Assembly (NCBI GenBank): GCA_052035095.1
Contig: JBPOHW010000008.1
Span: 3,060-67,059 of the forward strand
Source of the DNA: Candidatus Moraniibacteriota bacterium
Lineage (GTDB): Bacteria > Patescibacteriota > Minisyncoccia > Moranbacterales > UBA1568
Reading direction: 5' to 3'
Length of the DNA: 64,000 bases
The notes below the pieces were generated by a model, which saw nothing but the letters and a program-made list of their open reading frames with translations, searched no databases and was not told where the DNA came from. Below, in pieces: positions 1 to 64,000 of this stretch (within the stretch, counting starts at the first letter, position 1; each line of letters opens with the position of its first letter). Made by a program: the position numbers and the translations under genes.

Positions 1-31
1 ATTTTTTTCTCGAGAGATTGAAAACTCGAAG

Positions 32-499
32 TTGTTTTTTTATACCAATTTCTTTGTAGTGCATAAAAAGATTTTTGATTTCCTCATAGCTTGGAAATAT
101 GCAAAAGCCTGTTTGATTGAGAAAGCTTTTCATCCCGGCGCTATCTTTAACATTGATAAACTTGATGTAAAGTTTGTTTGGAAAGACAGGTATTGTTCTC
201 CAGCGATCACACCCACCGTTTTGATCGATATATCCAAGACGGATTTTTTGAACATGCGGTTTTCCTGCCGTGGTAGGTATTCCTTTCGGGTGGATGTAAA
301 TATATCTAGTAGAAGGTCTGTTAGAAAAATCCCTCACAACTGTTCGAACAAGTTCTCCGCCAACTATGAAGACATCATAGAGAATCGTTTGCAAAAGATA
401 TCGAGGCAAAAGACAGTAGTCATTAGCAATAGTGACAAGCTGAATTTTCTGTTTAATAAGTCTTTCCATAAGACTTGCTGGAATTACAGAATGTTGTAG
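32..499 (+). CDS. hypothetical protein, 155 aa, AT-rich, low-complexity
   Basis: Only ORF of this size at the window start and no competing ORF on the minus strand; no recognisable motif. AT-rich like other accessory patches. Confidence 0.25.
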   Translation: MFFYTNFFVVHKKIFDFLIAWKYAKACLIEKAFHPGAIFNIDKLDVKFVWKDRYCSPAITPTVLIDISKTDFLNMRFSCRGRYSFRVDVNISSRRSVRKIPHNCSNKFSANYEDIIENRLQKISRQKTVVISNSDKLNFLFNKSFHKTCWNYRML

Positions 500-511
500 A
501 CTCATAGTAAG

Positions 512-724
512 TTGAAACCTATGAAAAGACAACCAAAACCAAAAGAAAAAGCATCAGAGATTCTGACGCTTCAGGAGGCGTGCGAGATTCTGCATTGCCA
601 TCCGAACACGCTTCGCAACTGGGACAACAAAGGATTTTTGAAAGCGATTCGGTTTGGGACACGGGGGGATAGGAGGTATCGGAGGGGAGAGGTGATAGGG
701 ATTCTTGATCGTGGGAAGGAGTGA
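512..724 (+). CDS. small HTH DNA-binding protein, excisionase/AlpA/MerR-like
   Basis: 70 aa; LTLQEACEILHCHPNTLRNWDNKGFLKAIRFG matches the excisionase-family helix-turn-helix. Stop lies 20 bp before the next ATG, which has an AAGAGGA RBS, so the two are operonic. Confidence 0.6.
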   Translation: MKPMKRQPKPKEKASEILTLQEACEILHCHPNTLRNWDNKGFLKAIRFGTRGDRRYRRGEVIGILDRGKE

Positions 725-743
725 TTCTTACAAAGAGGATAAT

Positions 744-3700
744 ATGAAATGGATCAACGCTAGCGACATCACGAATTGGGCGAATACAAACCAAAGACAA
801 TGTCAGGATACATTGCCGGAGTTGGTGCGTCGTCTTATTTTGGCTCACACCGTAAACGCCGTTGATAAATTTGATTTCCCCAGCGGCGATAGCGTCGCTA
901 CCGGTGGATGGGATGGTCGTCTTAAGACACCTGTTGTTTCGCCATTCTTTCCAAGCAGCCATTCCGGCTGGGAAATCGGAACTGAAAAGTCAGCTCAAAA
1001 AAAAGCAGAAGCAGACTATACAAAGCGAAGTGCGGATCCGTTAGGAATGGTACTCAATGAGACAACGTTTGTTTTTGTTACTCCACGATCGTTTCCAAAA
1101 CGTGCAAACTGGCAAAGCACAAAACAATCCACCAACACATGGAAAGATGTCAAAGTTATTGCCGCTGATGGATTAGAGCAATGGCTTGATAATACGCCAG
1201 CCGTTGCTTCGTGGTTTGCCCGTAAGATCAGCAAGGTCGTCTCGAATGGTATTCGGGATATTGAGGCTGTTTGGGAAGAGTGGTCGATAGGAACGAAGCC
1301 GGTGATGACACCAGCTCTCGTAATAGGTGGACGCACGACAGACGTCGAAGCCATTCAGAAATGGATCGCCGAAGCGCCGAGAATTCTTGAGGTACGAGGT
1401 GATCATCCAGATGAGGCATTTGCTTTTCTTTATGCTTCCATTGCAATGCTCCCCGAGACTGAAAGAGCACAGACGTTGGCTCGATGTTTAGTTGTTGAGA
1501 ATATCGGCGAGTTACGGGAATTAACCCAAGCTTTTCAAAATTATCCACTAATCATCGCTGCACCCGGCGAATGTATCAACGCCGCTTCTCTCGCTGTTTC
1601 CAAAGGCCACCATGTATTTATAAGCATGAACGCAACAGTTATTGGTTTTAGGGATATTCTTCGACTAGCTCGGCCGCAACGCGGTGCGGTAGAAAATATT
1701 TTACATGAGGGCGGCTTATCAGAAGCTGACGCACAGCGCATGGCCAGGGATTCCGGGCGTAGTATTCCCGTACTTCGCCGACATTTATTTCAATCCAATG
1801 CCGTTAGTGCTCCGGTATGGGCTAATGCCAAATCAGCACGGATACTCTTACCAGTTTTATTTGCCAACGCATGGGATGAGTACAAAGACGGAGATCGCAA
1901 AGTAATAGAGACCCTTTCCGGTATGAGCCATGACGACTTTGTTAAAGCTCTCACCCCTTTTTTATCTGTAGACGATTCTCCCATTCGCAAGGTTGGTAGT
2001 GTTTGGATGATCAAGTCTCCCTTGGACGCATGGTTTCTTCTCGCGCCACATCTTACACAGGATTCCTTAAAACTTTTTGAGCAGTCTTTATTGGGCGTCC
2101 TCACAAAGACAGATCCAAAATACGAATTGGAGGCGGACAAGCGATGGGCAGCTGCAATATATGGTAAATCAAATGCGTATTCTGAATGGCTTCGGAGTGG
2201 CTTTGTTGAATCGTTGGTGCTTCTTACCGTTTTCGGCAATCGCTCCCCACAAGTCCCATCCACACAGACGTTTGCGGATCATGTTGTCAAACAAGTATTT
2301 GCCACAGCGGATAAATGGGAGGCATGGGCTTCGATAAAGGACGCAACCCCATTATTTTCAGAAGCCGCACCGGATACATTCATGGAGGCGGTCGAACAAG
2401 GTATCGCAAAAACCCCGACTATCTTCCAAGAATTAATGAAGGATAGTGGGAGTGTATTTGGAGAGTGTCATCATTCCGGTCTTCTTTGGGCACTTGAGAG
2501 TATAGCGTGGAGTCAAGATTATTTTGCGCGAGCTGTAAACGTTTTGGTGGAGTTAGCCAATATAGATCCAGGCGGCAAATGGAGCAATCGAGCAATAAAT
2601 AGTATTAAAAACGTTTTCTTGCCACGTTTTCCGCAAACATACGCTACACCGGAACAACGTCTTGCGGCTTTGGATTCCCTTATCGCCAAATTTCCTAAAA
2701 AAGTTTGGGAATTCTCGCAAGGTTATTACAGTGGCGGAAGTTTTAGTGAATCACATCGCTTTCGTTGGCGCGACGCCGGTGGCAATCGCCGCGGATTGGA
2801 GCCGGAAGATAATGAGAACAATCGCGAATATCTCAATGCTCTCCTCCCCAAATTAATTGATCTTGCTGTTGCAAAAGAAAATCTCATAGCTTCTGCCGAT
2901 GAATTCACACAACTGCCGGACGATATACAGGAGCGATTACTTGGTGTACTTGAAAAAACAGATCCCGCTACTTTTTCAAAAGATGAACGTGCAAAGCTTC
3001 TGCAATGTATCCGAGAGGCATTGAATTGGACAAATAGCTACGGTGATGAAGATCGTCGCAAACAAGTGCCAGCTCTTAATCGAGTCTTGGAAAGATTCAC
3101 GCCGGAGGATGTGATTGAGCGTGTGGGTTGGTTATTGGGCAATCCGTGGCCACGGTTACCACAAGGAGAGCCTAAACAATATGACGCCAAAGATACAGCT
3201 GTTAAAACGGCGCAACAAGAAGCCGCACGCGAGGTACTGGATAAAGCGTCTTTGGATGAAATTTTTAAATTTGCCGGTACGATTCAGTATCAGGGAATTC
3301 TCGGTCATTCTCTCGCAAAAGCGGTGCGTGATGAAAAAGAGGATAGTACTGTGTTAGATGGCATATTGTCCCATATTACTGATATGCCGATTCTCATTCG
3401 GGGATACGCTGATGGCCGAGTTGAAGTTGCCGGGCCCGGTTGGATAGATACGCAGATCGAGAGAATGAAAACAAAAGGAAACTATTCGCCGCAGGCATGT
3501 GCGCTTCTGTATTTTGGTATACCAGAGGGTGCATCTACATGGTCGGCAGTTTCCGCCCATGGCAAAGATGTTGAGAGTACATATTGGAAGCAAGCAAGCG
3601 GATTCTCACAGACCAGTAAAGCAGATGATACTCCCATTGCCGTTGAAAAGTTATTGGATGTTAAACGACCGGAGGCCGCACTTCAAATTGCTGGTGATCC

Positions 3701-4532
3701 CCAAGTATCTATTCCAAGTGCGTTACTCCAACGATTGCTCCAAGAGCTTCTGATGATGGAAGATAAAAAGCTTCGTGCTGGAGTAATGGAAGAATTTCAT
3801 TTGGGGCACGTATTCAATCAGCTGTACGAAAAGAACGAACTATCAATTGAAGAAATGGCAAAATTAGAATGGCCATTTGCCGCACTCTTTGAGGAACTCA
3901 AGCAGTACACTTCTCATCCAATGGCACTTCATCGTGTTCTACAAAAAGATCCTCAATTTTTCTCCCAACTTATTACATTCATCTACAAACGAGATGATCA
4001 TGCGCCGGATTCTACTCGTGGCGATGTAGATGAGGAAACGGCGGAGCGACGCGCGCGCGTCGCTCATGAAGTCTTGAATTCTTGGTATCTCATACCCGGG
4101 TTAAAAGAGGACGGTACGCTTGATGAAAAAGAACTTACCGAATGGGTTGAGGCGGCACGCAAACAATGCACAGAAACCAATCATATAATAGGGTGCGATT
4201 TGCAGATTGGCTTCATGTTTGCTCATATACCGGGAGATCCCGACGGCACATGGCCACACGTTGGTGTTCGCAACCTTATAGAGCGCCTAAACAACGAAAC
4301 TATTGATCGGCATATTCAAAATGAGATTTATAATAGTCGCGGCGTTGTTTCAAAGAGCATCAATGACGGAGGTAAACAAGAGCGAGCACTTTCTGAAAAG
4401 TATAAAAAAATGAGCGAAGCCGTTAATTCAAAATGGCCACGTACCGCCGCCATGCTTCGCTCGATAGCTAAATCTTACGAACAACAAGCCAAGAGCGAGG
4501 ATATTGATTCAGATTTATATGATGTACGATAG
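744..4532 (+). CDS. large hypothetical protein, about 1262 aa, no recognisable catalytic motif, predicted mostly alpha-helical
   Basis: Uninterrupted 3.8 kb ORF. ATG at 744 is preceded by AAGAGGA. It follows the HTH gene and ends at a bidirectional terminator. No Walker, HxH, radical-SAM or other motif seen by eye. Confidence 0.7.
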   Translation: MKWINASDITNWANTNQRQCQDTLPELVRRLILAHTVNAVDKFDFPSGDSVATGGWDGRLKTPVVSPFFPSSHSGWEIGTEKSAQKKAEADYTKRSADPLGMVLNETTFVFVTPRSFPKRANWQSTKQSTNTWKDVKVIAADGLEQWLDNTPAVASWFARKISKVVSNGIRDIEAVWEEWSIGTKPVMTPALVIGGRTTDVEAIQKWIAEAPRILEVRGDHPDEAFAFLYASIAMLPETERAQTLARCLVVENIGELRELTQAFQNYPLIIAAPGECINAASLAVSKGHHVFISMNATVIGFRDILRLARPQRGAVENILHEGGLSEADAQRMARDSGRSIPVLRRHLFQSNAVSAPVWANAKSARILLPVLFANAWDEYKDGDRKVIETLSGMSHDDFVKALTPFLSVDDSPIRKVGSVWMIKSPLDAWFLLAPHLTQDSLKLFEQSLLGVLTKTDPKYELEADKRWAAAIYGKSNAYSEWLRSGFVESLVLLTVFGNRSPQVPSTQTFADHVVKQVFATADKWEAWASIKDATPLFSEAAPDTFMEAVEQGIAKTPTIFQELMKDSGSVFGECHHSGLLWALESIAWSQDYFARAVNVLVELANIDPGGKWSNRAINSIKNVFLPRFPQTYATPEQRLAALDSLIAKFPKKVWEFSQGYYSGGSFSESHRFRWRDAGGNRRGLEPEDNENNREYLNALLPKLIDLAVAKENLIASADEFTQLPDDIQERLLGVLEKTDPATFSKDERAKLLQCIREALNWTNSYGDEDRRKQVPALNRVLERFTPEDVIERVGWLLGNPWPRLPQGEPKQYDAKDTAVKTAQQEAAREVLDKASLDEIFKFAGTIQYQGILGHSLAKAVRDEKEDSTVLDGILSHITDMPILIRGYADGRVEVAGPGWIDTQIERMKTKGNYSPQACALLYFGIPEGASTWSAVSAHGKDVESTYWKQASGFSQTSKADDTPIAVEKLLDVKRPEAALQIAGDPQVSIPSALLQRLLQELLMMEDKKLRAGVMEEFHLGHVFNQLYEKNELSIEEMAKLEWPFAALFEELKQYTSHPMALHRVLQKDPQFFSQLITFIYKRDDHAPDSTRGDVDEETAERRARVAHEVLNSWYLIPGLKEDGTLDEKELTEWVEAARKQCTETNHIIGCDLQIGFMFAHIPGDPDGTWPHVGVRNLIERLNNETIDRHIQNEIYNSRGVVSKSINDGGKQERALSEKYKKMSEAVNSKWPRTAAMLRSIAKSYEQQAKSEDIDSDLYDVR

Positions 4533-4559
4533 ATTCAGAAATGACATTCGTTCTAAAAA

Positions 4560-4607
4560 ATATCCGAGCCGTCAACCAAATCGGCTCGGATATTTTTCTT
4601 TGTTTTC
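4560..4607. terminator. bidirectional rho-independent terminator between convergent genes
   Basis: Stem ATATCCGAGCCG, loop of 9 nt, stem CGGCTCGGATAT, then TTTTCTTTGTTTT. A-run on the other side. Confidence 0.55.
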
Positions 4608-4613
4608 ATTTTT

Positions 4614-5093
4614 TCATTCACGAATACCAATAACCTTGATCAGCGATAACACCTCTCCGATTTTTACTTCTCTCACCTCACCGACAGACGCGCCCATAAG
4701 CGGAGCCACGAAAGGCGCGGCGTAGGAAAATTCGTTCGGGTCTGTTTTTTCGAGAACCATGTAGCTCCCAACGACGACAACTTTTTCCTCGTGAGTATCC
4801 GTGTTCTGTATTGTGACTTTTGATCCGAGAGAGACATGCTTCGCGTGAACTGACGGCTCAACTATTTCAGCCCGTGCGTAAACTTTTTTCAATTCTTCGA
4901 GCGTACTGGCAAGCCTTTTTCTTTCCCGATCGGCTTCTTCAAAACCGTAGTTGTCATGCCACGTTTCCGAGCTCTGATGCGACATTTCCCCAACTTCAAA
5001 ACCAACCGTTTTCAGATTGTTTTTGAGCGCGTCGATATTTTTCTCAAGCGCCAAATAATCTTTTCGAAGAAAAAGGAATGATGCGTCTTTCAT
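4614..5093 (-). CDS. greA: transcription elongation factor GreA
   Basis: 159 aa. N-terminal coiled coil and C-terminal FKBP-like domain (GSKVTIQN...VVVVG...PLMGASVGEV) typical of GreA/GreB. Confidence 0.85.
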   Translation of the reverse strand: MKDASFLFLRKDYLALEKNIDALKNNLKTVGFEVGEMSHQSSETWHDNYGFEEADRERKRLASTLEELKKVYARAEIVEPSVHAKHVSLGSKVTIQNTDTHEEKVVVVGSYMVLEKTDPNEFSYAAPFVAPLMGASVGEVREVKIGEVLSLIKVIGIRE

Positions 5094-5617
5094 ATTGAAG
5101 ACTGTTCAATCTCAAGCATGAGAGCGACATATCCCTTTCGAATAATATTATCGCTTTGAATCCCGAGACTTACAAGAAGATTCATTATTTTTTCCTCTAT
5201 ATTTTCTCGACTCTCTTCATCGCCTCGCCCTTCGATCTCAACAAAGACTCCGAGATTTTCTATTTCATCAACATTGATTTCAAAATCTTCAAGACGATAG
5301 CTTGCTCGGCGTTTCTTGATTTCAACCACCTTTACATAGCCGCTCCCAAGAAGAAGCTGTTGGAGACCGTCGGAATCAGTGAGCGGAATATCAATATCCG
5401 GCCACGCGGTATCGTCGCCCAGAGCCTTGCCCTTGAACGTTAGTAATGACCCGTTTTCCTTCCGCCGAATACGCAAAATGAGCGAGCGATCTCTGTCGCT
5501 TTCATGGCGAAGATAAAAATCATGTTCGTTTGACGTTCCCCTGTGCTCTGCTTGTGTCGCCAAGGCGTTCCTTATTGCGTCGGGATCGTCAACGCTTGCC
5601 CGGAGCTCTATTTCCAT
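5090..5617 (-). CDS. CYTH-domain protein (triphosphate tunnel metalloenzyme, class IV adenylate cyclase / thiamine-triphosphatase fold)
   Basis: 175 aa with MEIELRA...E.E start and acidic/basic strand pattern of the CYTH fold. Its stop overlaps the greA start by 4 nt. Confidence 0.7.
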   Translation of the reverse strand: MEIELRASVDDPDAIRNALATQAEHRGTSNEHDFYLRHESDRDRSLILRIRRKENGSLLTFKGKALGDDTAWPDIDIPLTDSDGLQQLLLGSGYVKVVEIKKRRASYRLEDFEINVDEIENLGVFVEIEGRGDEESRENIEEKIMNLLVSLGIQSDNIIRKGYVALMLEIEQSSI

Positions 5618-5714
5618 AAATATGGCTTTACTTGAGGGAATGTTAGCGCATTTTTCTCAAAAAGAAAAGGCTAGCGCGTTGCGTTAGCCTCTGGTTTGTT
5701 GTGAGCTTTCTTTC

Positions 5715-6671
5715 CTACAGTTCTTTGCTCAATTCTTGAGCAATAGGGTGAGAAAAGTAGGCGTGAATCGGAAGAGAGAATGGCGGACCATCGCGGTGTA
5801 CGCAGTTTCGTACCATGAGCATTCCACGTTCCATTTCAAGTCTCGGACCGTACGCGAATTCATAGCACCCGCCATATATCCTCAGTTCGCAATTGGCGCA
5901 CATGCCTTCCAAAAAATGTGGCTGGATGAGTTTCAATTTGAAGGCAAACCCGTCTTCACAGCGCATATCAATGGAACAGCTCGAGCGTCCCCGAATGACA
6001 GACGCCCGCGTCGGAGTTGCTCCAAGCGTTTGGCACGCTCTTGCGAGAGAGGCATACGAGATTTCCGGAATTTCCAGCACGTTCATGAGACGCCACGAAA
6101 TATCTCTGTGTCTCACAAAGTCAGCAAGCGCGATCGCCGGCTGTTCCGTTTCGCCAATGCATGTATTGATCTTGAGACGAACCTTTCCATTGAGAGTCTC
6201 AATGAGATTGATTTGTTTCTCAAGCGCCTTTTTGCCCCACGCCGCATCTTTGGGCGGTGACATTATCTTCCCCAATTCCGCTGGGTCAAGAGTGTGAACG
6301 CTCATGTTGAGCTCATCGAGTCCCGACCATATGCACTCGAAATATCGCGAGTGCTTTGCCTGTCCGTTCGTTGTCATCTTCACTGTGAATCCCAAGCTCT
6401 TTGCCTTCACAATGAACTGGGTGATCTCGGGATGAATTGATGGCTCACCTCCGGTGAAATGCACTTCGGTAAATCCGAAGCGATCACGGAAGCGTACAAG
6501 CACATCGGAAAACTGCTTGTCATTCCGAATCGGTTGCGATGAGGGGTTGCCTTCCATGTGACAGAAATTGCATGTCCACTGGCACGGCACATGAAGCTTC
6601 ACGCGGAGGCTGTTGAGACGAGTCGTCTCTACTTTTCCCTGCGAAAGCAATTCTTCAAAAACATCATACAT
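5715..6671 (-). CDS. radical SAM enzyme, MoaA-like, with C-terminal auxiliary Cys cluster
   Basis: CQWTCNFC (CX3CX2C), FTGGEP, TTNG and C-terminal CANCELRIYGGC (CX2CX7C) resembling the MoaA auxiliary-cluster motif CxxCNRLR. Start is 2 nt after the kinase stop. Confidence 0.8.
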   Translation of the reverse strand: MYDVFEELLSQGKVETTRLNSLRVKLHVPCQWTCNFCHMEGNPSSQPIRNDKQFSDVLVRFRDRFGFTEVHFTGGEPSIHPEITQFIVKAKSLGFTVKMTTNGQAKHSRYFECIWSGLDELNMSVHTLDPAELGKIMSPPKDAAWGKKALEKQINLIETLNGKVRLKINTCIGETEQPAIALADFVRHRDISWRLMNVLEIPEISYASLARACQTLGATPTRASVIRGRSSCSIDMRCEDGFAFKLKLIQPHFLEGMCANCELRIYGGCYEFAYGPRLEMERGMLMVRNCVHRDGPPFSLPIHAYFSHPIAQELSKEL

Positions 6672-6673
6672 GA

Positions 6674-7249
6674 TTATCGCTCCTGTAAAAGCAATGACAC
6701 TTGCGCCTCGACTTGCTCCGCCGAGAGGTGATCGGTTTCAAGCACAAGCGACCATTGATGAGAATCCATGAAAGCCTTCTGCGCTCGATCAAGCAATCCG
6801 ACAGACTGCTCGATACGCTGATCATAGTCCTGCGATCCATCTCGCTTGTTTCTCCTTTCGGTTCTCGTTTTCGACGTAGCCGTAAGGAGTACGGAAACCG
6901 TCGACCAGAGAATGGGCAATTTTTCGGTATTTACAGAAGATACATCTACGCCAAGCACATGGTGCATGACGAGAGTCGAGTGAATATACCGATCAATAAC
7001 AACGCTCCTCCTCAAATCGATATCCGATCGGATTTTTCTCTGAACGGCAATAACCGAAGTAAGATAGTAGAAAAACCGAGTGTTTGAATCATCCAAAGAC
7101 TCTATCTCTTTGCGAATTGTTGAAAGAGGCGGTTGCGGCGTGTAGAGATATCGGAAACCGAGTTTTGAAGCGATGGCTTTGGCAAGGGTTGTTTTACCAA
7201 CACAATCCACACCCTCTACAACCAGAATTACCGGACTGGCATTTTGCAT
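6674..7249 (-). CDS. thymidylate kinase family nucleotide kinase (TMK-like)
   Basis: P-loop VVEGVDCVGKTT and DRY motif (VVIDRYIHST) typical of the dTMP kinase family; 191 aa. Confidence 0.75.
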   Translation of the reverse strand: MQNASPVILVVEGVDCVGKTTLAKAIASKLGFRYLYTPQPPLSTIRKEIESLDDSNTRFFYYLTSVIAVQRKIRSDIDLRRSVVIDRYIHSTLVMHHVLGVDVSSVNTEKLPILWSTVSVLLTATSKTRTERRNKRDGSQDYDQRIEQSVGLLDRAQKAFMDSHQWSLVLETDHLSAEQVEAQVSLLLQER

Positions 7250-7264
7250 GAGCGTTCTCCGCTA

Positions 7265-7762
7265 TCATTGAATTTCGCTGATTTCCCATGCTCCTTTGAG
7301 CACAGAACATTCGATCTCTTCTCCGTTTCCTTTTCCGAAAAGCGCTTTGCCAATCGGAGAAGATGGGCTTATCGCTGAAACTTTTTCACCCCCATAAGAG
7401 GGGTGCAAAAAAACTCCGCCACCTGCTCCTTCAGAAACGAGAAGAAACAGTTTTCTTTCCGCAGTATCAATATTCTCAATAGCCACTACAGAGCCGATAG
7501 AAACCTGATTGGAAACATCAGCATCTCTCTGGAGAAGGCTCTCAAGTAAAGCGAGAACAGTTTTTGCTTCAAGCAATCGCTTATTCTGCCCGCCCGCGAG
7601 ATATTGAGCTTCTTCGAGAAAAGTATCATAGCGAGAAATCATCGCGCCTTCCGCTTCTTGCGCGTCTTTGAGTGACACTTGTCTCGCTTGCTCGGTTCTT
7701 TCGATCTCTTCTCTCTTGTTCGCGATAATCTGCGCGAACAAGATTTTTGCTGTTTCGTGCAT
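7265..7762 (-). CDS. GreA/GreB-family transcription factor paralog
   Basis: 165 aa. Coiled-coil N-terminus plus FKBP-like C-terminal domain (GSVVAIENIDTAERKLFLLVSEGAGGG...SPIGKAL). It is the second Gre homolog in the same operon. Confidence 0.7.
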   Translation of the reverse strand: MHETAKILFAQIIANKREEIERTEQARQVSLKDAQEAEGAMISRYDTFLEEAQYLAGGQNKRLLEAKTVLALLESLLQRDADVSNQVSIGSVVAIENIDTAERKLFLLVSEGAGGGVFLHPSYGGEKVSAISPSSPIGKALFGKGNGEEIECSVLKGAWEISEIQ

Positions 7763-7914
7763 GATTCTCTCCTTTTTTTCTCTTCAATTAGTAAGATACT
7801 CGTCTTAAAATTAAGACCTCGTACAATAGCACGTTTAATAATTATAAGTCAATATCCGTGACTATTTTATGGCTTTACTGTGGAATTTTCGCGTAAATTA
7901 GTCAAAAAACTACC

Positions 7915-8025
7915 CCATCATAAGTCGCTCCATCCGTTCCTGCAAAACTTTCAGCCCATTGCCACATTCAAGCCAGTTTGAGAGAATACGAAGGAAGAAA
8001 TCGTTCCCATGTGTACTCCCCTGTT
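7915..8025 (+). repeat. about 95 bp intergenic repeat, copy 1 of 3
   Basis: Core CAGCCCATTGCCACATTCRAGCCAKTTTGAGAGAATACG..GG.AGAAAT.GT.CCCATG.GTAC shared with the copies near 9655 and 12185. Confidence 0.8.
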
Positions 8026-8178
8026 TCAGTAGTTGAAAAAGGATGCAGGACTTTTTCTATTTCCAAAGCAACTCAAAAAATAACTTATACACCGCGCATC
8101 ATAAAGCCGGACAGAATAAACTTCCCGTCCTTTTACTTGAAGCAAATTCTTTGTTTGAAAAGTTCGCTTTCATAATGT

Positions 8179-8535
8179 TTGCGGTATAGTCAAACTTTTA
8201 TGGAGAAGAAAACTTTTATTGTAGGCTCAGTGCTATTGGTTACGATGGCAGTGCTTTTTGACGGCTTTATGAGCACAGCATACCTATTAGGAAGTTTCGT
8301 CTTATGTTGGGCAGTTTATTATGGAGTTAGATATACAGGGTTAACTCGAGCAAAGAGTATTAATCCAAAACAAATAGTTCACATGGCGCTTGCAACTTCA
8401 ATCCTGATTCTGACAGGTATCACATTTATTTTCGGAACAGGAATCAACTTAATTGTCTATGCCGTCTGGCTCGTCTTCTTCTATTGGCACGAGTTGTCTT
8501 CCTTGAAACTAAAAAAAACTGCTTTGATTGAATAG
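8179..8535 (+). CDS. small integral membrane protein
   Basis: 118 aa with three or four hydrophobic helices; no known motif. Confidence 0.45.
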   Translation: MRYSQTFMEKKTFIVGSVLLVTMAVLFDGFMSTAYLLGSFVLCWAVYYGVRYTGLTRAKSINPKQIVHMALATSILILTGITFIFGTGINLIVYAVWLVFFYWHELSSLKLKKTALIE

Positions 8536-8635
8536 TTTTTTACTTCATTGACATCAAATGATTCTTCATCTTTTTTGGATTATTGATTTATAAATGTGGA
8601 ATCGAGACACAATTATACTTTGAAATGAGGACATT

Positions 8636-9205
8636 ATGATTGATACTACTCTTTACATTTTTGTTATTTATCCACTGGGCATCTTCATAGGCTTCGCCTC
8701 TTTTACGATGATATGGATGCCTATTCTAATTGGGATACCAATGGCCACCTACTGGTCATTGAAAGGGTGTGTACGATATAGAAGCATATTCTCCTATATA
8801 CCAAGTATTATATTTGGTTTTGTTTTATTCACACTTATTGGCTTTTTCTTTTTGAGAATTCTTCCTGCAATTGGAGAGAACAATGGATTTTATGTGGCGC
8901 AAATAATCGGCAGTCTATTTGCACTATTTTATTGCTTAAAGAAAATGGGCAGGCGTGATGTTCAACTTGATTTTTGGACGAAAATGTTGAAGAACAAATA
9001 CATGATCTACGAACACCCTATAATTGCCGAGAAGCTTCAGTTTTTATTCGAAGAAAGATTCGGAGAAGATGCCAAAAAAATGGCTACTCAACTTATGATG
9101 GAAACGAAAGCGAAGAGAATTGATGAGCTTATAGAAAAAAGAGAAGCGTTAAAAAAGCAGATTCTTGAAAAAGTTGAAAAAAAGAAGCAAGACGGCGAAT
9201 GGTAA
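8636..9205 (+). CDS. integral membrane protein with charged C-terminal tail
   Basis: 189 aa. Four TM helices followed by a KE-rich tail. Overlaps the next gene by 7 nt. Confidence 0.45.
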   Translation: MIDTTLYIFVIYPLGIFIGFASFTMIWMPILIGIPMATYWSLKGCVRYRSIFSYIPSIIFGFVLFTLIGFFFLRILPAIGENNGFYVAQIIGSLFALFYCLKKMGRRDVQLDFWTKMLKNKYMIYEHPIIAEKLQFLFEERFGEDAKKMATQLMMETKAKRIDELIEKREALKKQILEKVEKKKQDGEW

Positions 9206-9648
9206 GTTCAAACACAAGTATTGTGAAAAACCTCTACCTCGACATTGACGGGGTGATTCTTGATAAACGAGGATGTCCCGCCTACGGCTTGGAAGGTTTT
9301 TTACGCTTTGCAATAGTCCACTTCTCTTGTTTTTGGCTCACGACGCACTGTAGCGGAAATGCGAAACTAACCTTATCCTATCTCACGTCCAAGGTGCCAA
9401 AAGAAGCTTTGGAATTGATGTCAGGCATCCGACCAACCGCATGGAGCCTTTGGAAAACAGAGGCTATAGACTTCACCAAACCATTCTATTGGCTCGATGA
9501 TTATGCCTTTGATGGAGAAAGAAAAGTCTTACGAGAACATAGATGCGAATCCTCCCTTATCTTGATAAATCTTGAGACAAACCCGAAGCAACTGGAGGCA
9601 TTGTGTAAGCAACTGAAAGAGACATTTTCAGTGGCTACCTCGCCATAA
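9199..9648 (+). CDS. HAD-superfamily phosphatase-like protein
   Basis: LYLDIDGVILD matches HAD motif I (DxDGV) and FYWLDD resembles motif IV; 149 aa. Confidence 0.5.
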   Translation: MVSSNTSIVKNLYLDIDGVILDKRGCPAYGLEGFLRFAIVHFSCFWLTTHCSGNAKLTLSYLTSKVPKEALELMSGIRPTAWSLWKTEAIDFTKPFYWLDDYAFDGERKVLREHRCESSLILINLETNPKQLEALCKQLKETFSVATSP

Positions 9649-9654
9649 TCCGTT

Positions 9655-9765
9655 CCATCCGCTCACAAATTACCTCCAGCCCATTGCCACATTCGAGCCA
9701 TTTTGAGAGAATACGGGGGCAGAAATTGTTCCCATGTGTACCCCATCGTCCCAGCAAAATAAATT
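9655..9765 (+). repeat. about 95 bp intergenic repeat, copy 2 of 3
   Basis: Same core as copy 1. Its 3' end abuts the ATG of the next gene. Confidence 0.8.
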
Positions 9766-9767
9766 GT

Positions 9768-10178
9768 ATGCTTTACAAAGTTATTCTTGTTTCTCTTCTT
9801 CATAGAAGAAACAAAAGTGAGATATTGCTCATTAAAAGAAACCGTGAACCAGAATATGGTAAATGGTCGCTTTCTGGTGGCACAGGTGCATTAGAAAAAG
9901 AGGCAGATCCCAAAAAAGCAATTTTCATGGAAGTACTCGGGGATTTCTCGACAAACATCCTTGATCCAAAGCTTTTTTCCATAAAGTATGCCAATTTTTC
10001 AGAGCCGACCCTCCATTTTTATTTTGAAGGCGAATTAGAAAGTGAACCAAAAATTCAAGATATGAAAACAGTGAAAGAACTTGGATGGTTTGTGCCAAGA
10101 GAAATTTTGAAAATGGACATCGCCTTTCAAGATATTGATAAAGAAGCCGTTAAACAATTTATGAAGAATTCAAAATAG
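9768..10178 (+). CDS. Nudix-fold protein with degenerate Nudix box
   Basis: ILLIKRNREPEYGKWSLSGG...GALEKE has the GX5E part of the box but the REx2EE part is degenerate. Start moved to ATG 9768 because upstream codons lie inside the repeat. Confidence 0.5.
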   Translation: MLYKVILVSLLHRRNKSEILLIKRNREPEYGKWSLSGGTGALEKEADPKKAIFMEVLGDFSTNILDPKLFSIKYANFSEPTLHFYFEGELESEPKIQDMKTVKELGWFVPREILKMDIAFQDIDKEAVKQFMKNSK

Positions 10179-10180
10179 TT

Positions 10181-10207
10181 CCAACTTCGTCCCACAGTCC
10201 CAGCTGA
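10181..10207 (+). promoter_or_regulatory. short conserved leader motif TTCYAACTTCGTCCCACAGYCCCAGC, copy 1
   Basis: Also present at 10713-10740 and, reverse-complemented, at 16651-16674. Each copy is 8-15 nt upstream of an ATG. Confidence 0.5.
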
Positions 10208-10215
10208 CAAACTCT

Positions 10216-10713
10216 ATGAGCGATAAAATAGAACTTGTTGATTACAAAGGGAATCCTACGCAGGTTTCTTGCTTGGGTTGCGCCCGAGAAAACGGCGAAA
10301 TGGAAAGAGTAGGCACCATACTCACCACTAAACATTTCGACGCTCACCAGGACTTTGAAATTCCTATCCCTGGCTTTATCATTATTTCTTCGAGGCGACA
10401 TTTGCAAAGCATCGATGAGTTTACTGATGAAGAAAAGCTAGATTTTATCGATACTCTTATTGCGGTGAGGACTGGGATGAGAAAGACTCTTGATATTGAT
10501 GTTGTCTATCTCATTCAAGAAGAAGATACTTCGCATCATTTCCACATTTGGGTATTCCCTCGTTATGATTGGATGGCAGAGAAATTTGGCAAGAAAACAC
10601 CTTCACTCCAACCGATTATGGAATATGCTCGTGAAAATCTAAAGACTATAGAAAATCTTAAGAAAGTTGAAGAAGCAGTCAATAAACTGAAGACTCATTT
10701 TGAAGTAAATTAG
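10216..10713 (+). CDS. HIT-family hydrolase
   Basis: Histidine triad HFHIWVFPR (HxHxHxx); 165 aa. Confidence 0.8.
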   Translation: MSDKIELVDYKGNPTQVSCLGCARENGEMERVGTILTTKHFDAHQDFEIPIPGFIIISSRRHLQSIDEFTDEEKLDFIDTLIAVRTGMRKTLDIDVVYLIQEEDTSHHFHIWVFPRYDWMAEKFGKKTPSLQPIMEYARENLKTIENLKKVEEAVNKLKTHFEVN

Positions 10714-10748
10714 TTCTAACTTCGTCCCACAGCCCCAGCACATATTCT

Positions 10749-11306
10749 ATGGTTACTATCCCTGAACAATACGCTTCTCTTATCCACATCAAATCACTTT
10801 CGTGGAAAGAAGTGTTTGACACATGGCGAAATCTGGAAGCATGGCAAGAGTCTTGGAAAGAGCATTGGACTGAACGAGGATTCAACTCATGGGATGAATG
10901 GCGCGAAGCATATGCGGCCCCACTTCATCCGGAAACACTTTCCTGGGAAATGTATCATATTACTGATCCCATTAAAGACCTCCCCCTTTTTTATGGCACC
11001 CCCACAAAAGGATGGATTGATAAAGCCTACGAGGGAGAAATAACAAAACAACTGAAAGACATTTCCAATTTACCTATTATCACTGAGAACCAGAAGGTTC
11101 TCACTATCAAACAAGCGTTTCCGAAAGAAACGATGCTTACAGGCATCGTTCATGAGGGAAAAATCGTTCTCATTGAGGGAATGCACCGTGCTAACGCACT
11201 CGCCACATGGAATCCTAAGACCCCCTTTGTTGGAAACGTCACAATCGCTCTTGTTCAGTGGGATAGCTCGATTCCGGCTCTCGGAGGAAATTACAAGGTT
11301 AAATAA
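10749..11306 (+). CDS. hypothetical protein (Trp-rich N-terminus)
   Basis: 185 aa ORF preceded by the conserved leader motif; no recognised domain. Confidence 0.45.
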   Translation: MVTIPEQYASLIHIKSLSWKEVFDTWRNLEAWQESWKEHWTERGFNSWDEWREAYAAPLHPETLSWEMYHITDPIKDLPLFYGTPTKGWIDKAYEGEITKQLKDISNLPIITENQKVLTIKQAFPKETMLTGIVHEGKIVLIEGMHRANALATWNPKTPFVGNVTIALVQWDSSIPALGGNYKVK

Positions 11307-11460
11307 AGTAAGTTTTTCTTTCATTTCTTTCCAACCCACAGTTTCGAACACATCCAATAAGCCCAGCAAATACACTGCCTATGAAAAAGAAAAAAGGCGC
11401 TGTTTACCAGTCGCCTTTTGAATTTGAAATAGTTGTCGGGAGATTATCTTTGCTCAGAGT

Positions 11461-12027
11461 CTAACACTTACCGGGATGATTCCAATCGAAGAAAACTCTT
11501 TGCTCGCGATCCGTAACATCGCCGTCGAGTTCACCAATGTCTTCTCCCGGATACATGGAATGCACGATGACTTTTGGTTGGTCGTTCTCACACCTAAACT
11601 CCACAACAAGCGTGAGTTTCTGCGTTTGAGGAGCGAGTAGGTCAGTCCGATCGCGTTTTATACGAAGTCCGAAGCTTCTGCGATTCAAGTCAAACCGCTC
11701 CAAGACCTCCGGAGCATATATTTCGATCGGAACCGTACTTTCCCAACCGATAGACTCCTTACAAGTGATTTGGATACTCTGTGTTTCAAAGATTCCCTCA
11801 CTCCACATATCGACAATGTGCTTCGAAAGCTGTTTACGAACAGTTTTATCTTGGAAAAGATTCCTCGCCGAATTCCAGCAACTGAAATTCCCCGCAAGTG
11901 CGCGAGTAGAACCGCGAAAACAGGTTGTTCTTAACCGATCCTCGGTACGACGAGGAATAACAACGCTTGCCCAAAGACTGGGGCATACTTTTATACGAAA
12001 GAACATTTCTTCCTCTCCTGCCAGCAT
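11461..12027 (-). CDS. hypothetical protein
   Basis: 188 aa ORF with moderate GC and no motif. Start uncertain. Confidence 0.3.
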   Translation of the reverse strand: MLAGEEEMFFRIKVCPSLWASVVIPRRTEDRLRTTCFRGSTRALAGNFSCWNSARNLFQDKTVRKQLSKHIVDMWSEGIFETQSIQITCKESIGWESTVPIEIYAPEVLERFDLNRRSFGLRIKRDRTDLLAPQTQKLTLVVEFRCENDQPKVIVHSMYPGEDIGELDGDVTDREQRVFFDWNHPGKC

Positions 12028-12184
12028 GAGCCAGCCTGTAAATATACAGGGAAAATCCTACCAGCCTTTGCATTCCGGTAGAATTTTCTATTATGCGGTT
12101 GACAGTGGCTTTTGTCAAACACTATTCACCGTCCGCCTTCTAAAATATCCGAATCCAAACATTAAAGCGCCAAAGTTTTTTCAT

Positions 12185-12290
12185 CCGTTCCCGAAAAACC
12201 TCCAGCCCATTGCCACATTCGAGCCAGTTTGAGAGAATACGGGGGAAGAAATCGTCCCCATGCGTACCCCACAAGTCCCAGCCAATATAT
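12185..12290 (+). repeat. about 95 bp intergenic repeat, copy 3 of 3
   Basis: Same core as the other copies. It ends at the ATG at 12291. Confidence 0.8.
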
Positions 12291-12467
12291 ATGAAGACTC
12301 CGCATACTTCGACGTATAAGGGGAAGCGTGTGTATATTCGCCTCAAAAGCGGCGAACGGATCGTGGGAAAATTCGAAGGGAAAGATACGCATTTTATGCA
12401 TATCGAAAAACGAAAAATACGAATTGCGGAAGTAAAAGCATTCGCCATCTATCGAGGAAAAACATAA
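12291..12467 (+). CDS. small Sm/Hfq-like protein (58 aa)
   Basis: VYIRLKSGERIVGKFEGKDTHFMHIE...VKAFAI resembles the Hfq Sm1/Sm2 pattern (V.I.L.NG...G.I...D.F...L......YKHAI). Start placed after the repeat. Confidence 0.35.
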   Translation: MKTPHTSTYKGKRVYIRLKSGERIVGKFEGKDTHFMHIEKRKIRIAEVKAFAIYRGKT

Positions 12468-12641
12468 AAAACTCCCATCACAAAAAATCTCTCCACCCAT
12501 ACTATGAAAGAGGAGCGGAGAGGTTGACAGTAAGCAACGATATCCCTACACTGCGAGTGATCGTAAAGAGAGGTCGCAACGCAAGCCTCTTCTTGCGAGA
12601 GTTCCAGAAATCCCAGCACCATCAGTCGGGGGAAGTAAAAA

Positions 12642-12911
12642 ATGACTCGTCAGGAAATCCAAGAAAGAGTTATGAAGGTGGCAACAGAGGTTTTTAACCT
12701 CAAGCCGGAGGAGATTTCGCTCACCGATCACTTTGTACACAATTTAGGAGCTGATTGGTCCAAAGTCGAAGAATTCGTACTGAAACTGGAAATTGCGTTC
12801 GATGTATATCTTATGTACGAGGACACCGGAGACATCATCTCCGTTCAGACGGCGGTCAAACACCTCCTCGGAGCTTTCGATACCACTGGAGATTTTGACA
12901 CCTCCGAATAG
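12642..12911 (+). CDS. acyl-carrier-protein-like four-helix protein
   Basis: 89 aa with a LGADWSKVEEFVLKLEIAF region resembling the ACP DSLD helix, though the Ser position is shifted. RBS GGGGGAAG upstream. Confidence 0.45.
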   Translation: MTRQEIQERVMKVATEVFNLKPEEISLTDHFVHNLGADWSKVEEFVLKLEIAFDVYLMYEDTGDIISVQTAVKHLLGAFDTTGDFDTSE

Positions 12912-12953
12912 CCACAAAGCGAAGAGCGCCGGAACTCGTACCGGACGCTCTTT

Positions 12954-14198
12954 TCATTTCTCTGCCACGGCATTTCCGGCAACCCAGCCCGTACTCCAGC
13001 AAAGTTGGAGGCTATAGCCGCCGGAAGGGCGATCGATATCGAGAACATCTCCCGCAAGATACAGATTCGGGAACAGTCTCGAACGCATTGTTTTGAAATC
13101 CACCTCTTCCGGTATAACGCCGCCACTGGTCGCAATCGCCTTGTCCTTACCAAGAAGACCGATTGCAGTCAGATGGAGATCTTTTACTGTGCGAGCCAAC
13201 ACAAGACGCGATGTTCGACTCACATTGCGTACCGGCATCTCGAAAGGAATGTTTGCAAGCGACAAAACTACGGGGATGAGAAGTGGCGGCAGGAATCCAT
13301 CCAAACTGTTTTTCACCTGCTTATTTTTTTGGCGTTCAAAAAGCTCTCGGATACGCGTATCGATTTCATCGAAAGTACTGCGCGGAAAAAGATCAAGCGA
13401 GAGCGTCACCTTGCCACGACGCAAACATTCGCCGACACATCGACTCATATTGAGCGCCAGAGGACCGCTTAATCCGAAGTGTGTAAAGAGAAGCGCTCCT
13501 TCCCGAGATTCCTTTTTCTCTCCGCTTAAAAAAACGGTCATCCTCACCTCTTCGAGACTCGCTCCCGAAATCGAGCGGATCCACGATTCGCCGACGCGTA
13601 TCGGAACCAACGCGACGCGAGATTCGGCAACCGTATGACCGATTGCCTTGAGGAAGCGAAACCCATCACCCGTTGATCCGGTTTCCGGACGTGACATCCC
13701 TCCAGTCGCGAGAACATAGGTCTGCGCCCGAAGCACCTCCTCACCCCCAAGCCGAACACCGGCAATCATCCCCTCCGCCATTTCAAATCCAGCCACCTCC
13801 GCGCCAAGCATCACGTGAACGTTTCCCACCCGCATATATTCAACCAGTACATCAAGGACGGACTGCGCTTGATCGCTTACGGGAAATACCCGTTTCTCCG
13901 CTTCAACCTTGGTCGGCATTCCACGAGTATGGAAAAACGCCAGTGTCTCCTCCACGCCAAATCGCGAAAACAGAGAAAAGAGAAACTTTGCCGCGCCTTT
14001 GAACTTCGCTGCAAAAATATTCCGATCAAATTCGGCATTCGTCACGTTACAGCGACCGCCACCCGTCAAAAGCAGCTTCGTCCCGAGAGACGCGTTTTTC
14101 TCAAGCAACACCACGCGCGCGCCACGCTCTGCCGCGCGCCCCGCCGCCATCATTCCCGCCGGTCCCCCGCCGATAATCACCACATCATATTCTTTCTC
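12954..14198 (-). CDS. NAD(P)/FAD-dependent oxidoreductase, HI0933/BaiN family
   Basis: DVVIIGGGPAGMMAA dinucleotide fold and the TGGGRCNVTN signature. Start trimmed to the MREKEYDVVIIGGG Met. Confidence 0.85.
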   Translation of the reverse strand, partial: EKEYDVVIIGGGPAGMMAAGRAAERGARVVLLEKNASLGTKLLLTGGGRCNVTNAEFDRNIFAAKFKGAAKFLFSLFSRFGVEETLAFFHTRGMPTKVEAEKRVFPVSDQAQSVLDVLVEYMRVGNVHVMLGAEVAGFEMAEGMIAGVRLGGEEVLRAQTYVLATGGMSRPETGSTGDGFRFLKAIGHTVAESRVALVPIRVGESWIRSISGASLEEVRMTVFLSGEKKESREGALLFTHFGLSGPLALNMSRCVGECLRRGKVTLSLDLFPRSTFDEIDTRIRELFERQKNKQVKNSLDGFLPPLLIPVVLSLANIPFEMPVRNVSRTSRLVLARTVKDLHLTAIGLLGKDKAIATSGGVIPEEVDFKTMRSRLFPNLYLAGDVLDIDRPSGGYSLQLCWSTGWVAGNAVAEK

Positions 14199-14275
14199 GC
14201 GCATAGAATACCGGCTACTCGCATCCGATCGTCTTCTGACTGACCACCGCTTGATCGATCGCTTGTTCGCAAAAA

Positions 14276-14349
14276 AAATTATACACCACGGTTCAGTATA
14301 CGCTATTTCCTTGTCAAACCGGTGTAAACTCACAAAAAAAATGAGGGGG
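14276..14349 (-). promoter_or_regulatory. conserved upstream block: CGGTTTGACA, 11 nt spacer, GTATACTGAACCGT, then GGTGTATAAT
   Basis: About 70 bp related to 16541-16640. Contains TATAAT/TATACT boxes roughly 70-100 bp upstream of the flavoprotein start. Confidence 0.45.
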
Positions 14350-14369
14350 GTTCCCTATCGCGGAATCTT

Positions 14370-14774
14370 TCAAATATTGAGATACGTTATGGTAAACTGA
14401 AGCGCCGTCGCAAATGATACCCAGAGAAGATACGGGATATTGGCATAGACAACCCAACGCAAATCGGGAGATGAATTCCACAGGGCGATAAACGCCCAAA
14501 GAAGCGTCCCGAAAACAAGAAGAATATCAAGAGCGGCGAGAACATTATTTTTGAGCCCGAATTGAATCGGCGAGAACGCAAAATTAAAAACGAGGTTGAG
14601 CGCAAACGGCAACGCGACCGCCCACGCGAGCCTGCCCATCAATGCCCGATACAACACCACACCGAAAGAAACCGCGATAATCGCGTAGAGCACCGTCCAT
14701 ACCGGACCGAAAATCCACGAAGGTGGCGCCCACACAGGCTTCACCAATTGCGAGTACCAGGTGTACGTGTTCAT
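14370..14774 (-). CDS. tspO: TspO/MBR tryptophan-rich sensory protein
   Basis: 134 aa, five TM helices; conserved WYxxLxKPxWxPP and Trp-rich pattern. Confidence 0.8.
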   Translation of the reverse strand: MNTYTWYSQLVKPVWAPPSWIFGPVWTVLYAIIAVSFGVVLYRALMGRLAWAVALPFALNLVFNFAFSPIQFGLKNNVLAALDILLVFGTLLWAFIALWNSSPDLRWVVYANIPYLLWVSFATALQFTITYLNI

Positions 14775-14807
14775 AGATTTTTTTCATTAAAGACTCTTTT
14801 CAGAGTA

Positions 14808-15539
14808 TCACATTCGCTTCATATGAAGAAAGTATCGACGTTTGTCCGGGGAAAACCGTTCAATCGCGTACCGGAGCATCGTACGCGGCATATACGCCGC
14901 GTGCCGATCAAGAAACAGGGTGAGCGCCGACACATCCCGCTTTCCGATTTCTCGAAGCATCCACCCGACCGCCTTATGGATGAGATCGTGCGTATCGCCG
15001 AGCAAAACCTCGGAAATCGCAAATGCATCCGAAAAATCTCCACTTCGTATCAGTCGAAACGTGCCCAGCATCGCCATCCGTCGCTCCCAGAGATTCTTCG
15101 ATCGCGCCCATTTATAGAGCATCGAGCGATCTTTTCGTCGCGAAAGAAAATCGCCGACGATATTTGGCGTCGTTACGTCTACCAAATCCCAATTGTTGAC
15201 TGCCGATCGATGCGCCACATAAAAGTCAAAGACCTTCTCCTTCACGCTATCGTCTTTGGTTGTTTCATACCGGAGAACGAGTATCAAAAGTCCAATCATC
15301 CGCTCTTCGTGCCACGGACTCTCAAGGAGTTTCTCGATATCGGAAAAATCGAGATCTCGATACATTTTGGCAAGCTTCCGTTCTTCTCCCATGGTGAGCC
15401 CTCGAAACCGATCCCCCTCGCCATACTCCCCCTTCCCGGTCTTAAAAAACCACGCATTCGATCGAGCGCGATCCTTCATCGAATACCGTTTCACATCACG
15501 CAAAAGTTCGGAATATTTCATAAGGTATTCCCGTATCAC
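14808..15539 (-). CDS. DNA alkylation repair protein (AlkD/AlkC-like HEAT-repeat glycosylase)
   Basis: 243 aa; FFKTGKGEYGEGDRFRGL, WHEERMIGLLIL and NNWDLVD match the AlkD family. Confidence 0.7.
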   Translation of the reverse strand: MIREYLMKYSELLRDVKRYSMKDRARSNAWFFKTGKGEYGEGDRFRGLTMGEERKLAKMYRDLDFSDIEKLLESPWHEERMIGLLILVLRYETTKDDSVKEKVFDFYVAHRSAVNNWDLVDVTTPNIVGDFLSRRKDRSMLYKWARSKNLWERRMAMLGTFRLIRSGDFSDAFAISEVLLGDTHDLIHKAVGWMLREIGKRDVSALTLFLDRHAAYMPRTMLRYAIERFSPDKRRYFLHMKRM

Positions 15540-15731
15540 TTACAGACAACAAGGCACGGATCGACTATCACAGAATACCTCAATTTCAAGAAAACAAAAA
15601 AAAGCAGAGACTGAAACAATACCTCAGCCTTTATTAATTCCACCACGCTACTTCTTATGTCCTCCTTTCAAGCGCGAGCAAAAACCCAAGAAGGAAAACC
15701 ATTCGCTCGCGATGCTAAATATGGAGAGAGA

Positions 15732-16520
15732 CTACTCACATCCAAGAGCCTCCTTGCAGGCCGCCTTTTGATCGCCCGCTTGCTCGCAGGCGGAGCATTG
15801 GAGAGCTTTCATATCCCCGCCGCCTGCCGGAAGCGAGCCGGCGCCCGAAGGAACCGTTCCCGGCACAGTGGTCGGCACCGGCAAAGCTTTCATCATTTCC
15901 GCCGGGTCGACAAAGGTCACATCCGACGGAACGACAAACATAGATTCATCCACCTTCCATGAATCGCAATCATACGAATACTTGTGATTGATATCTTTGG
16001 CGGGATCCTCCAAGCGAGCGGGCATTGCCTCTTCACCCGCCTCGTCGTCTTGAACCGCGGGAGATTCCGGCGCCTGATCCATCATCATCTTCATACCCCG
16101 TTTCGTCGTCTCATCCCAGACATACATCGTATTTTTCGCCGTATCAAACAGCATCTGCGATGTCATCGTCGCTCCGGCACTTCCCTCGGAAAGCATCGTA
16201 TTTGAAATCATCGCCCGTCCCCTGTTACCCGACACATAGAAGGTACCCTCCGACTTGGACACATCATTCTCATCAGAGAACACGCACTTTTGCGATTTTC
16301 CCATTCCGAGCAAATCCCGGAAAGACATCTCCGCGGCGCTCTCCGATTGTTCGTCCATTTCCTGACGAGCATCGTCCGATGTCATCCCTCGCATCTCCTC
16401 TTCCCCCGACCCGCGCATCAGAAAGATCACTCCCGCGACAACCAGCATGCCCACCGCCGCTATTGCCACGCCTATCGCCGTTTTGTTTGTCCCGGATTTG
16501 TTTTCCGGACTATTCGACAT
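15732..16520 (-). CDS. membrane-anchored secreted hypothetical protein
   Basis: N-terminal TM anchor, acidic Met-rich ectodomain, Cys-rich C-terminus. Start set to the Met with a GGAAG RBS. Confidence 0.45.
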   Translation of the reverse strand: MSNSPENKSGTNKTAIGVAIAAVGMLVVAGVIFLMRGSGEEEMRGMTSDDARQEMDEQSESAAEMSFRDLLGMGKSQKCVFSDENDVSKSEGTFYVSGNRGRAMISNTMLSEGSAGATMTSQMLFDTAKNTMYVWDETTKRGMKMMMDQAPESPAVQDDEAGEEAMPARLEDPAKDINHKYSYDCDSWKVDESMFVVPSDVTFVDPAEMMKALPVPTTVPGTVPSGAGSLPAGGGDMKALQCSACEQAGDQKAACKEALGCE

Positions 16521-16605
16521 TGTTTCTTCCATACCAAAAATAGAAAGATTACGCACTACGGTTCAGTATACACCATCCCCCTGCCAAACCGCCACAACCC
16601 CCCAC

Positions 16606-16629
16606 AAAAAAACCACCCTCTCTTGAGGG
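16606..16629 (-). terminator. rho-independent terminator (CCCTC-TCTT-GAGGG plus T7 on minus strand)
   Basis: Hairpin followed by seven T on the transcribed (minus) strand, downstream of the 16698-17309 gene. Confidence 0.55.
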
Positions 16630-16697
16630 CGGCTCATTCTGTATGGCGGGGATGCTGGGACGAAGTTAGAACGTATCTTCTTTGGACATCAGGCTAG

Positions 16698-17309
16698 CTA
16701 TTTAATCTTTGCCAATGTCTCTAAAACGCTTTTAATCTGCTGATCACTGACTTTTGCATCTTCCATAGCACTCAAGAGGCTACCGAGCTGTTGTTCATTA
16801 ATTTTGACGTTGTTCGAGGTATTTAGAATCTGCTCTAGTTGATTGTTATCAATCTTTACGTCGTTTCGAACTTCTATGTCCTGTGTAGTTAATACAGGAA
16901 TCAAAATAGCAAGAACCGAAATTGCTATTGCTATAAACGCTGAAATTTTTGCATCCTTAGCATTTTTCCGTGCAAGTCTCAGTTCCTGATAGTCAATAAA
17001 ATTAAAATGGGACTCCAGACTTATGACATATTTATTTCTCCCGTCGGCGTAGTTGTTGTAGTCGAGGATATAAAGAGCCAAAAAGAGTGTGTCTGGATTT
17101 ACTGGCCCAGCACCAGTAACACCGATGCTGTAATGGTTCTTATGAGCGATCTGTAAGTAGGTTTTAAGAACGTCTTTTTCTCTATCGCTCAAGGACAGTT
17201 CTGTGGCTTCTGTAACCTCTGAAACACTAAACCCTTGAGGATGATTTAGTCCCCATTTAATAGCTCTGATAAGAAAGCTTTCACCAATATTTTCTTCACT
17301 AGATGGCAT
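16698..17309 (-). CDS. hypothetical protein with C-terminal TM helix and coiled-coil tail
   Basis: 203 aa, AT-rich. Sits 9 bp downstream of the OLD-family nuclease gene, probably co-transcribed. Confidence 0.5.
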   Translation of the reverse strand: MPSSEENIGESFLIRAIKWGLNHPQGFSVSEVTEATELSLSDREKDVLKTYLQIAHKNHYSIGVTGAGPVNPDTLFLALYILDYNNYADGRNKYVISLESHFNFIDYQELRLARKNAKDAKISAFIAIAISVLAILIPVLTTQDIEVRNDVKIDNNQLEQILNTSNNVKINEQQLGSLLSAMEDAKVSDQQIKSVLETLAKIK

Positions 17310-17318
17310 AGTAGCAAC

Positions 17319-19151
17319 TTAAAATCTCTCCAATAACTTAGTGAAAAGTGTTCCTACATTGGTAGTTGTTGTGCTACTTAAGTTTATCTGACTACTATCC
17401 TTCTGGCATTCTTCCAGAAACTTCTTGGCAAGCAATACTTTATCTAGCTTACTTTTTTTGATATACGTGGAATTAGATTCAGCGTAAGACTTACTTTCGT
17501 CTTTGAGTACGAATTTCTTAAAGTCTTCTAGTGAAAAAACATCTTCTATACTTCCCTCAGATTCTAATACAGCCAAAATTAAATCCTTAGTTACTAACCA
17601 AGTATCTTTCAAATTTCTCTCCCCATCTCTTTTCCCCTGATCTTTATCGTATAGGTATAAAACTTTTGTACCCCAGCCATGCAGGATAGTTCCAACGAAA
17701 GGCATATTCCCAGCTCCGCCACCAAAGATAAAGTTTAACTTATTTTCATTCATCAGTTTTTTAAATGCGTTTAAGTAATAAAGATCTGATGGACCTTCGA
17801 CTACTACGTTATTAACTTTATCCAAGGAAGCAACACCGGAGTTTAATTCTAGACCTATAGCCGTCAGGATGGGGGTTAATGTTTCTTTGTCTGCTAAAGC
17901 ATGAACTTTATTTTCAATTTTTGTGCCAGACTTTTTTGTTCGATGGATTAGTCTAATCTGATTTAGTTTATCTGCTTCCAAAAGATAGGGTGAGTGTGTA
18001 GAGAATACTAACTGCACTTCCTCTGCCGAGGCCTCAAGTTTTCTTAAAATATCCTCCTGTGCTTTTGCGTGTAGAAATAATCCAGGCTCATCTATCAAGA
18101 TGATATTTGGAACATCCTCACTTGCACGTGCAGACACTTTAATATAAAAGGCTAGATGCCACTGCCGTCCCTTACTCCTCAAGCTTGGTTCATACAAATG
18201 CCCGTCTTCTTCAACCCAAAAGTAAACATCTTCTGAATCCCAATCTACGCTTAAGTTAGTAATGTCTTGAGTCCAGAATTTCTCGTAGTCTTTATTTATT
18301 TTGATGTTCAAATCCTTCTTGTGTTTTTGTTTATCACGGGCTTGAGAATTTTTGATTGTATCTACGTCTAGGTTGCTTATGACTGCTAAATCTTGAACCC
18401 ATTTGTTAGTTTCAAGCTCTGCAAACGGTATTTTATTTGGAAAAACATCTTCAAATGAATTAAAGAATACAAAATTTGGTATCCATTTTTTGAGAGCTTC
18501 TAAGAATTTGGTCTCTGAATTAATTAATTTTTCAGCACCATCCATATCTCCGCCGATCTCCGATAATAATTTCAAAAAAATACCACCATCTTTTTCATCT
18601 ATCTGCGCAACATTAGGTGAGGTAGCAGTTTGAAATGTGTTAAATAAGGCCTTACTATTTTCAAAATTAGAAAATTCAAAATCAAACAAAGTCCCTCCTA
18701 ATTGCGTATGCTTTACATGTAGTCCTTTTATTTTGTCCCACTTATTTATGATTGATTTCTCCAGTCTCTCCAAATCATTTTTTCCAAAAATATCATCCTC
18801 TAGAGTTTCTTTCCCGAACCTATAACTATCTGGAAAAGTCTTAATAACCTCGAGCTCGATATTTTTAGTAGCCTTCTTTGTACTAGCTATTTTTTCTAGT
18901 ATATTTTTGAGAATAGATGCCTCAACTACAAAAGTTACGGAAATTTCTGGTATTGCCTCAGGTGTTTTTATTGGAATAGCAGATTCTCTAATTTTCTTTT
19001 CCGTATCAAAATCTTCTAAAGCCTCGAGAATTGAGGTTTTACCTGATTCATTTTTTCCAGCAAGGATCGTAACTGTATCAGTTAGATAACAATCGCCACT
19101 GTCGGTTATGGATTTAAAATTCTTAATCCGAAATTTCTTAAGCTTTAGCAT
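17319..19151 (-). CDS. OLD-family / PARIS-like ABC-ATPase plus TOPRIM nuclease
   Basis: N-terminal ABC ATPase (Walker A AGKNESGKTS; ILIDEPGLFLH Walker B/D-loop). C-terminal TOPRIM (VVVEGPSDLYYL, FGGGAGN, LYLYDKD = DxD). 610 aa, AT-rich. Confidence 0.8.
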   Translation of the reverse strand: MLKLKKFRIKNFKSITDSGDCYLTDTVTILAGKNESGKTSILEALEDFDTEKKIRESAIPIKTPEAIPEISVTFVVEASILKNILEKIASTKKATKNIELEVIKTFPDSYRFGKETLEDDIFGKNDLERLEKSIINKWDKIKGLHVKHTQLGGTLFDFEFSNFENSKALFNTFQTATSPNVAQIDEKDGGIFLKLLSEIGGDMDGAEKLINSETKFLEALKKWIPNFVFFNSFEDVFPNKIPFAELETNKWVQDLAVISNLDVDTIKNSQARDKQKHKKDLNIKINKDYEKFWTQDITNLSVDWDSEDVYFWVEEDGHLYEPSLRSKGRQWHLAFYIKVSARASEDVPNIILIDEPGLFLHAKAQEDILRKLEASAEEVQLVFSTHSPYLLEADKLNQIRLIHRTKKSGTKIENKVHALADKETLTPILTAIGLELNSGVASLDKVNNVVVEGPSDLYYLNAFKKLMNENKLNFIFGGGAGNMPFVGTILHGWGTKVLYLYDKDQGKRDGERNLKDTWLVTKDLILAVLESEGSIEDVFSLEDFKKFVLKDESKSYAESNSTYIKKSKLDKVLLAKKFLEECQKDSSQINLSSTTTTNVGTLFTKLLERF

Positions 19152-19345
19152 ATCTATCCTTTATTAAACTCTTATTAGCATCCTGATCAGCTAGCTTCTT
19201 TGAAGAAAAAAATAAGTAAATCCAGCAAGGCTATCCAGCCACATTCCCATTTCTTCTTTACCTGCTTTGACCCCGCAGTTTTTCTCAAAGTATTCCTGGC
19301 CTCTCTTAATCAATCCCTCGGAAAACTTTTGAGCTGACATAAGGA

Positions 19346-19567
19346 TTACTTCAAAAAGTGTTCGACACTTTTACCGTACAGTTGGGCAAATTTCTTTACT
19401 TCCAAGATATCGAGACGATATTCACCGGATTCGACACGAGAAATGTAGGACTGCGGACGCTTCATTTTCTTGGCAACATCAACTTGCCTGAGTCCAGCCT
19501 CGTGCCTCGCTTTGATCATCCTTTCGATGAAAATGGCGTATTCTTTTGTGCGGATTGTTCTTCCCAT
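19346..19567 (-). CDS. XRE-family HTH transcriptional regulator
   Basis: 73 aa; QVDVAKKMKRPQSYISRVESGE is a canonical XRE/Cro helix-turn-helix. Confidence 0.75.
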   Translation of the reverse strand: MGRTIRTKEYAIFIERMIKARHEAGLRQVDVAKKMKRPQSYISRVESGEYRLDILEVKKFAQLYGKSVEHFLK

Positions 19568-19635
19568 ATACTACAAACGTATATACGGGAAATCAAGAAA
19601 AAGCAGTCTCTCGTGAGACTGCTCGTTCCGTCGTG

Positions 19636-19709
19636 CGGGGACGACCGGGCTCGAACCGGCGACCTTCTGCGTGACAGGCAGACGCTCTAACCAACTGAGC
19701 TACGCCCCC
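19636..19709 (-). tRNA. tRNA-Asp (GTC)
   Basis: Cloverleaf: GGGGGCG acceptor, GCTC-AGTTGGTTA-GAGC D arm, anticodon loop CTGTCAC, T loop TTCGAGC, discriminator G. Confidence 0.9.
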
Positions 19710-19740
19710 AAACATTCAATTTTTTCTCTCTGATTTTCCT

Positions 19741-19828
19741 TTGGTACCAGGGGCGAGATTCGAACTCTTGATCCGCCTCAGGCGGACTTATGCGTTCAAT
19801 ATCCCACCTTACCCCCGTACCATTTTTG
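19741..19828 (-). pseudogene. degenerate tRNA-like fragment (3' half shared with the disrupted tRNA at 19955-20058)
   Basis: Contains CATAAGTCCGCCTGAGGCGGATCAAGAGTTCGAATCTCG, 39/40 identical to the 3' half of the neighbouring tRNA-like copy. 5' half unrelated, T stem mismatched, ends form an 11-bp inverted repeat. Confidence 0.5.
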
Positions 19829-19902
19829 TAGCAGGGGCGAGATTCGAACTCGCGACCTACGGCTTATGAGTCCGTCGCTCTAACCAACTGAGCTACCCTG
19901 CC
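19829..19902 (-). tRNA. tRNA-Met (CAT), elongator-type or Ile2-type
   Basis: GGCAGGG acceptor, anticodon loop CTCATAA, T arm GCGAG-TTCGAAT-CTCGC, discriminator A. Confidence 0.85.
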
Positions 19903-19954
19903 GTAAAAATGGTACAGAATAAGTTTACATTACCCTGATAAAGCTGACTGGGGA

Positions 19955-20058
19955 AATACTCTCACCGAGATTCGAACTCTCGATCCGCCTCAGGCGGACT
20001 TATGAGTCCCGTGCTCCCTGCCTGCCGGCAGGCAGGTAACCAACTGAGCTACCCTGGC
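19955..20058 (-). pseudogene. tRNA-like gene (CAT anticodon loop) disrupted by a 20-bp perfect palindrome in the D-loop
   Basis: GCCAGGG-TA-GCTC-AGTTGGTTA-[CCTGCCTGCCGGCAGGCAGG]-GAGC, then CGGGA-CTCATAA-GTCCG. 3' acceptor strand cannot pair and the T stem is non-canonical. Confidence 0.55.
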
Positions 20059-20211
20059 AAAAAGTACCATATCGATTGGAAAGAAACAAGGGCGGGAAAA
20101 GAACCGCTCTCCCAAGAGCTTACCAGAAAGCCACAATTCTTTCAAGGGAACCTCGCCTTCAAAAGAAAGCGCCTCCTCAAAATCAAAGGAAGCGCGATAA
20201 CTCCGGAAAGG

Positions 20212-20532
20212 CTAGAGCGAAACATTCAAAACTTCCCGTTCAATACTCGGAATGAGGCTGAGAAATACTTCTCTAAAAGGCTCTCCTTCCCTCTCAGCCA
20301 AAGCAAAAATCGAATCAAGCTCTTCGGAAAGTTTCAGTTGCCGAGCCGCTTTCTCTCGTGGGAGTGAAATTGCACGGCGAATTGACACAAACCGCTTCGC
20401 CAAATCGACAAGCATTTCTCCTTGTTGGAGGGAAAGCCCATTGTTCTCAACCAGCGAAAAAACCATCGATCGCACCCTTTGATCGGACAGGACTCTCCCG
20501 TGAAGCACCCTATTCAAGCTTAACGCTGTCAT
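20212..20532 (-). CDS. hypothetical protein
   Basis: 106 aa ORF between the tRNA cluster and the HD gene; no motif. Competing + strand ORF at 20002-20367. Confidence 0.25.
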   Translation of the reverse strand: MTALSLNRVLHGRVLSDQRVRSMVFSLVENNGLSLQQGEMLVDLAKRFVSIRRAISLPREKAARQLKLSEELDSIFALAEREGEPFREVFLSLIPSIEREVLNVSL

Positions 20533-20585
20533 ACCAACCTCCTCTTGTAAACATTAAAGAACGAATTCCACCACCGTATTGATCG

Positions 20586-21998
20586 TCAAGACGCCTCCGC
20601 CATTTTCCTCAAAAGAGCAATATCATTTTTTATATCCGAAAGAATGTTTTTCACTTCGCTACGAACAAACTCCACAACCTCCCTTGCAAGGAGAACGTCG
20701 CCGCCGCTTTCCCTGACTCTTACTTGCCACTTTTCAAGGGCTTCCGGAAGTGAGAGATTCTCATCGTCCTCTATTTCCGATTCTTTGTCAATATCCACAG
20801 GACCGGTGTGCCCAAGTCCCTCTCTCGATATTTCATCTATCATACAAAGAGCCGCTACTTGGGAATTGAACGCCCGCGGCTCCCGCCGCACATCGCCCGC
20901 AATGATGGCAAGCGTCTTTTCAAGAGAATTTGCAAGTTTATACGATCGCGTCGACGAGGATATCGCCTCAAACTCATCGCAGAACCGTATAAGTGAAGGA
21001 GCAATGTTGGGTATGTCCGGATCGGCATGGTGGTGGTGTGCCGCAAGCATCACCTGAAATTCAGAATACCCGTACTTCTCAAGAATAGGTTGCGATTTCT
21101 CCTCGTGAGCATCGAGAATCTCCCGCAAAGTCATCTGTCCCGAAAAGCCGACGCGTTCCAAACGTCCTATCCGAATTTGAACCCACGAATCCTCTTCATT
21201 TTGAAGGCGAGTAGCTTGCTCCGCGTCGGTATCTCCCGCCATATCGGGATGCTGTTTCCGATACTCCAAGCGAAAGAGTGTCTCCGCAGGCATAAACATA
21301 TTCACCCGTTTTCCGGAAAAGGTGGAGCGAACTGTTTCTTCGGAAACTTCAGGAGAAAGCGGCTCTTCCAAAGAAGCAGTTGCTCGATCATGTGCCCTTC
21401 CCGCTTTCGAAAGAATTTCCCGGGCAAAATCCCGTTCATTTTTTTTCTCGCTCTCGCAACACCGGACAAGATACGCTTCACTCTCGGAATCGCGTACGGA
21501 ATTTTCTATGACATCGGCGGTGATATTAAGTTTCCCAATATCATGCACAACGGCAACTCGAAGAATCTCCTTCATAACCTCATCCTCACCCTTTCCGGAT
21601 TCCCGCCCAAGCGGGGCGGCTATCGACTCAAGTGTCCGCCCTCCCGCCGAAAAAATTCGTTCAAATTTTTCGAGCGCCAACCGAAACGTACGCAATGAAT
21701 GAGAGAAGAGAATCTTTCGATCATCATCATACAGCCATATATAGTCGAGGAGCTTCCAGTCTTTTTGCTCGAGAACGCCTTCAAGGGCGAGAACGTACTT
21801 TTCCGGAAGAATATCTTGCTCTCGAATATACCGCTTCATATGCTCGATAAACTCCGGATGCTCACTTACCGCTCTTTCCACCGCGGGAAGATCTCCCTCC
21901 GCCGCAATCGCATGAGTCTTCCGTTCCGCATCCTCCAATAAACCTGAAGCTTCTCCCTTTCCATCACGCGCTTTGAAAGACAGCTTCTCGACCGCCAT
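20586..21998 (-). CDS. HD-domain phosphohydrolase
   Basis: VVHDIGK and AAHHHHADPD motifs typical of the HD/HD-GYP superfamily. Start trimmed to MAVEKLS, which has a GGAGG RBS. Confidence 0.7.
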   Translation of the reverse strand: MAVEKLSFKARDGKGEASGLLEDAERKTHAIAAEGDLPAVERAVSEHPEFIEHMKRYIREQDILPEKYVLALEGVLEQKDWKLLDYIWLYDDDRKILFSHSLRTFRLALEKFERIFSAGGRTLESIAAPLGRESGKGEDEVMKEILRVAVVHDIGKLNITADVIENSVRDSESEAYLVRCCESEKKNERDFAREILSKAGRAHDRATASLEEPLSPEVSEETVRSTFSGKRVNMFMPAETLFRLEYRKQHPDMAGDTDAEQATRLQNEEDSWVQIRIGRLERVGFSGQMTLREILDAHEEKSQPILEKYGYSEFQVMLAAHHHHADPDIPNIAPSLIRFCDEFEAISSSTRSYKLANSLEKTLAIIAGDVRREPRAFNSQVAALCMIDEISREGLGHTGPVDIDKESEIEDDENLSLPEALEKWQVRVRESGGDVLLAREVVEFVRSEVKNILSDIKNDIALLRKMAEAS

Positions 21999-22146
21999 GT
22001 CCGATCCGCCTCCGCCGGTTCTCGCGCCGCCGGTTTCCTCCAAATTCGGCTGTTCCCAAAAACGAAACATACTCGTAACAAAAAAGCGATACACCCCCAG
22101 TGTACCGCCCTTCTTCTTTCCATTCAAGGCACGTCGCTCGCTTGCC

Positions 22147-22206
22147 ACGTCGTTGCACGAACGACGGTGGCGAGCGACGTCGTTGCACGAACGACGGTGG
22201 CGAGCG
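22147..22206. repeat. perfect 30-bp tandem duplication (ACGTCGTTGCACGAACGACGGTGGCGAGCG x2), each with an internal hairpin
   Basis: Direct tandem copies at 22147-22176 and 22177-22206. GTCGTT-GCACG-AACGAC hairpin in each copy. Flanking ACGTCGCTCGC pairs with GCGAGCGACGT. Confidence 0.85.
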
Positions 22207-22244
22207 ACGTGCCAAGGCATCAGCACCGGAAAAATTCCGCAACG

Positions 22245-24065
22245 CTATTTATCCTCCCCCTCATCCAAAAAGCTCCCCGTCTGCCGATTCCACAAGCTCG
22301 CGTAGAGTCCGTTCTTCGCGAGGAGTTCGTCGTGCTTCCCTTCTTCTTCAATCTTTCCATCGCGATTCATGACAACGATGCGGTCGAGCTTCCGGATCGT
22401 GCTCAAACGATGCGCGATGACAACCGCCGTCTTGCCGCTCATCAAATCGTCAAGCGCTTCCTGTATCGCGTGTTCGCTCTCCGAATCGAGCGAACTCGTC
22501 GCCTCATCGAGCACCAAAATTTCCGCATCCTTCAAAATGGCGCGAGCAATGGCAATGCGTTGACGTTCGCCGCCCGAGAGTTTCACCCCGCGCTCGCCAA
22601 CCAAAGTGTCGTACCCCTTGGGAAGGCGCGTGATAAAATCGTGCGCTTCGGCTTTCTTCGCCGCCGTGACAATGTCTTCATCCGACGCTTCCGGTTTGCC
22701 ATAGGCGATATTCTCGCGAATCGAACGATGAAAGAGAAGTGGCTCCTGCGGCACATAGGCGATATGCGAGCGGAGCTCATCCTGGCGAATACTTCGAATA
22801 TCCTGCCCGTCAATCGTGATCGCCCCCGTCTGCGGATCCGCGAATCGCAAGAGGAGTTTCGTCACCGTCGTCTTCCCCGCGCCCGATGGCCCCACGAGTC
22901 CCACCTTCTCTCCGTCTCGAATCGCGAGTGAAAAGTTTTGAAACACATCCTCGCCGTCCGAATACTTGAACGACACGTCGCGAAACTCAATCCGCCCATC
23001 CTTTATCCGATCCGCCTCCGGCTCTTCGGGATCGAGAATATCAATCGGTGTCTCGAAAACCTCAATCATTTCGGAAGCTGCTGCGGATGTTCGAAGGATC
23101 TGCGATGCCGATCGCGTGAGTTGCCACATGATGCCGAAAATATTCAGAAGATATGTCTGCACCAAAACCACGGTCCCCGCGGTAATTTCACCGCGAAGCC
23201 AAAGCCACACCGAAAGAGATAAGCCGGAAAACTGTAACAGGATTGCCAATCCATTCTGTACGGCACTCATAAGAATAAACGCCTTCCATGCCTCGCTTCG
23301 CGCTCGCTCTTGAGTGTTCGCGTATTCCCGAAATGAAGATTTTTCTCGACTATGAGCCGAGAAAACCTTCACGGTGAGAATATTTGTGAGCACATCCGAC
23401 AACCGACCGGTTATCTTGGAATCCTCGGCGGATTCAATATCATTGAATCTCCATCGCCGTTTCAAAAGCGGAATACTCGCCAACACAACCACAATCATGC
23501 TTCCCAAAAAAAGAAAAGCGAGAAGTGGCGAAAAGAAAAAAATGCCAAAAAAAGTTCCAAAAAGTATAAGACCATTCATCCACAAAGAAAAAGTTATCGT
23601 GTCCTGTAAATCCGAAAGTCCGTGCACGAATCGACCGGACTGCGATACCAAACTTCCGGAAAATCGATTTGCAAAAAATGCATACGAATGTTTCTGAAGT
23701 CTTTCAAATGTAAAGCATGCAAGATCGCGTTGCGCGCGACTCTGCGCAAAAAAATACAAAAAATCTCCGACACGAAAGACAACGTACTGAAAAAGAAACA
23801 ATCCTCCAAGTACGGAAATCCAAAACCATACTTCTTCGCGACCAGTCAGTGAATCGCCGGAAATGATATCCACGATATTTTTGTACACGATCGGCGGCAA
23901 GATATCGACACACACAATCCCTATCCCATAACACAGAAGTCCGCCCAAAAACCGCCATCGGTATTTCCCGACGACCTTCCAGTACCACGACACGATCTTC
24001 CGGATCGGCATCAACTTTTTTGCCTCCGGTTTTTCTTGCTCATTCATAAATGCATACACTACCAC
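22245..24065 (-). CDS. ABC exporter, fused permease and ATPase (MsbA/multidrug type)
   Basis: Six TM helices followed by an NBD: Walker A GPSGAGKTT, signature LSGGERQRIAIARA, Walker B ILVLDEATS. Confidence 0.85.
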   Translation of the reverse strand: MVVYAFMNEQEKPEAKKLMPIRKIVSWYWKVVGKYRWRFLGGLLCYGIGIVCVDILPPIVYKNIVDIISGDSLTGREEVWFWISVLGGLFLFQYVVFRVGDFLYFFAQSRAQRDLACFTFERLQKHSYAFFANRFSGSLVSQSGRFVHGLSDLQDTITFSLWMNGLILFGTFFGIFFFSPLLAFLFLGSMIVVVLASIPLLKRRWRFNDIESAEDSKITGRLSDVLTNILTVKVFSAHSREKSSFREYANTQERARSEAWKAFILMSAVQNGLAILLQFSGLSLSVWLWLRGEITAGTVVLVQTYLLNIFGIMWQLTRSASQILRTSAAASEMIEVFETPIDILDPEEPEADRIKDGRIEFRDVSFKYSDGEDVFQNFSLAIRDGEKVGLVGPSGAGKTTVTKLLLRFADPQTGAITIDGQDIRSIRQDELRSHIAYVPQEPLLFHRSIRENIAYGKPEASDEDIVTAAKKAEAHDFITRLPKGYDTLVGERGVKLSGGERQRIAIARAILKDAEILVLDEATSSLDSESEHAIQEALDDLMSGKTAVVIAHRLSTIRKLDRIVVMNRDGKIEEEGKHDELLAKNGLYASLWNRQTGSFLDEGEDK

Positions 24066-24211
24066 AGACGAAACATCCCCATCAGAAGACGGGGATATTC
24101 CAAAAACAGATTTTCATGTGTTGCGGGGGCAGGATTTGCCCCGTCATTCGACGGGGCATCCCGTCGAATGACGGGATGAACCTTCCGTAAACCAAGATCT
24201 TCTTCCCAATG

Positions 24212-24285
24212 TTGCGGGGGTGGGATTTGAACCCACGGCCTCCTGGTTATGAGCCAGGCGAGCTGCCAGACTGCTCCACCCCGCG
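24212..24285 (-). tRNA. initiator tRNA-fMet (CAT)
   Basis: CGCGGGGTGGAGCAG 5' end identical to E. coli tRNA-fMet; C1-A72 mismatch pattern; anticodon loop CTCATAA; T loop TTCAAAT. Confidence 0.9.
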
Positions 24286-24537
24286 ATAAAGAATGCTTCG
24301 AAATCCATTTCCTCCCTTGAGACTTTTCAAGTATATTTCTCTCCTTCTTGCGTCGGAGTAATTCTCATAATCCTCTCGATAAACCAACTTCCAATTCTTT
24401 CCGCCCTTTGTCCATCGAGACTTCCCTGCGTTGTGGAAAGAAATCCTCTTTTCTACATCGGCGGAAATACCGATATAAAAACGACCAGCACTTGATTGTA
24501 TCACATACACACTAAAAGGAAGACTCGTGTCAAACAT
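24247..24537 (-). CDS. GIY-YIG nuclease-domain protein (YhbQ-like)
   Basis: VYVIQS..GRFYIGIS.D..KR...HN.G pattern. Its last 39 nt overlap the tRNA-fMet gene on the same strand. Confidence 0.65.
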   Translation of the reverse strand: MFDTSLPFSVYVIQSSAGRFYIGISADVEKRISFHNAGKSRWTKGGKNWKLVYREDYENYSDARRREIYLKSLKGGNGFRSILYRGVEQSGSSPGS

Positions 24538-24576
24538 ACATCACAATGACCTCATAAGCCAGTCCCACCGGGGCGG

Positions 24577-24600
24577 GACAGACTACTCCACCCCGCGATA
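24577..24600 (-). pseudogene. duplicated 5' fragment of tRNA-fMet (about 24 bp, 1 mismatch)
   Basis: GACTACTCCACCCCGCGATA versus the tRNA 5' region GACTGCTCCACCCCGCGATA at 24267-24290. Confidence 0.5.
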
Positions 24601-24671
24601 TTTTAGCTGCTCCTTTCCACAGCGGTATGTGTCTTTCAACAGTACAAGTATTCCACTCTCACGTCAACCAG

Positions 24672-24745
24672 TGGGTGATCGAGGACTCGAACCTCGGACC
24701 TCGACATTATCAGTGTCGCGCTCTAACCACCTGAGCTAATCACCC
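24672..24745 (-). tRNA. tRNA-Ile (GAT)
   Basis: GGGTGAT acceptor perfectly paired with ATCACCC; anticodon loop CTGATAA; T loop TTCGAGT; discriminator A. Confidence 0.9.
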
Positions 24746-24889
24746 AAAGAAAACCCATCGAAACATTCCGGTTCCTCAAGAAGAATCCTATCAAAAAGAC
24801 TCAAAAAGAGCAAGACGCTTGCCAACAAAGAGAAAATATGCCAGGCTCTTCGTAGCAAGTCCTTTTCCAACCAACAAGAGGAAGTAAGA

Positions 24890-26353
24890 ATGAACAAGAA
24901 AGTACCCTCTTCCCTAACTCCAGTGGAAGACTCTTCAGTCAGGATACATGTGCTTGATACCAGCGTACTTATGAGTAGCCCCTCAGCGCTCTTTAGCTTT
25001 CAAGAACATGATATCTGCCTCCCCATGCAAGTATTGAGTGAAATCGATAAAGGAAAAAAGGGGCACTTCGAAGCGGCGAGAAATGCAAGAGAGTCCGCCA
25101 GAAATATCGAGAGCGTCAGCGCTGAACCGGGAGCAGATATTACAGTAGGGGTATCTCTTTCGAGATTAAGCCAAGGAGCCGCCACCGGAGAACTCTTCAT
25201 TTGCAACGATTTGGTTGAGCGTTTTATACCAAAAACTCTCCCGAAAGAAAATGGAGACAATCAAATCATTGGAACCGTTCTATTTCTCAAAAAGAAATTC
25301 CCGGGCCGAACCATCATATTGGTTTCCAATGACATAAATATGCGGAGTAAGGCGAGGGCATGTCACATTAAGGCGGAAGAATACGCTACGGATAGAGTTA
25401 TCAAGGACACCTCCCTTTTGTACTCCGGTACTCGAAGGCTCGATGAATCATTTTGGTCGGAAAACGAAATTAGCGAGACCATGAAAAGCGGAGGAAAACG
25501 ATTCTACACAGTGAAGGGTCCCTTTGCTGAATCGGTTGTCTTAGGGGAATACGTCTATTACGAAGGTGACGCACCCCTCTACGCAGTTGTCACGGAAATT
25601 TCCAGAGGAGTGACACACCTCGCTACAATCAGGGACTATTCCCTATCGAAGAATTCCGTGTCCGGAATCACGGCAAACAACCGCGAACAAAATTTCGCCC
25701 TCAATGCCCTCATGGATCCGGATATTGACTTCGTTTCTCTGATGGGCGATGCCGGAACCGGAAAAACACTCCTCGCACTCGCGGCTGGCCTTGCCCAAAC
25801 CATGGAACCGAGCCAGCGGAAATACAACAAAATCATCATGACTCGGGCAACCGTACCGATCGGAGGTGAGGACATAGGATATCTTCCGGGAACCGAAGTA
25901 GAAAAAATGACACCATGGATGGGCGCCCTCATGGACAACTTGGAAGTAGTTATGCCTAATCAGTTCGGAGGAAACGGTAACGGAAATGGGAGGCTGACAG
26001 AATTTGGGCGAGGCGCAACGCAGGATATACTTGAGAAGTATATCAGCATACGTCACATGGGCTTTATGAGGGGAAGAACTTTCCAAGAAAAGTTTCTCAT
26101 CATAGATGAGGCTCAAAATCTCACCGTTGACCAAGCGAGAACAATGATCACAAGGGCAGGGAACGGAACCAAGGTTGTTTTCCTTGGAAATATTGCCCAA
26201 ATCGACACTCCGTACGTCATTGGCGCAACCTCCGGAATCACCTTTGTTGCCGAACGCATGAAGAACTGGGATCACGCTCGCCACGTCATTCTCCCGAAGG
26301 GTGAACGTTCGCGACTCGCAAACTATGCAAATCAGGTCCTTCAAACAGTTTGA
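24890..26353 (+). CDS. PIN-domain plus PhoH-like ATPase (YlaK/PhoH2-type predicted ribonuclease)
   Basis: N-terminal PIN (VLDTSVLMSSP); C-terminal PhoH with Walker A GDAGTGKT and Walker B FLIIDEAQN. Confidence 0.85.
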   Translation: MNKKVPSSLTPVEDSSVRIHVLDTSVLMSSPSALFSFQEHDICLPMQVLSEIDKGKKGHFEAARNARESARNIESVSAEPGADITVGVSLSRLSQGAATGELFICNDLVERFIPKTLPKENGDNQIIGTVLFLKKKFPGRTIILVSNDINMRSKARACHIKAEEYATDRVIKDTSLLYSGTRRLDESFWSENEISETMKSGGKRFYTVKGPFAESVVLGEYVYYEGDAPLYAVVTEISRGVTHLATIRDYSLSKNSVSGITANNREQNFALNALMDPDIDFVSLMGDAGTGKTLLALAAGLAQTMEPSQRKYNKIIMTRATVPIGGEDIGYLPGTEVEKMTPWMGALMDNLEVVMPNQFGGNGNGNGRLTEFGRGATQDILEKYISIRHMGFMRGRTFQEKFLIIDEAQNLTVDQARTMITRAGNGTKVVFLGNIAQIDTPYVIGATSGITFVAERMKNWDHARHVILPKGERSRLANYANQVLQTV

Positions 26354-26359
26354 AAACAA

Positions 26360-26396
26360 GCCGCCCCACGAACATTCCGGGGCGGTATTTTTTTCG
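26360..26396. terminator. bidirectional rho-independent terminator
   Basis: CCGCCCC...CCGGGGCGG hairpin followed by a T run; lies between convergent genes. Confidence 0.55.
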
Positions 26397-26402
26397 AAAA
26401 AA

Positions 26403-27074
26403 TCAGCACTCCAGCAGATGTCCATTTTTCTTGAGCCACCGGCGCTCCGTTTCAAATTCGGGAAGCATTGATGCAACCTTTCGCCAAAAATTTCGGGAAT
26501 GATCGCGATGAACGAGGTGCGCGAGCTCATGCACAACCACATAATCAATCACCGAGAGGGGCGCCATCGCGAGGCGGAAACTGAAATTCAAACTTCCCTT
26601 CCCGCTGCACGACCCCCAGCGCGTTCGCGCCGCGTTTACTTTGATTGCTCCATACGCGAGCTTGTTTTCCCGCGCGAAAAACCGCACTCGCTCCGAGAGA
26701 ATCCGTTTCGCCTCCCGTGTATACCACCGCGAAAACACCTCTTTCGCGCGAAAGTGAAACCGTTTCGCCATCACGAACTCGCCGCCAGAAAACACCACGC
26801 TCAAACGCGCCCGTTCCGACACCCGAAGCGGATAGCGCTCTCCCAAATACCAAAACATCTCCCCATCCTCGTATCGCCGCTCCCGCTCTCGCGCGCGTTC
26901 CCGCACCTTTGCGAGCGTCTTCTCTATCCACTCGCGTTTCTTCTTGAGAAACGACTCGATGAAATCAATCGGTGTCCGAAGCGGCGCGCGCACCGTCACA
27001 AACGCCTCCCGCGAAACGGTAAGTGCCACACTCCTCCTCCTCGACCGCACCAGTTTGTAGGGAAAAGGCGGCAT
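26403..27074 (-). CDS. DUF45 / YgjP-like M48-family zinc metallohydrolase
   Basis: HELAHLVHRDH (HExxH) near the C-terminus and WGSCS motif typical of YgjP/DUF45. Confidence 0.7.
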   Translation of the reverse strand: MPPFPYKLVRSRRRSVALTVSREAFVTVRAPLRTPIDFIESFLKKKREWIEKTLAKVRERARERERRYEDGEMFWYLGERYPLRVSERARLSVVFSGGEFVMAKRFHFRAKEVFSRWYTREAKRILSERVRFFARENKLAYGAIKVNAARTRWGSCSGKGSLNFSFRLAMAPLSVIDYVVVHELAHLVHRDHSRNFWRKVASMLPEFETERRWLKKNGHLLEC

Positions 27075-27120
27075 AGAGAAAAGTCCATCTACTTTCGAGA
27101 AAAGAGCTCCTTACAAAACA

Positions 27121-27801
27121 CTATTCCTGAATAATCTTGAAGTTGAACATCGGTGTTTTGAGCGCGCTCCAGAGGCGGAGCCATATCGGTAAAAGCATCT
27201 CCGTCCCGCGCGCCGTCGTTATATCGCCCAGATCAATGATATGCTTCCAGCCATAACTCCTCGCTATCTCGGAAACCACACCTTTTGCCGCAGCATCGTT
27301 CCCACTCACAAAAAGATGGTGATCGCCACTCGCAAGCTTCATCGGCTCAACCTGCAAAAAAGCATTCGTCGTATTAAACGCCTTCACAACTTTCGTTTCC
27401 GGAAGCGCCCGCTGAATCTGCTCGCCAAGCGAATCCGTGTTGCACACGGAAAGAGACGGCGGCATACCTTTCGAAAAATCCAACGGATTCGCAATATCAA
27501 CGAGTATCTTTCCCGAGAGTTCTCTCACAAGCAACGAGAGCACCGAAAGCGCGATTTCCCCTTTCAATGCGTTAAACGCGATTTCACTCTGCGACACCGC
27601 ATCGGCAAAGGTCGCAAGCTCCACTGACTGATGCTCCACTTGCCACTCGCCAAAGGGAAGATTCCCCATCGCGTCTTTCTCCGTAACCGTACGCGTCCTC
27701 TCCACATCCTGCGTGCCCAAAATCACCTCGTGACCAAGCTCTGAGAGCCGCGCCGCGTGCGTTCTCCCCACCACCCCCGTCCCCAAAATCGCTATTTTCA
27801 T
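27121..27801 (-). CDS. NADP-binding oxidoreductase, F420-dependent NADP reductase (Npd) / ProC-like Rossmann family
   Basis: MKIAILGTGVVG GxGxxG Rossmann start; 226 aa. Confidence 0.6.
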   Translation of the reverse strand: MKIAILGTGVVGRTHAARLSELGHEVILGTQDVERTRTVTEKDAMGNLPFGEWQVEHQSVELATFADAVSQSEIAFNALKGEIALSVLSLLVRELSGKILVDIANPLDFSKGMPPSLSVCNTDSLGEQIQRALPETKVVKAFNTTNAFLQVEPMKLASGDHHLFVSGNDAAAKGVVSEIARSYGWKHIIDLGDITTARGTEMLLPIWLRLWSALKTPMFNFKIIQE

Positions 27802-27848
27802 AAAGCGTTCTTGTTATTTTATTTAACGAGCTTTTTGCCTTATCACAC

Positions 27849-27922
27849 TGGTGGACCTGAGGGGAATCGAACCCCTATTTCCCGGATGCAAACCGGGTGC
27901 TCTACCACTAAGCTACAGGCCC
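27849..27922 (-). tRNA. tRNA-Ala (TGC), CCA encoded
   Basis: GGGCCTG acceptor with the G3:U70 identity pair; anticodon loop TTTGCAT; T loop TTCGATT; ACCA at the 3' end. Confidence 0.9.
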
Positions 27923-28125
27923 CGAGAACAACGAAAGCCCTCCCATTGTAAGCGGAAAAACGAATACTGTCCATAAAGCAAAACCCCAGAAACGGGTTCC
28001 GAGGATTTTTGTATTGGTGTTTCTCTCCTGGTCGGGAGAGGAAGAATGGAGAACTCCACTCTTTTTTTGAGTTCGCCGATCTCGGCGAAGGAGTTATTGG
28101 TGGCGAATTGTATTTTGGTTTTGGT

Positions 28126-28911
28126 TTACATAGGCGTGGCGATACGAAAGCGAAATGTTCGAAATCGGAGAAAAAGCATTCGAGACACAATACCTGCGGC
28201 GCATACCTCAAGCATTCCGATAAGTCCCAGTAAGAGCATAGAAGCGGTTTGATAAGGAAAAATAGGCGTTTGCACTTGAGAAACAGTAAATGAAGGAAGG
28301 GTGGTAGAAGGAAGTATGGAAGGCGCCGGCGCTTTATTTTCAAGAACAATCGGCGCGTTCACGGCAATCGGAGCGACATCGGAAAGGTTCTTCCACGGCT
28401 CGGCATCGGAAACCACCTCTCCGAGACGCGTCCCGAAAAGCTGTACCGTCACAGTCGTCACCTTCCCTTCCCACGGCATTTCAAGTACGGCAACTCCGAT
28501 ATCATGATACTTCGGCGAAAGAATATTCTCTCGATGCTTCTCGCTCTTCATCCATACTGATTGTTCACTCTCCGCGTCGGTAAAATGAATCGCCAAATTC
28601 TCTCCGGCATACCGATACCGATAGCCCGCCTCCTCAAAGAAAAACCATGGGCGCGTCCCCTCGGGCGACGTGTGCGCGAAATATCCGTTCTTCGCCATAT
28701 CCCCTGCCTTCATCTCAGCCGCCCGAGTAAGCGTCTCATCCGCGTGAAGCATGGAAAGATCTTCCGCCTCCCGATCTCGATTGACGAGATTAACCACGTC
28801 TTCCGGTCCAAACGACGCGGCGGACACAAGAGCTGGAAAGATAAGGACAAAAGCCCCTATAAAAAGGCTATATCGAGAAAAAGTGTCGTTTTGTGAGAAA
28901 AGTCGCTTCAT
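28126..28911 (-). CDS. secreted CAP/SCP/PR-1-like domain protein
   Basis: Signal peptide MKRLFSQ..LIFPALVSA; YFAHTSPEG and GENLA motifs of the CAP superfamily. Start trimmed to the signal-peptide Met. Confidence 0.65.
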   Translation of the reverse strand: MKRLFSQNDTFSRYSLFIGAFVLIFPALVSAASFGPEDVVNLVNRDREAEDLSMLHADETLTRAAEMKAGDMAKNGYFAHTSPEGTRPWFFFEEAGYRYRYAGENLAIHFTDAESEQSVWMKSEKHRENILSPKYHDIGVAVLEMPWEGKVTTVTVQLFGTRLGEVVSDAEPWKNLSDVAPIAVNAPIVLENKAPAPSILPSTTLPSFTVSQVQTPIFPYQTASMLLLGLIGMLEVCAAGIVSRMLFLRFRTFRFRIATPM

Positions 28912-29078
28912 AGGGGTATAAAAAATGGGAAAACGGGCGTGTTCACCCGTTTTCCCATTGAAAACAACTCTATTATACCCCAAAAAATTAGCACTGTCAA
29001 TCGAAACCGAAAAATCGCGCCTCCTCGCCGCGACTTTTCGAAAATATTCTCGCAAACGATATCGCTCGAGACCTCGTT

Positions 29079-29399
29079 TTATTGTCCGAAAAAAAGATCT
29101 CGGAAAACACCGGGAGCGCTTTCGTGTTGTTTGGCTCGATCGCTGAGCATGCCTATGGCAACGTCAAATTTCTCCCGTTGAAACTTTACCTGCTTGCTTT
29201 TGGAAAGCCGATACTCCCGCTCCTCATCCTCGCTCCAGCGAAACATATAGAGGCTTTTGTACCAAGAGAAAACGCTGATACCCAGCACCAGGAAAAAAAG
29301 AAGAGAGAAGACAAGGGAACTCCATCGACGCCACCACAAGCCGAGCGCCGCTATAAAGTCTCGCGGAGAAATATTCTTTGGAAAAAAAGGATTCGACAT
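29079..29399 (-). CDS. small membrane protein
   Basis: 106 aa with one or two TM helices; first gene of the pilus cluster on this strand. Confidence 0.35.
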   Translation of the reverse strand: MSNPFFPKNISPRDFIAALGLWWRRWSSLVFSLLFFLVLGISVFSWYKSLYMFRWSEDEEREYRLSKSKQVKFQREKFDVAIGMLSDRAKQHESAPGVFRDLFFGQ

Positions 29400-29418
29400 A
29401 CGCCATTGTAAGCAAAAA

Positions 29419-30186
29419 TTATCGATCCGTATAAATAACCGTATGGAACGACGCCTCTACGTTCAACTTCTTCGCCTCAACCGGTTTTTCACCGGAGACT
29501 TCCAGAGGAGACGACGATCGAAAAGGACTCCTAACATCACCGGATATGGAAGGCGAAACGCTCGACTGGTCATCTTCAAAGACCGCCTGCTCCATCTGAA
29601 TCGAGAGAACATCCAACAAGAAAGGCATCGTATCGAGCTTCCGAAGGAAAGCAAGGACACGATCATACTCACCCGTCACCTTAAACGTGATGAAAACGGA
29701 ACGATCTTCCGGTAAAAGCGGGAGAAGAGCCTCCGCTTCTTTCTCCTCCTCCTTTTTTTCTTCTTTCGCTTTGCCATTTGTCACCTCTCCTTCTTCGGAA
29801 ACCGATGCTTTCTTTGTTGGCTTTTTCTTTACGGAAGAAACGGCAAGTGCCTGCGGCGAAGACGCTTCAGATACAATCGAAACACCGAGATCATTCCCAA
29901 TCGATTCAAGCGCTTCAACCAAGGAGATAATACGATCTTTTGGCAAAAAGACATCGAGCTTATCGCTCTCCAGACGAATACGATCGACTTCGTCGCGCAT
30001 AGTCGCAATCACACTTCGTTGTTCCTCAAGCATCTTTCGATCCACGATCGCCTGTTGAATGGAGACCATTCCCTCGCGATTTCTCTCAAGCACGCGGAAA
30101 ATACCGAAATACACCAGCGCTGAAAAAAGACCGATCATTCCCAGAATGACCACGACCTCTCGAGATTGTAACCAAAAGCTTTTCAT
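29419..30186 (-). CDS. PilO-like type IV pilus assembly protein
   Basis: N-terminal TM, coiled coil and acidic linker; sits immediately downstream of PilN/PilM as in pilMNO operons. Confidence 0.5.
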   Translation of the reverse strand: MKSFWLQSREVVVILGMIGLFSALVYFGIFRVLERNREGMVSIQQAIVDRKMLEEQRSVIATMRDEVDRIRLESDKLDVFLPKDRIISLVEALESIGNDLGVSIVSEASSPQALAVSSVKKKPTKKASVSEEGEVTNGKAKEEKKEEEKEAEALLPLLPEDRSVFITFKVTGEYDRVLAFLRKLDTMPFLLDVLSIQMEQAVFEDDQSSVSPSISGDVRSPFRSSSPLEVSGEKPVEAKKLNVEASFHTVIYTDR

Positions 30187-30192
30187 ATATTC

Positions 30193-30765
30193 TCATTTGA
30201 TACCAACAAGACACGATCTCTCTATCATTGCGTCAAGTTGAAAATCGATATTTTCTTTTACCAGCTTATTCGAAAGCGGTATCATAGGACCGCCATCTTT
30301 TGAACGAAAACAATCGGACTCATTCATATTTTTTTCCAAGAGAAGAAGCGCATCTCGATTCGGCGCCGTTCCGCTCGCTGAAAAGGAAAAATCGTTTTTC
30401 GAAAGCATCTTGGTATAGAGAACGCCGGGCGGTGTTGCCGCTTCGAGCGATTGAAAAAACTTTTCCCACAAAACATGTCCCGCAAGCAACTGGGAAATTT
30501 CGGAAGCCTTCGCGTTCGTCTCCCGAAAAACCGCTTCGTACGATTCGATTTCGTTTTTTTCTTCTACGAACGAAGAGCCTCCCGAAAGTCCGCGTGTTGA
30601 AGAGAGCTGCACCGACAAGAGGAATGAAATGCCAAGAAGCGCACAGCAATAAGAAAAACCCAGAAAAATAATGCCGGATCCTTGGGCGACAATCATACGG
30701 AAACGCTTATTCTTAAGCATTTCCGTCTTCTTTTCGACAGGGAGAAGATTAAGCAGGATTTTCAT
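30193..30765 (-). CDS. PilN-like type IV pilus assembly protein
   Basis: MKILLNLLPVEKK N-terminus (the INLLP motif) followed by a TM helix. Start overlaps the pilM stop by 17 nt. Confidence 0.6.
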   Translation of the reverse strand: MKILLNLLPVEKKTEMLKNKRFRMIVAQGSGIIFLGFSYCCALLGISFLLSVQLSSTRGLSGGSSFVEEKNEIESYEAVFRETNAKASEISQLLAGHVLWEKFFQSLEAATPPGVLYTKMLSKNDFSFSASGTAPNRDALLLLEKNMNESDCFRSKDGGPMIPLSNKLVKENIDFQLDAMIERSCLVGIK

Positions 30766-31843
30766 AGTTGCGTATACCGCGAAGCGCAAGCCCAAGCGCG
30801 GTTGAATATTGTACCGACTGTTTCTTGCTGATAACGGGAATAGACTTCCCGATACGGAGATTGACCCAGGGATTTCCAAATTCGACCGGCTTCCCGAGTT
30901 TCCGCGCCAGATACGGCAGGATACCGCGCATATTGGATCCGCCGCCACAGAGAATTACTTTGTCGACCGCCGAAGAATATCGAAGTGTATTCAAATAAAA
31001 ATCCACTGACCGCTCCATCTCGGCCGTAAGACTCGACAATACCGGCTCCACCATACGAAAGAGCGGATCTCCCTTGGTCTGCGATCCGATCCCCTCGGTA
31101 ATCTTGATTCGCTCCGCGTCCTCAAAGGGAATCTTCATCCCCTTGGCAATCGAATCGGTAATCATCTGCGATGAAAGTGGGATACTCGATGTAAAGACCG
31201 GGATATTGCCGAGCGCGATCAAAAAACTCGTTCGTCGGTCGCCGATATCGATGATGAGCGTCGTCACATCGCTCGTCTCTTCGGGCAAAAGAATGCGCGC
31301 CTGCGCTATTGATTCCGTTTCAAAGCCGACCACCTCGAGCCCGGCCGCTTCAAGCGCTGATACAAACTGATCCACAACACTTCGCGCGACCGCGACCACG
31401 AGAATACTCATCTTTCCCTGTTCCCGGGTCACATTCCGATCAAGGAGTTGGTAGTCATAGTAAACCTGGTCGAGCGAGAGCGGAATATTTGCCTCAATCT
31501 CCCACCGAATCGCTTCCGACACTTCTCGCTTGTCCATAACGGGAAGGCTCACGATTCGCAAAAACGCTTTCGTTTCGGGCAAAGAGCAGAACACTCGCCG
31601 AGAACGAATTTTCCCCGGACCGGATGTTTCAAGAAGTGTTTTGACGCCCGCGATCACCGCGTCTTCTTTCAAAATTTTCCCGTCGGACACCGACTCGAGC
31701 GGCAAATTGACCGCGCCGTAACTCACGATTCTATCTCGATCGCCTTCCTCGTCAAGAAACACCGCCTTGAGCGACAGATCGCTCAAATCAAGCCCGAATG
31801 GACGCGGCGTGAGTCGTAACAAATTTCTGTTCCAAAGAGACAT
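30749..31843 (-). CDS. pilM: PilM type IV pilus assembly ATPase-like (actin fold)
   Basis: GLDLSDLSLKAVFLD start, SIDIGDRRTSL and CGGGS actin-fold motifs. Start set to MSLWNRNLL. Confidence 0.8.
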   Translation of the reverse strand: MSLWNRNLLRLTPRPFGLDLSDLSLKAVFLDEEGDRDRIVSYGAVNLPLESVSDGKILKEDAVIAGVKTLLETSGPGKIRSRRVFCSLPETKAFLRIVSLPVMDKREVSEAIRWEIEANIPLSLDQVYYDYQLLDRNVTREQGKMSILVVAVARSVVDQFVSALEAAGLEVVGFETESIAQARILLPEETSDVTTLIIDIGDRRTSFLIALGNIPVFTSSIPLSSQMITDSIAKGMKIPFEDAERIKITEGIGSQTKGDPLFRMVEPVLSSLTAEMERSVDFYLNTLRYSSAVDKVILCGGGSNMRGILPYLARKLGKPVEFGNPWVNLRIGKSIPVISKKQSVQYSTALGLALRGIRNYENPA

Positions 31844-32026
31844 GGAAATGCAGTTAGTAGCGAGTAGTTTGTAGTTGGTAGTCACTCTTGATATACATCC
31901 GCATGACTCTTTGCCACTCAAACTGCTCATTGCCAACGTTGTATTGTTTTTTATTGCTGTTTTTCCTCTCTCTTTTCTGCCAACTACTAGCTACTCTCTA
32001 CAAACTACCAACTGTTCCCGCTCCCA

Positions 32027-33619
32027 TTATAACTCTTCCCACAAATCTATGGAATACTCGGTGCCGGTTGGAAAGTATGGTGGCGGATAGTAGAGAAGAT
32101 TATTGTCGAAATTAAGATAGCGATCGGTATATCCGGATCCATCCGTCCACGCGAATCCATAGCGCTGTTTGGTGGCGATCGCACCGTTTATAGTGATACT
32201 GTTTCGATGATCGGATGAGCTGTAGTGCGCACGACCCACGCGACCGTTTTGTGCAAGAAGCGCGCCATCTATCTGGAGATCATTCTGGCTGTAGCGAATA
32301 ATTTCCACATCTTGCTGACCGATAATGCCCAAGATATTGTCACCATCATAACTCGTATACGTAATATCATTGTTCCCAAGGAACATATTCCCAACCCCCG
32401 CCACAATCGTCACTCGGCTCACGCCGGAATCAATCGATCCCTCAAGCCACACATTGTCGTCAACGTAGATAATACCTTCGTCGGGAATAGCTTTATTTGA
32501 AGGATTACACAAGCACGTTATCCCTCCGCCCAAATTGCGATTTTGACACTGTGCATTTGAACCGGTCGATGTCGTGACATTGGTCGTGCAGGACGCGCCA
32601 TTATTACTTCTCCTCCCGATAAAACTCAAAATGCTAAAGGTAGTCGCGTCATAGGCATTCACCGTATACACATCAAATGTCCCGTCAGTTTTCAGTACAA
32701 TGCGACGACCGGCATTTGAATTATCATAGTAACACCCGGACGCCCAGCAATTATTCGTCACCGCACATCCCGACCCGGTATCATTGCACGCCGTATTCTT
32801 CATATTTGTGAGATCGCTCTGTACGCCCGTGAAACTCACCTCCGGCACCGGAAACTGTCGTCCCCCTTCAAAGATATCCGCTCGATCCGGCACGGAATTC
32901 GGAATTCTTTCTGACGCCAATGCTCCCACAATAGTGCTGTTTGGTGGATCCGGCGGATGCGTCGAGCTTGCATGCGTATGCACGCCAAACTCATTATTCC
33001 CCGTATGATCCGGATCATTCACATCCGGAACGAGGCTTGTCACCGAATTGTGCGCCAACCCATCAAATCGCACGCCATTATTTGAATGAATTTTCCCCCA
33101 CACCTCCGTCCCTGCGCCAAAGCGAACAAATTCATCCGCCAAAACCGCGTACTCGCTCCAACTCGGGCGACGAAATCGCGCTTTCACGGTGCGTGACACG
33201 CCGGCATCGCTCGCCGACGTCCCGACAACGGTGACCGTCGCGATGGTCGAACTCGGATCGGGTGGATCAAGCGTGAGCGAGTAGTGCCCGATCACATCTC
33301 CAGTTCCCGGATCGGTATAGTCAACTTCGACCGGACCCGAAACGCCGAGCGTCCCCGCATCCGACCAAAAGGCCTTGAGTTGTTGCGCGTTCATCCCATC
33401 CGTCGCGTGCGCGAGATACCAGCGATACGAATAGATACCGGTCTCGGCAATCTGAAACGCCTCTTCGCGCGCCACTCGATTGGAACTGAATTGCAATTGC
33501 GACACCACAAATCCGATAATGGACGTGAGTAAAATACCAACCACCGTCATAATGACCAAAGCATACACCAACATAGAGCCCTTCGAAACATTTTTATTTT
33601 TTTGGTATGTCATAAACAA
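32027..33619 (-). CDS. large pilin-like / pilus tip-associated protein with N-terminal hydrophobic anchor
   Basis: 530 aa; N-terminal helix MLVYALVIMTVVGILLTSI, Gly/Asn/Thr-rich beta-rich body and several Cys pairs. Confidence 0.55.
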   Translation of the reverse strand: MFMTYQKNKNVSKGSMLVYALVIMTVVGILLTSIIGFVVSQLQFSSNRVAREEAFQIAETGIYSYRWYLAHATDGMNAQQLKAFWSDAGTLGVSGPVEVDYTDPGTGDVIGHYSLTLDPPDPSSTIATVTVVGTSASDAGVSRTVKARFRRPSWSEYAVLADEFVRFGAGTEVWGKIHSNNGVRFDGLAHNSVTSLVPDVNDPDHTGNNEFGVHTHASSTHPPDPPNSTIVGALASERIPNSVPDRADIFEGGRQFPVPEVSFTGVQSDLTNMKNTACNDTGSGCAVTNNCWASGCYYDNSNAGRRIVLKTDGTFDVYTVNAYDATTFSILSFIGRRSNNGASCTTNVTTSTGSNAQCQNRNLGGGITCLCNPSNKAIPDEGIIYVDDNVWLEGSIDSGVSRVTIVAGVGNMFLGNNDITYTSYDGDNILGIIGQQDVEIIRYSQNDLQIDGALLAQNGRVGRAHYSSSDHRNSITINGAIATKQRYGFAWTDGSGYTDRYLNFDNNLLYYPPPYFPTGTEYSIDLWEEL

Positions 33620-33671
33620 AAATAGTTCTCTTCAAATCCTCCATTCCCCATTCTTCATTCTCCATTCTATT

Positions 33672-34340
33672 TCAAATTCCAAACCGATCATGATCGTTCA
33701 AGTTGCGCATCTCGGCAAAGGAGCTGATATAGACGCTATCCGGCGCGTGATTGGGATCGATATTCATATAAAGATTGATTTTTACGAGGCGGACATTGGG
33801 AACCGTCGCCGGCGTCGCGATCGGATTATTCACGCTATCCTCGGGATAATTCGCGTCATAATAGTAAAATATTGGCTGAGCTCCGGTATTTACGATACGC
33901 TGAGCGATGGTCGTCGTCGTCCCATCGCCTGAAGCATACGTCACCGGAAATCCTCCACTCGGCTCTCGGACACCCAAGATCACGTCTGTCCCACTCTTGT
34001 AGAGATGGAGCCGCTCCGTCACGCCGTCGCGATCGTAATCGCCGTAAAATACGAGATCATTATCATCGGCGGACACTACCGGATATGAGCCGTTGTCCGC
34101 CTGTCGCGCCTCGCGAATATACCGTGTCATTTCATTCACGCCTCGCGACACCGCCATCGCCGTCTGCCCCATTTCAATCGTGTACGCGTTCGAACGCCAC
34201 GAATTCATAAAGAGCGCCGAAAACCCCACCATACCCGTGGTGAAAATAAAAATCGCCATCATCATTTCCACGAGAGACATCCCTTTGACAAAGTTGGTAG
34301 TTGGTAGTCCGTAGTTTGTAGATTTTTGTTTATAACACAT
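33672..34340 (-). CDS. prepilin-type (type IV pilin-like) protein
   Basis: KG|MSLVEMMMAIFIFTTGMVG matches a class III leader with cleavage after Gly and Glu at +5. The leader may be shorter than the ORF. Confidence 0.65.
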   Translation of the reverse strand: MCYKQKSTNYGLPTTNFVKGMSLVEMMMAIFIFTTGMVGFSALFMNSWRSNAYTIEMGQTAMAVSRGVNEMTRYIREARQADNGSYPVVSADDNDLVFYGDYDRDGVTERLHLYKSGTDVILGVREPSGGFPVTYASGDGTTTTIAQRIVNTGAQPIFYYYDANYPEDSVNNPIATPATVPNVRLVKINLYMNIDPNHAPDSVYISSFAEMRNLNDHDRFGI

Positions 34341-34423
34341 AGGATTCCATATTTTCTCTCAACTATTCCCTCCTCTCTACTCTCTCCCAACTACTCACTA
34401 CTTTCTACTCACTACTGACTACT

Positions 34424-35809
34424 TTAACTCGCCGTCATACTCACCGTCTCAATCTCGAGCGCGCCGTTTGACACGGTCACTTGTCCCGTCACGTCGGTGT
34501 ACCCAGCCGCGCTCACCGTGTAGTCATAGGTTCCCGCCACAAATGGCGTCGCGTCATCCGGGAAAAACGCGTATCCGATCGCGTCCGCCACAATCGTATC
34601 GTCAAACGGGAGCGCGCTCGTCAGGTGGACACTTGCCCCCGAAATCGGCTTGCCATCAGTGTCTTTCTGCACTTTAAAAAGAGCTGACGTTGTCGTGTCC
34701 GGACTCACCTTTACCGTAACTGTGGCTATCTCATCCGGAGCGACGGTAAACTCCCAATAGGCATCATCGGGCGCCGCCGGGTGCTCTGCCGCTTTGTCCA
34801 TACCAATAATCTCGGTATTCGCTTCTTCGAGCAAAAAGTAATACGGACCAGGGCTAACATCTCCATAATCTTTTTCTCCGCTCCCATCGGTCGCTTCATG
34901 CACATCGGTATTGTAAATTTTGATCGTCGGATCCGTCGCGTCGGTTCCAAGCGTCCGACCGCCCTTCAGGTGAAAGTCAATCGCGGGCGCGTCGGCATTG
35001 AGAGCATCCTCTGTGCGAACGGTCAGTTCCGCCAGTTCGTTTTGATAAATATTCGCGGTATTAATAGCGAGCTCCACCACCGAAGCATGTTCATGCGTCG
35101 GAGTATACGATGAGGTCGGGTAGGGCGCCATGGTAGAAACCGTTTCGTACCCACCCTTTGAAACCGTCACGACATACTCTTTGATCGCCTCCGGAATACC
35201 AACGAGCATCAATCGTCCCATACTGTCCGTCGTATTGGTTTCGTCATATCCGAGCGTCGTATTCTGAACGCGCACCGAAGCGCCCGATACCAAGGCGCCG
35301 CCATCCTTGTCGCTCGTCACATTGACTACCAAGATGCCGAGTCCCGCGGCCGACTGCTCGATGCCCGCCGGCACAAACCGAGACACCGCTGAAACACTTT
35401 GCCCCGCCGTCCCCCACGACACGGTAATCTTCACATCTTTGTAATCGATAAAATCCGTATCCGTATCGCTCACTGTCCCATCAAACGAATCGTCTCGATT
35501 CGCAATTTGTGTATGCACGTGATACGTGCCGCCGGAACGAGTCACATCTTCGTCTTGCAAAAGGTTTCCCGCCGGAAATCCGGTCGTATGAGCAATATCC
35601 TCAAAAGCAAGGTTCCTGATCACCTCCATTTTCTCCGTCGCCAAGGCCGATGCCACCAGCCGATTTTTGGAAAGCGTAATGTACTGCGTCGCGAGTGACC
35701 AGGTCGAATAAAACGCCATGGTAATGACGCTAAACACAAACAAAAACACGAGCGCTTCAATGAGGGTTGCCCCTCTTTTTGTTTTCATCATTTTCTTTTT
35801 GCACTCCAT
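34424..35809 (-). CDS. large type IV pilin-like protein with Ig-like/carboxypeptidase-regulatory-like repeats
   Basis: MKTKRG|ATLIEALVFLFV canonical prepilin N-terminus. True start is probably the MKTKRG Met near 35788. Confidence 0.65.
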   Translation of the reverse strand: MECKKKMMKTKRGATLIEALVFLFVFSVITMAFYSTWSLATQYITLSKNRLVASALATEKMEVIRNLAFEDIAHTTGFPAGNLLQDEDVTRSGGTYHVHTQIANRDDSFDGTVSDTDTDFIDYKDVKITVSWGTAGQSVSAVSRFVPAGIEQSAAGLGILVVNVTSDKDGGALVSGASVRVQNTTLGYDETNTTDSMGRLMLVGIPEAIKEYVVTVSKGGYETVSTMAPYPTSSYTPTHEHASVVELAINTANIYQNELAELTVRTEDALNADAPAIDFHLKGGRTLGTDATDPTIKIYNTDVHEATDGSGEKDYGDVSPGPYYFLLEEANTEIIGMDKAAEHPAAPDDAYWEFTVAPDEIATVTVKVSPDTTTSALFKVQKDTDGKPISGASVHLTSALPFDDTIVADAIGYAFFPDDATPFVAGTYDYTVSAAGYTDVTGQVTVSNGALEIETVSMTAS

Positions 35810-35940
35810 TTCTCAGGACTTTCAAATTTGAGTACATTTCGAGGCGCAAATGAGGAACGGAGTAAGCTGTACGTAATCGTACAGCGTCCCCGCCTCGGCG
35901 GGAGAATTTGCAACGAAAAAATGTGCCAAATTTGGAAGTC

Positions 35941-37164
35941 CTATTTGATATTTTCAAGCACAGAATACATTGGCTGCAACATCGCGACCGCGAAAAACCC
36001 GACACTGCACCCGATAATGAGCATCAGAATCGGCTCAATGATAGATGACATATTCTTGGTAATCTGCGTCACCTCTTCTTCATAAAAGGTCGCAAGCTTC
36101 TCCAGAACCGTTTCGGTTTTCCCCGTTTCTTCGCCGACCGCGATCATTTGCGGGACGAGAAGCGGGAAAATTCTCGGATACCGCAAGATGACGACGCTCA
36201 ATTCCGTCCCGCGCTGAATTTCGGTAATCGCCTCGTTGATCGATTTTTTGTACGCGTCATTCGAGAGCACGCGCGAGACAATGCCGAGCCCATCCACCAC
36301 CGAGACGCCGCTCCGCAAAAGCGAGCTATATATTCGCGCGAAACGCGCGCAGTTTACCTTGATGACAATATTTCCTATAACCGGAAGATAGAGAAGGATG
36401 AGGCTGAAAATTCGTTTTCCGGTTGCGGTCGAAAGAAACAGTTTCCCACCGACAATACCACCAATCACAATCAGAATACTCGCAATATAGTGATCACGGA
36501 GAAAATCGCTGATACCCATAATGAAGAGCGTCATCGGCGGAAGTTCCGTACCCATATCCTTGAAAACGCCCGTAATGCTGGGGAGAATATAGGTGAGCAT
36601 CAGAACCGCAATACCTACCATCGCGACCAAAATAACCGACGGATAGATGAGTGCGCCCTTTACCTTGCTCGTAATATCGTGCTCCTTCTCGAGCTGGGTC
36701 GCCAAAATATCGAGTACCATTTCGAGATTCCCCGAAACTTCCCCGACATAGACCATATTGACAAAGAGCTCATTAAAGACCGTCGGAAAGCGCCCCATCC
36801 CTTCGGACAGCGTCTTCCCCGCCTGCAAATCCGTTTGAATCGACTCGAGAATACCTTTGAATTTCTTGTTTCTCGTTTGACTTGCAAGATTCTGAAGCGC
36901 GCGCGACATCGTAAGTCCCGATGACACCATAACCGCGAGATTGCGCGTAAAGGTCATCTTTTCTTTGAGCGGTATCGTCGTGAAGCGGTCGAAGAAATTC
37001 ACTTTGACGCCCGCCGACGCCTCTTCAATGACCTTGATCGACGTCGGCACAAATCCTTCGGCGGCAAGCGCCGTCGCCACCCCCTTCTCATCCTTGGCGT
37101 TCACTTCCCCACCTTTCGATTCGCCCGTCTTTAAGTTTTTCGCCGTAAATAAATATTTCGGCAT
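35941..37164 (-). CDS. pilC: PilC / GspF-family type IV pilus platform protein
   Basis: 407 aa; two GspF repeats each with three TM helices and conserved LL/G motifs. Confidence 0.85.
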   Translation of the reverse strand: MPKYLFTAKNLKTGESKGGEVNAKDEKGVATALAAEGFVPTSIKVIEEASAGVKVNFFDRFTTIPLKEKMTFTRNLAVMVSSGLTMSRALQNLASQTRNKKFKGILESIQTDLQAGKTLSEGMGRFPTVFNELFVNMVYVGEVSGNLEMVLDILATQLEKEHDITSKVKGALIYPSVILVAMVGIAVLMLTYILPSITGVFKDMGTELPPMTLFIMGISDFLRDHYIASILIVIGGIVGGKLFLSTATGKRIFSLILLYLPVIGNIVIKVNCARFARIYSSLLRSGVSVVDGLGIVSRVLSNDAYKKSINEAITEIQRGTELSVVILRYPRIFPLLVPQMIAVGEETGKTETVLEKLATFYEEEVTQITKNMSSIIEPILMLIIGCSVGFFAVAMLQPMYSVLENIK

Positions 37165-37381
37165 ATCATAGAACTATGTATGCGCACAGTATACCACAAA
37201 AACCGATGTACCGAGAACTCCGCGCTCATATAGCTCCCGCAAAACAAAACTTAAGATTTAACACACGCCAAGATTGCAAAAATGGATTTTTCGAACGTCG
37301 GATCAGACATCGTCTCACGTGTGAGAAAAATCCATTTTTGCAATCTTGGCAACCCCCTACCTTGTTTTGCCATTGCTATGC

Positions 37382-38521
37382 TTACTCAAAGAGTTTCACG
37401 TACTCCCCATATCCGATTGTTTCGAGATCGGCTTTGGGAATAAAACGGAGCGCGGCGGAATTCATACAGTAACGTTTACCGCCACGGTCCTCGGGACCAT
37501 CATCGAAGACATGGCCCAGATGCGAATCAGCGATGCGAGAGCGCACTTCCGTTCGCGTTGAGAAGAATCCTCGATCCTCGCGAAGCGTGACCGCCGATGG
37601 CGAAATCGGCTTCACAAAGGACGGCCATCCCGTTCCCGAATCATATTTGTCGAGCGAAGAATAGAGTGGCTCACCGGAAACGATATCGACATAAATCCCC
37701 GCTTCGTCGTTCTTGTCATAGGCGTTCTTGAAGGGCGGTTCCGTACCGTCTTCTTGCGTCACGCTGTACTGGATCGGCGTGAGGGTTTGTTTGAGTATCT
37801 CTTGCGATGGCTTCACGAACGCCGCGTCACCATCCGAGGCGCGGACTTCGCCCGAGGGTGTGGCGCCAAGCGACGTTTGTCCCTGAAGGTGTTTCTCTAT
37901 GAAAGCATCGCGCCCCGAACCCGATCGATAGAAACGATAGCGGAGCGGATTCTTCTTGGCATAGTCCTGATGATATTCCTCCGCCGGCCAAAAAGGAACG
38001 CGCGGCAAAACGGCAATCGCGAGCGGCCTCTCATAGATTTTCTCGGCATCAACAGCGCGAATGACCGCTTCAGCAACACTCTTCTCTTCTTCCGTTTCAA
38101 AGTAAATCGCCGGAGCATACTGCGCCCCCCGATCATGGAACGATCCCCCGACATCCGTCGGGTCGCTATAGAAAATGATATGTTCCACCAGACTCCGATA
38201 GGTCGTCTTTGCGGGATCATATGTCACGAGAACGACTTCGCGGTGTCCGACTTCGGCATAGTTCTCATAGGTCGGATGCTCGGTCGTCCCGCCCGCGTAG
38301 CCGGACTCTACCTTAACGATACCGGAGAGTTTCTCGAAGTCCGCCTCGACACACCAGAAGCACCCGCCCGCAAACATCGCCGTCCGAACCGTCGACAAAT
38401 CCCCTGTCGAAATCACCGTCGCGCTCTCGCGCGAAGAAAACGTATTCATAAGCATGACCGTGAGAATAAAAACCGATACCAAAAGACCGATCGCAAGAAC
38501 AATGAGCGCGTTTCTTTTCAT
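37382..38521 (-). CDS. msrAB: membrane-anchored bifunctional peptide methionine sulfoxide reductase MsrA/MsrB
   Basis: N-terminal TM; MsrA GGCFWC motif; MsrB CMNSAAL and GWPSF motifs. Confidence 0.85.
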
Positions 38522-38525
38522 AGAG

Positions 38526-38894
38526 CTATTCCCACAAATTTAACCACACGCCGAGGAAGTGCACGACAACGTAGAGGAAGAAGAGGTAGCCGAGTATACC
38601 AACCGTGAGGACAAGCGCGACCGTGTTTATGATCTCGTTTCGTTGTCGCTTCGCTTGATCGAGCGTGCAGATGTTCTTGGCACGACGGAAATAGTAGAGG
38701 AGCGAGAGAGCCATGAGGACGAGTCCCGCCCCGCGAAAATACCATTTATACTCGCCGTAGAGCGTATCGGCGAGCGACGAAGCAAATCCAACCGTCCCGA
38801 GTCCAAAGAGGACAAGTACGACCGGCGAAAGACAACAGAGCGACGCAACCACCACCGGAATCGAGCTCACTTTCAAAAGTTCTTTCAGTGTCAT
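38526..38894 (-). CDS. small membrane protein with vicinal Cys pair (possible redox partner of MsrAB)
   Basis: 122 aa, three or four TM helices, SLCCLSP motif. Stop lies 4 bp after the msrAB start. Confidence 0.4.
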
Positions 38895-39122
38895 GGGAAT
38901 ATATTAAGCACTCATCTCAAAAATAACTTTGAAGCGATTTATGAAGGATTTTTGAAATGAATTTTACTTTACCATACAAACGCTCCTACGAGAAACAAAC
39001 CTTCTATGACAACTACGGCGAATCCGCTACCCCACTGCGCCAAAAAACATTCCCGACAAAAAGTTCCGTTCAGGATCCCAAACTTCAGACACTCCCTGCC
39101 AATATCCGCAAGCTATCCACTC

Positions 39123-40061
39123 CTACGAAAGAGCCGCGGTTTCAACATCGCTTATGCGTGCGAGAAACGATTCGAATGTTTTGGGACCGCGAGGGTGCGG
39201 AAGAAAAACAAGTCGCTCATCGGTCGCCTCTATGATACCCTCCGGCGACAAGGTCTTCGGATTCGAATCGATCTTTTTCTTTTGGAGGGCTCGGAGTACA
39301 TTTTCGACACGAAGACCGACCAAGAGCACTTCGAATACATTTCTCGAAAGCCGAGCAAAAAACGTATCGGGCAAAGAAGTAAGATGCGGAAGGCGCGCGG
39401 GGAAAAAATTCGGACGGAAGCGCCGTATCCACGCATTCGCCGATTGAAACTTCGCAAACGTTTTCTCTCCAAAAAGCGGAATGAGAAAAAAATACTCGTT
39501 CGAGGAAAACATATCCTTGAGGCGAATCTCGAGCGACTCGGTCGTCACCCAAAAATTAAGGCACGCCCGCCGCGCCACCTTCCCGCCGTGTCGACGGAGC
39601 CCAAAGAGATGCAAGAGTCCCGTCACGACCGCGCGCCCCGTCCAGATATACCCGCTTCGAAGCACGATGAAAAAATCCCAGTCGCTTCCGCGATCGGCAT
39701 TCTTCATCGCGAGACTCCCCGTAAGTCCCACCATCCGCACAAAGGGAAAGAACCGGAGTATCGAGGCAATGCGTCGCGCCCCTTTGATATTCCGATCCGC
39801 GATTTTTTGCCGCCTCATCCGAAGCGCGACCAAATCTTCGCGCCCATGAAGAAACACAAACCCCCGAAACCGCCCGAGTCGCTTCGAGAGGAAACTCCCC
39901 TGTAGTATCTCTTGCACCTCGCGAAACGAAACCGACTTCATCCTCTCTCCCTCCCCGTCGGACGAGAGCAAAAACTTCCACACCTCAAACTCCGTGAGCG
40001 GATAATCAAACACATCAGCATACGCAACCGTCTCAAGAATCATCCGATGAAGGGGAAGCAT
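39123..40061 (-). CDS. nucleotidyltransferase-fold protein
   Basis: GLTGSLAMKNADRGSDWDFFIV fits the GS...DxD signature of pol-beta-type nucleotidyltransferases. Confidence 0.4.
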   Translation of the reverse strand: MLPLHRMILETVAYADVFDYPLTEFEVWKFLLSSDGEGERMKSVSFREVQEILQGSFLSKRLGRFRGFVFLHGREDLVALRMRRQKIADRNIKGARRIASILRFFPFVRMVGLTGSLAMKNADRGSDWDFFIVLRSGYIWTGRAVVTGLLHLFGLRRHGGKVARRACLNFWVTTESLEIRLKDMFSSNEYFFLIPLFGEKTFAKFQSANAWIRRFRPNFFPARLPHLTSLPDTFFARLSRNVFEVLLVGLRVENVLRALQKKKIDSNPKTLSPEGIIEATDERLVFLPHPRGPKTFESFLARISDVETAALS

Positions 40062-40073
40062 AGGAGAGAAAGA

Positions 40074-40910
40074 TTATCCTTTCAAAAATTTCTGACCGTT
40101 CACTCCTGAAAGAGCGTTGGCTTTCGAAATAACGCTTCTGCCGATTTCTTTTTCGGTTTCCTTTCGCGCGTTTCCGGCAACATTTCCGCCCCTTTTCGCC
40201 ACTCGCTTGTTTCCTTCAAGTGTTTTCGGCTTTTCCACATGAGAAATCTCCGTCGTCACCCGTTCGCCGAGCATGGTAAAAATCAGCTCGAGATCAGTCA
40301 TATTGTCCCGCAAATTTGCCTTTGATGTTTCCGAAATATTCTTGTGCTTCCGATATTCGCCGGGCGTCATCCCAAAGGTCGCCTTGCTTATTTCCGCCGT
40401 CAAAATGGCATAATCCCTTTGATCATGCAGTCCTCTTTCTTTCCACTCATCGGTCAAATTCTGACGAACGGCGATACCGCGAAGCCGTTTATCTATCCAC
40501 TCTTTCGAATAGCCCTTCTGCTCATACAACTGCTTCATTCGCTCCTGCGCCAATTCCGGATTTTCTATTTCTTGCACCCGCTCATAGCCAACTTTGGCAA
40601 GCCAGCGTTTAAACGGTTCGGCTTTTGGGGACGGAATAGACTGGATAATGCGAAAAATGCCTTCGGTATCGGCACAGTCCGTTTCATATTTCTTCCCATC
40701 GGAAGCTTCTAATTTCAGTTGTCGACAAATTGTCGATAACTGAATTCCATCCTCACTCTGCACGCGAACCTTCATCCTAAACCAATAATCCCGAGGATCA
40801 ACGCTGTCGGTCAGTACCCCCACCACATCCACTGCCGAAAAGAACCATTGATTTTCATACCACACACGACGAATTTTTCTCGATTCAAAAACAACAAGAG
40901 TGTTTTCCAT
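40074..40910 (-). CDS. Bro-N domain / DinD-like protein, paralog 1
   Basis: N-terminal Bro-N pattern (RKIRRVWYENQWFFSAVDVVGVL). C-terminal region LRDNMTDLELIFTML resembles DinD. Confidence 0.65.
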   Translation of the reverse strand: MENTLVVFESRKIRRVWYENQWFFSAVDVVGVLTDSVDPRDYWFRMKVRVQSEDGIQLSTICRQLKLEASDGKKYETDCADTEGIFRIIQSIPSPKAEPFKRWLAKVGYERVQEIENPELAQERMKQLYEQKGYSKEWIDKRLRGIAVRQNLTDEWKERGLHDQRDYAILTAEISKATFGMTPGEYRKHKNISETSKANLRDNMTDLELIFTMLGERVTTEISHVEKPKTLEGNKRVAKRGGNVAGNARKETEKEIGRSVISKANALSGVNGQKFLKG

Positions 40911-40941
40911 AGCATTTATTGAACATTGATCCTTGAAAATT

Positions 40942-43881
40942 TTACAAATACTTCCCCGTCAAGCTCTTCTTGCATTTCTTAAGATCGTTTGGCGTGCCGG
41001 CGAAGACGATTTCGCCACCCAGGGCGCCTCCGTCCGGCCCCAGGTCAATCACCCAGTCGGCGTGACGAATTACATCGGAATTGTGTTCAACCACCAAGAC
41101 GGTATTGCCTTTGTCAACCAGCGTGTCGAGAATAATGAGGAGTCGGCGAATATCTTCAAAGTGAAGCCCGATCGTCGGCTCATCCAAGATATAAAGCGTT
41201 TTGCCGGTCGCCTTCCGCGCGAGTTCGGTCGCGAGCTTCACGCGTTGCGCCTCGCCGCCCGAGAGATTGGTTGCACTCTGTCCCAAGACGAGATACCCCA
41301 AGCCAACCTCATCGAGCGCGCGCAACTTCTCCTCGACCGCCGGCTGATCAAAGAAAAATGCGCGCGCTTCCGATACTGTCATATCGAGCACTTCGGAAAT
41401 ATTCATACCGCGATATTCAATCGCGAGCATCCGCTCATTGTAGCGCCTTCCACCACAAGTCTCGCACGCGATATACCGATCCGGCAAAAGATACATTTCG
41501 ATTTTTTTGAGACCGCTCCCCTGACACATCTCGCACCGACCGCCCCGCATATTGAAGCTGAAGTGGCTCGCCGAAAATCCCGCCTTTTCCGCTTCCGCCG
41601 TTCCTGCAAAGAGGTCGCGAATCGGCGTCCACGCGCCCGTGTAGGTGACGGCATTCGAGCGCGGCGTTCGTCCGATCGGATCCTGATTGACCACGATCGC
41701 TTTGTCGAGACGATCCAGACCGCGTATTTCGCGATGCGCCCCGACCGAAGCGCGCGCGCCGTAAAAATTTTTGAGGAGCGCCCGCGCGAGAATATCCGTA
41801 ATAAGAGTCGATTTGCCCGATCCGGAAATACCGGACACCACCGTAAACGTTTCAAGCGGGATGTGCGCGTCGATATTTTTGAGATTATGTTCCGTCGCTC
41901 CCAGAATTGAAAGCGTCTGACGAGATTTCCGAATCGATTTTTTTTCAGACACCTTGCGGCGCCCGGAAAGATACGCGCCGGTTTCCGTTTTTGACTTCCA
42001 GAGTTCCTCCGACGTCCCCGAAAAAAGCACCTCTCCACCCTCGCGCCCGGCGCCGGGTCCCATATCAACGACCCAATCCGACGCCTTCATAATCGACGGA
42101 TCGTGTTCGACGACCACAAGCGAATTGCCGTTTCCCTGAAGCGCGCGGAGCGTCTCGATGAGGCGCTCGGTATCACGATTGTGAAGACCGATCGAGGGCT
42201 CGTCCAAAATATAGAGAACACCAGAGAGTTCGGATTTTATCTGCGTCGCGAGTTTGATGCGTTGCGCCTCGCCCCCCGAGAGCGTCTCGGCGCTCCGAGA
42301 AAGTTCCAAGTACCCCAGTCCGACACGTCGAACCGCGCCGAGCCGATCCGCGATTTCCCGAAAAAGCGGCTGCGTCGTATGATCCGACTCCGAAGCGGGC
42401 GCGCCCGTTATTTTGCCGAGAAAGTACGCTTCCAAACGATCAATCGGCATATCGGAAAATTGATCAATACTTTTGCCGTCAAAGAAAACGGAGCGAGCCT
42501 CTTTTCGAAGACGATTCCCCTCGCATGAGGGACATGGCGAGGACGACATAAACTTTTCGATACCGGTGCGAATATGATCGGATTTTGTTTCACGGTACTT
42601 CCTCTCAAGCATAGGGATCACGCCGGAAAAGCGTTCCTTCTCAGGACGGCCAGACTCCGGCTCACCATAGAGAATACTCTGGATTTCGGACTTCTTGAGT
42701 CGCGATACCGGAATATCGATTCGAATTTTTTTTCGATCGGCGAAATTTCGCAGAAGCTCAAATCCGCCGAGAGTTGCTTCACGTTTCCCATTCCCGTTTT
42801 TGTGTTCACTGCCGTTTCCATTCCCATCAAGCGAGTGCTCTTCCTCATGATCTTCACACTCACGAGACGGCGAACACGGCGTTCGACTCCACGGACGAAT
42901 CGCCCCCTCGAGAAGGGAGAGTTTTTTGTTCGGAAGCACAAGATCGGGATCGATCTCGAGTTTCTTGCCCAATCCGGAACAAGCAAGACAAGCTCCTTCC
43001 GGATTATTGAAAGAGAACATATGCGGCGTCATATCCGGAACGCGCGTCCCGCACGAGGCGCAGAGGTATTCTCGGCTGAAATGCCGCTCTTCGGACTCGT
43101 TCACAACAAGGGAGAGTGTTCCATGCCCCAATTTGAATGCCGTCTCGATCGAATCGAGCACGCGTTCGATATCGGGACGTTTGGAACTCAACACAATGCG
43201 ATCGATCACCGCGTCCATTTCGGAAAGGAGCATATCGGAAGCGTGCGGAAGCGCCTCTGAAATCTGCATAATTTGATTGTGAAACCGTACGCGCGCGTAC
43301 CCGGACTGCAACAGTGTTTGCAGCGCCTCTTTCTCGGTTTTTTTGCGCGTCTGCTCCATCTTGGTCAAAAAAACCACCCGCGTCCCATCCGGAAACGCGA
43401 GAATCTCCCGAAGAATATCCCGCGCGTCCCGCCGATCGAGGCGCTTCCCGCACGCGGGACAGTGCGGAATGCCAACCTTGGCAAAGAGAACCCGAATATA
43501 GTCATAGGCCTCCGTGAGCGTCCCCACGGTCGAACGCGGCGAGCGCGCGATGCTTTTTTGGTCAATGGAAATCGAGGGACTCAAATTGGAAATGCGGTCC
43601 ACTTCCGGTCGATCGAGCGCTTCCATAAAGTGCCTCGCGTAGGACGAAACGGACTCCATATATCGCCGGTTCGCCTCGGCGTGAATGGTATCGAAGGCGA
43701 GTGACGACTTGCCGGATCCGGAAAGCCCGGTAATCACCACGAATTTCTCGCGCGGAATATCCACGTCAATTCCTTTCAAATTATTCGTACGCGCGCCGCG
43801 AATCGCGATTACGGCACCAGAAGATGGATTGGGCACCTTTCGAGAAACAGATCCGCGAGAACCTCGGGAATTTTTTGGCAT
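40942..43881 (-). CDS. uvrA: excinuclease ABC subunit A
   Basis: Two ABC modules ([14 protein letters not shown] and [10 protein letters not shown]), zinc fingers CPACGK/CASCG and signature LSGGEAQR x2. Start trimmed to MPKNS at 43881. Confidence 0.9.
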
Positions 43882-44046
43882 AGACGCGGTACAAAAAAAT
43901 GAATCGAAAAAAGGCGCATTGCCAACCAGTGTATCGCGTTTTTTTGAATTTGTCACCCTGTCAACAATTTCAGACGAGTGGCACCATATCTTGCGGCTTT
44001 TGGCACCCTCGGCTATACTCCGCCGAAGAACAATTCTCTCCCATTT

Positions 44047-45162
44047 CTTATGCGTGACGAAATATTCCTTCACTGCTTCTCAAAAATTCCCGGCGTCGGC
44101 GCGGAAAAACTTCGGAAAATCATGGCGCACTTCCCAAGCGCGGAGGCGGCATGGCACGGCACGCGCGAAGACTTCGTCGCAGCGGAACTCCCAGAAAAAA
44201 TAGTAGAAACCATCCTCAACGCTCGAAAAAGCATTGCTCCCGAAAAAGAAGCGGCGCTCCTCGAAAAGCACCGTATTCGACTCATCCCGATCGGCTCCGA
44301 CGACTACCCCGAGCTCCTCGCTGAAATTCCCAATCCCCCGCGCCTCCTCTATCTTCGCGGAAACGCGCGCCCGAACAACCACCCGCTCCTCACCATAGTC
44401 GGCACGCGCAAACCCACCGAATACGGCCTCGGCATCGCGCGTGAATTTGCGCGAGAACTCTCCAATGCCGGCATCACAGTCGTCTCGGGACTCGCGCTCG
44501 GTATCGACAAGGAAGCGCATGTGGGCGCGCTAGAAGGGAGAAGCGATACCATCGCCGTTCTTGGGAACGGCCTCGATGACGCTTCGATCGCGCCGAGAAA
44601 TCACCTCGCGCTCGCGCGAAGTATTATGCTCCGCGGCGCGATTCTCTCCGATTATCCGCCGGAGACACCGGCAAACGATTTCACCTTCCCCGCGCGAAAC
44701 CGCATTATGGCCGGTATGTCTCTCGGAACGATCGTCATTGAAGCTTCCGAAAAAAGCGGCACCCTCATCACCGCGCACCTCGCCCTCGACTTCAATCGCG
44801 ACGTCTTCGCCGTCCCGGGCTCCATTTACTCCGAAGGTTCCCGCGGCCCGCACGCCCTCATCAAACAAGGCGCCATTCTCGCAACGAGCCTCTCCGATAT
44901 TTTGGACGCCCTTCCGCTCGTCCGAGAACGCGAGACGCAAAAAAATCAAAACGAAAAAGCGGAAACGGACATACAAAATCTTTCATCCGACGAGGAACGA
45001 CTTCTCAAAATTCTCGGATGTGATACCCTGCACATTGACGCCCTGGTGAAACATTCGAAACTCGCGACATCAAACGCACTCTCCGCGCTCTCCATTCTCG
45101 AAATGAACGGTCTCGTCAAAAACGTCGGCAACATGCACTATATTCGGACATACCGAGTGTAA
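44047..45162 (+). CDS. dprA: DNA processing protein DprA (Smf)
   Basis: Rossmann-like DprA core ([35 protein letters not shown]) and C-terminal winged-helix tail. Confidence 0.85.
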
Positions 45163-45241
45163 AATTTTCAATGATCAATTTTCAATTCACAAAAAATTCT
45201 TCTCAATTGAAAATTGATCGTTGAACATTGAAAATTTTTCT

Positions 45242-47413
45242 ATGAAACTCGTCATCGTTGAGTCGCCGTCGAAGGCGAAAACCATCCAGAAATATCTCGG
45301 TAAAGAATACAGCGTCGTCGCCTCGGTGGGACACATTCGCGATTTGCCGAAGAGCAATCGCCAGGCGATCGACATAAAGAACGACTTCAAGCCACACTAC
45401 GAAATCACGCCCGGAAAAGAACATATCGTCGCCACCCTCGCCCGCCTCACCAAGAAGGCGAGCGAAATCTACCTCGCGACCGACCCCGACCGCGAGGGCG
45501 AAGCGATCGCGTGGCATATCGCCGAGGCGTGTGGATTGAAACATGCGAAGCGCGTCGCCTTCCACGAGATCACCCGAAACGCCGTCCAAGCGGGCATCGA
45601 ACACCCCCGTCGCATCGATCAAAATTTGCGTCGTGCCCAAGAAGCGCGTCGTGTCTTGGACCGTCTCGTCGGCTATGACCTCTCGGGACTCATTTGGAAG
45701 AAACTCCGCTATGGCCTTTCCGCCGGTCGCGTCCAATCGCCGGCACTCCGCATCTTGGTTGAGAAAGAGCGAGAAATCAAAAGCTTCATCCCCGAGAATT
45801 TCTGGGTCATCACCGCGAAAGCGACGTGCCCGGACAAAACACCCATCACACTCACCTGCTCCAAGGAGCCGAAAGAAGAACGAGAAGTAAACGACATCGT
45901 CAAAAAAGCGAAAGCGGGTTCTTGGTCGGTACTCGACGTCAAAGAATCCGAAGTCTCGCGCGCGCCCTCGCCTCCGTTCACCACCTCAACACTCCAACAA
46001 TCGGCAAGCTCGCGCTTGGGATTCTCTCCGGCAAACACGATGCGCATCGCCCAAAAACTCTACGAAGCGGGGCTCATCACCTATATGCGTACCGACAGTT
46101 TCAATATGAGCGACGACGCGCGAAACGCGGCAACGAAATATATCGTGAAAAAATTCGGCGAACCATTTTCCGAACCGCGCGTCTATAAAACAAAGAGCAA
46201 GAATGCCCAGGAAGCGCACGAGGCGATTCGTCCCACCGACCCTTCGCGCGAAAAAGCCGGATTCTCTCCCGACCAACAAAAACTCTACGCGCTCATTTTC
46301 CGCCGCACCATCGCCTCGCAAATGACGAGCGCTCGACTCCTCAAAACCAAAGTGCTCGCGAATATCTCCGATCGTTCGATTCCCGACTTCGTCGCAAGCG
46401 GTTCCCGACTTCTGTTCCCGGGCTGGCTCGAGCTCGACACCTTCGCCCGACAAGACGATATGACCGTGCCCAAGCTCGCCCCGAATGATCCGCTCGCGGT
46501 CACCGATGTCACATCCGAAGCAAAACAAACCGAACCGCCGCGCCGCTATTCCGAAGCCGGTCTCATCAAGGAACTTGAGAAACGCGGTATTGGGAGGCCA
46601 AGTACCTACGCCTCCATTTTGAAAACACTTCTCGACCGCGGCTATGCCGAGAAAGACGGTCGCGCCCTCCACGCGACCGAAACGGGCGAAGCCGTCAGCT
46701 CATTTCTTGAAACACACTTTGGAAATATCATAAGCGACACCTTCACTGCCGATATGGAACAAAAGCTCGACGATATCTCAAACGGCGAACGCGAATACGA
46801 GCAAACCCTAAAATCGTTCTATACCCCCTTCGCCAAAGAAGTAAAATCAAAAGCGAACGTGGACAAGATCACCGATATCGGCGACGCGCCCAAAGAATTC
46901 CCCTGCCCCGTCTGCGGAAGCGCTATGACCGTGAAGCTCGGCAAAAACGGAACCTTCTTGAGTTGCTCGCGCTTCCCCGATTGTAAAGGCGCCCGCATGA
47001 AAGACGGCTCGCTCATCCCCGAGAGCAAAGAAACCGGCGAGCCATGTCCCGAGTGCGGCGGCGCCCTCGTCGAAAAGGTCGGTCGCTTCGGCGCTTTCGT
47101 CGCCTGCGGCAATTATCCCAAATGCAAATTCATCAAAGGATCGCAGACGCAAACAACCGGTGTGAAGTGCCCCCTCTGCGACAAGGGCGAGATGGTCGAA
47201 AAACGCGGTCGCTTCGGCGCCTTCTACAGCTGTTCCAACTATCCCGATTGCAAACACTCGATCAAAGCAAAGCCCACCGGCAGAAAATGCGATTTCAAAC
47301 GAGACGGCAAACCCTGCGGCGCCCTCATGATGGAAGGCACCAAAACCATTCCGGAGCGTTGCTCCGACCGCACCTGCCCCAATCACAACCCGCATTTGCT
47401 AGGAAAAAAGTAA
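45242..47413 (+). CDS. topA: DNA topoisomerase I
   Basis: TOPRIM start MKLVIVESPSKAKTIQKYLG, active-site Tyr region and C-terminal Cys4 zinc ribbons (CPVCGS, CPECGG, CPLCDKG). Confidence 0.9.
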   Translation: MKLVIVESPSKAKTIQKYLGKEYSVVASVGHIRDLPKSNRQAIDIKNDFKPHYEITPGKEHIVATLARLTKKASEIYLATDPDREGEAIAWHIAEACGLKHAKRVAFHEITRNAVQAGIEHPRRIDQNLRRAQEARRVLDRLVGYDLSGLIWKKLRYGLSAGRVQSPALRILVEKEREIKSFIPENFWVITAKATCPDKTPITLTCSKEPKEEREVNDIVKKAKAGSWSVLDVKESEVSRAPSPPFTTSTLQQSASSRLGFSPANTMRIAQKLYEAGLITYMRTDSFNMSDDARNAATKYIVKKFGEPFSEPRVYKTKSKNAQEAHEAIRPTDPSREKAGFSPDQQKLYALIFRRTIASQMTSARLLKTKVLANISDRSIPDFVASGSRLLFPGWLELDTFARQDDMTVPKLAPNDPLAVTDVTSEAKQTEPPRRYSEAGLIKELEKRGIGRPSTYASILKTLLDRGYAEKDGRALHATETGEAVSSFLETHFGNIISDTFTADMEQKLDDISNGEREYEQTLKSFYTPFAKEVKSKANVDKITDIGDAPKEFPCPVCGSAMTVKLGKNGTFLSCSRFPDCKGARMKDGSLIPESKETGEPCPECGGALVEKVGRFGAFVACGNYPKCKFIKGSQTQTTGVKCPLCDKGEMVEKRGRFGAFYSCSNYPDCKHSIKAKPTGRKCDFKRDGKPCGALMMEGTKTIPERCSDRTCPNHNPHLLGKK

Positions 47414-47419
47414 GCCTAA

Positions 47420-48421
47420 CTACCTCACAACCCCCGTCTTCCCGTCCAGGGAAAGCGCTACCGGGATATCTCGGAATGAAATGGTATTGTCCGGCGCGAT
47501 GGTTGCTTCGACGAGGAGTCCTCGTCGTACTTCGGGACTGAAGTACTGATCAAAGACAAGGTTGCCGAGAGAATAGTAGATCGTCTTTCCCTGATACACT
47601 TCTTTCTCTTGAACCACATGCGGGTGCGAGCCGATCACAGCATCGGCGCCACGGTCAATGAAGCGATGCGCGAGCTCTTTCTGTCTTGCATTTGCCAGCA
47701 CATACTCAACGCCCCAATGCGTATAGACAAAAAGAGTATCAACGTTCGGACGAAGGCGATCGATATCGGCAAGCGCACGCAGCTCTCCTTCTTTGTAAAA
47801 CTGATTGTAATTCACAAAGCCGATTTTCTTTCCTCGTATCTCGGCGACATACGCGCGAAGCGTTTCGTCGAGCGGATCACCGAAAAATTTAACACCCGCC
47901 TCACGCAAAAACTTCCGCGTTTCGAGAAGTCCCGCCTCGCCGAAATTCAAAATGTGATTGTTGCCGAGATTTACAATACGGATATTGGCATCAAAGAGCG
48001 TTTTCGCCCACAGAGGATCAAACGTGAACAAAAAATGCCGTGATTCCCCAACTGCCGACCCGACACTCCTTGAGAAATTTGAGGTAATCGGACCCTCCAA
48101 ATTCGCGACAACAAAATCCGCCGCGCGCAATTCTCCGGCAAGACCTTCGAAAACAGCCTCTTTCCCGATTTTGTCCGACTGCGTACGAATATATCGGTCA
48201 AACATCATATCTCCCGCAAAGAAGATTTTCAAAGAAACTTCTTTTGCACCATTCCTCTCATCCAAAGAAATATCCCCCGTCCCCTCAGACTCAAAAGGGG
48301 GCTCCACTGCCTTCGTCGACTCCAAAACGCGCATCGTTTTCGATGGTGAAAAAGACAAGAAAGACGCACCAATGAGAAACGCCCCGCCGAGAAAACCCAT
48401 CCCCCAAAAATACTTCCTCAT
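47420..48421 (-). CDS. CapA-family (PGA_cap) metallophosphatase-like protein
   Basis: N-terminal TM/signal; KIFFAGDMMFDR, NLEGP, GNNH and HWG motifs of the CapA/YwtB family. Confidence 0.75.
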   Translation of the reverse strand: MRKYFWGMGFLGGAFLIGASFLSFSPSKTMRVLESTKAVEPPFESEGTGDISLDERNGAKEVSLKIFFAGDMMFDRYIRTQSDKIGKEAVFEGLAGELRAADFVVANLEGPITSNFSRSVGSAVGESRHFLFTFDPLWAKTLFDANIRIVNLGNNHILNFGEAGLLETRKFLREAGVKFFGDPLDETLRAYVAEIRGKKIGFVNYNQFYKEGELRALADIDRLRPNVDTLFVYTHWGVEYVLANARQKELAHRFIDRGADAVIGSHPHVVQEKEVYQGKTIYYSLGNLVFDQYFSPEVRRGLLVEATIAPDNTISFRDIPVALSLDGKTGVVR

Positions 48422-48586
48422 ACATCAATCTGAAACTCATATATCCCTCTTGCGTTACCAGCACATTCACTCTATCACCCACGATACCCCCGTCAATGCC
48501 ACGCTTGACTTTTTCGAAAGCCCTCCATTCCACAAATTTCCGGAATATGGTGTATAATGAAACCACTTCTCTTTTTTTAAAAGCGT

Positions 48587-49045
48587 ATGAAGTTTATTCA
48601 TCAATCGGGATTCTGCCAAAATTGCGGGGAAAATATCTCGAGAGAGATCGCCTTCTGTCGAAGTTGCGGCACCGCGCTCTCCGAGGAACAAGTGCAAGCG
48701 AATATCGAACGATCCCGAAATGAAGCATCCGTCCACGTAAACGTCCGCGACGAAAACAAGCCGGTGCTGCAAAAAATAGCGGGAGCCGTACTTATCGGTC
48801 TTATGGAATTTTTGTTTATTACTTTCGTATTCACACTTTCACTTCTCATCAGTATAAACTTCCTTCCAGCACTGGGCGACGATCACTCCGGATCACTCTT
48901 CTCCTATTTTATCGTTATGGCAACCGCTTGCATTGCCGGTCTTGTCGGCGGATCATTCCTCTCAAAGAAACTGTGCGAAAAATATCCAAGCCGCGTCGCC
49001 AAAATGAAAAGCTTCCTCTGCCTCGAAGAAAAGCCGCAAGAGTAA
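48587..49045 (+). CDS. zinc-ribbon membrane protein
   Basis: CQNCGE...CRSCG zinc-ribbon pair followed by two or three TM helices. Confidence 0.4.
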   Translation: MKFIHQSGFCQNCGENISREIAFCRSCGTALSEEQVQANIERSRNEASVHVNVRDENKPVLQKIAGAVLIGLMEFLFITFVFTLSLLISINFLPALGDDHSGSLFSYFIVMATACIAGLVGGSFLSKKLCEKYPSRVAKMKSFLCLEEKPQE

Positions 49046-49119
49046 ACCTCAGACGCAACTACCGCGCCGCCATTTCCAAAAAGTCCCGTCGGGACTTTTT
49101 TCTTTTCCCCTTCTCTCCT

Positions 49120-49146
49120 TGCCCCCTTTCCCGACTCGTCTATAAT
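49120..49146 (+). promoter_or_regulatory. sigma70-like promoter (TTGCCC, 16 nt spacer, TATAAT) for rel
   Basis: Perfect TATAAT at 49141-49146, about 22 nt upstream of the rel start. Confidence 0.45.
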
Positions 49147-49167
49147 ACCAATATCGAGCATTTTCCT

Positions 49168-50649
49168 ATGACCATCAACGATCTCTTCAAATCCTGCAAG
49201 TTCCCGCCGTCAAATGAAGGTCGACGCTTCATCACGGCCGCCGTCGCGCTCGCCGAAGATGCCCATCGGGGACAAAAACGAAAGTCCGGTGAAAACTATA
49301 CCGAGCATTGCCTCTCAGTCGGTAAGATTCTCGCCGAACTCGGTATGGAATCGCGTACCATCGCCGCCGGTATTCTTCACGATGTCCCCGAGGACACCGC
49401 CGTATCGCTCGAAACCATTCGAAAACAGTTCGGCGACGAAGTGGCTCGGCTCGTCGATGGCGTCACCAAACTCGGCAAGATCCGCCTCCGCGGTTCGCGC
49501 GAGGAATACTACCTCGAAAATCTCCGCAAAATGTTCCTCGCTATGGCGGAAGATATCCGCGTCGTCATCGTGAAGCTCGCCGACCGACTCCACAATATGC
49601 GCACCCTCGACTACCTCGCGCCCGAGAAACGCCTCCGTATCGCCCGAGAAACCATGGAAATCTACGCTCCGATCGCCAATCGCCTTGGTATCGGCGAAGT
49701 AAAGGGTGAACTCGAAGACCTCGCCTTCAAATATCTCGATCCGGAATCACACGAAAAAACGCTCGGCATCGTCAAAGAATATATGCGCGAAAGCGATTCC
49801 TATCTCGACCGATCGGTCACGGCCATTCGGGAAAGCCTCGCCAAAGAAGGCGTCCGCCTCACGCATATCGAGGGGCGCGCCAAACGACTCTACCGCCTGT
49901 ATCAAAAATTGAAGCGCCACGATATGGACATCAAGCGTGTCTACGATTTGGTCGCCGTCCGGATCATTGTTCCTTCGGTCGCCGATTGCTACGAGGCGTT
50001 TGGCGCCGTCCACAAGCGTTATCGCCCCCTCGTTGGTCGCATCAAGGATTACATTTCCCTCCCCAAACCCAACAACTACCAATCGCTCCATACGACCGTC
50101 TTCGGACCCGAAGGACGCATCATCGAAATTCAAATCCGGACGCAAAAAATGCATGATGAAGCCGAGCTCGGTATCGCCGCTCACTGGGCGTACGCGGAGA
50201 AAGAGCGCGGTTCCGGCTGGCGCAAGCTTTTCTTCCGCCGACACGAAACCGCGCCTCCCAAGGAACTCGCGTGGGTCAAACAGCTCCAAGAATGGCAGAA
50301 AGAAATCGGTCAAGACAATCGGGAGTTTCTCGAAGGAATCAAGATTGACTTCTTCAAAAATCATATTTTCGCTTTCACTCCAAACGGCGATATCATCGAG
50401 CTCCCCGAAGAAGCGACGCCGGTCGACTTCGCCTACGCCATTCACAGTGAAATCGGCAACAGTATGATCGGCGCCAAAGCCGATACCAAAATGGTCCCCC
50501 TCGACTATCACATCAAGAATGGCGAGGTCATTGAAATCGTCACCGACAAAAGCCGAAAAAAACCAAATCCCGATTGGCTCGCCTTCGTCAAAACCTCCCT
50601 CGCCAAATCCCACAGCCAAAAACAACTAAGGAAAGAAGGCGGGTTGTAG
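49168..50649 (+). CDS. rel: short bifunctional (p)ppGpp synthetase/hydrolase Rel/SpoT (HD, synthetase and TGS domains; no ACT)
   Basis: HD motif (HDVPED), synthetase motif (YQSLHTTV...RTQKMH) and TGS domain (IFAFTPNGDIIELP). Start trimmed to MTINDLF. Confidence 0.85.
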   Translation: MTINDLFKSCKFPPSNEGRRFITAAVALAEDAHRGQKRKSGENYTEHCLSVGKILAELGMESRTIAAGILHDVPEDTAVSLETIRKQFGDEVARLVDGVTKLGKIRLRGSREEYYLENLRKMFLAMAEDIRVVIVKLADRLHNMRTLDYLAPEKRLRIARETMEIYAPIANRLGIGEVKGELEDLAFKYLDPESHEKTLGIVKEYMRESDSYLDRSVTAIRESLAKEGVRLTHIEGRAKRLYRLYQKLKRHDMDIKRVYDLVAVRIIVPSVADCYEAFGAVHKRYRPLVGRIKDYISLPKPNNYQSLHTTVFGPEGRIIEIQIRTQKMHDEAELGIAAHWAYAEKERGSGWRKLFFRRHETAPPKELAWVKQLQEWQKEIGQDNREFLEGIKIDFFKNHIFAFTPNGDIIELPEEATPVDFAYAIHSEIGNSMIGAKADTKMVPLDYHIKNGEVIEIVTDKSRKKPNPDWLAFVKTSLAKSHSQKQLRKEGGL

Positions 50650-50761
50650 GGAACGTACCAAAATACTTTTTTCTTTCCACGCAAAAACCGCCCTGATATA
50701 TCGGAGCGGTTTTGGTTTCTACTGATAAGCTGGTAGCCGATTGCCGAAAGCCGCGCGAGCC

Positions 50762-52501
<1,740 letters not shown>

Positions 52502-52515
52502 TTAGGGTTTACGTA

Positions 52516-52542
52516 TTAGCACTCTCAAACTATGACTGCTAA
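52516..52542. promoter_or_regulatory. CIRCE (HrcA) operator
   Basis: TTAGCACTC, 9 nt spacer, GACTGCTAA; this matches the TTAGCACTC-N9-GAGTGCTAA consensus on the groEL strand. Confidence 0.8.
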
Positions 52543-52547
52543 GTCTG

Positions 52548-52576
52548 ATTGTAAGCAAAGAAAAATCGGGTGTCAA
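52548..52576 (-). promoter_or_regulatory. sigma70 promoter for groEL (TTGACA, 17 nt spacer, TACAAT)
   Basis: Read on the minus strand: TTGACAcccgatttttctttgctTACAAT, just upstream of CIRCE. Confidence 0.7.
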
Positions 52577-52581
52577 GACCC

Positions 52582-52609
52582 AAAAAAAGGATTTCCCGAA
52601 GGAAATCCT
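52582..52609 (-). terminator. rho-independent terminator (AGGATTTCC-cgaa-GGAAATCCT plus T7)
   Basis: 9-bp perfect stem and T-run on the minus strand, downstream of the 52646-53053 gene. Confidence 0.7.
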
Positions 52610-52645
52610 AAAAAAACACTATCTGATTTATCGACACTTAGAGAA

Positions 52646-53053
52646 TCACGCTCCGGGAAAAAGCTCCCAGAGAATTGTATCTTTCTCAGATGCCCAAGTT
52701 ATTGAATCGTCCAGAGACGATCGTGGCATTACCTTGGGATAACACCAACAGTTACCCGGACACGGTAACTCCAGCTTTGGCGCCAAGAAGGTTACAACTT
52801 CTTGTATCCACTGATTGATCGACTTCTCTTCTCCGTACAGCCCATGCCTACGCCGGTAGTTGTAACACCAAGACGAAAAAGATGGGTTGTCAAGGATAGT
52901 ACACCGGAGGAATTCATCAGGAGACTGCACTCTTTCCATATGAGAGAGTGCTTCGCCGTAAACGAAAATTTTCTGGACATCTTCCAACCTGACGCACCCC
53001 AACATAATATCCCCTAGGCAAGACGAGAGTTCTAAACCGATTTTTTTCGCCAT
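52646..53053 (-). CDS. hypothetical protein (AT-rich, Cys/Trp-rich)
   Basis: About 135 aa ORF ending at the terminator; no motif. AT-rich unlike its neighbours. Confidence 0.35.
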   Translation of the reverse strand: MAKKIGLELSSCLGDIMLGCVRLEDVQKIFVYGEALSHMERVQSPDEFLRCTILDNPSFSSWCYNYRRRHGLYGEEKSINQWIQEVVTFLAPKLELPCPGNCWCYPKVMPRSSLDDSITWASEKDTILWELFPGA

Positions 53054-53120
53054 CGAAATCTCCTCATTCAACAAAAAGTACTGACGAAAAATTATCACAC
53101 TTTCTCAAAAAATGCAAGCC

Positions 53121-54170
53121 TCACACCCGGAAGACCATCACATCACCATCTTGCACGACATACTCTTTTCCTTCGAGGCGAAGCGTGCCTTTTTCGCGCG
53201 CGGCGCTCCACGAGCCCGCCAAGAGGAGCACTTCCCAGTTAATCACTTCGGCGCGGATGAAGCGATCCTTGAAGTCCGTATGAATGGCGGCTCCAGCTTC
53301 CGGAGCAGTCGAGCCTCGGCGAATCGTCCACCCGCGCGTTTCCGTTTCGCCGGTCGTGAAAAACGTCATGAGTCCCAAAAGCGAATACGTCTCGCGGATA
53401 AGATCGTTGATGCGCGATGAAATCCCAAACTCAGCTTGCTCGTCCGCGCTCATCGAAAACAATTCTTCTTCGATTTTCACATCAAGCCGCACATGGGGAC
53501 GTGCGGCGAGTTCCGGCGGAAGCGCCGCCTCCGGATCGGACATATTGTAGACGAAGAGGAACGGCTTCGCCGTCAAAAGTTGGAGTTCGCGAAACACACG
53601 TTTCGAATCTTCACTTTCCGCTATTCCCGCTTCCCTCGCGAGTTTCCCCGCCTGAAGCGCCGACTCAATCGTCTCGAGTATCGGCATCTCGGCAAGCGCG
53701 TCTTTTTTCCCGGCACGCGCGTCTTTCACGGTTTTGAGTTTCCGCTTCTCGATCGTTTCCAAGTCCGCCAAGATAAGCTCGGTATGAATGATATCGATAT
53801 CTTCCTCGGGTGCCACCCGATCGTGGACGTGAATGATATTGGGATTTTCGAAAAGTCGCACGACCTCGATGATCGCGTCCGCCTCGCGAATATTCGCGAG
53901 GAATTTGTTGCCAAGCCCTTCGCCCTTGGACGCGCCGGCAACCAAGCCCGCGATATCGACAAACTCCACGACCGCCGGAACAATCTTTGCCGACTTTGAC
54001 ATCGCCGCAAGCTTGCCGAGTCGCACATCCGGCACCGGCACGACACCAACATTGGGCTCGATCGTGCAAAAGGGATAGTTGTTGATATCCACCGCCTTCC
54101 CCGAAAGCGCCTTGAACAACGTGGACTTCCCCACATTCGGCAGTCCAACAATACCGGCTTTGAGAGACAT
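53121..54170 (-). CDS. ychF: ribosome-binding ATPase YchF (Obg-family)
   Basis: [23 protein letters not shown]1 motif; NxxE ATPase specificity; C-terminal TGS domain ([11 protein letters not shown]). Confidence 0.9.
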
Positions 54171-54181
54171 AAAGCTTTGCT

Positions 54182-54231
54182 GCTGTCAGCTATCCTGCCT
54201 ACCGGCAGGCAGACGGCATTCAGCTGTCAGC
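54182..54231. mobile_element. miniature palindromic insert (CCTGCCTACCGGCAGGCAG) flanked by 9-bp direct repeats GCTGTCAGC
   Basis: 32 bp between perfect 9-bp direct repeats at 54182-54190 and 54223-54231. The palindrome is 18/20 identical to the one inside the tRNA D-loop at 20017-20036. Confidence 0.5.
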
Positions 54232-54381
54232 ATTTAGAAAAGAAAAAGATTCCACTTGCTGTATGCTAGCGGAATCATAGTGACATGTCCATCATCCCAA
54301 AAATCAGGAAAAGTTAAAAGGCACCCAATCGTAATTGGATGCCCTTGGTATTACCCATCTCAGCGAACTTCAGCGAGCGAC

Positions 54382-54633
54382 TTAGCCCTTGGTGCCGCTC
54401 GGCTTCAGGAACTCCAGTGTATCGCCGGGCCGGAGGACATAGACCCCCTGAACATTGTCTCCGGAGATGATCGCCTGAGCATCCGGCGGAATATTGAGGA
54501 CTTCCCCGAAATCCCGACGGATGTCATTCACCGTCCTACCGGCAACGGCGGCCTCCTGCGTATTGGCACCGCACACCAGTTTCACACTTCCGATAGGCTT
54601 CGTTGTGTCAACAGCCATAAAACCCTCCTGCAA
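54382..54633 (-). CDS. ubiquitin-like beta-grasp protein with C-terminal Gly (BilA/Ubl-like)
   Basis: 83 aa ending in ...KPSGTKG then stop; last gene of the E2-JAB-E1 operon. Confidence 0.55.
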   Translation of the reverse strand: MQEGFMAVDTTKPIGSVKLVCGANTQEAAVAGRTVNDIRRDFGEVLNIPPDAQAIISGDNVQGVYVLRPGDTLEFLKPSGTKG

Positions 54634-54676
54634 CTTGACTGTAAAAAAAGAAACAAATCAGTCGGAACATCCCCGA

Positions 54677-55351
54677 CTACCTCCGAACAACCGCGCGGCA
54701 GTTATTCCCTACAATACAAGCATACACCTCATCATATGTCAAGTATCCTTGACTCGACGCCCAAAAGGCATTCAGCATCAGCGCGGCGATCGTAAAGTTG
54801 GTGGGAATAATTTGCGGTTCAGCCGCAACTTGTTCTCCGCATCCAACTTCATGGGGACTCCTATCCTTCGGCCTTTGAATTTCAGGATGGAATCTATTTG
54901 CCAAAGGAAGCGTCATATCCACTCTATCTTTCCGCACATACACTTGAATATTGCCATCCGTATACTCATTTCCTCCAGAGATAAGTACCACGGAATCCAG
55001 ATCCCGACAGAAGTCAGACACAAGCTTCCTTGTTTTGTGATTATCTACGCACAAGAGAATCGTGTCTCCATCCTCAAGAAGATACTCTATCGAGTCCGGT
55101 GCTACAAATTCCCCGTATGCACGAATCGAAATTTCCGGAAATTCTTTCTTGAGTCTTTCTGCCGCAACCTCAGCCTTATTCCCAATCCGGTCGAATAACT
55201 GACGATCGCGGTTTCGAGGCTCATACCTATCGCCATCAATCACCGTAAGAACGACATCCTCGTCGCCTCCACTGTAATTCAGATACAGGGCGAGCGGCTG
55301 AAGAAGCCAGCTACCAATACCCCCCGCGCCAACAACCTTTATTTTCTTCAC
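54677..55351 (-). CDS. E1-like ThiF/MoeB-family activating enzyme
   Basis: KIKVVGAGGIGSW Rossmann GxGxxG, Asp-rich region DGDRYEPRNRDRQ, Cys in LLCVDNH. Confidence 0.7.
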   Translation of the reverse strand: MKKIKVVGAGGIGSWLLQPLALYLNYSGGDEDVVLTVIDGDRYEPRNRDRQLFDRIGNKAEVAAERLKKEFPEISIRAYGEFVAPDSIEYLLEDGDTILLCVDNHKTRKLVSDFCRDLDSVVLISGGNEYTDGNIQVYVRKDRVDMTLPLANRFHPEIQRPKDRSPHEVGCGEQVAAEPQIIPTNFTIAALMLNAFWASSQGYLTYDEVYACIVGNNCRAVVRR

Positions 55352-55362
55352 GCTATCACCTC

Positions 55363-56268
55363 TCAGAGTTGAACTTCCCCATTAATCAGGTCTCCCTTTC
55401 CGTTAGACGGAGAGGGCACCTCCTTGGAAACCCTTTCCATCCACACTTTCGGGAATGGATAATTCCGATAGTCCTTACCTTCGGGAAATACAAGGTCAAA
55501 GAACTGCTGACGGTACAAATATTGTCCGTATCGCTCTTTCGGAATCCATGGCTCATCCGGACCAAGAATCATATCGTCCAGCCAATTCTTCAACCTTCCC
55601 GCAACAGAACATTGGTCGCCATACCCTTCGCGACTCACGCCAAGTGGACGACGATATCCGCGCGAGCTCTTCGTGGGAACAGTATACTCCACTTCCTTTA
55701 TGCCGGAGATTATATCGCCGGGATTCATTGGGAAGCGATTGTTATTAACCGCGATAGAGCCGATCACCATGAAATACGGTTGATCAACCCTACCAATGGT
55801 AATGTGTATACCGTCAAGGTGTTGCTCGTCATGAATATCCACACCAGAATGAAACGCCCCGAAATTCGCATGGGAGTGGATAGTGCCAACCAATTGCAAT
55901 CCCTCATCCACCCGCCCCCGACTTTGATACGAAACCGAAGTTCCGGTTACTCGTTGAAGGGGAGCATCCAGTACATAGGCGCCATTCCGAGCATCATAGT
56001 ACAACAACACCGCAGCCTCAGCTGCATATTCCTCATACACCCGACGGAAGAACAAGACCACTGGCGCCACGACAAATGACGGGATCTTTGGAACACGAAG
56101 CGTTACCCTCGTATCCACTTCCCCCAAAAAGGAAATGCCATCCACCTTTACCATCGCCCGCACCAGACCAGTATCCTTGCTCAAGTAAATACCTCCTCGA
56201 GCAATAACATAGTATGTCCCTGCTTGCGGCAATGACACCTGACCATCCAAAACATAGATCGGAAACAT
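55363..56268 (-). CDS. JAB/MPN (JAMM) metalloprotease, deubiquitinase-like
   Basis: JAMM motif HSHANFGAFHSGVD (HxHx7Sx2D). Confidence 0.75.
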   Translation of the reverse strand: MFPIYVLDGQVSLPQAGTYYVIARGGIYLSKDTGLVRAMVKVDGISFLGEVDTRVTLRVPKIPSFVVAPVVLFFRRVYEEYAAEAAVLLYYDARNGAYVLDAPLQRVTGTSVSYQSRGRVDEGLQLVGTIHSHANFGAFHSGVDIHDEQHLDGIHITIGRVDQPYFMVIGSIAVNNNRFPMNPGDIISGIKEVEYTVPTKSSRGYRRPLGVSREGYGDQCSVAGRLKNWLDDMILGPDEPWIPKERYGQYLYRQQFFDLVFPEGKDYRNYPFPKVWMERVSKEVPSPSNGKGDLINGEVQL

Positions 56269-56270
56269 AT

Positions 56271-56990
56271 CTAGCTCCTCGCATTCAATTGACGTTTCAA
56301 TTCATCGGGTCCAACCATCCGCCAAAGAAGGACTTCTTCGGAGAGCTGTGCAAATTCCCCCTCCAGGATTGACCGAAACACCTCGGATACCACTTTTTGA
56401 AAGGTTGCCATAGTATTCGCGTCGACACGCATCGCGTCAAACGAGTCTTCGGTCAAGCGAAACAACTCTTCAATAAAACCACGCTCACACTTTTCGAGCA
56501 ATTCAGCCGCCACGTGCGAGTGTCTTCTCTCCACCCGAAGAGTACTCATTGTCTTCATAAGCGCTCCCTGCAACCCTTCCATCCCTTGAGAAAAAGCTCT
56601 CTCGAGACACCTTGAGATTGCAATCTCCATGCCCTCCTCTTCGAAGTCGGCAATTTCCCGCGCGATCACACGTCTAAGCGTCACATGGGAACTTACCCAC
56701 TGAAGATTGAGCATGAACGAAGGATCTTTCCTTGATTCTACCTCCCACCGATCAAAACTTGAGAGAGCAGGCTCTCTCTCCTGATACATTTCATATCCCC
56801 CTCTCAAGTCCGTATTAAACTGACTCTCCCAGAAATACCCAACAATCTCACTCGCACGAGCAAATATCCCACGTTCAGCATGTCTCGAAAACCCGAGACA
56901 CACCCGACCATCCCCGTCAATATTGGGCAAGTTAGCTCGGAAAAACCGATCCTCCAATGAAAACCACCGGCGATAGCCGGTGGTTTTCAT
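56271..56990 (-). CDS. E2-like ubiquitin-conjugating (UBC-fold) protein
   Basis: ANLPNIDGDGRVCLGF corresponds to the eukaryotic E2 HPNI-x3-G-x-ICL catalytic-Cys motif. Confidence 0.65.
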   Translation of the reverse strand: MKTTGYRRWFSLEDRFFRANLPNIDGDGRVCLGFSRHAERGIFARASEIVGYFWESQFNTDLRGGYEMYQEREPALSSFDRWEVESRKDPSFMLNLQWVSSHVTLRRVIAREIADFEEEGMEIAISRCLERAFSQGMEGLQGALMKTMSTLRVERRHSHVAAELLEKCERGFIEELFRLTEDSFDAMRVDANTMATFQKVVSEVFRSILEGEFAQLSEEVLLWRMVGPDELKRQLNARS

Positions 56991-57115
56991 TTAAACAACA
57001 CCACTGCATCAAGGGAACATGCCATCCCCGAAATGCATCGTATCACTCTTACATAAACCGGAATAGATGTCAAGGATCACTTCATCAGTAGTACAATCAA
57101 TATTCAATCCGCGAG

Positions 57116-57195
57116 ACCGCCTTCCCCGAAAGCGCCTTGAACAAGGTGGACTTCCCCACATTCGGCAACCCGACAATACCGGCTTTGAGAGACAT
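57116..57195 (-). pseudogene. duplicated 5' fragment of ychF (first 27 codons, 76/80 identical)
   Basis: ATGTCTCTCAAAGCCGGTATTGTCGGGTTGCCGAATGTGGGGAAGTCCACC... has 4 mismatches versus 54091-54170. The frame is not continued. Confidence 0.85.
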
Positions 57196-57202
57196 AAAAA
57201 GT

Positions 57203-58948
57203 TTATTTCAAAGACCCACCCCATTCAACTACGGTAAATCCTTTCCGATCCGGAGTATGAATCTCGAATGGCTTCACTGAAATTTTTTCGTCAAGCCCTC
57301 GGTATCGCATGAAAACTCTCACAACACTCTCCGGCTTCGGAACGACGTGAAGCGGAGCCATCTCATCAATCACTCCCTTCGGAAGAAACGTGATGAAATA
57401 ATACGGCTTGTTTTCGTTGAGCATTCTCGAAACCCAGAACTCCTTGAAATCTCTCGATTCCTGTGCGCTCAAACCAAGTTTCGCGAGTGTTTCATCAAAG
57501 AAGCTGTCAAGGTTCGCCTTTTCAATGACAAACCCCGACTCATCGGACAGATATGACGAGTGCGCATTCCCTTCCCAGAAAAGATACGGGTATCGCTTTC
57601 CATCTGAAGCGTTGGTGAGCTGTCCATCGGGACGCGCCATCACATTCCAGCCGCTTCCGTACAAAGGGTCGGAAAATGTCAAACCGTCATTCGGTTCGAC
57701 ACGCACAGAAACATTTTCGGTTTTTTCGGGATAGAGGTAAATAACCGGCTTGCCGCATCCACCCGCGATAACATAGCTGTCATTGACAAACTTCATGAGA
57801 TTTCCAAGGGGATCCCTCCAGAAAAAGACAAGATGCTTCCCATTTACAAAATCATCATAGGCAGTATCTTTTTGAAAAAAATTCGAGTCCCCAAAACTGG
57901 AAACACTATCCATATTCTCTTTATACCAATCCTTGAGATACTGGGTATTTTTGTCTTTGTACTCATAAATGGCATCGCCGTACATCGTCTTCCCTGCCAA
58001 TACGAGATCGTCGGTCGTGACGACATCATCGGCAACGGGACCAGACGAACCGCATCCGCCGCCAGGATATATCCGCCTAAAAGTATCCGCGGATTTCCAC
58101 CCGTCACTCCATGTTATTTGAGGAACATCATTTTTCAAAAAATCAGGGATGAGAGCATACTGAACTTCCGTTCCGTATGGGGATCGAAAGGAAATTGTTT
58201 CAGTACCGTCTGACGGAACATTTAAGAAAGCCGGACCGAATATCGGATCGACATGGGCAAGAGTCAAATTTCGTTTGTCTGTTTTTGGATCGAAAAAAGC
58301 TTCGTCAGAACTGGCGAGAGAGACGCTTTGAAGTTCAAAAATCGCCCCTCTAAATGTTACATAGCCCGGATAATCCAAAGAATGTATCGTTTTATTATCA
58401 AAAGATTCAGCTAGAGCAACAACAGTATCACGATTATCGAGACCAAACAACTTAAAAAAATCTCCCGAGGAATAAAGCATGTACTGTTCGTAGCGGACCT
58501 GCTCATTGGGCGTTCCTCGATTCCATACACTTTTCGAAAAAAGAAAATACGGAACTCCTCCGGGACCACTGTTTGGATCATCAAAAACAAGAAAAATTAT
58601 AGTATCCCCATTTGAATTACTGCCAACCTCCCATGCCTTCATATTGGAACGTGCCACATCCCCGTCCGAGCCCTTCTGAAAAAACTCTGGCGTCTCAATC
58701 GGCTTTCTCTCGACATACCACTGTATGGTTCCGTCGTCGAGCGCGAACCCGGCTCTCGCGGGGGATGCCACATCCGATGTTCCCTTCGCAAACTCCGCCT
58801 TTTGTGGCGCAATCAGTACCGGTTGTTTTTGGAATTGTGAAATACCAAAAAGAACTTTCCGGCTCGCGAGAAAAAATGAGACCGACACCACAGCGGACAC
58901 AAGGGCAAAAGCGCAAATCGCTATACCGAACTTAATTTGTTTGGACAT
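57203..58948 (-). CDS. membrane-anchored extracytoplasmic hypothetical protein
   Basis: 581 aa; N-terminal TM anchor [23 protein letters not shown]; Gly/Asp/Tyr-rich ectodomain with two GGCG motifs; no known domain. Confidence 0.55.
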
Positions 58949-58991
58949 ACTTCATCATAAGAAAGTTACACAACTACAGTATACACCACTT

Positions 58992-59038
58992 GACTTCCCC
59001 GCATTCGGCAACCCAACAATACCAGCTTTGAGAGACAT
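58992..59038 (-). pseudogene. second duplicated 5' fragment of ychF (47 bp, 4 mismatches)
   Basis: ATGTCTCTCAAAGCTGGTATTGTTGGGTTGCCGAATGCGGGGAAGTC shares the CAACCC variant with fragment A rather than with the intact gene. Confidence 0.8.
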
Positions 59039-59063
59039 AGAAATAAAATCGAAAAACTGAAAT

Positions 59064-59357
59064 TTAGAAACTCAGAAAATCATTAACGCGTCTAAGAACG
59101 AGAACATATAACCCTGTAAACATTAACCAAATGAGAGCCTGTAGGAAGATTTTACTCTTCATAAAATCGGTCTTGTTTATCATCTCAAAAACTTTAGCAA
59201 AAGAACCAAAAATAAAGGTGGCGAGAGATATCTTTAGAGCCAATTCATTGACAGACCAAATGGATATTAAAAATCCAAAACCGCCAAAGATTCGAAAACC
59301 TCTCCCTATATTGAGAGTTTTTAAAACTTCATCAACCTTACCAAGATTAAGATCCAT
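59064..59357 (-). CDS. small membrane protein (AT-rich)
   Basis: 97 aa, two TM helices; local AT content is much higher than in flanking DNA. Confidence 0.35.
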   Translation of the reverse strand: MDLNLGKVDEVLKTLNIGRGFRIFGGFGFLISIWSVNELALKISLATFIFGSFAKVFEMINKTDFMKSKIFLQALIWLMFTGLYVLVLRRVNDFLSF

Positions 59358-59377
59358 AACATCATCTGATAAAAAAT

Positions 59378-60214
59378 CTATTTCAGTCTATTTGCATCAC
59401 TTCCACCACCAAGAAAGTTTTTCCCGCTCACTATCTTCTTTCCGGTTTTCGCTTCCAACTCCAATCGCGCGTTTTTTGCTACCCGCCCACCTTTCCGTGC
59501 CGGAACTTTGTTTGCTTCCAAACCCTTTGTCCGCATCGTTTCGGCGATGTGTCGGGTGGAAAGTTCGGCAAGCGCGGTAAATACCAGTTCCGCGTCACTC
59601 ATGTGGTCGCGTAAATTTTCTCTTTCGAGACTTTTCAAATTCTTGTGTTCCTTCACGGTAAGGTCGCTCCATTCCCGATGAATGATATCCGCAAGAATCG
59701 CATACTCGTCCCGCCCTCTGACTTCGTTTTCTTTCCAGTAGTCGGTCAGTTTATTGCGAATTTCCTGCCCCATCATTCTCTGCTGTATCCATTTCTCGCT
59801 CCGCCCCATACCCAGCCAATATTCTCGAGAACGGTTGAGTGCCTTTTCCGGATCATTCATCTCTTCCATGCGTTCATACCCCACCCGCGCGAGCCAGAGC
59901 TTCACCGGCTCGGCTTTGGAACTGGGAATTGACTGAATTATCCTTAAGAGATGTTCTGGGTTGCCTGCGAGCGTTTTCCTTTTTTTTCCTGTTTCAGTCA
60001 ACATTTCTACCTGGGGACAATGTGTCCCTATGTATGTTCCAACTTCAGGATCTCTTTTTCGAAGTTTCTTTAAATAATCCGTCGGATTGAGACTTTCGGT
60101 TAGTACAGAGATAATATCAACCAGCGAGAAGTACCACTTCTCTTCTTTTTCATTCCACACCCGTCGAATCTTCCGCCCTTCAAAAACTGTCAAATTTTCG
60201 GGTATGTCATTCAT
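59378..60214 (-). CDS. Bro-N domain / DinD-like protein, paralog 2
   Basis: Same architecture and length (278 aa) as 40074-40910, with roughly half the residues identical; LRDHMSDAELVFTAL DinD-like C-terminus. Confidence 0.65.
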   Translation of the reverse strand: MNDIPENLTVFEGRKIRRVWNEKEEKWYFSLVDIISVLTESLNPTDYLKKLRKRDPEVGTYIGTHCPQVEMLTETGKKRKTLAGNPEHLLRIIQSIPSSKAEPVKLWLARVGYERMEEMNDPEKALNRSREYWLGMGRSEKWIQQRMMGQEIRNKLTDYWKENEVRGRDEYAILADIIHREWSDLTVKEHKNLKSLERENLRDHMSDAELVFTALAELSTRHIAETMRTKGLEANKVPARKGGRVAKNARLELEAKTGKKIVSGKNFLGGGSDANRLK

Positions 60215-60245
60215 AGCCCATCAAACAAGTAAAACTTTGAACTTT

Positions 60246-60782
60246 TCATTGTAAACTTCGCACCCTATACAAACACCATGCCGACAGAAAGCGGCTGTTT
60301 TCCACGTCACCCTTTCGGATCATGGTTTCGATTTCCTCTTCCGTGAACCAAAAGCTCTCGATCGCGCCTTCTTCTTCCGGATCGGGCGGAAGCGACTCCT
60401 CCTTCAAGTCTTCGCCGACAAAAACATACATCCGCCCCTTGGATCGGCGATGATCATAGTAGTAGTCACCGATCACCGTGAGCCTCCCCGCGCGATAGCC
60501 CGCTTCTTCCATCAGTTCACGGTTGGCGCCCACATCAACACTCTCGTCCGGCAAGAGGAGCCCGCCCGGGAGCTGATAGATGTGTTCGTTGGGCGGATAG
60601 GAATACTCGCGCTGAACGAGGATTTTGCCGTCGGTTCGGCGACAAATCACCGTCGCGCCATCAACCGCGTGCTTGGTATGAAGGTAGGTTGAACGAGTCC
60701 CATTGGGAAGCTCAACCTCGTCTTCGAGGAGCGTCACCTTGGGATGCATAAATACCTCTTTCGAGGAGAGTTTTTTCCACAT
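60246..60782 (-). CDS. NUDIX hydrolase (ADP-ribose pyrophosphatase-like)
   Basis: Canonical Nudix box GGLLLPDESVDVGANRELMEEAGY (GX5EX7REUXEEXGU). Confidence 0.8.
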   Translation of the reverse strand: MWKKLSSKEVFMHPKVTLLEDEVELPNGTRSTYLHTKHAVDGATVICRRTDGKILVQREYSYPPNEHIYQLPGGLLLPDESVDVGANRELMEEAGYRAGRLTVIGDYYYDHRRSKGRMYVFVGEDLKEESLPPDPEEEGAIESFWFTEEEIETMIRKGDVENSRFLSAWCLYRVRSLQ

Positions 60783-60884
60783 ATGACCCTATCTTGACGA
60801 CTCTTCCCCAAGCTGTCAATCTTGGGGAAACAACCAACTGGCAACAGACAACTGACAACAAGAAAGCCCTTTTGAACTCCGCAT

Positions 60885-60950
60885 CATTATTCATTCTCTA
60901 CTCTTCATTCTTAATTCCTCATTCTTAATTCTTCATTCTTAATTCTCTCC
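60885..60950 (+). repeat. tandem 11-12 bp repeat (TCATTCTTAATT x3-4) in the PGM 5' leader
   Basis: ttcattcttaattcctcattcttaattcttcattcttaattctc directly upstream of the ATG at 60954. Confidence 0.7.
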
Positions 60951-60953
60951 CCT

Positions 60954-62291
60954 ATGAATCCCTCTATCTTCAAGGCCTACGATATCCGAGGCGTGTACGG
61001 GCAAGATTTCGACGAAGGCGACGCCTACAAGATTGGTCGAGCGACGGTTGAAGTATTGAAACTCAAAACAATCGCCCTCGGACGCGATGCGCGCGTATCA
61101 AGTCCGGCTCTTTTTGAAGCATTTGCGAAGGGCGCAAGAGAAAGCGGTGCCGACGTGATTGATTTGGGACTCCTCACGACACCGATGGTGTACTTTGCCT
61201 CGTGGACGCTCGACGTCGATGCCGCCGTCTCCATCACCGCCTCCCACAATCCGCCCGAGTACAATGGCATGAAGATTGCTCTCAAAAACGCGCTCCCCGT
61301 CGGGGAAAAGAGCGGACTCTTTGAGATTCGAGACCGCGTGATCGCGGGAACATTTGAAAATTCCGGAACAATGGGAACACTTTCGACACAAGATATCAAG
61401 CCCGCATACTACGATCACTTTTCAACATTCGCAAAACTCGGAGACAAAACATTCAAAGTGGTGATCGATACGGCAAACGCGATGGGCATCCTCGAACTTC
61501 CGATTTTCAAAATGTTCCCGAAGAATATCAAACTTGTCACGATGTATGACGACCTCGACCATCCCTTCTCGACGCACGAGGCGAATCCCCTCAAAACAGA
61601 AACGCTCGACGAGCTCCGCGAGCGCGTCATCGCCGAGCACGCCGACCTCGGTATCGCCTTCGACGGCGACGCGGACCGTGTCGGCTTTGTGGACGAAACG
61701 GGCGCGATCATTCCGATGGACCATATGACCGGCATCATCGCCAAGGAAGTGTTGAAATCACATCCGGGCGCGACTATTCTCTATGATCTCCGCTCTTCGA
61801 AAGCCGTGAAAGAGGTGATCGAAGAAGCGGGCGGGATCGCCAAGGAATGCAAGGTGGGACACGCCAATATCAAACAACAAATGCGCGATGACCAAGCGGT
61901 CTTTGCCGGCGAGCTCTCGGGTCACTACTATTTCCTCGAAAATTCCTACGCCGAAGCGGGGTCGCTCGCGGCGCTCATGATCCTCTCCGTGATGAGCGAA
62001 ACCGGACAAACTTCCTCCCAACTCGCGCACGATCTCAAGCGCTACGCGCACTCGGGAGAAATAAACAGCGAAGTCGAAAACAAAGACGAGGTACTGCAAA
62101 GGCTGGAACAAGAATATGCCGACGGAAACATTTCCCATCTCGACGGCGTGAAAATAGATTTCCCCGACTGGTGGTTCAATGTCCGCCCCTCCAACACCGA
62201 GCCACTCCTCCGCCTCAACCTCGAAGCCAACACGGAAGCGCTCATGATCGAGAAACGAGGCGAGGTGCTCGGGATTATACGGAAAAAATGA
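60954..62291 (+). CDS. phosphoglucomutase/phosphomannomutase-family enzyme
   Basis: Active-site loop TASHNPPEYNGMK; metal-binding FDGDADR; sugar-binding GELSGHYYF. Confidence 0.85.
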   Translation: MNPSIFKAYDIRGVYGQDFDEGDAYKIGRATVEVLKLKTIALGRDARVSSPALFEAFAKGARESGADVIDLGLLTTPMVYFASWTLDVDAAVSITASHNPPEYNGMKIALKNALPVGEKSGLFEIRDRVIAGTFENSGTMGTLSTQDIKPAYYDHFSTFAKLGDKTFKVVIDTANAMGILELPIFKMFPKNIKLVTMYDDLDHPFSTHEANPLKTETLDELRERVIAEHADLGIAFDGDADRVGFVDETGAIIPMDHMTGIIAKEVLKSHPGATILYDLRSSKAVKEVIEEAGGIAKECKVGHANIKQQMRDDQAVFAGELSGHYYFLENSYAEAGSLAALMILSVMSETGQTSSQLAHDLKRYAHSGEINSEVENKDEVLQRLEQEYADGNISHLDGVKIDFPDWWFNVRPSNTEPLLRLNLEANTEALMIEKRGEVLGIIRKK

Positions 62292-62710
62292 TTTTCATGC
62301 CTATGGAATTTTCTCATCCGGCAATGAATCTCCAAGAAAAAAAGCCTCTTGTTTTTACGGCACTCTCAAAAAAATATTTCTACATGAGAATGTTGATCGT
62401 AAAATACGTCCTCGAAAACGGGTACGTGCCAATCAATCCGTTTATGTCATTTGACTATTATCTTGCGGACACAGTTGAGAGAGATATCATTCGCAACGCC
62501 AACAACAACCTCGTGGCGCTCGCGGACGAACTCTGGGTATTCGGATCAATAAGTAACGGGGTTATGGCAGAAATACGGCAAGTTCAAAATATGAAAAAAC
62601 CAATTCGATTCTTTTCAATAGAGAACGATAGAGATATTTCAGAAATTTCAAGAAACAAGCTTATTTTCGAAGATGGCATGGAGGAGTTCAAAGAAGAGCT
62701 GGAAAGGTAG
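62288..62710 (+). CDS. nucleoside 2-deoxyribosyltransferase-like (DUF4406-like) protein
   Basis: ADELWVFGSISNGVMAEIRQ fits the deoxyribosyltransferase-like Rossmann pattern (D..W..S.G...E). Start overlaps the PGM stop (ATGA). Confidence 0.4.
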   Translation: MIFMPMEFSHPAMNLQEKKPLVFTALSKKYFYMRMLIVKYVLENGYVPINPFMSFDYYLADTVERDIIRNANNNLVALADELWVFGSISNGVMAEIRQVQNMKKPIRFFSIENDRDISEISRNKLIFEDGMEEFKEELER

Positions 62711-62713
62711 GGA

Positions 62714-63127
62714 ATGAATCCGATTTCAAAACGGCAAGAACTAACTATGGAGAAAGAAATTATTGCGCGACTTCATAAGAATTTTGAGGAATACGCTCAC
62801 CGAGAAGGCGATGTGGAATTTTGGTATGCGCGGGAACTTCAGCAACTTCTTGGATACGATAAGTGGAGTAATTTTGAGGGAGTTATAGAGAAAGCAAGAA
62901 CTGCCTGCGAAACCGCCAAACAAAAGGCTTCAGACCATTTTGCCGACGTCGGCAAAATGGTTGATCTTGGCTCCGGAAGCAAGCGAGAAATTCAGGACAT
63001 CATGCTCACTCGTTACGCGTGCTATCTCATCGCGCAAAACGGCGACCCTCGAAAGGACGAGATCGCGTTCGCGATGACCTATTTCGCCATTCAGACCAGA
63101 AAGCAAGAAATACGCTTCGAATATTGA
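62714..63127 (+). CDS. DinD-like Bro-N domain protein, N-terminal half only (137 aa)
   Basis: SDHFADVGKMVDLGSGSKREIQDIMLTRYACYLIAQNGDPRKDEIAFAMTYFAIQTRKQE closely matches the conserved core of E. coli DinD, but the ORF stops at about half the usual length. Confidence 0.6.
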   Translation: MNPISKRQELTMEKEIIARLHKNFEEYAHREGDVEFWYARELQQLLGYDKWSNFEGVIEKARTACETAKQKASDHFADVGKMVDLGSGSKREIQDIMLTRYACYLIAQNGDPRKDEIAFAMTYFAIQTRKQEIRFEY

Positions 63128-63208
63128 TACAAATACAAATAGAGTTTTGCAAAAAATAAAAGACGCCAAGTGGATTCACTTGACGTCCCCTTTCAAGATT
63201 CTACGCGT

Positions 63209-63499
63209 TTACGCGTTAGTCGAATCGATTTTCAATCCATTGGCTCGAAGCGAAAGACTTTTAAAAAGCGCCTCTAAGTGAGAAAAATCTTTATAGGATT
63301 CAATGAAAGGTATCCATCCCCCGGATGTTAAGGAGAAAATTTCTATCCGGAAAAGAGCTCTCCCTCCTTGTGCATCAGGAACAAGGGAAATAGTTCCCTT
63401 CACAAATGCCCCCAAAAATGGCCCTCGACATGTCACAACTCCAAACGAACCCGCACCAGATGCATCTTGAGTTTTCCACTCTATAACATCGCTAGACAT
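63209..63499 (-). CDS. hypothetical protein
   Basis: 96 aa ORF, no motif. Confidence 0.25.
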   Translation of the reverse strand: MSSDVIEWKTQDASGAGSFGVVTCRGPFLGAFVKGTISLVPDAQGGRALFRIEIFSLTSGGWIPFIESYKDFSHLEALFKSLSLRANGLKIDSTNA

Positions 63500-63629
63500 T
63501 TCGAATATCCTCTTGTTTGCGTAACAACCTATAAACCTGTGAATTACACAGGAATCAACCCTTTACTATCTATACATAGATTTACAAATAAGTCAAATAA
63601 TTTTTCTTGAGGGGATTGAAAAAATACAT

Positions 63630-64000
63630 ATGTCTCAAATATCCATCCAAAAAGTCCTTCTCGCCTCCCCGCGCGGGTTTTGCGCGGGGGTGGCGCGCGC
63701 GGTAAAGACGGTCGAGGATACGCTCGATATTTTCGGCGCGCCGGTCTATATCAAGCACGAAATCGTCCACAACAAAACCGTGGTGGAGAATTTGGAAACG
63801 CGCGGCGCGATCACCGTCGACAGCGCCGAAGAAATTCCCGAGAACGCCGTCGTCGTCTTCTCCGCGCACGGTTCGCCTCCCGAAGACTTCGAAATCGCCA
63901 GGAAGAAGAATTGCACCGTGATTGATGCAACGTGTCCTCTCGTCAACAAGGTCCACCTCGAAATGCATCGCTTCCTCAAGGACGGCTACTCGGTCGTCTA
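63630..64000 (+). CDS. ispH: 4-hydroxy-3-methylbut-2-enyl diphosphate reductase IspH/LytB (5' part, runs off the window)
   Basis: MSQISIQKVLLASPRGFCAGVARAVK is the IspH N-terminal signature (first Fe-S Cys). No stop before the window end. Confidence 0.85.
   Translation, partial: MSQISIQKVLLASPRGFCAGVARAVKTVEDTLDIFGAPVYIKHEIVHNKTVVENLETRGAITVDSAEEIPENAVVVFSAHGSPPEDFEIARKKNCTVIDATCPLVNKVHLEMHRFLKDGYSVV

Follow-up and report, generated by a model that had tools for sequence, protein, structure and literature searches.

What is a cluster of ubiquitin-like genes doing directly upstream of the housekeeping GTPase gene ychF in a bacterium of the Candidate phylum Moraniibacteriota (CPR), and why does the start of ychF recur twice farther upstream? 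The window (the whole 64,000-nt stretch analyzed, from contig JBPOHW010000008.1) also contains type IV pilus genes, in keeping with the CPR-like, pilus-bearing genome described in an earlier note made from the sequence alone. The features of the locus are as follows.

51200-53120, minus strand: remainder of a block divergent from the same-species contig L095, delimited by the mismatch profile: a 150-aa ORF (52646-53098) and the first ~1.2 kb of groEL
53121-54170, minus strand: intact ychF, 349 aa (Pfam YchF-GTPase_C and MMR_HSR1)
54171-54381, minus strand: spacer between Ubl and ychF, with two terminator-like hairpins and the ychF leader
54382-54633, minus strand: Ubl ORF, ending in ...SGTKG (from its ATG, 54382-54618, 78 aa)
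54677-55351, minus strand: ThiF/E1-like adenylating enzyme, 224 aa, single domain (Pfam ThiF, 1.2e-24)
55363-56268, minus strand: JAMM/JAB metallopeptidase, 301 aa (Prok-JAB; catalytic motif HSHANFGAFHSGVD)
56271-56990, minus strand: "E2" ORF, containing PNIDGDGRVCL
56271-56960, minus strand: E2-domain gene remnant, equal to residues 476-704 of the 704-aa protein of L083
56956-56991, no strand: palindrome at the E2 deletion (16-nt arms, 4-nt loop; inverted repeat I2)
56991-57074, minus strand: operon promoter/5' region (CTTGACATCT...), 80% identical to L083 3758-3841
57075-57114, minus strand: 40-nt spacer from stump 2 to the operon promoter, diverging from L095 after GGCGGTC
57115-57198, minus strand: ychF stump 2 (ATG at 57195; 81 nt of coding sequence)
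57203-58948, minus strand: P581, a 581-aa ORF between both stumps, described in the earlier note as membrane-anchored
58990-59041, minus strand: ychF stump 3 (about 49 nt of coding sequence)
59064-60214, minus strand: P97 (97 aa) and a Bro-N/PDC-S13 protein (278 aa; PADLOC PDC-S13 3.1e-112, Pfam Bro-N)

Repeats and haplotypes at the start of ychF

A repeat finder returned one family, with its reference at 54091-54173, copy 2 at 57116-57198 (79/83, 95%) and copy 3 at 58959-59041, where similarity is confined to the last ~50 nt (58992-59041). Chance cannot account for 83 nt matching at 95% within 6.5 kb. Direct counting reproduced the identities to the intact ychF start reported in the earlier note (76/80 for copy 2 and 43/47 for copy 3), as well as the variant common to both fragments, which read GGGTTG on the coding strand where intact ychF reads GGACTG. 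All four differences between copy 2 and intact ychF are synonymous, indicating that both copies diverged while they were working genes. Gene calls likewise agree with that note in placing a 581-aa gene between the copies, and the JAB, ThiF/E1 and Ubl genes upstream of ychF. The exact P581 protein was found on 11 contigs, and has no match in Pfam, NCBIfam, PHROGs, PADLOC or PDB. The spacer hairpins lie at 54346-54317, flagged by a terminator scan, and at about 54276-54243. The latter, together with the leader from 54241 onward, matches the operon-less L005, and this hairpin is also found in L083; hairpin and leader are core sequence common to operon-less species.

In three contigs from the same species (L095, L096 and L097), the exact P581 immediately precedes a complete ychF at a distance of 8 nt, and both the operon and the 150-aa gene are absent. 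The window from 60828 to 57115, including P97 and the Bro-N/PDC-S13 protein, is 99.84% identical to L095, and this identity ends exactly at 57115, that is, at nt 81 of ychF; stump 2 is identical to the ychF 5' end of L095/L097 at 81/81 positions. The same species thus contains the pre-event haplotype, and the breakpoints can be placed exactly. The presumed illegitimate joint is placed at 57115/57114. Beyond it, the intact ychF of the window is 90.2% identical to that of L095 over its whole length, with 104 mismatches gene-wide (74 synonymous and 12 nonsynonymous codon differences), and is a different allele. L095 lacks a counterpart of the 150-aa ORF, groEL diverges from that of L095 by about 4% over its first ~1.2 kb, and near-identity resumes at about 51.1-51.2 kb. 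Stump 3 lies where ychF starts in the species L004, which has a P97-ychF arrangement: window positions 59315-58990 match L004 3990-4312, and the match ends at ychF nt 49. Stump 3 also occurs in L095-L098 and is therefore the older of the two scars. As the earlier note had proposed, the 5' end of ychF shows a real insertion polymorphism that arose in two nested steps.

In the sister species L083 the operon occupies the same slot, between Nudix and ychF, without a ychF repeat; the counterpart of the operon promoter/5' region directly follows the Nudix gene. The 5' repeat was found in none of 80 other Moraniibacteriota ychF loci, and across 80 species the gap between PMM and ychF varies between about 0.1 and 7 kb. 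Stumps of the ychF 3' end do occur elsewhere (142 nt in L083, beside a DGR insertion, and 57 nt in L025). The physical link between P581, stump and operon is carried by the source contig alone, the short-read contigs L001 and L098 breaking inside or at the stump.

Proposed recombination between versions of the locus

From the comparison of haplotypes, we infer both a mechanism like homology-facilitated illegitimate recombination (HFIR), as defined in PMC3240628, and its direction. The stumps would have been left by recombination between haplotypes of the PMM/Nudix-ychF-groEL locus, which is variable. The incoming DNA would have entered at one end by homologous recombination in a conserved flank, and at the other by an illegitimate join, at ychF nt 81 for stump 2 and, in an earlier event, at about nt 49 for stump 3. 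The 3' stumps of other species, the variable PMM-ychF gap and the type IV pilus genes of the window also count in favour of such recombination. In the direction that we favour, the operon would already have been resident between Nudix and ychF, as in L083, and an incoming P581-type fragment, anchored in PMM/Nudix and ending 81 nt into its own ychF, would have been stacked upstream of it. One homologous anchor with one illegitimate joint is the pattern of HFIR (PMC3240628), while nested truncated genes and stacked cargo resemble the nested scars of sequential displacement described in PMC5361080 (Vibrio cholerae T6SS effector-immunity loci, orphan Rhs/CDI 3' ends). Unlike in those systems, the scarred gene here is a housekeeping GTPase in an uncultivated CPR bacterium, and stumps of either end of the gene occur, in different species.

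The direction itself is ambiguous. By the same mechanism, a P581-type locus such as that of L095 could have been the recipient and the operon the newcomer, imported as a block (operon, ychF, 150-aa gene and groEL 5' part) anchored in groEL and joined illegitimately at nt 81 of the resident ychF. Near-identical flanks on both sides (61500-57115 and 51040-49040) are expected for such a single import, and the flank 51040-49040 fits it better than the direction that we favour. The divergence of ychF (9.8%) also exceeds the measured background of 3.5-6.3%, and the lower dS of operon genes against L083 (0.47-0.65) than of core genes (0.92-1.12) hints at a later transfer. However, the start of the donor DNA would have to fall by coincidence within about 40 nt of the Nudix end in the L083 arrangement, two independent joints would both have to fall within the opening 81 nt of a gene 1050 nt long, the joint would lie inside a stretch homologous to the donor's own ychF, and the groEL part diverges by 4.3%, which equals the background. 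We regard this reversal as possible, although rather unlikely. No donor of the P581-type block or of the operon block was found.

The earlier note had explained the repeats by two successive site-specific integrations into the ychF 5' end, each element carrying a replacement 5' end; these would be small integrase-less elements mobilised in trans, in the manner of tycheposons or tandem islands. Nested direct repeats flanking discrete cargo, polymorphism within the species, and synonymous differences between copies, as expected for xenologous 5' ends, would all suit this. Nevertheless, what differs from L095 is more than an 80-nt 5' end: it extends over the entire ychF allele (10%), the 150-aa gene and 1.2 kb of groEL, past any core site. 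The two stumps have different end points, the L083 operon and its promoter abut Nudix without a ychF repeat, all 80 other loci lack a 5' repeat, and the 3'-end stumps are unexplained by a 5'-specific att site. The segment is also devoid of recombinases (no such domain in any ORF between 52.6 and 60.8 kb), the absence of a nearby integrase having been noted before. Site-specific integration is thus improbable.

Slightly less credible still is an assembly artefact, in which two co-occurring strains were joined into a chimera through shared ychF 5' k-mers. The Logan contig L001 does start inside stump 2 and L098 ends exactly at 57115, as contigs behave at a graph branch point when haplotypes coexist. 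But the joint, where nt 81 of ychF runs into unique spacer and promoter, is no repeat and could not be created by shared k-mers, so that some genome must hold an L095-type ychF stump beside the operon. Moreover, L001 independently carries the series stump-operon-ychF-150-aa gene-groEL, and in the window contig both flanks of the block are L095-like.

The operon and its truncated E2 gene

The earlier note described four genes for an E2, a JAB peptidase, an E1 and a Ubl. The set is indeed ubiquitin-like, but it is not intact: the E2 gene lacks ~475 N-terminal codons (~two thirds of its length). The remnant is 74% identical to L083 residues 476-704 over 229 aa (BLASTP), and the alignment with L083 delimits a deletion of ~1467 nt (L083 3842-5308); no further pieces of the gene were found elsewhere within the window. 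The deletion is filled by the palindrome, which is perfect in its 16-nt arms, unique within the window, and provides the ATG of the remnant ORF, enclosed in a hairpin of -30 kcal/mol (fold z-score -5.35). With a dN/dS of 0.22 for the remnant, the loss must be recent relative to the split from L083.

In full-length homologues, alignment to the Prok-E2_D and PRTRC_B profiles begins at about residue 440, and the conserved core of the E2-domain protein spans residues 400-575. [quoted passage not shown] Because the 704-aa protein was modelled poorly (pLDDT 43.5), the fold assigned to the missing part derives from HMM alignments and predicted secondary structure. An N-terminal membrane anchor is predicted from the DSSP helices of that low-confidence model, its one line of support. 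With the predicted membrane part missing along with the first half of the E2 domain, the cascade has probably lost its function, the break most likely being at the E2 step, although the remnant, with its active-site Cys and open frame, may have residual function.

The JAB protein has an N-terminal alpha+beta domain, a C-terminal extension and an intact catalytic motif, with E84, H131, H133, S141 and D144 invariant in 39 sequences. It matches PRTRC_A at 1.1e-12 (profile positions 22-178 of 192), below the cut-off. In the E1, G8/G10/G11/G13, R50, D103 and C171 are invariant or near-invariant among 68 homologues, and the NCBIfam match of longest coverage is PRTRC_ThiF (49 bits). The 78-aa Ubl is a candidate beta-grasp protein with the C-terminus ...LEFLKPSGTKG; its tail, LEF[IV]K.[AS]G.KG, is conserved in 60+ operon homologues, either at the C-terminus or with 1-5 extra residues after it, and the protein is 90% identical to that of L083 (dN/dS 0.10). 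Cys496 of the E2 is invariant across homologues.

In an intact operon, the JAMM peptidase would trim the Ubl to its terminal Gly, and the single-domain E1 would adenylate it and probably hold it on Cys171. From there the Ubl would be handed, probably at the membrane, to the E2 domain's invariant Cys and then on to targets, the JAB peptidase reversing the conjugation. In the window copy, the 1.47-kb deletion sealed by the palindrome took away the N-terminal part together with half of the E2 fold.

An uncharacterised operon family

The operon is a decayed member of a large family, so far uncharacterised, whose genes follow the order [E2-domain protein]-JAB-ThiF-Ubl. The family was found at 426 metagenome loci; the gene order is conserved in the 80 of these that were inspected, and also in L083, L086, L088, L090 and L094. 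The E2-domain protein has 1125 representative clusters at E <= 1e-3, and in CPR versions it is large (~700-780 aa) with a predicted helical, hydrophobic N-terminus. A ThiS/MoaD sulfur-transfer set, which the earlier note had named as the alternative assignment, was rejected: ThiF, MoeB and SAMP models score far below cut-offs, and a JAMM peptidase is paired with an E2 domain.

Specific but sub-threshold matches were obtained to PRTRC_A, PRTRC_ThiF, PRTRC_B and Prok-E2_D, the PRTRC system (TIGR03735 PRTRC_A, TIGR03737 PRTRC_B, TIGR03736 PRTRC_ThiF) giving the best-scoring families for three of the four proteins. Judging from its species list, PRTRC would be operon class 6d of Iyer, Burroughs and Aravind 2006 (PMC1779556), an equivalence that is ours and is stated in neither source. 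PRTRC and the operon here have in common separate Ubl, JAB, single-domain E1 and E2-like genes, the order E2-JAB-ThiF, a JAB with an extra N-terminal alpha+beta domain, and an E2 without the classical His before the PN motif. However, the scores fall far under the curated cut-offs (47.9 vs 101.8, 49.1 vs 144.75, 14.8 vs 131.45), and the operon here has no match to ParB, PRTRC_C, PRTRC_D or PRTRC_E. Its E2 domain is embedded in the large protein, and the hosts are CPR bacteria and phage-like contigs, whereas those of PRTRC are proteobacterial ICEs or plasmids.

Contrary to the proposal of the earlier note, the operon belongs neither to Bil nor to Bub. BilABCD also has Ubl, E2, JAB and E1 as separate genes, and Cys-based chemistry. 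But BilD has an IAD-AAD-CYS architecture (PMC11601596), whereas the E1 here consists of a single adenylation domain of 224 aa; the E2 domain here forms part of a large protein whose N-terminus is predicted to be hydrophobic; and the operon proteins have no sequence-family match to Bil. Bub (6E/DUF6527) is likewise a bacterial ubiquitination-like operon with Ubl, E1, E2 and sometimes JAB, but it is marked by DUF6527/BubE, by fusions (Ubl-E2 and JAB-E1, or E2-E1) and by an oxyester chemistry on Ser/Tyr; the operon here has neither DUF6527 nor fusions, its E1 and E2 Cys are invariant, and no Bub family match was found. That the four genes form a functional antiviral Bil-type system is highly improbable. 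In its favour, the JAB model (AF2, pLDDT 82) finds its best PDB match in 8tyx_B, the Bil Ubl-DUB complex, a gene next to the operon hits PDC-S13, a PADLOC candidate, and the distribution is patchy at a variable locus. But the E2 is truncated, 8tyx_B is barely ahead of Rpn11 or Sst2 at 17% identity, PADLOC matches ThiF just weakly, to Cap2 E1-E2, and none of E2, JAB and Ubl, and homologous operons adjoin ribosomal, polA and kinase genes rather than lying in defence islands.

Taken jointly, the locus in this CPR bacterium is likely to combine a decayed ubiquitin-like operon, broken at the E2 step, with ychF stumps from HFIR-like recombination. The repeated ychF starts look like scars of recombination between alternative versions of the locus, and not like attachment sites.

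Repeats of the ychF start and haplotype comparison

Relatives of its ychF gene assign the window to Candidatus Moraniibacteriota, of the CPR/Patescibacteria lineage, and type IV pilus genes (a PilC-like T2SSF protein and a PilX_N protein) were also found in it. The locus of interest contains the following genes.

Genes around ychF (window coordinates, strand, product)
50762-52438, minus strand, groEL
52646-53098, minus strand, 150-aa ORF
53121-54170, minus strand, ychF
54382-54633, minus strand, small ubiquitin-like protein (Ubl)
54677-55351, minus strand, ThiF/E1
55363-56268, minus strand, JAB/JAMM peptidase
56271-56990, minus strand, 239-aa "E2" ORF
57203-58948, minus strand, P581 (581-aa ORF)
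59064-59357, minus strand, P97 (97-aa ORF)
59378-60214, minus strand, Bro-N protein
60246-60782, minus strand, Nudix hydrolase
60954-62291, divergent from the minus-strand gene row, phosphomannomutase (PMM)

A repeat finder returned the start of ychF with three upstream bases (54091-54173) a second time at 57116-57198 (79/83 identical), and the first ~50 nt of this repeat again at 58992-59041. Recounted against the intact ychF, the identities are 76/80 for the first copy (stump 2) and 43/47 for the second (stump 3), and both fragments read GGGTTG where the intact gene reads GGACTG. The repeats and the variant shared by both fragments, as described in an earlier note, were thus borne out by the repeat finder and the recount. 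All differences between the copies are synonymous, which speaks against an in-situ tandem duplication followed by decay. Nor are the repeats a conserved regulatory leader, because in none of 80 related loci (0/80) does the 5' end of the resident ychF recur. PMM(divergent)-[variable]-ychF-[variable]-groEL is the arrangement kept across these 80 species, with PMM and ychF separated by about 0.1 to 7 kb. In the closest of them (L003-L006) the order is Nudix-(P97)-ychF, and ubiquitin-like genes are absent. Family and PDB searches gave no match for P581 or the 150-aa ORF. We also observed a 17-nt inverted match (16/17) between 57070-57086 and 53256-53272, joining the spacer/promoter just downstream of stump 2 to the ychF 3' coding region; by a rough estimate ~0.06 such matches are expected by chance in the region, and it may mean nothing.

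Contigs with exactly the same P581 gave the decisive result on the repeats. Three contigs of the same species, L095 (168 kb; JGI 3300055001, contig Ga0556162_0000269), L096 and L097, show the order PMM(divergent)-Nudix-BroN-P97-[stump 3]-P581-ychF-groEL, without the operon ("E2", JAB, ThiF/E1 and Ubl) and without the 150-aa gene. Window positions 60828-57115 correspond to L095 6121-9834 with 6 mismatches in 3714 nt (99.84% identity); the match ends exactly at ychF nt 81, and stump 2 is identical to the L095 ychF at 81/81 positions. Past this joint come, in the window, 40 nt of spacer, the operon and a complete ychF with only 90.2% identity to that of L095 along the whole gene (74 synonymous and 12 nonsynonymous codon differences). 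The extra 150-aa gene follows, then a groEL stretch of about 1.2 kb that diverges from L095 by about 4%, and near-identity is back at 51040-49040. The tracts 61500-57115 and 51040-49040, with divergence from L095 of at most 0.2% amid a background of 3.5-6.3% between the co-specific genomes, indicate frequent recent homologous exchange around the locus.

The earlier note had explained the repeats by two successive site-specific integrations at the 5' end of ychF. In such a case ychF beyond the core site should stay unchanged, and it does not: the whole of ychF, the extra gene and the 5' part of groEL differ from the empty haplotype. The integrative element is also contradicted by stump ends that differ (about nt 49, where homology to the P97-ychF region of the related species L004 ends, vs nt 81), by the lack of a recombinase in the segment, and by the absence of repeats from the 80 loci and from L083, a sister species with the operon in the same Nudix-ychF slot. 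From the haplotype comparison, the repeats are recombination scars, not att sites. Homology-facilitated illegitimate recombination (HFIR) combines one homologous junction with one non-homologous joint (PMC3240628). Here the 99.84% identity ends abruptly at 57115, the illegitimate joint, and the pre-event haplotype is identifiable; on the groEL side the return of identity is gradual and lies inside that gene, and on the opposite side it lies inside PMM. Judged from these alignments, the ychF repeats show this HFIR pattern, with the homologous junction at one end and an abrupt, non-homologous joint at the other. HFIR may further involve short microhomology at the illegitimate joint and natural transformation as the source of DNA; a second parental sequence for the joint was not found, and the window has type IV pilus genes. 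Stacked truncated gene pieces, as at the ychF locus, have been described in the sequential-displacement arrays of T6SS and Rhs loci (PMC5361080).

Stumps of the other end of ychF were found as well, which an att site specific to the 5' end does not account for. L083 has a ychF 3' stump of 142 nt with its frame kept open, only 79% identical to the 3' end of its own ychF, which adjoins groEL beyond an inserted retroelement (bAvd + RT); in L025 the ychF 3' stump is 57 nt long. The L083 insertion (L083:9265-12059, between ychF and groEL) is a diversity-generating-retroelement-like cassette with a 233-aa ORF, bAvd and an RVT_1 reverse transcriptase.

The link between P581, stump 2 and the operon is carried by the source contig. 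Contig L001 starts inside stump 2 and L098 ends at 57115, and such breaks of short-read contigs at the stump are as expected at a haplotype branch point. A repeat-mediated misjoin cannot produce the joint because the joint itself is unique sequence.

Direction of the event and neighbouring insertions

We lean towards an event in which a P581-type fragment that had its anchor in PMM/Nudix and broke off after the first 81 nt of its own ychF would have been joined just upstream of a resident operon. This is because 40 nt separate the joint from the operon promoter downstream, and it is at this point that an L083-like recipient would run out of Nudix homology; because all four stumps are short terminal ychF pieces, as would result from recombination tracts whose last stretch offers too little homology for pairing; and because the divergence of the block (4-10%) overlaps the background between the two genomes (3.5-6.3%). 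Entry of the operon block into a P581-type locus, with groEL as the homologous anchor, fits the data too and is favoured by the near-identity of the right flank to L095 and by a dS against L083 that is lower for the operon genes than for core genes; we consider it the less probable of the two. Exact-protein look-ups (ychF, ThiF and the 150/135-aa ORF) returned the same strain only and no further haplotypes, among them none of the window lineage with the operon and without P581.

Other features were noted in the window. It has two Bro-N domain genes: the one at 59378-60214 matches the PADLOC candidate PDC-S13 (3.1e-112) and PHROG 15286, and lies between Nudix and P97 in the window and L095 and is absent there in L004; the second (62714-63127) is a short ORF of 137 aa that adjoins a DUF7768 gene. 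A small conserved ORF (MS.VIEWKT.DA...GGWIPFI...) lies outside the locus in the window (63209-63499); in the related species L005 (L005:4141-4436) it is inserted between a terminator hairpin and the ychF leader; it is another mobile piece of the ychF neighbourhood. Two low-GC stretches (17000-19200 and 8000-9000, GC 0.35-0.37 vs about 0.5) may be further islands. The former encodes a 610-aa AAA_15/AAA_21 ATPase (17319-19151); such ATPases are often found in defence or toxin-antitoxin modules.

Family of the operon and its truncated E2

Pfam searches identified ThiF (1.2e-24) and Prok-JAB (2.6e-6) domains and a Prok-E2_D match below threshold; the ThiF domain is single and aligns at residues 3-142 of the 224-aa E1. 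Among NCBIfam models, those of the PRTRC families were the best or longest-coverage matches, yet all three scored below their curated cut-offs: PRTRC_A for JAB (1.1e-12, profile positions 22-178 of 192; 47.9 bits vs 101.8), PRTRC_ThiF for E1, with the longest coverage (49.1 vs 144.75), and PRTRC_B for E2 (14.8 vs 131.45). The Ubl and neighbouring ORFs of the window and four homologous loci had no NCBIfam match to a ParB-family protein, PRTRC_C, PRTRC_D or PRTRC_E. PADLOC-DB 2.0.0, a release that may be without Bil models, gave no match for E2, JAB or Ubl and only weak Cap2-type "E1-E2" matches (<=29 bits) for ThiF. PDB sequence searches returned only generic E1 adenylation domains, covering one adenylation domain, and Rpn11.

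A ThiS/MoaD sulfur-carrier system is contradicted by the E1 scores against NCBIfam MoeB, ThiF and UbaA models (42-58 bits vs cut-offs of 159-450), the JAMM peptidase and E2-domain neighbours, and the lack of thi/moa genes. Type II CBASS combines a CD-NTase with an E2-E1 fusion (Cap2) and a JAB (Cap3), whereas the window has no CD-NTase, its E1 and E2 are unfused and the Cap2 matches are weak. Bub systems are defined by DUF6527/BubE, by Ubl-E2 plus JAB-E1 (type I) or E2-E1 (type II) fusions, and by an E1 and E2 without catalytic Cys (PMC11601596). In contrast, the window ORFs at 52.6-60.8 kb have no Pfam match to the DUF6527/BubE serine protease, the operon genes are all separate, and in the operon family all 68 E1 homologues (100%) have C171 and the Cys of the E2 never varies. 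The Bil E1 has an IAD-AAD-CYS architecture (PMC11601596), unlike the single-ThiF-domain protein of the window, and the Bil E2 (BilB) is stand-alone and complete, whereas the window ORF represents residues 476-704 of a 704-aa protein, with the first half of the E2 domain missing. The "Bil/Bub-like" label of the earlier note is therefore at odds with both published definitions, and the profile searches favour PRTRC families. Of the classes described, row 6d in Iyer et al. 2006 comes closest: it combines a Ubl and an E1 with a JAB that has an additional alpha+beta domain at its N-terminus and an E2 without the classical His (PMC1779556); we infer that row 6d corresponds to PRTRC. The operon is a degenerate PRTRC/6d-like family member, a CPR-type variant with the E2 embedded in a large protein, and not Bil or Bub.

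A homologue search with the 239-aa "E2" returned only the query itself; it was JAB homologues (56 clusters, mostly from Patescibacteria) and their gene contexts that led to the operon family. In the contexts inspected the order was always [704-783-aa protein]-JAB-ThiF-Ubl (70-98 aa). From its own residue 11, the window ORF aligns to residues 476-704 of the L083 704-aa protein with 74% identity. The Prok-E2_D and PRTRC_B profiles align from about residue 440-500 onward in full-length proteins, and a search with the E2-domain protein among 1.84 billion representatives (1125 clusters at E <= 1e-3) placed the conserved core at residues ~400-575; the window copy therefore starts mid E2-like domain. 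An AF2 model of the 704-aa protein, built from a 4-sequence alignment, was of low confidence (pLDDT 43.5) and was left out of the fold search; it places all beta-strands of the E2-like domain at residues 407-469, within the missing part, and long helices over the N-terminal ~200 residues. These predicted helices are the sole basis on which the full-length protein is predicted to be membrane-anchored.

The region upstream of the operon is kept in the window, where 57074-56991 matches L083 3758-3841 and includes CTTGACATCT. The following 1467 nt (L083 3842-5308) are missing, and in their place is a perfect palindrome (16-nt arms, 56956-56991) that folds at -30 kcal/mol and holds the ATG of the remnant ORF; it occurs once in the window, which speaks against a dispersed repeat element. 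No other E2-gene fragment was found in the 64-kb window. The "E2" is the stump of a larger gene, and the other three operon genes (JAB, ThiF and Ubl) have kept their full length and their motifs. Between the window and L083, dN/dS is 0.15 for JAB, 0.21 for ThiF, 0.10 for Ubl and 0.22 for the E2 remnant; given these low values, the remnant included, the E2 deletion is recent on the window-L083 time scale.

Intact relatives and significance

In 60+ homologous operons the Ubl has the C-terminal motif LEF[IV]K.[AS]G.KG, at the very end or with 1-5 further residues after it, which is the pattern expected if the JAMM peptidase were to mature the tail. The tails differ among homologues, some being extended (e.g. 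...SGSKGSDK) and others stopping exactly at Gly; the Ubl genes of L086:7452-7679, L106, L141, L146 and L158 are among those bearing on the 1-5-residue tails past G-x-K-G. Together, extended and Gly-ending homologues make a natural test set for JAB-dependent maturation. GxGGxG, R50, D103 and C171 are invariant in the E1, and PN...VCL in the E2 core. From these residues we predict that the Ubl would be adenylated by the E1 and pass through two thioester steps, the last one on the large E2 protein; the JAB peptidase would reverse conjugation. The JAB model (pLDDT 82) had as top structural match the Bil Ubl-DUB complex 8tyx_B (E 5.8e-6, 17% identity), barely ahead of Rpn11 and Sst2, which supports a putative "Ubl-specific JAMM peptidase" and nothing narrower.

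A first metagenome scan with a single JAB protein found nothing; an alignment-based scan returned 426 loci. In the 80 of these that were inspected, gene order is kept, and none (0/80) has ychF as neighbour or a truncation of the window type. Some operon relatives are on contigs resembling large phages. More distant relatives (L092:5357-11677 and L093:3169-10221) consist of an 863-877-aa E2-domain protein, a 398-418-aa JAB and ThiF, plus a Rho_N-domain protein, in which the Ubl probably resides, and another ThiF. Their contigs, which encode split multisubunit RNA polymerase genes, a NUMOD3 endonuclease, SMC and many ORFans, look like large phages.

To our knowledge there is no experimental study of any member of the operon family, and none was found in the literature searched. 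Tentatively, and with the balance somewhat against it, the intact relatives might form a distinct uncharacterised class of Cys-dependent Ubl conjugation that tags cell-envelope proteins, and be neither Bil, Bub, CBASS nor canonical PRTRC. The class would be built from a ~700-940-aa protein with an E2-like core (and a hydrophobic N-terminus predicted in CPR bacteria) together with a JAB, a minimal E1 of one domain and a Ubl whose tail is G-x-K-G. It would occur widely among CPR bacteria and be found on large phage-like contigs too. If so, the envelope could be tagged, for example, during phage entry or episymbiotic contact.

Our results call for caution in annotation, since an apparently complete Bil-like gene set has a gutted E2 and belongs to another family, and direct repeats of a gene start are not proof of an integrase. 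The locus documents, at the level of a population of uncultivated CPR bacteria, a case of stacking through one-sided illegitimate recombination, with both haplotypes available and breakpoints resolved to the base. It bears on how tiny, integrase-poor genomes gain accessory genes, and points to a sizeable unstudied family of ubiquitin-like operons (426 metagenome loci) in which the E2 is part of a large protein.
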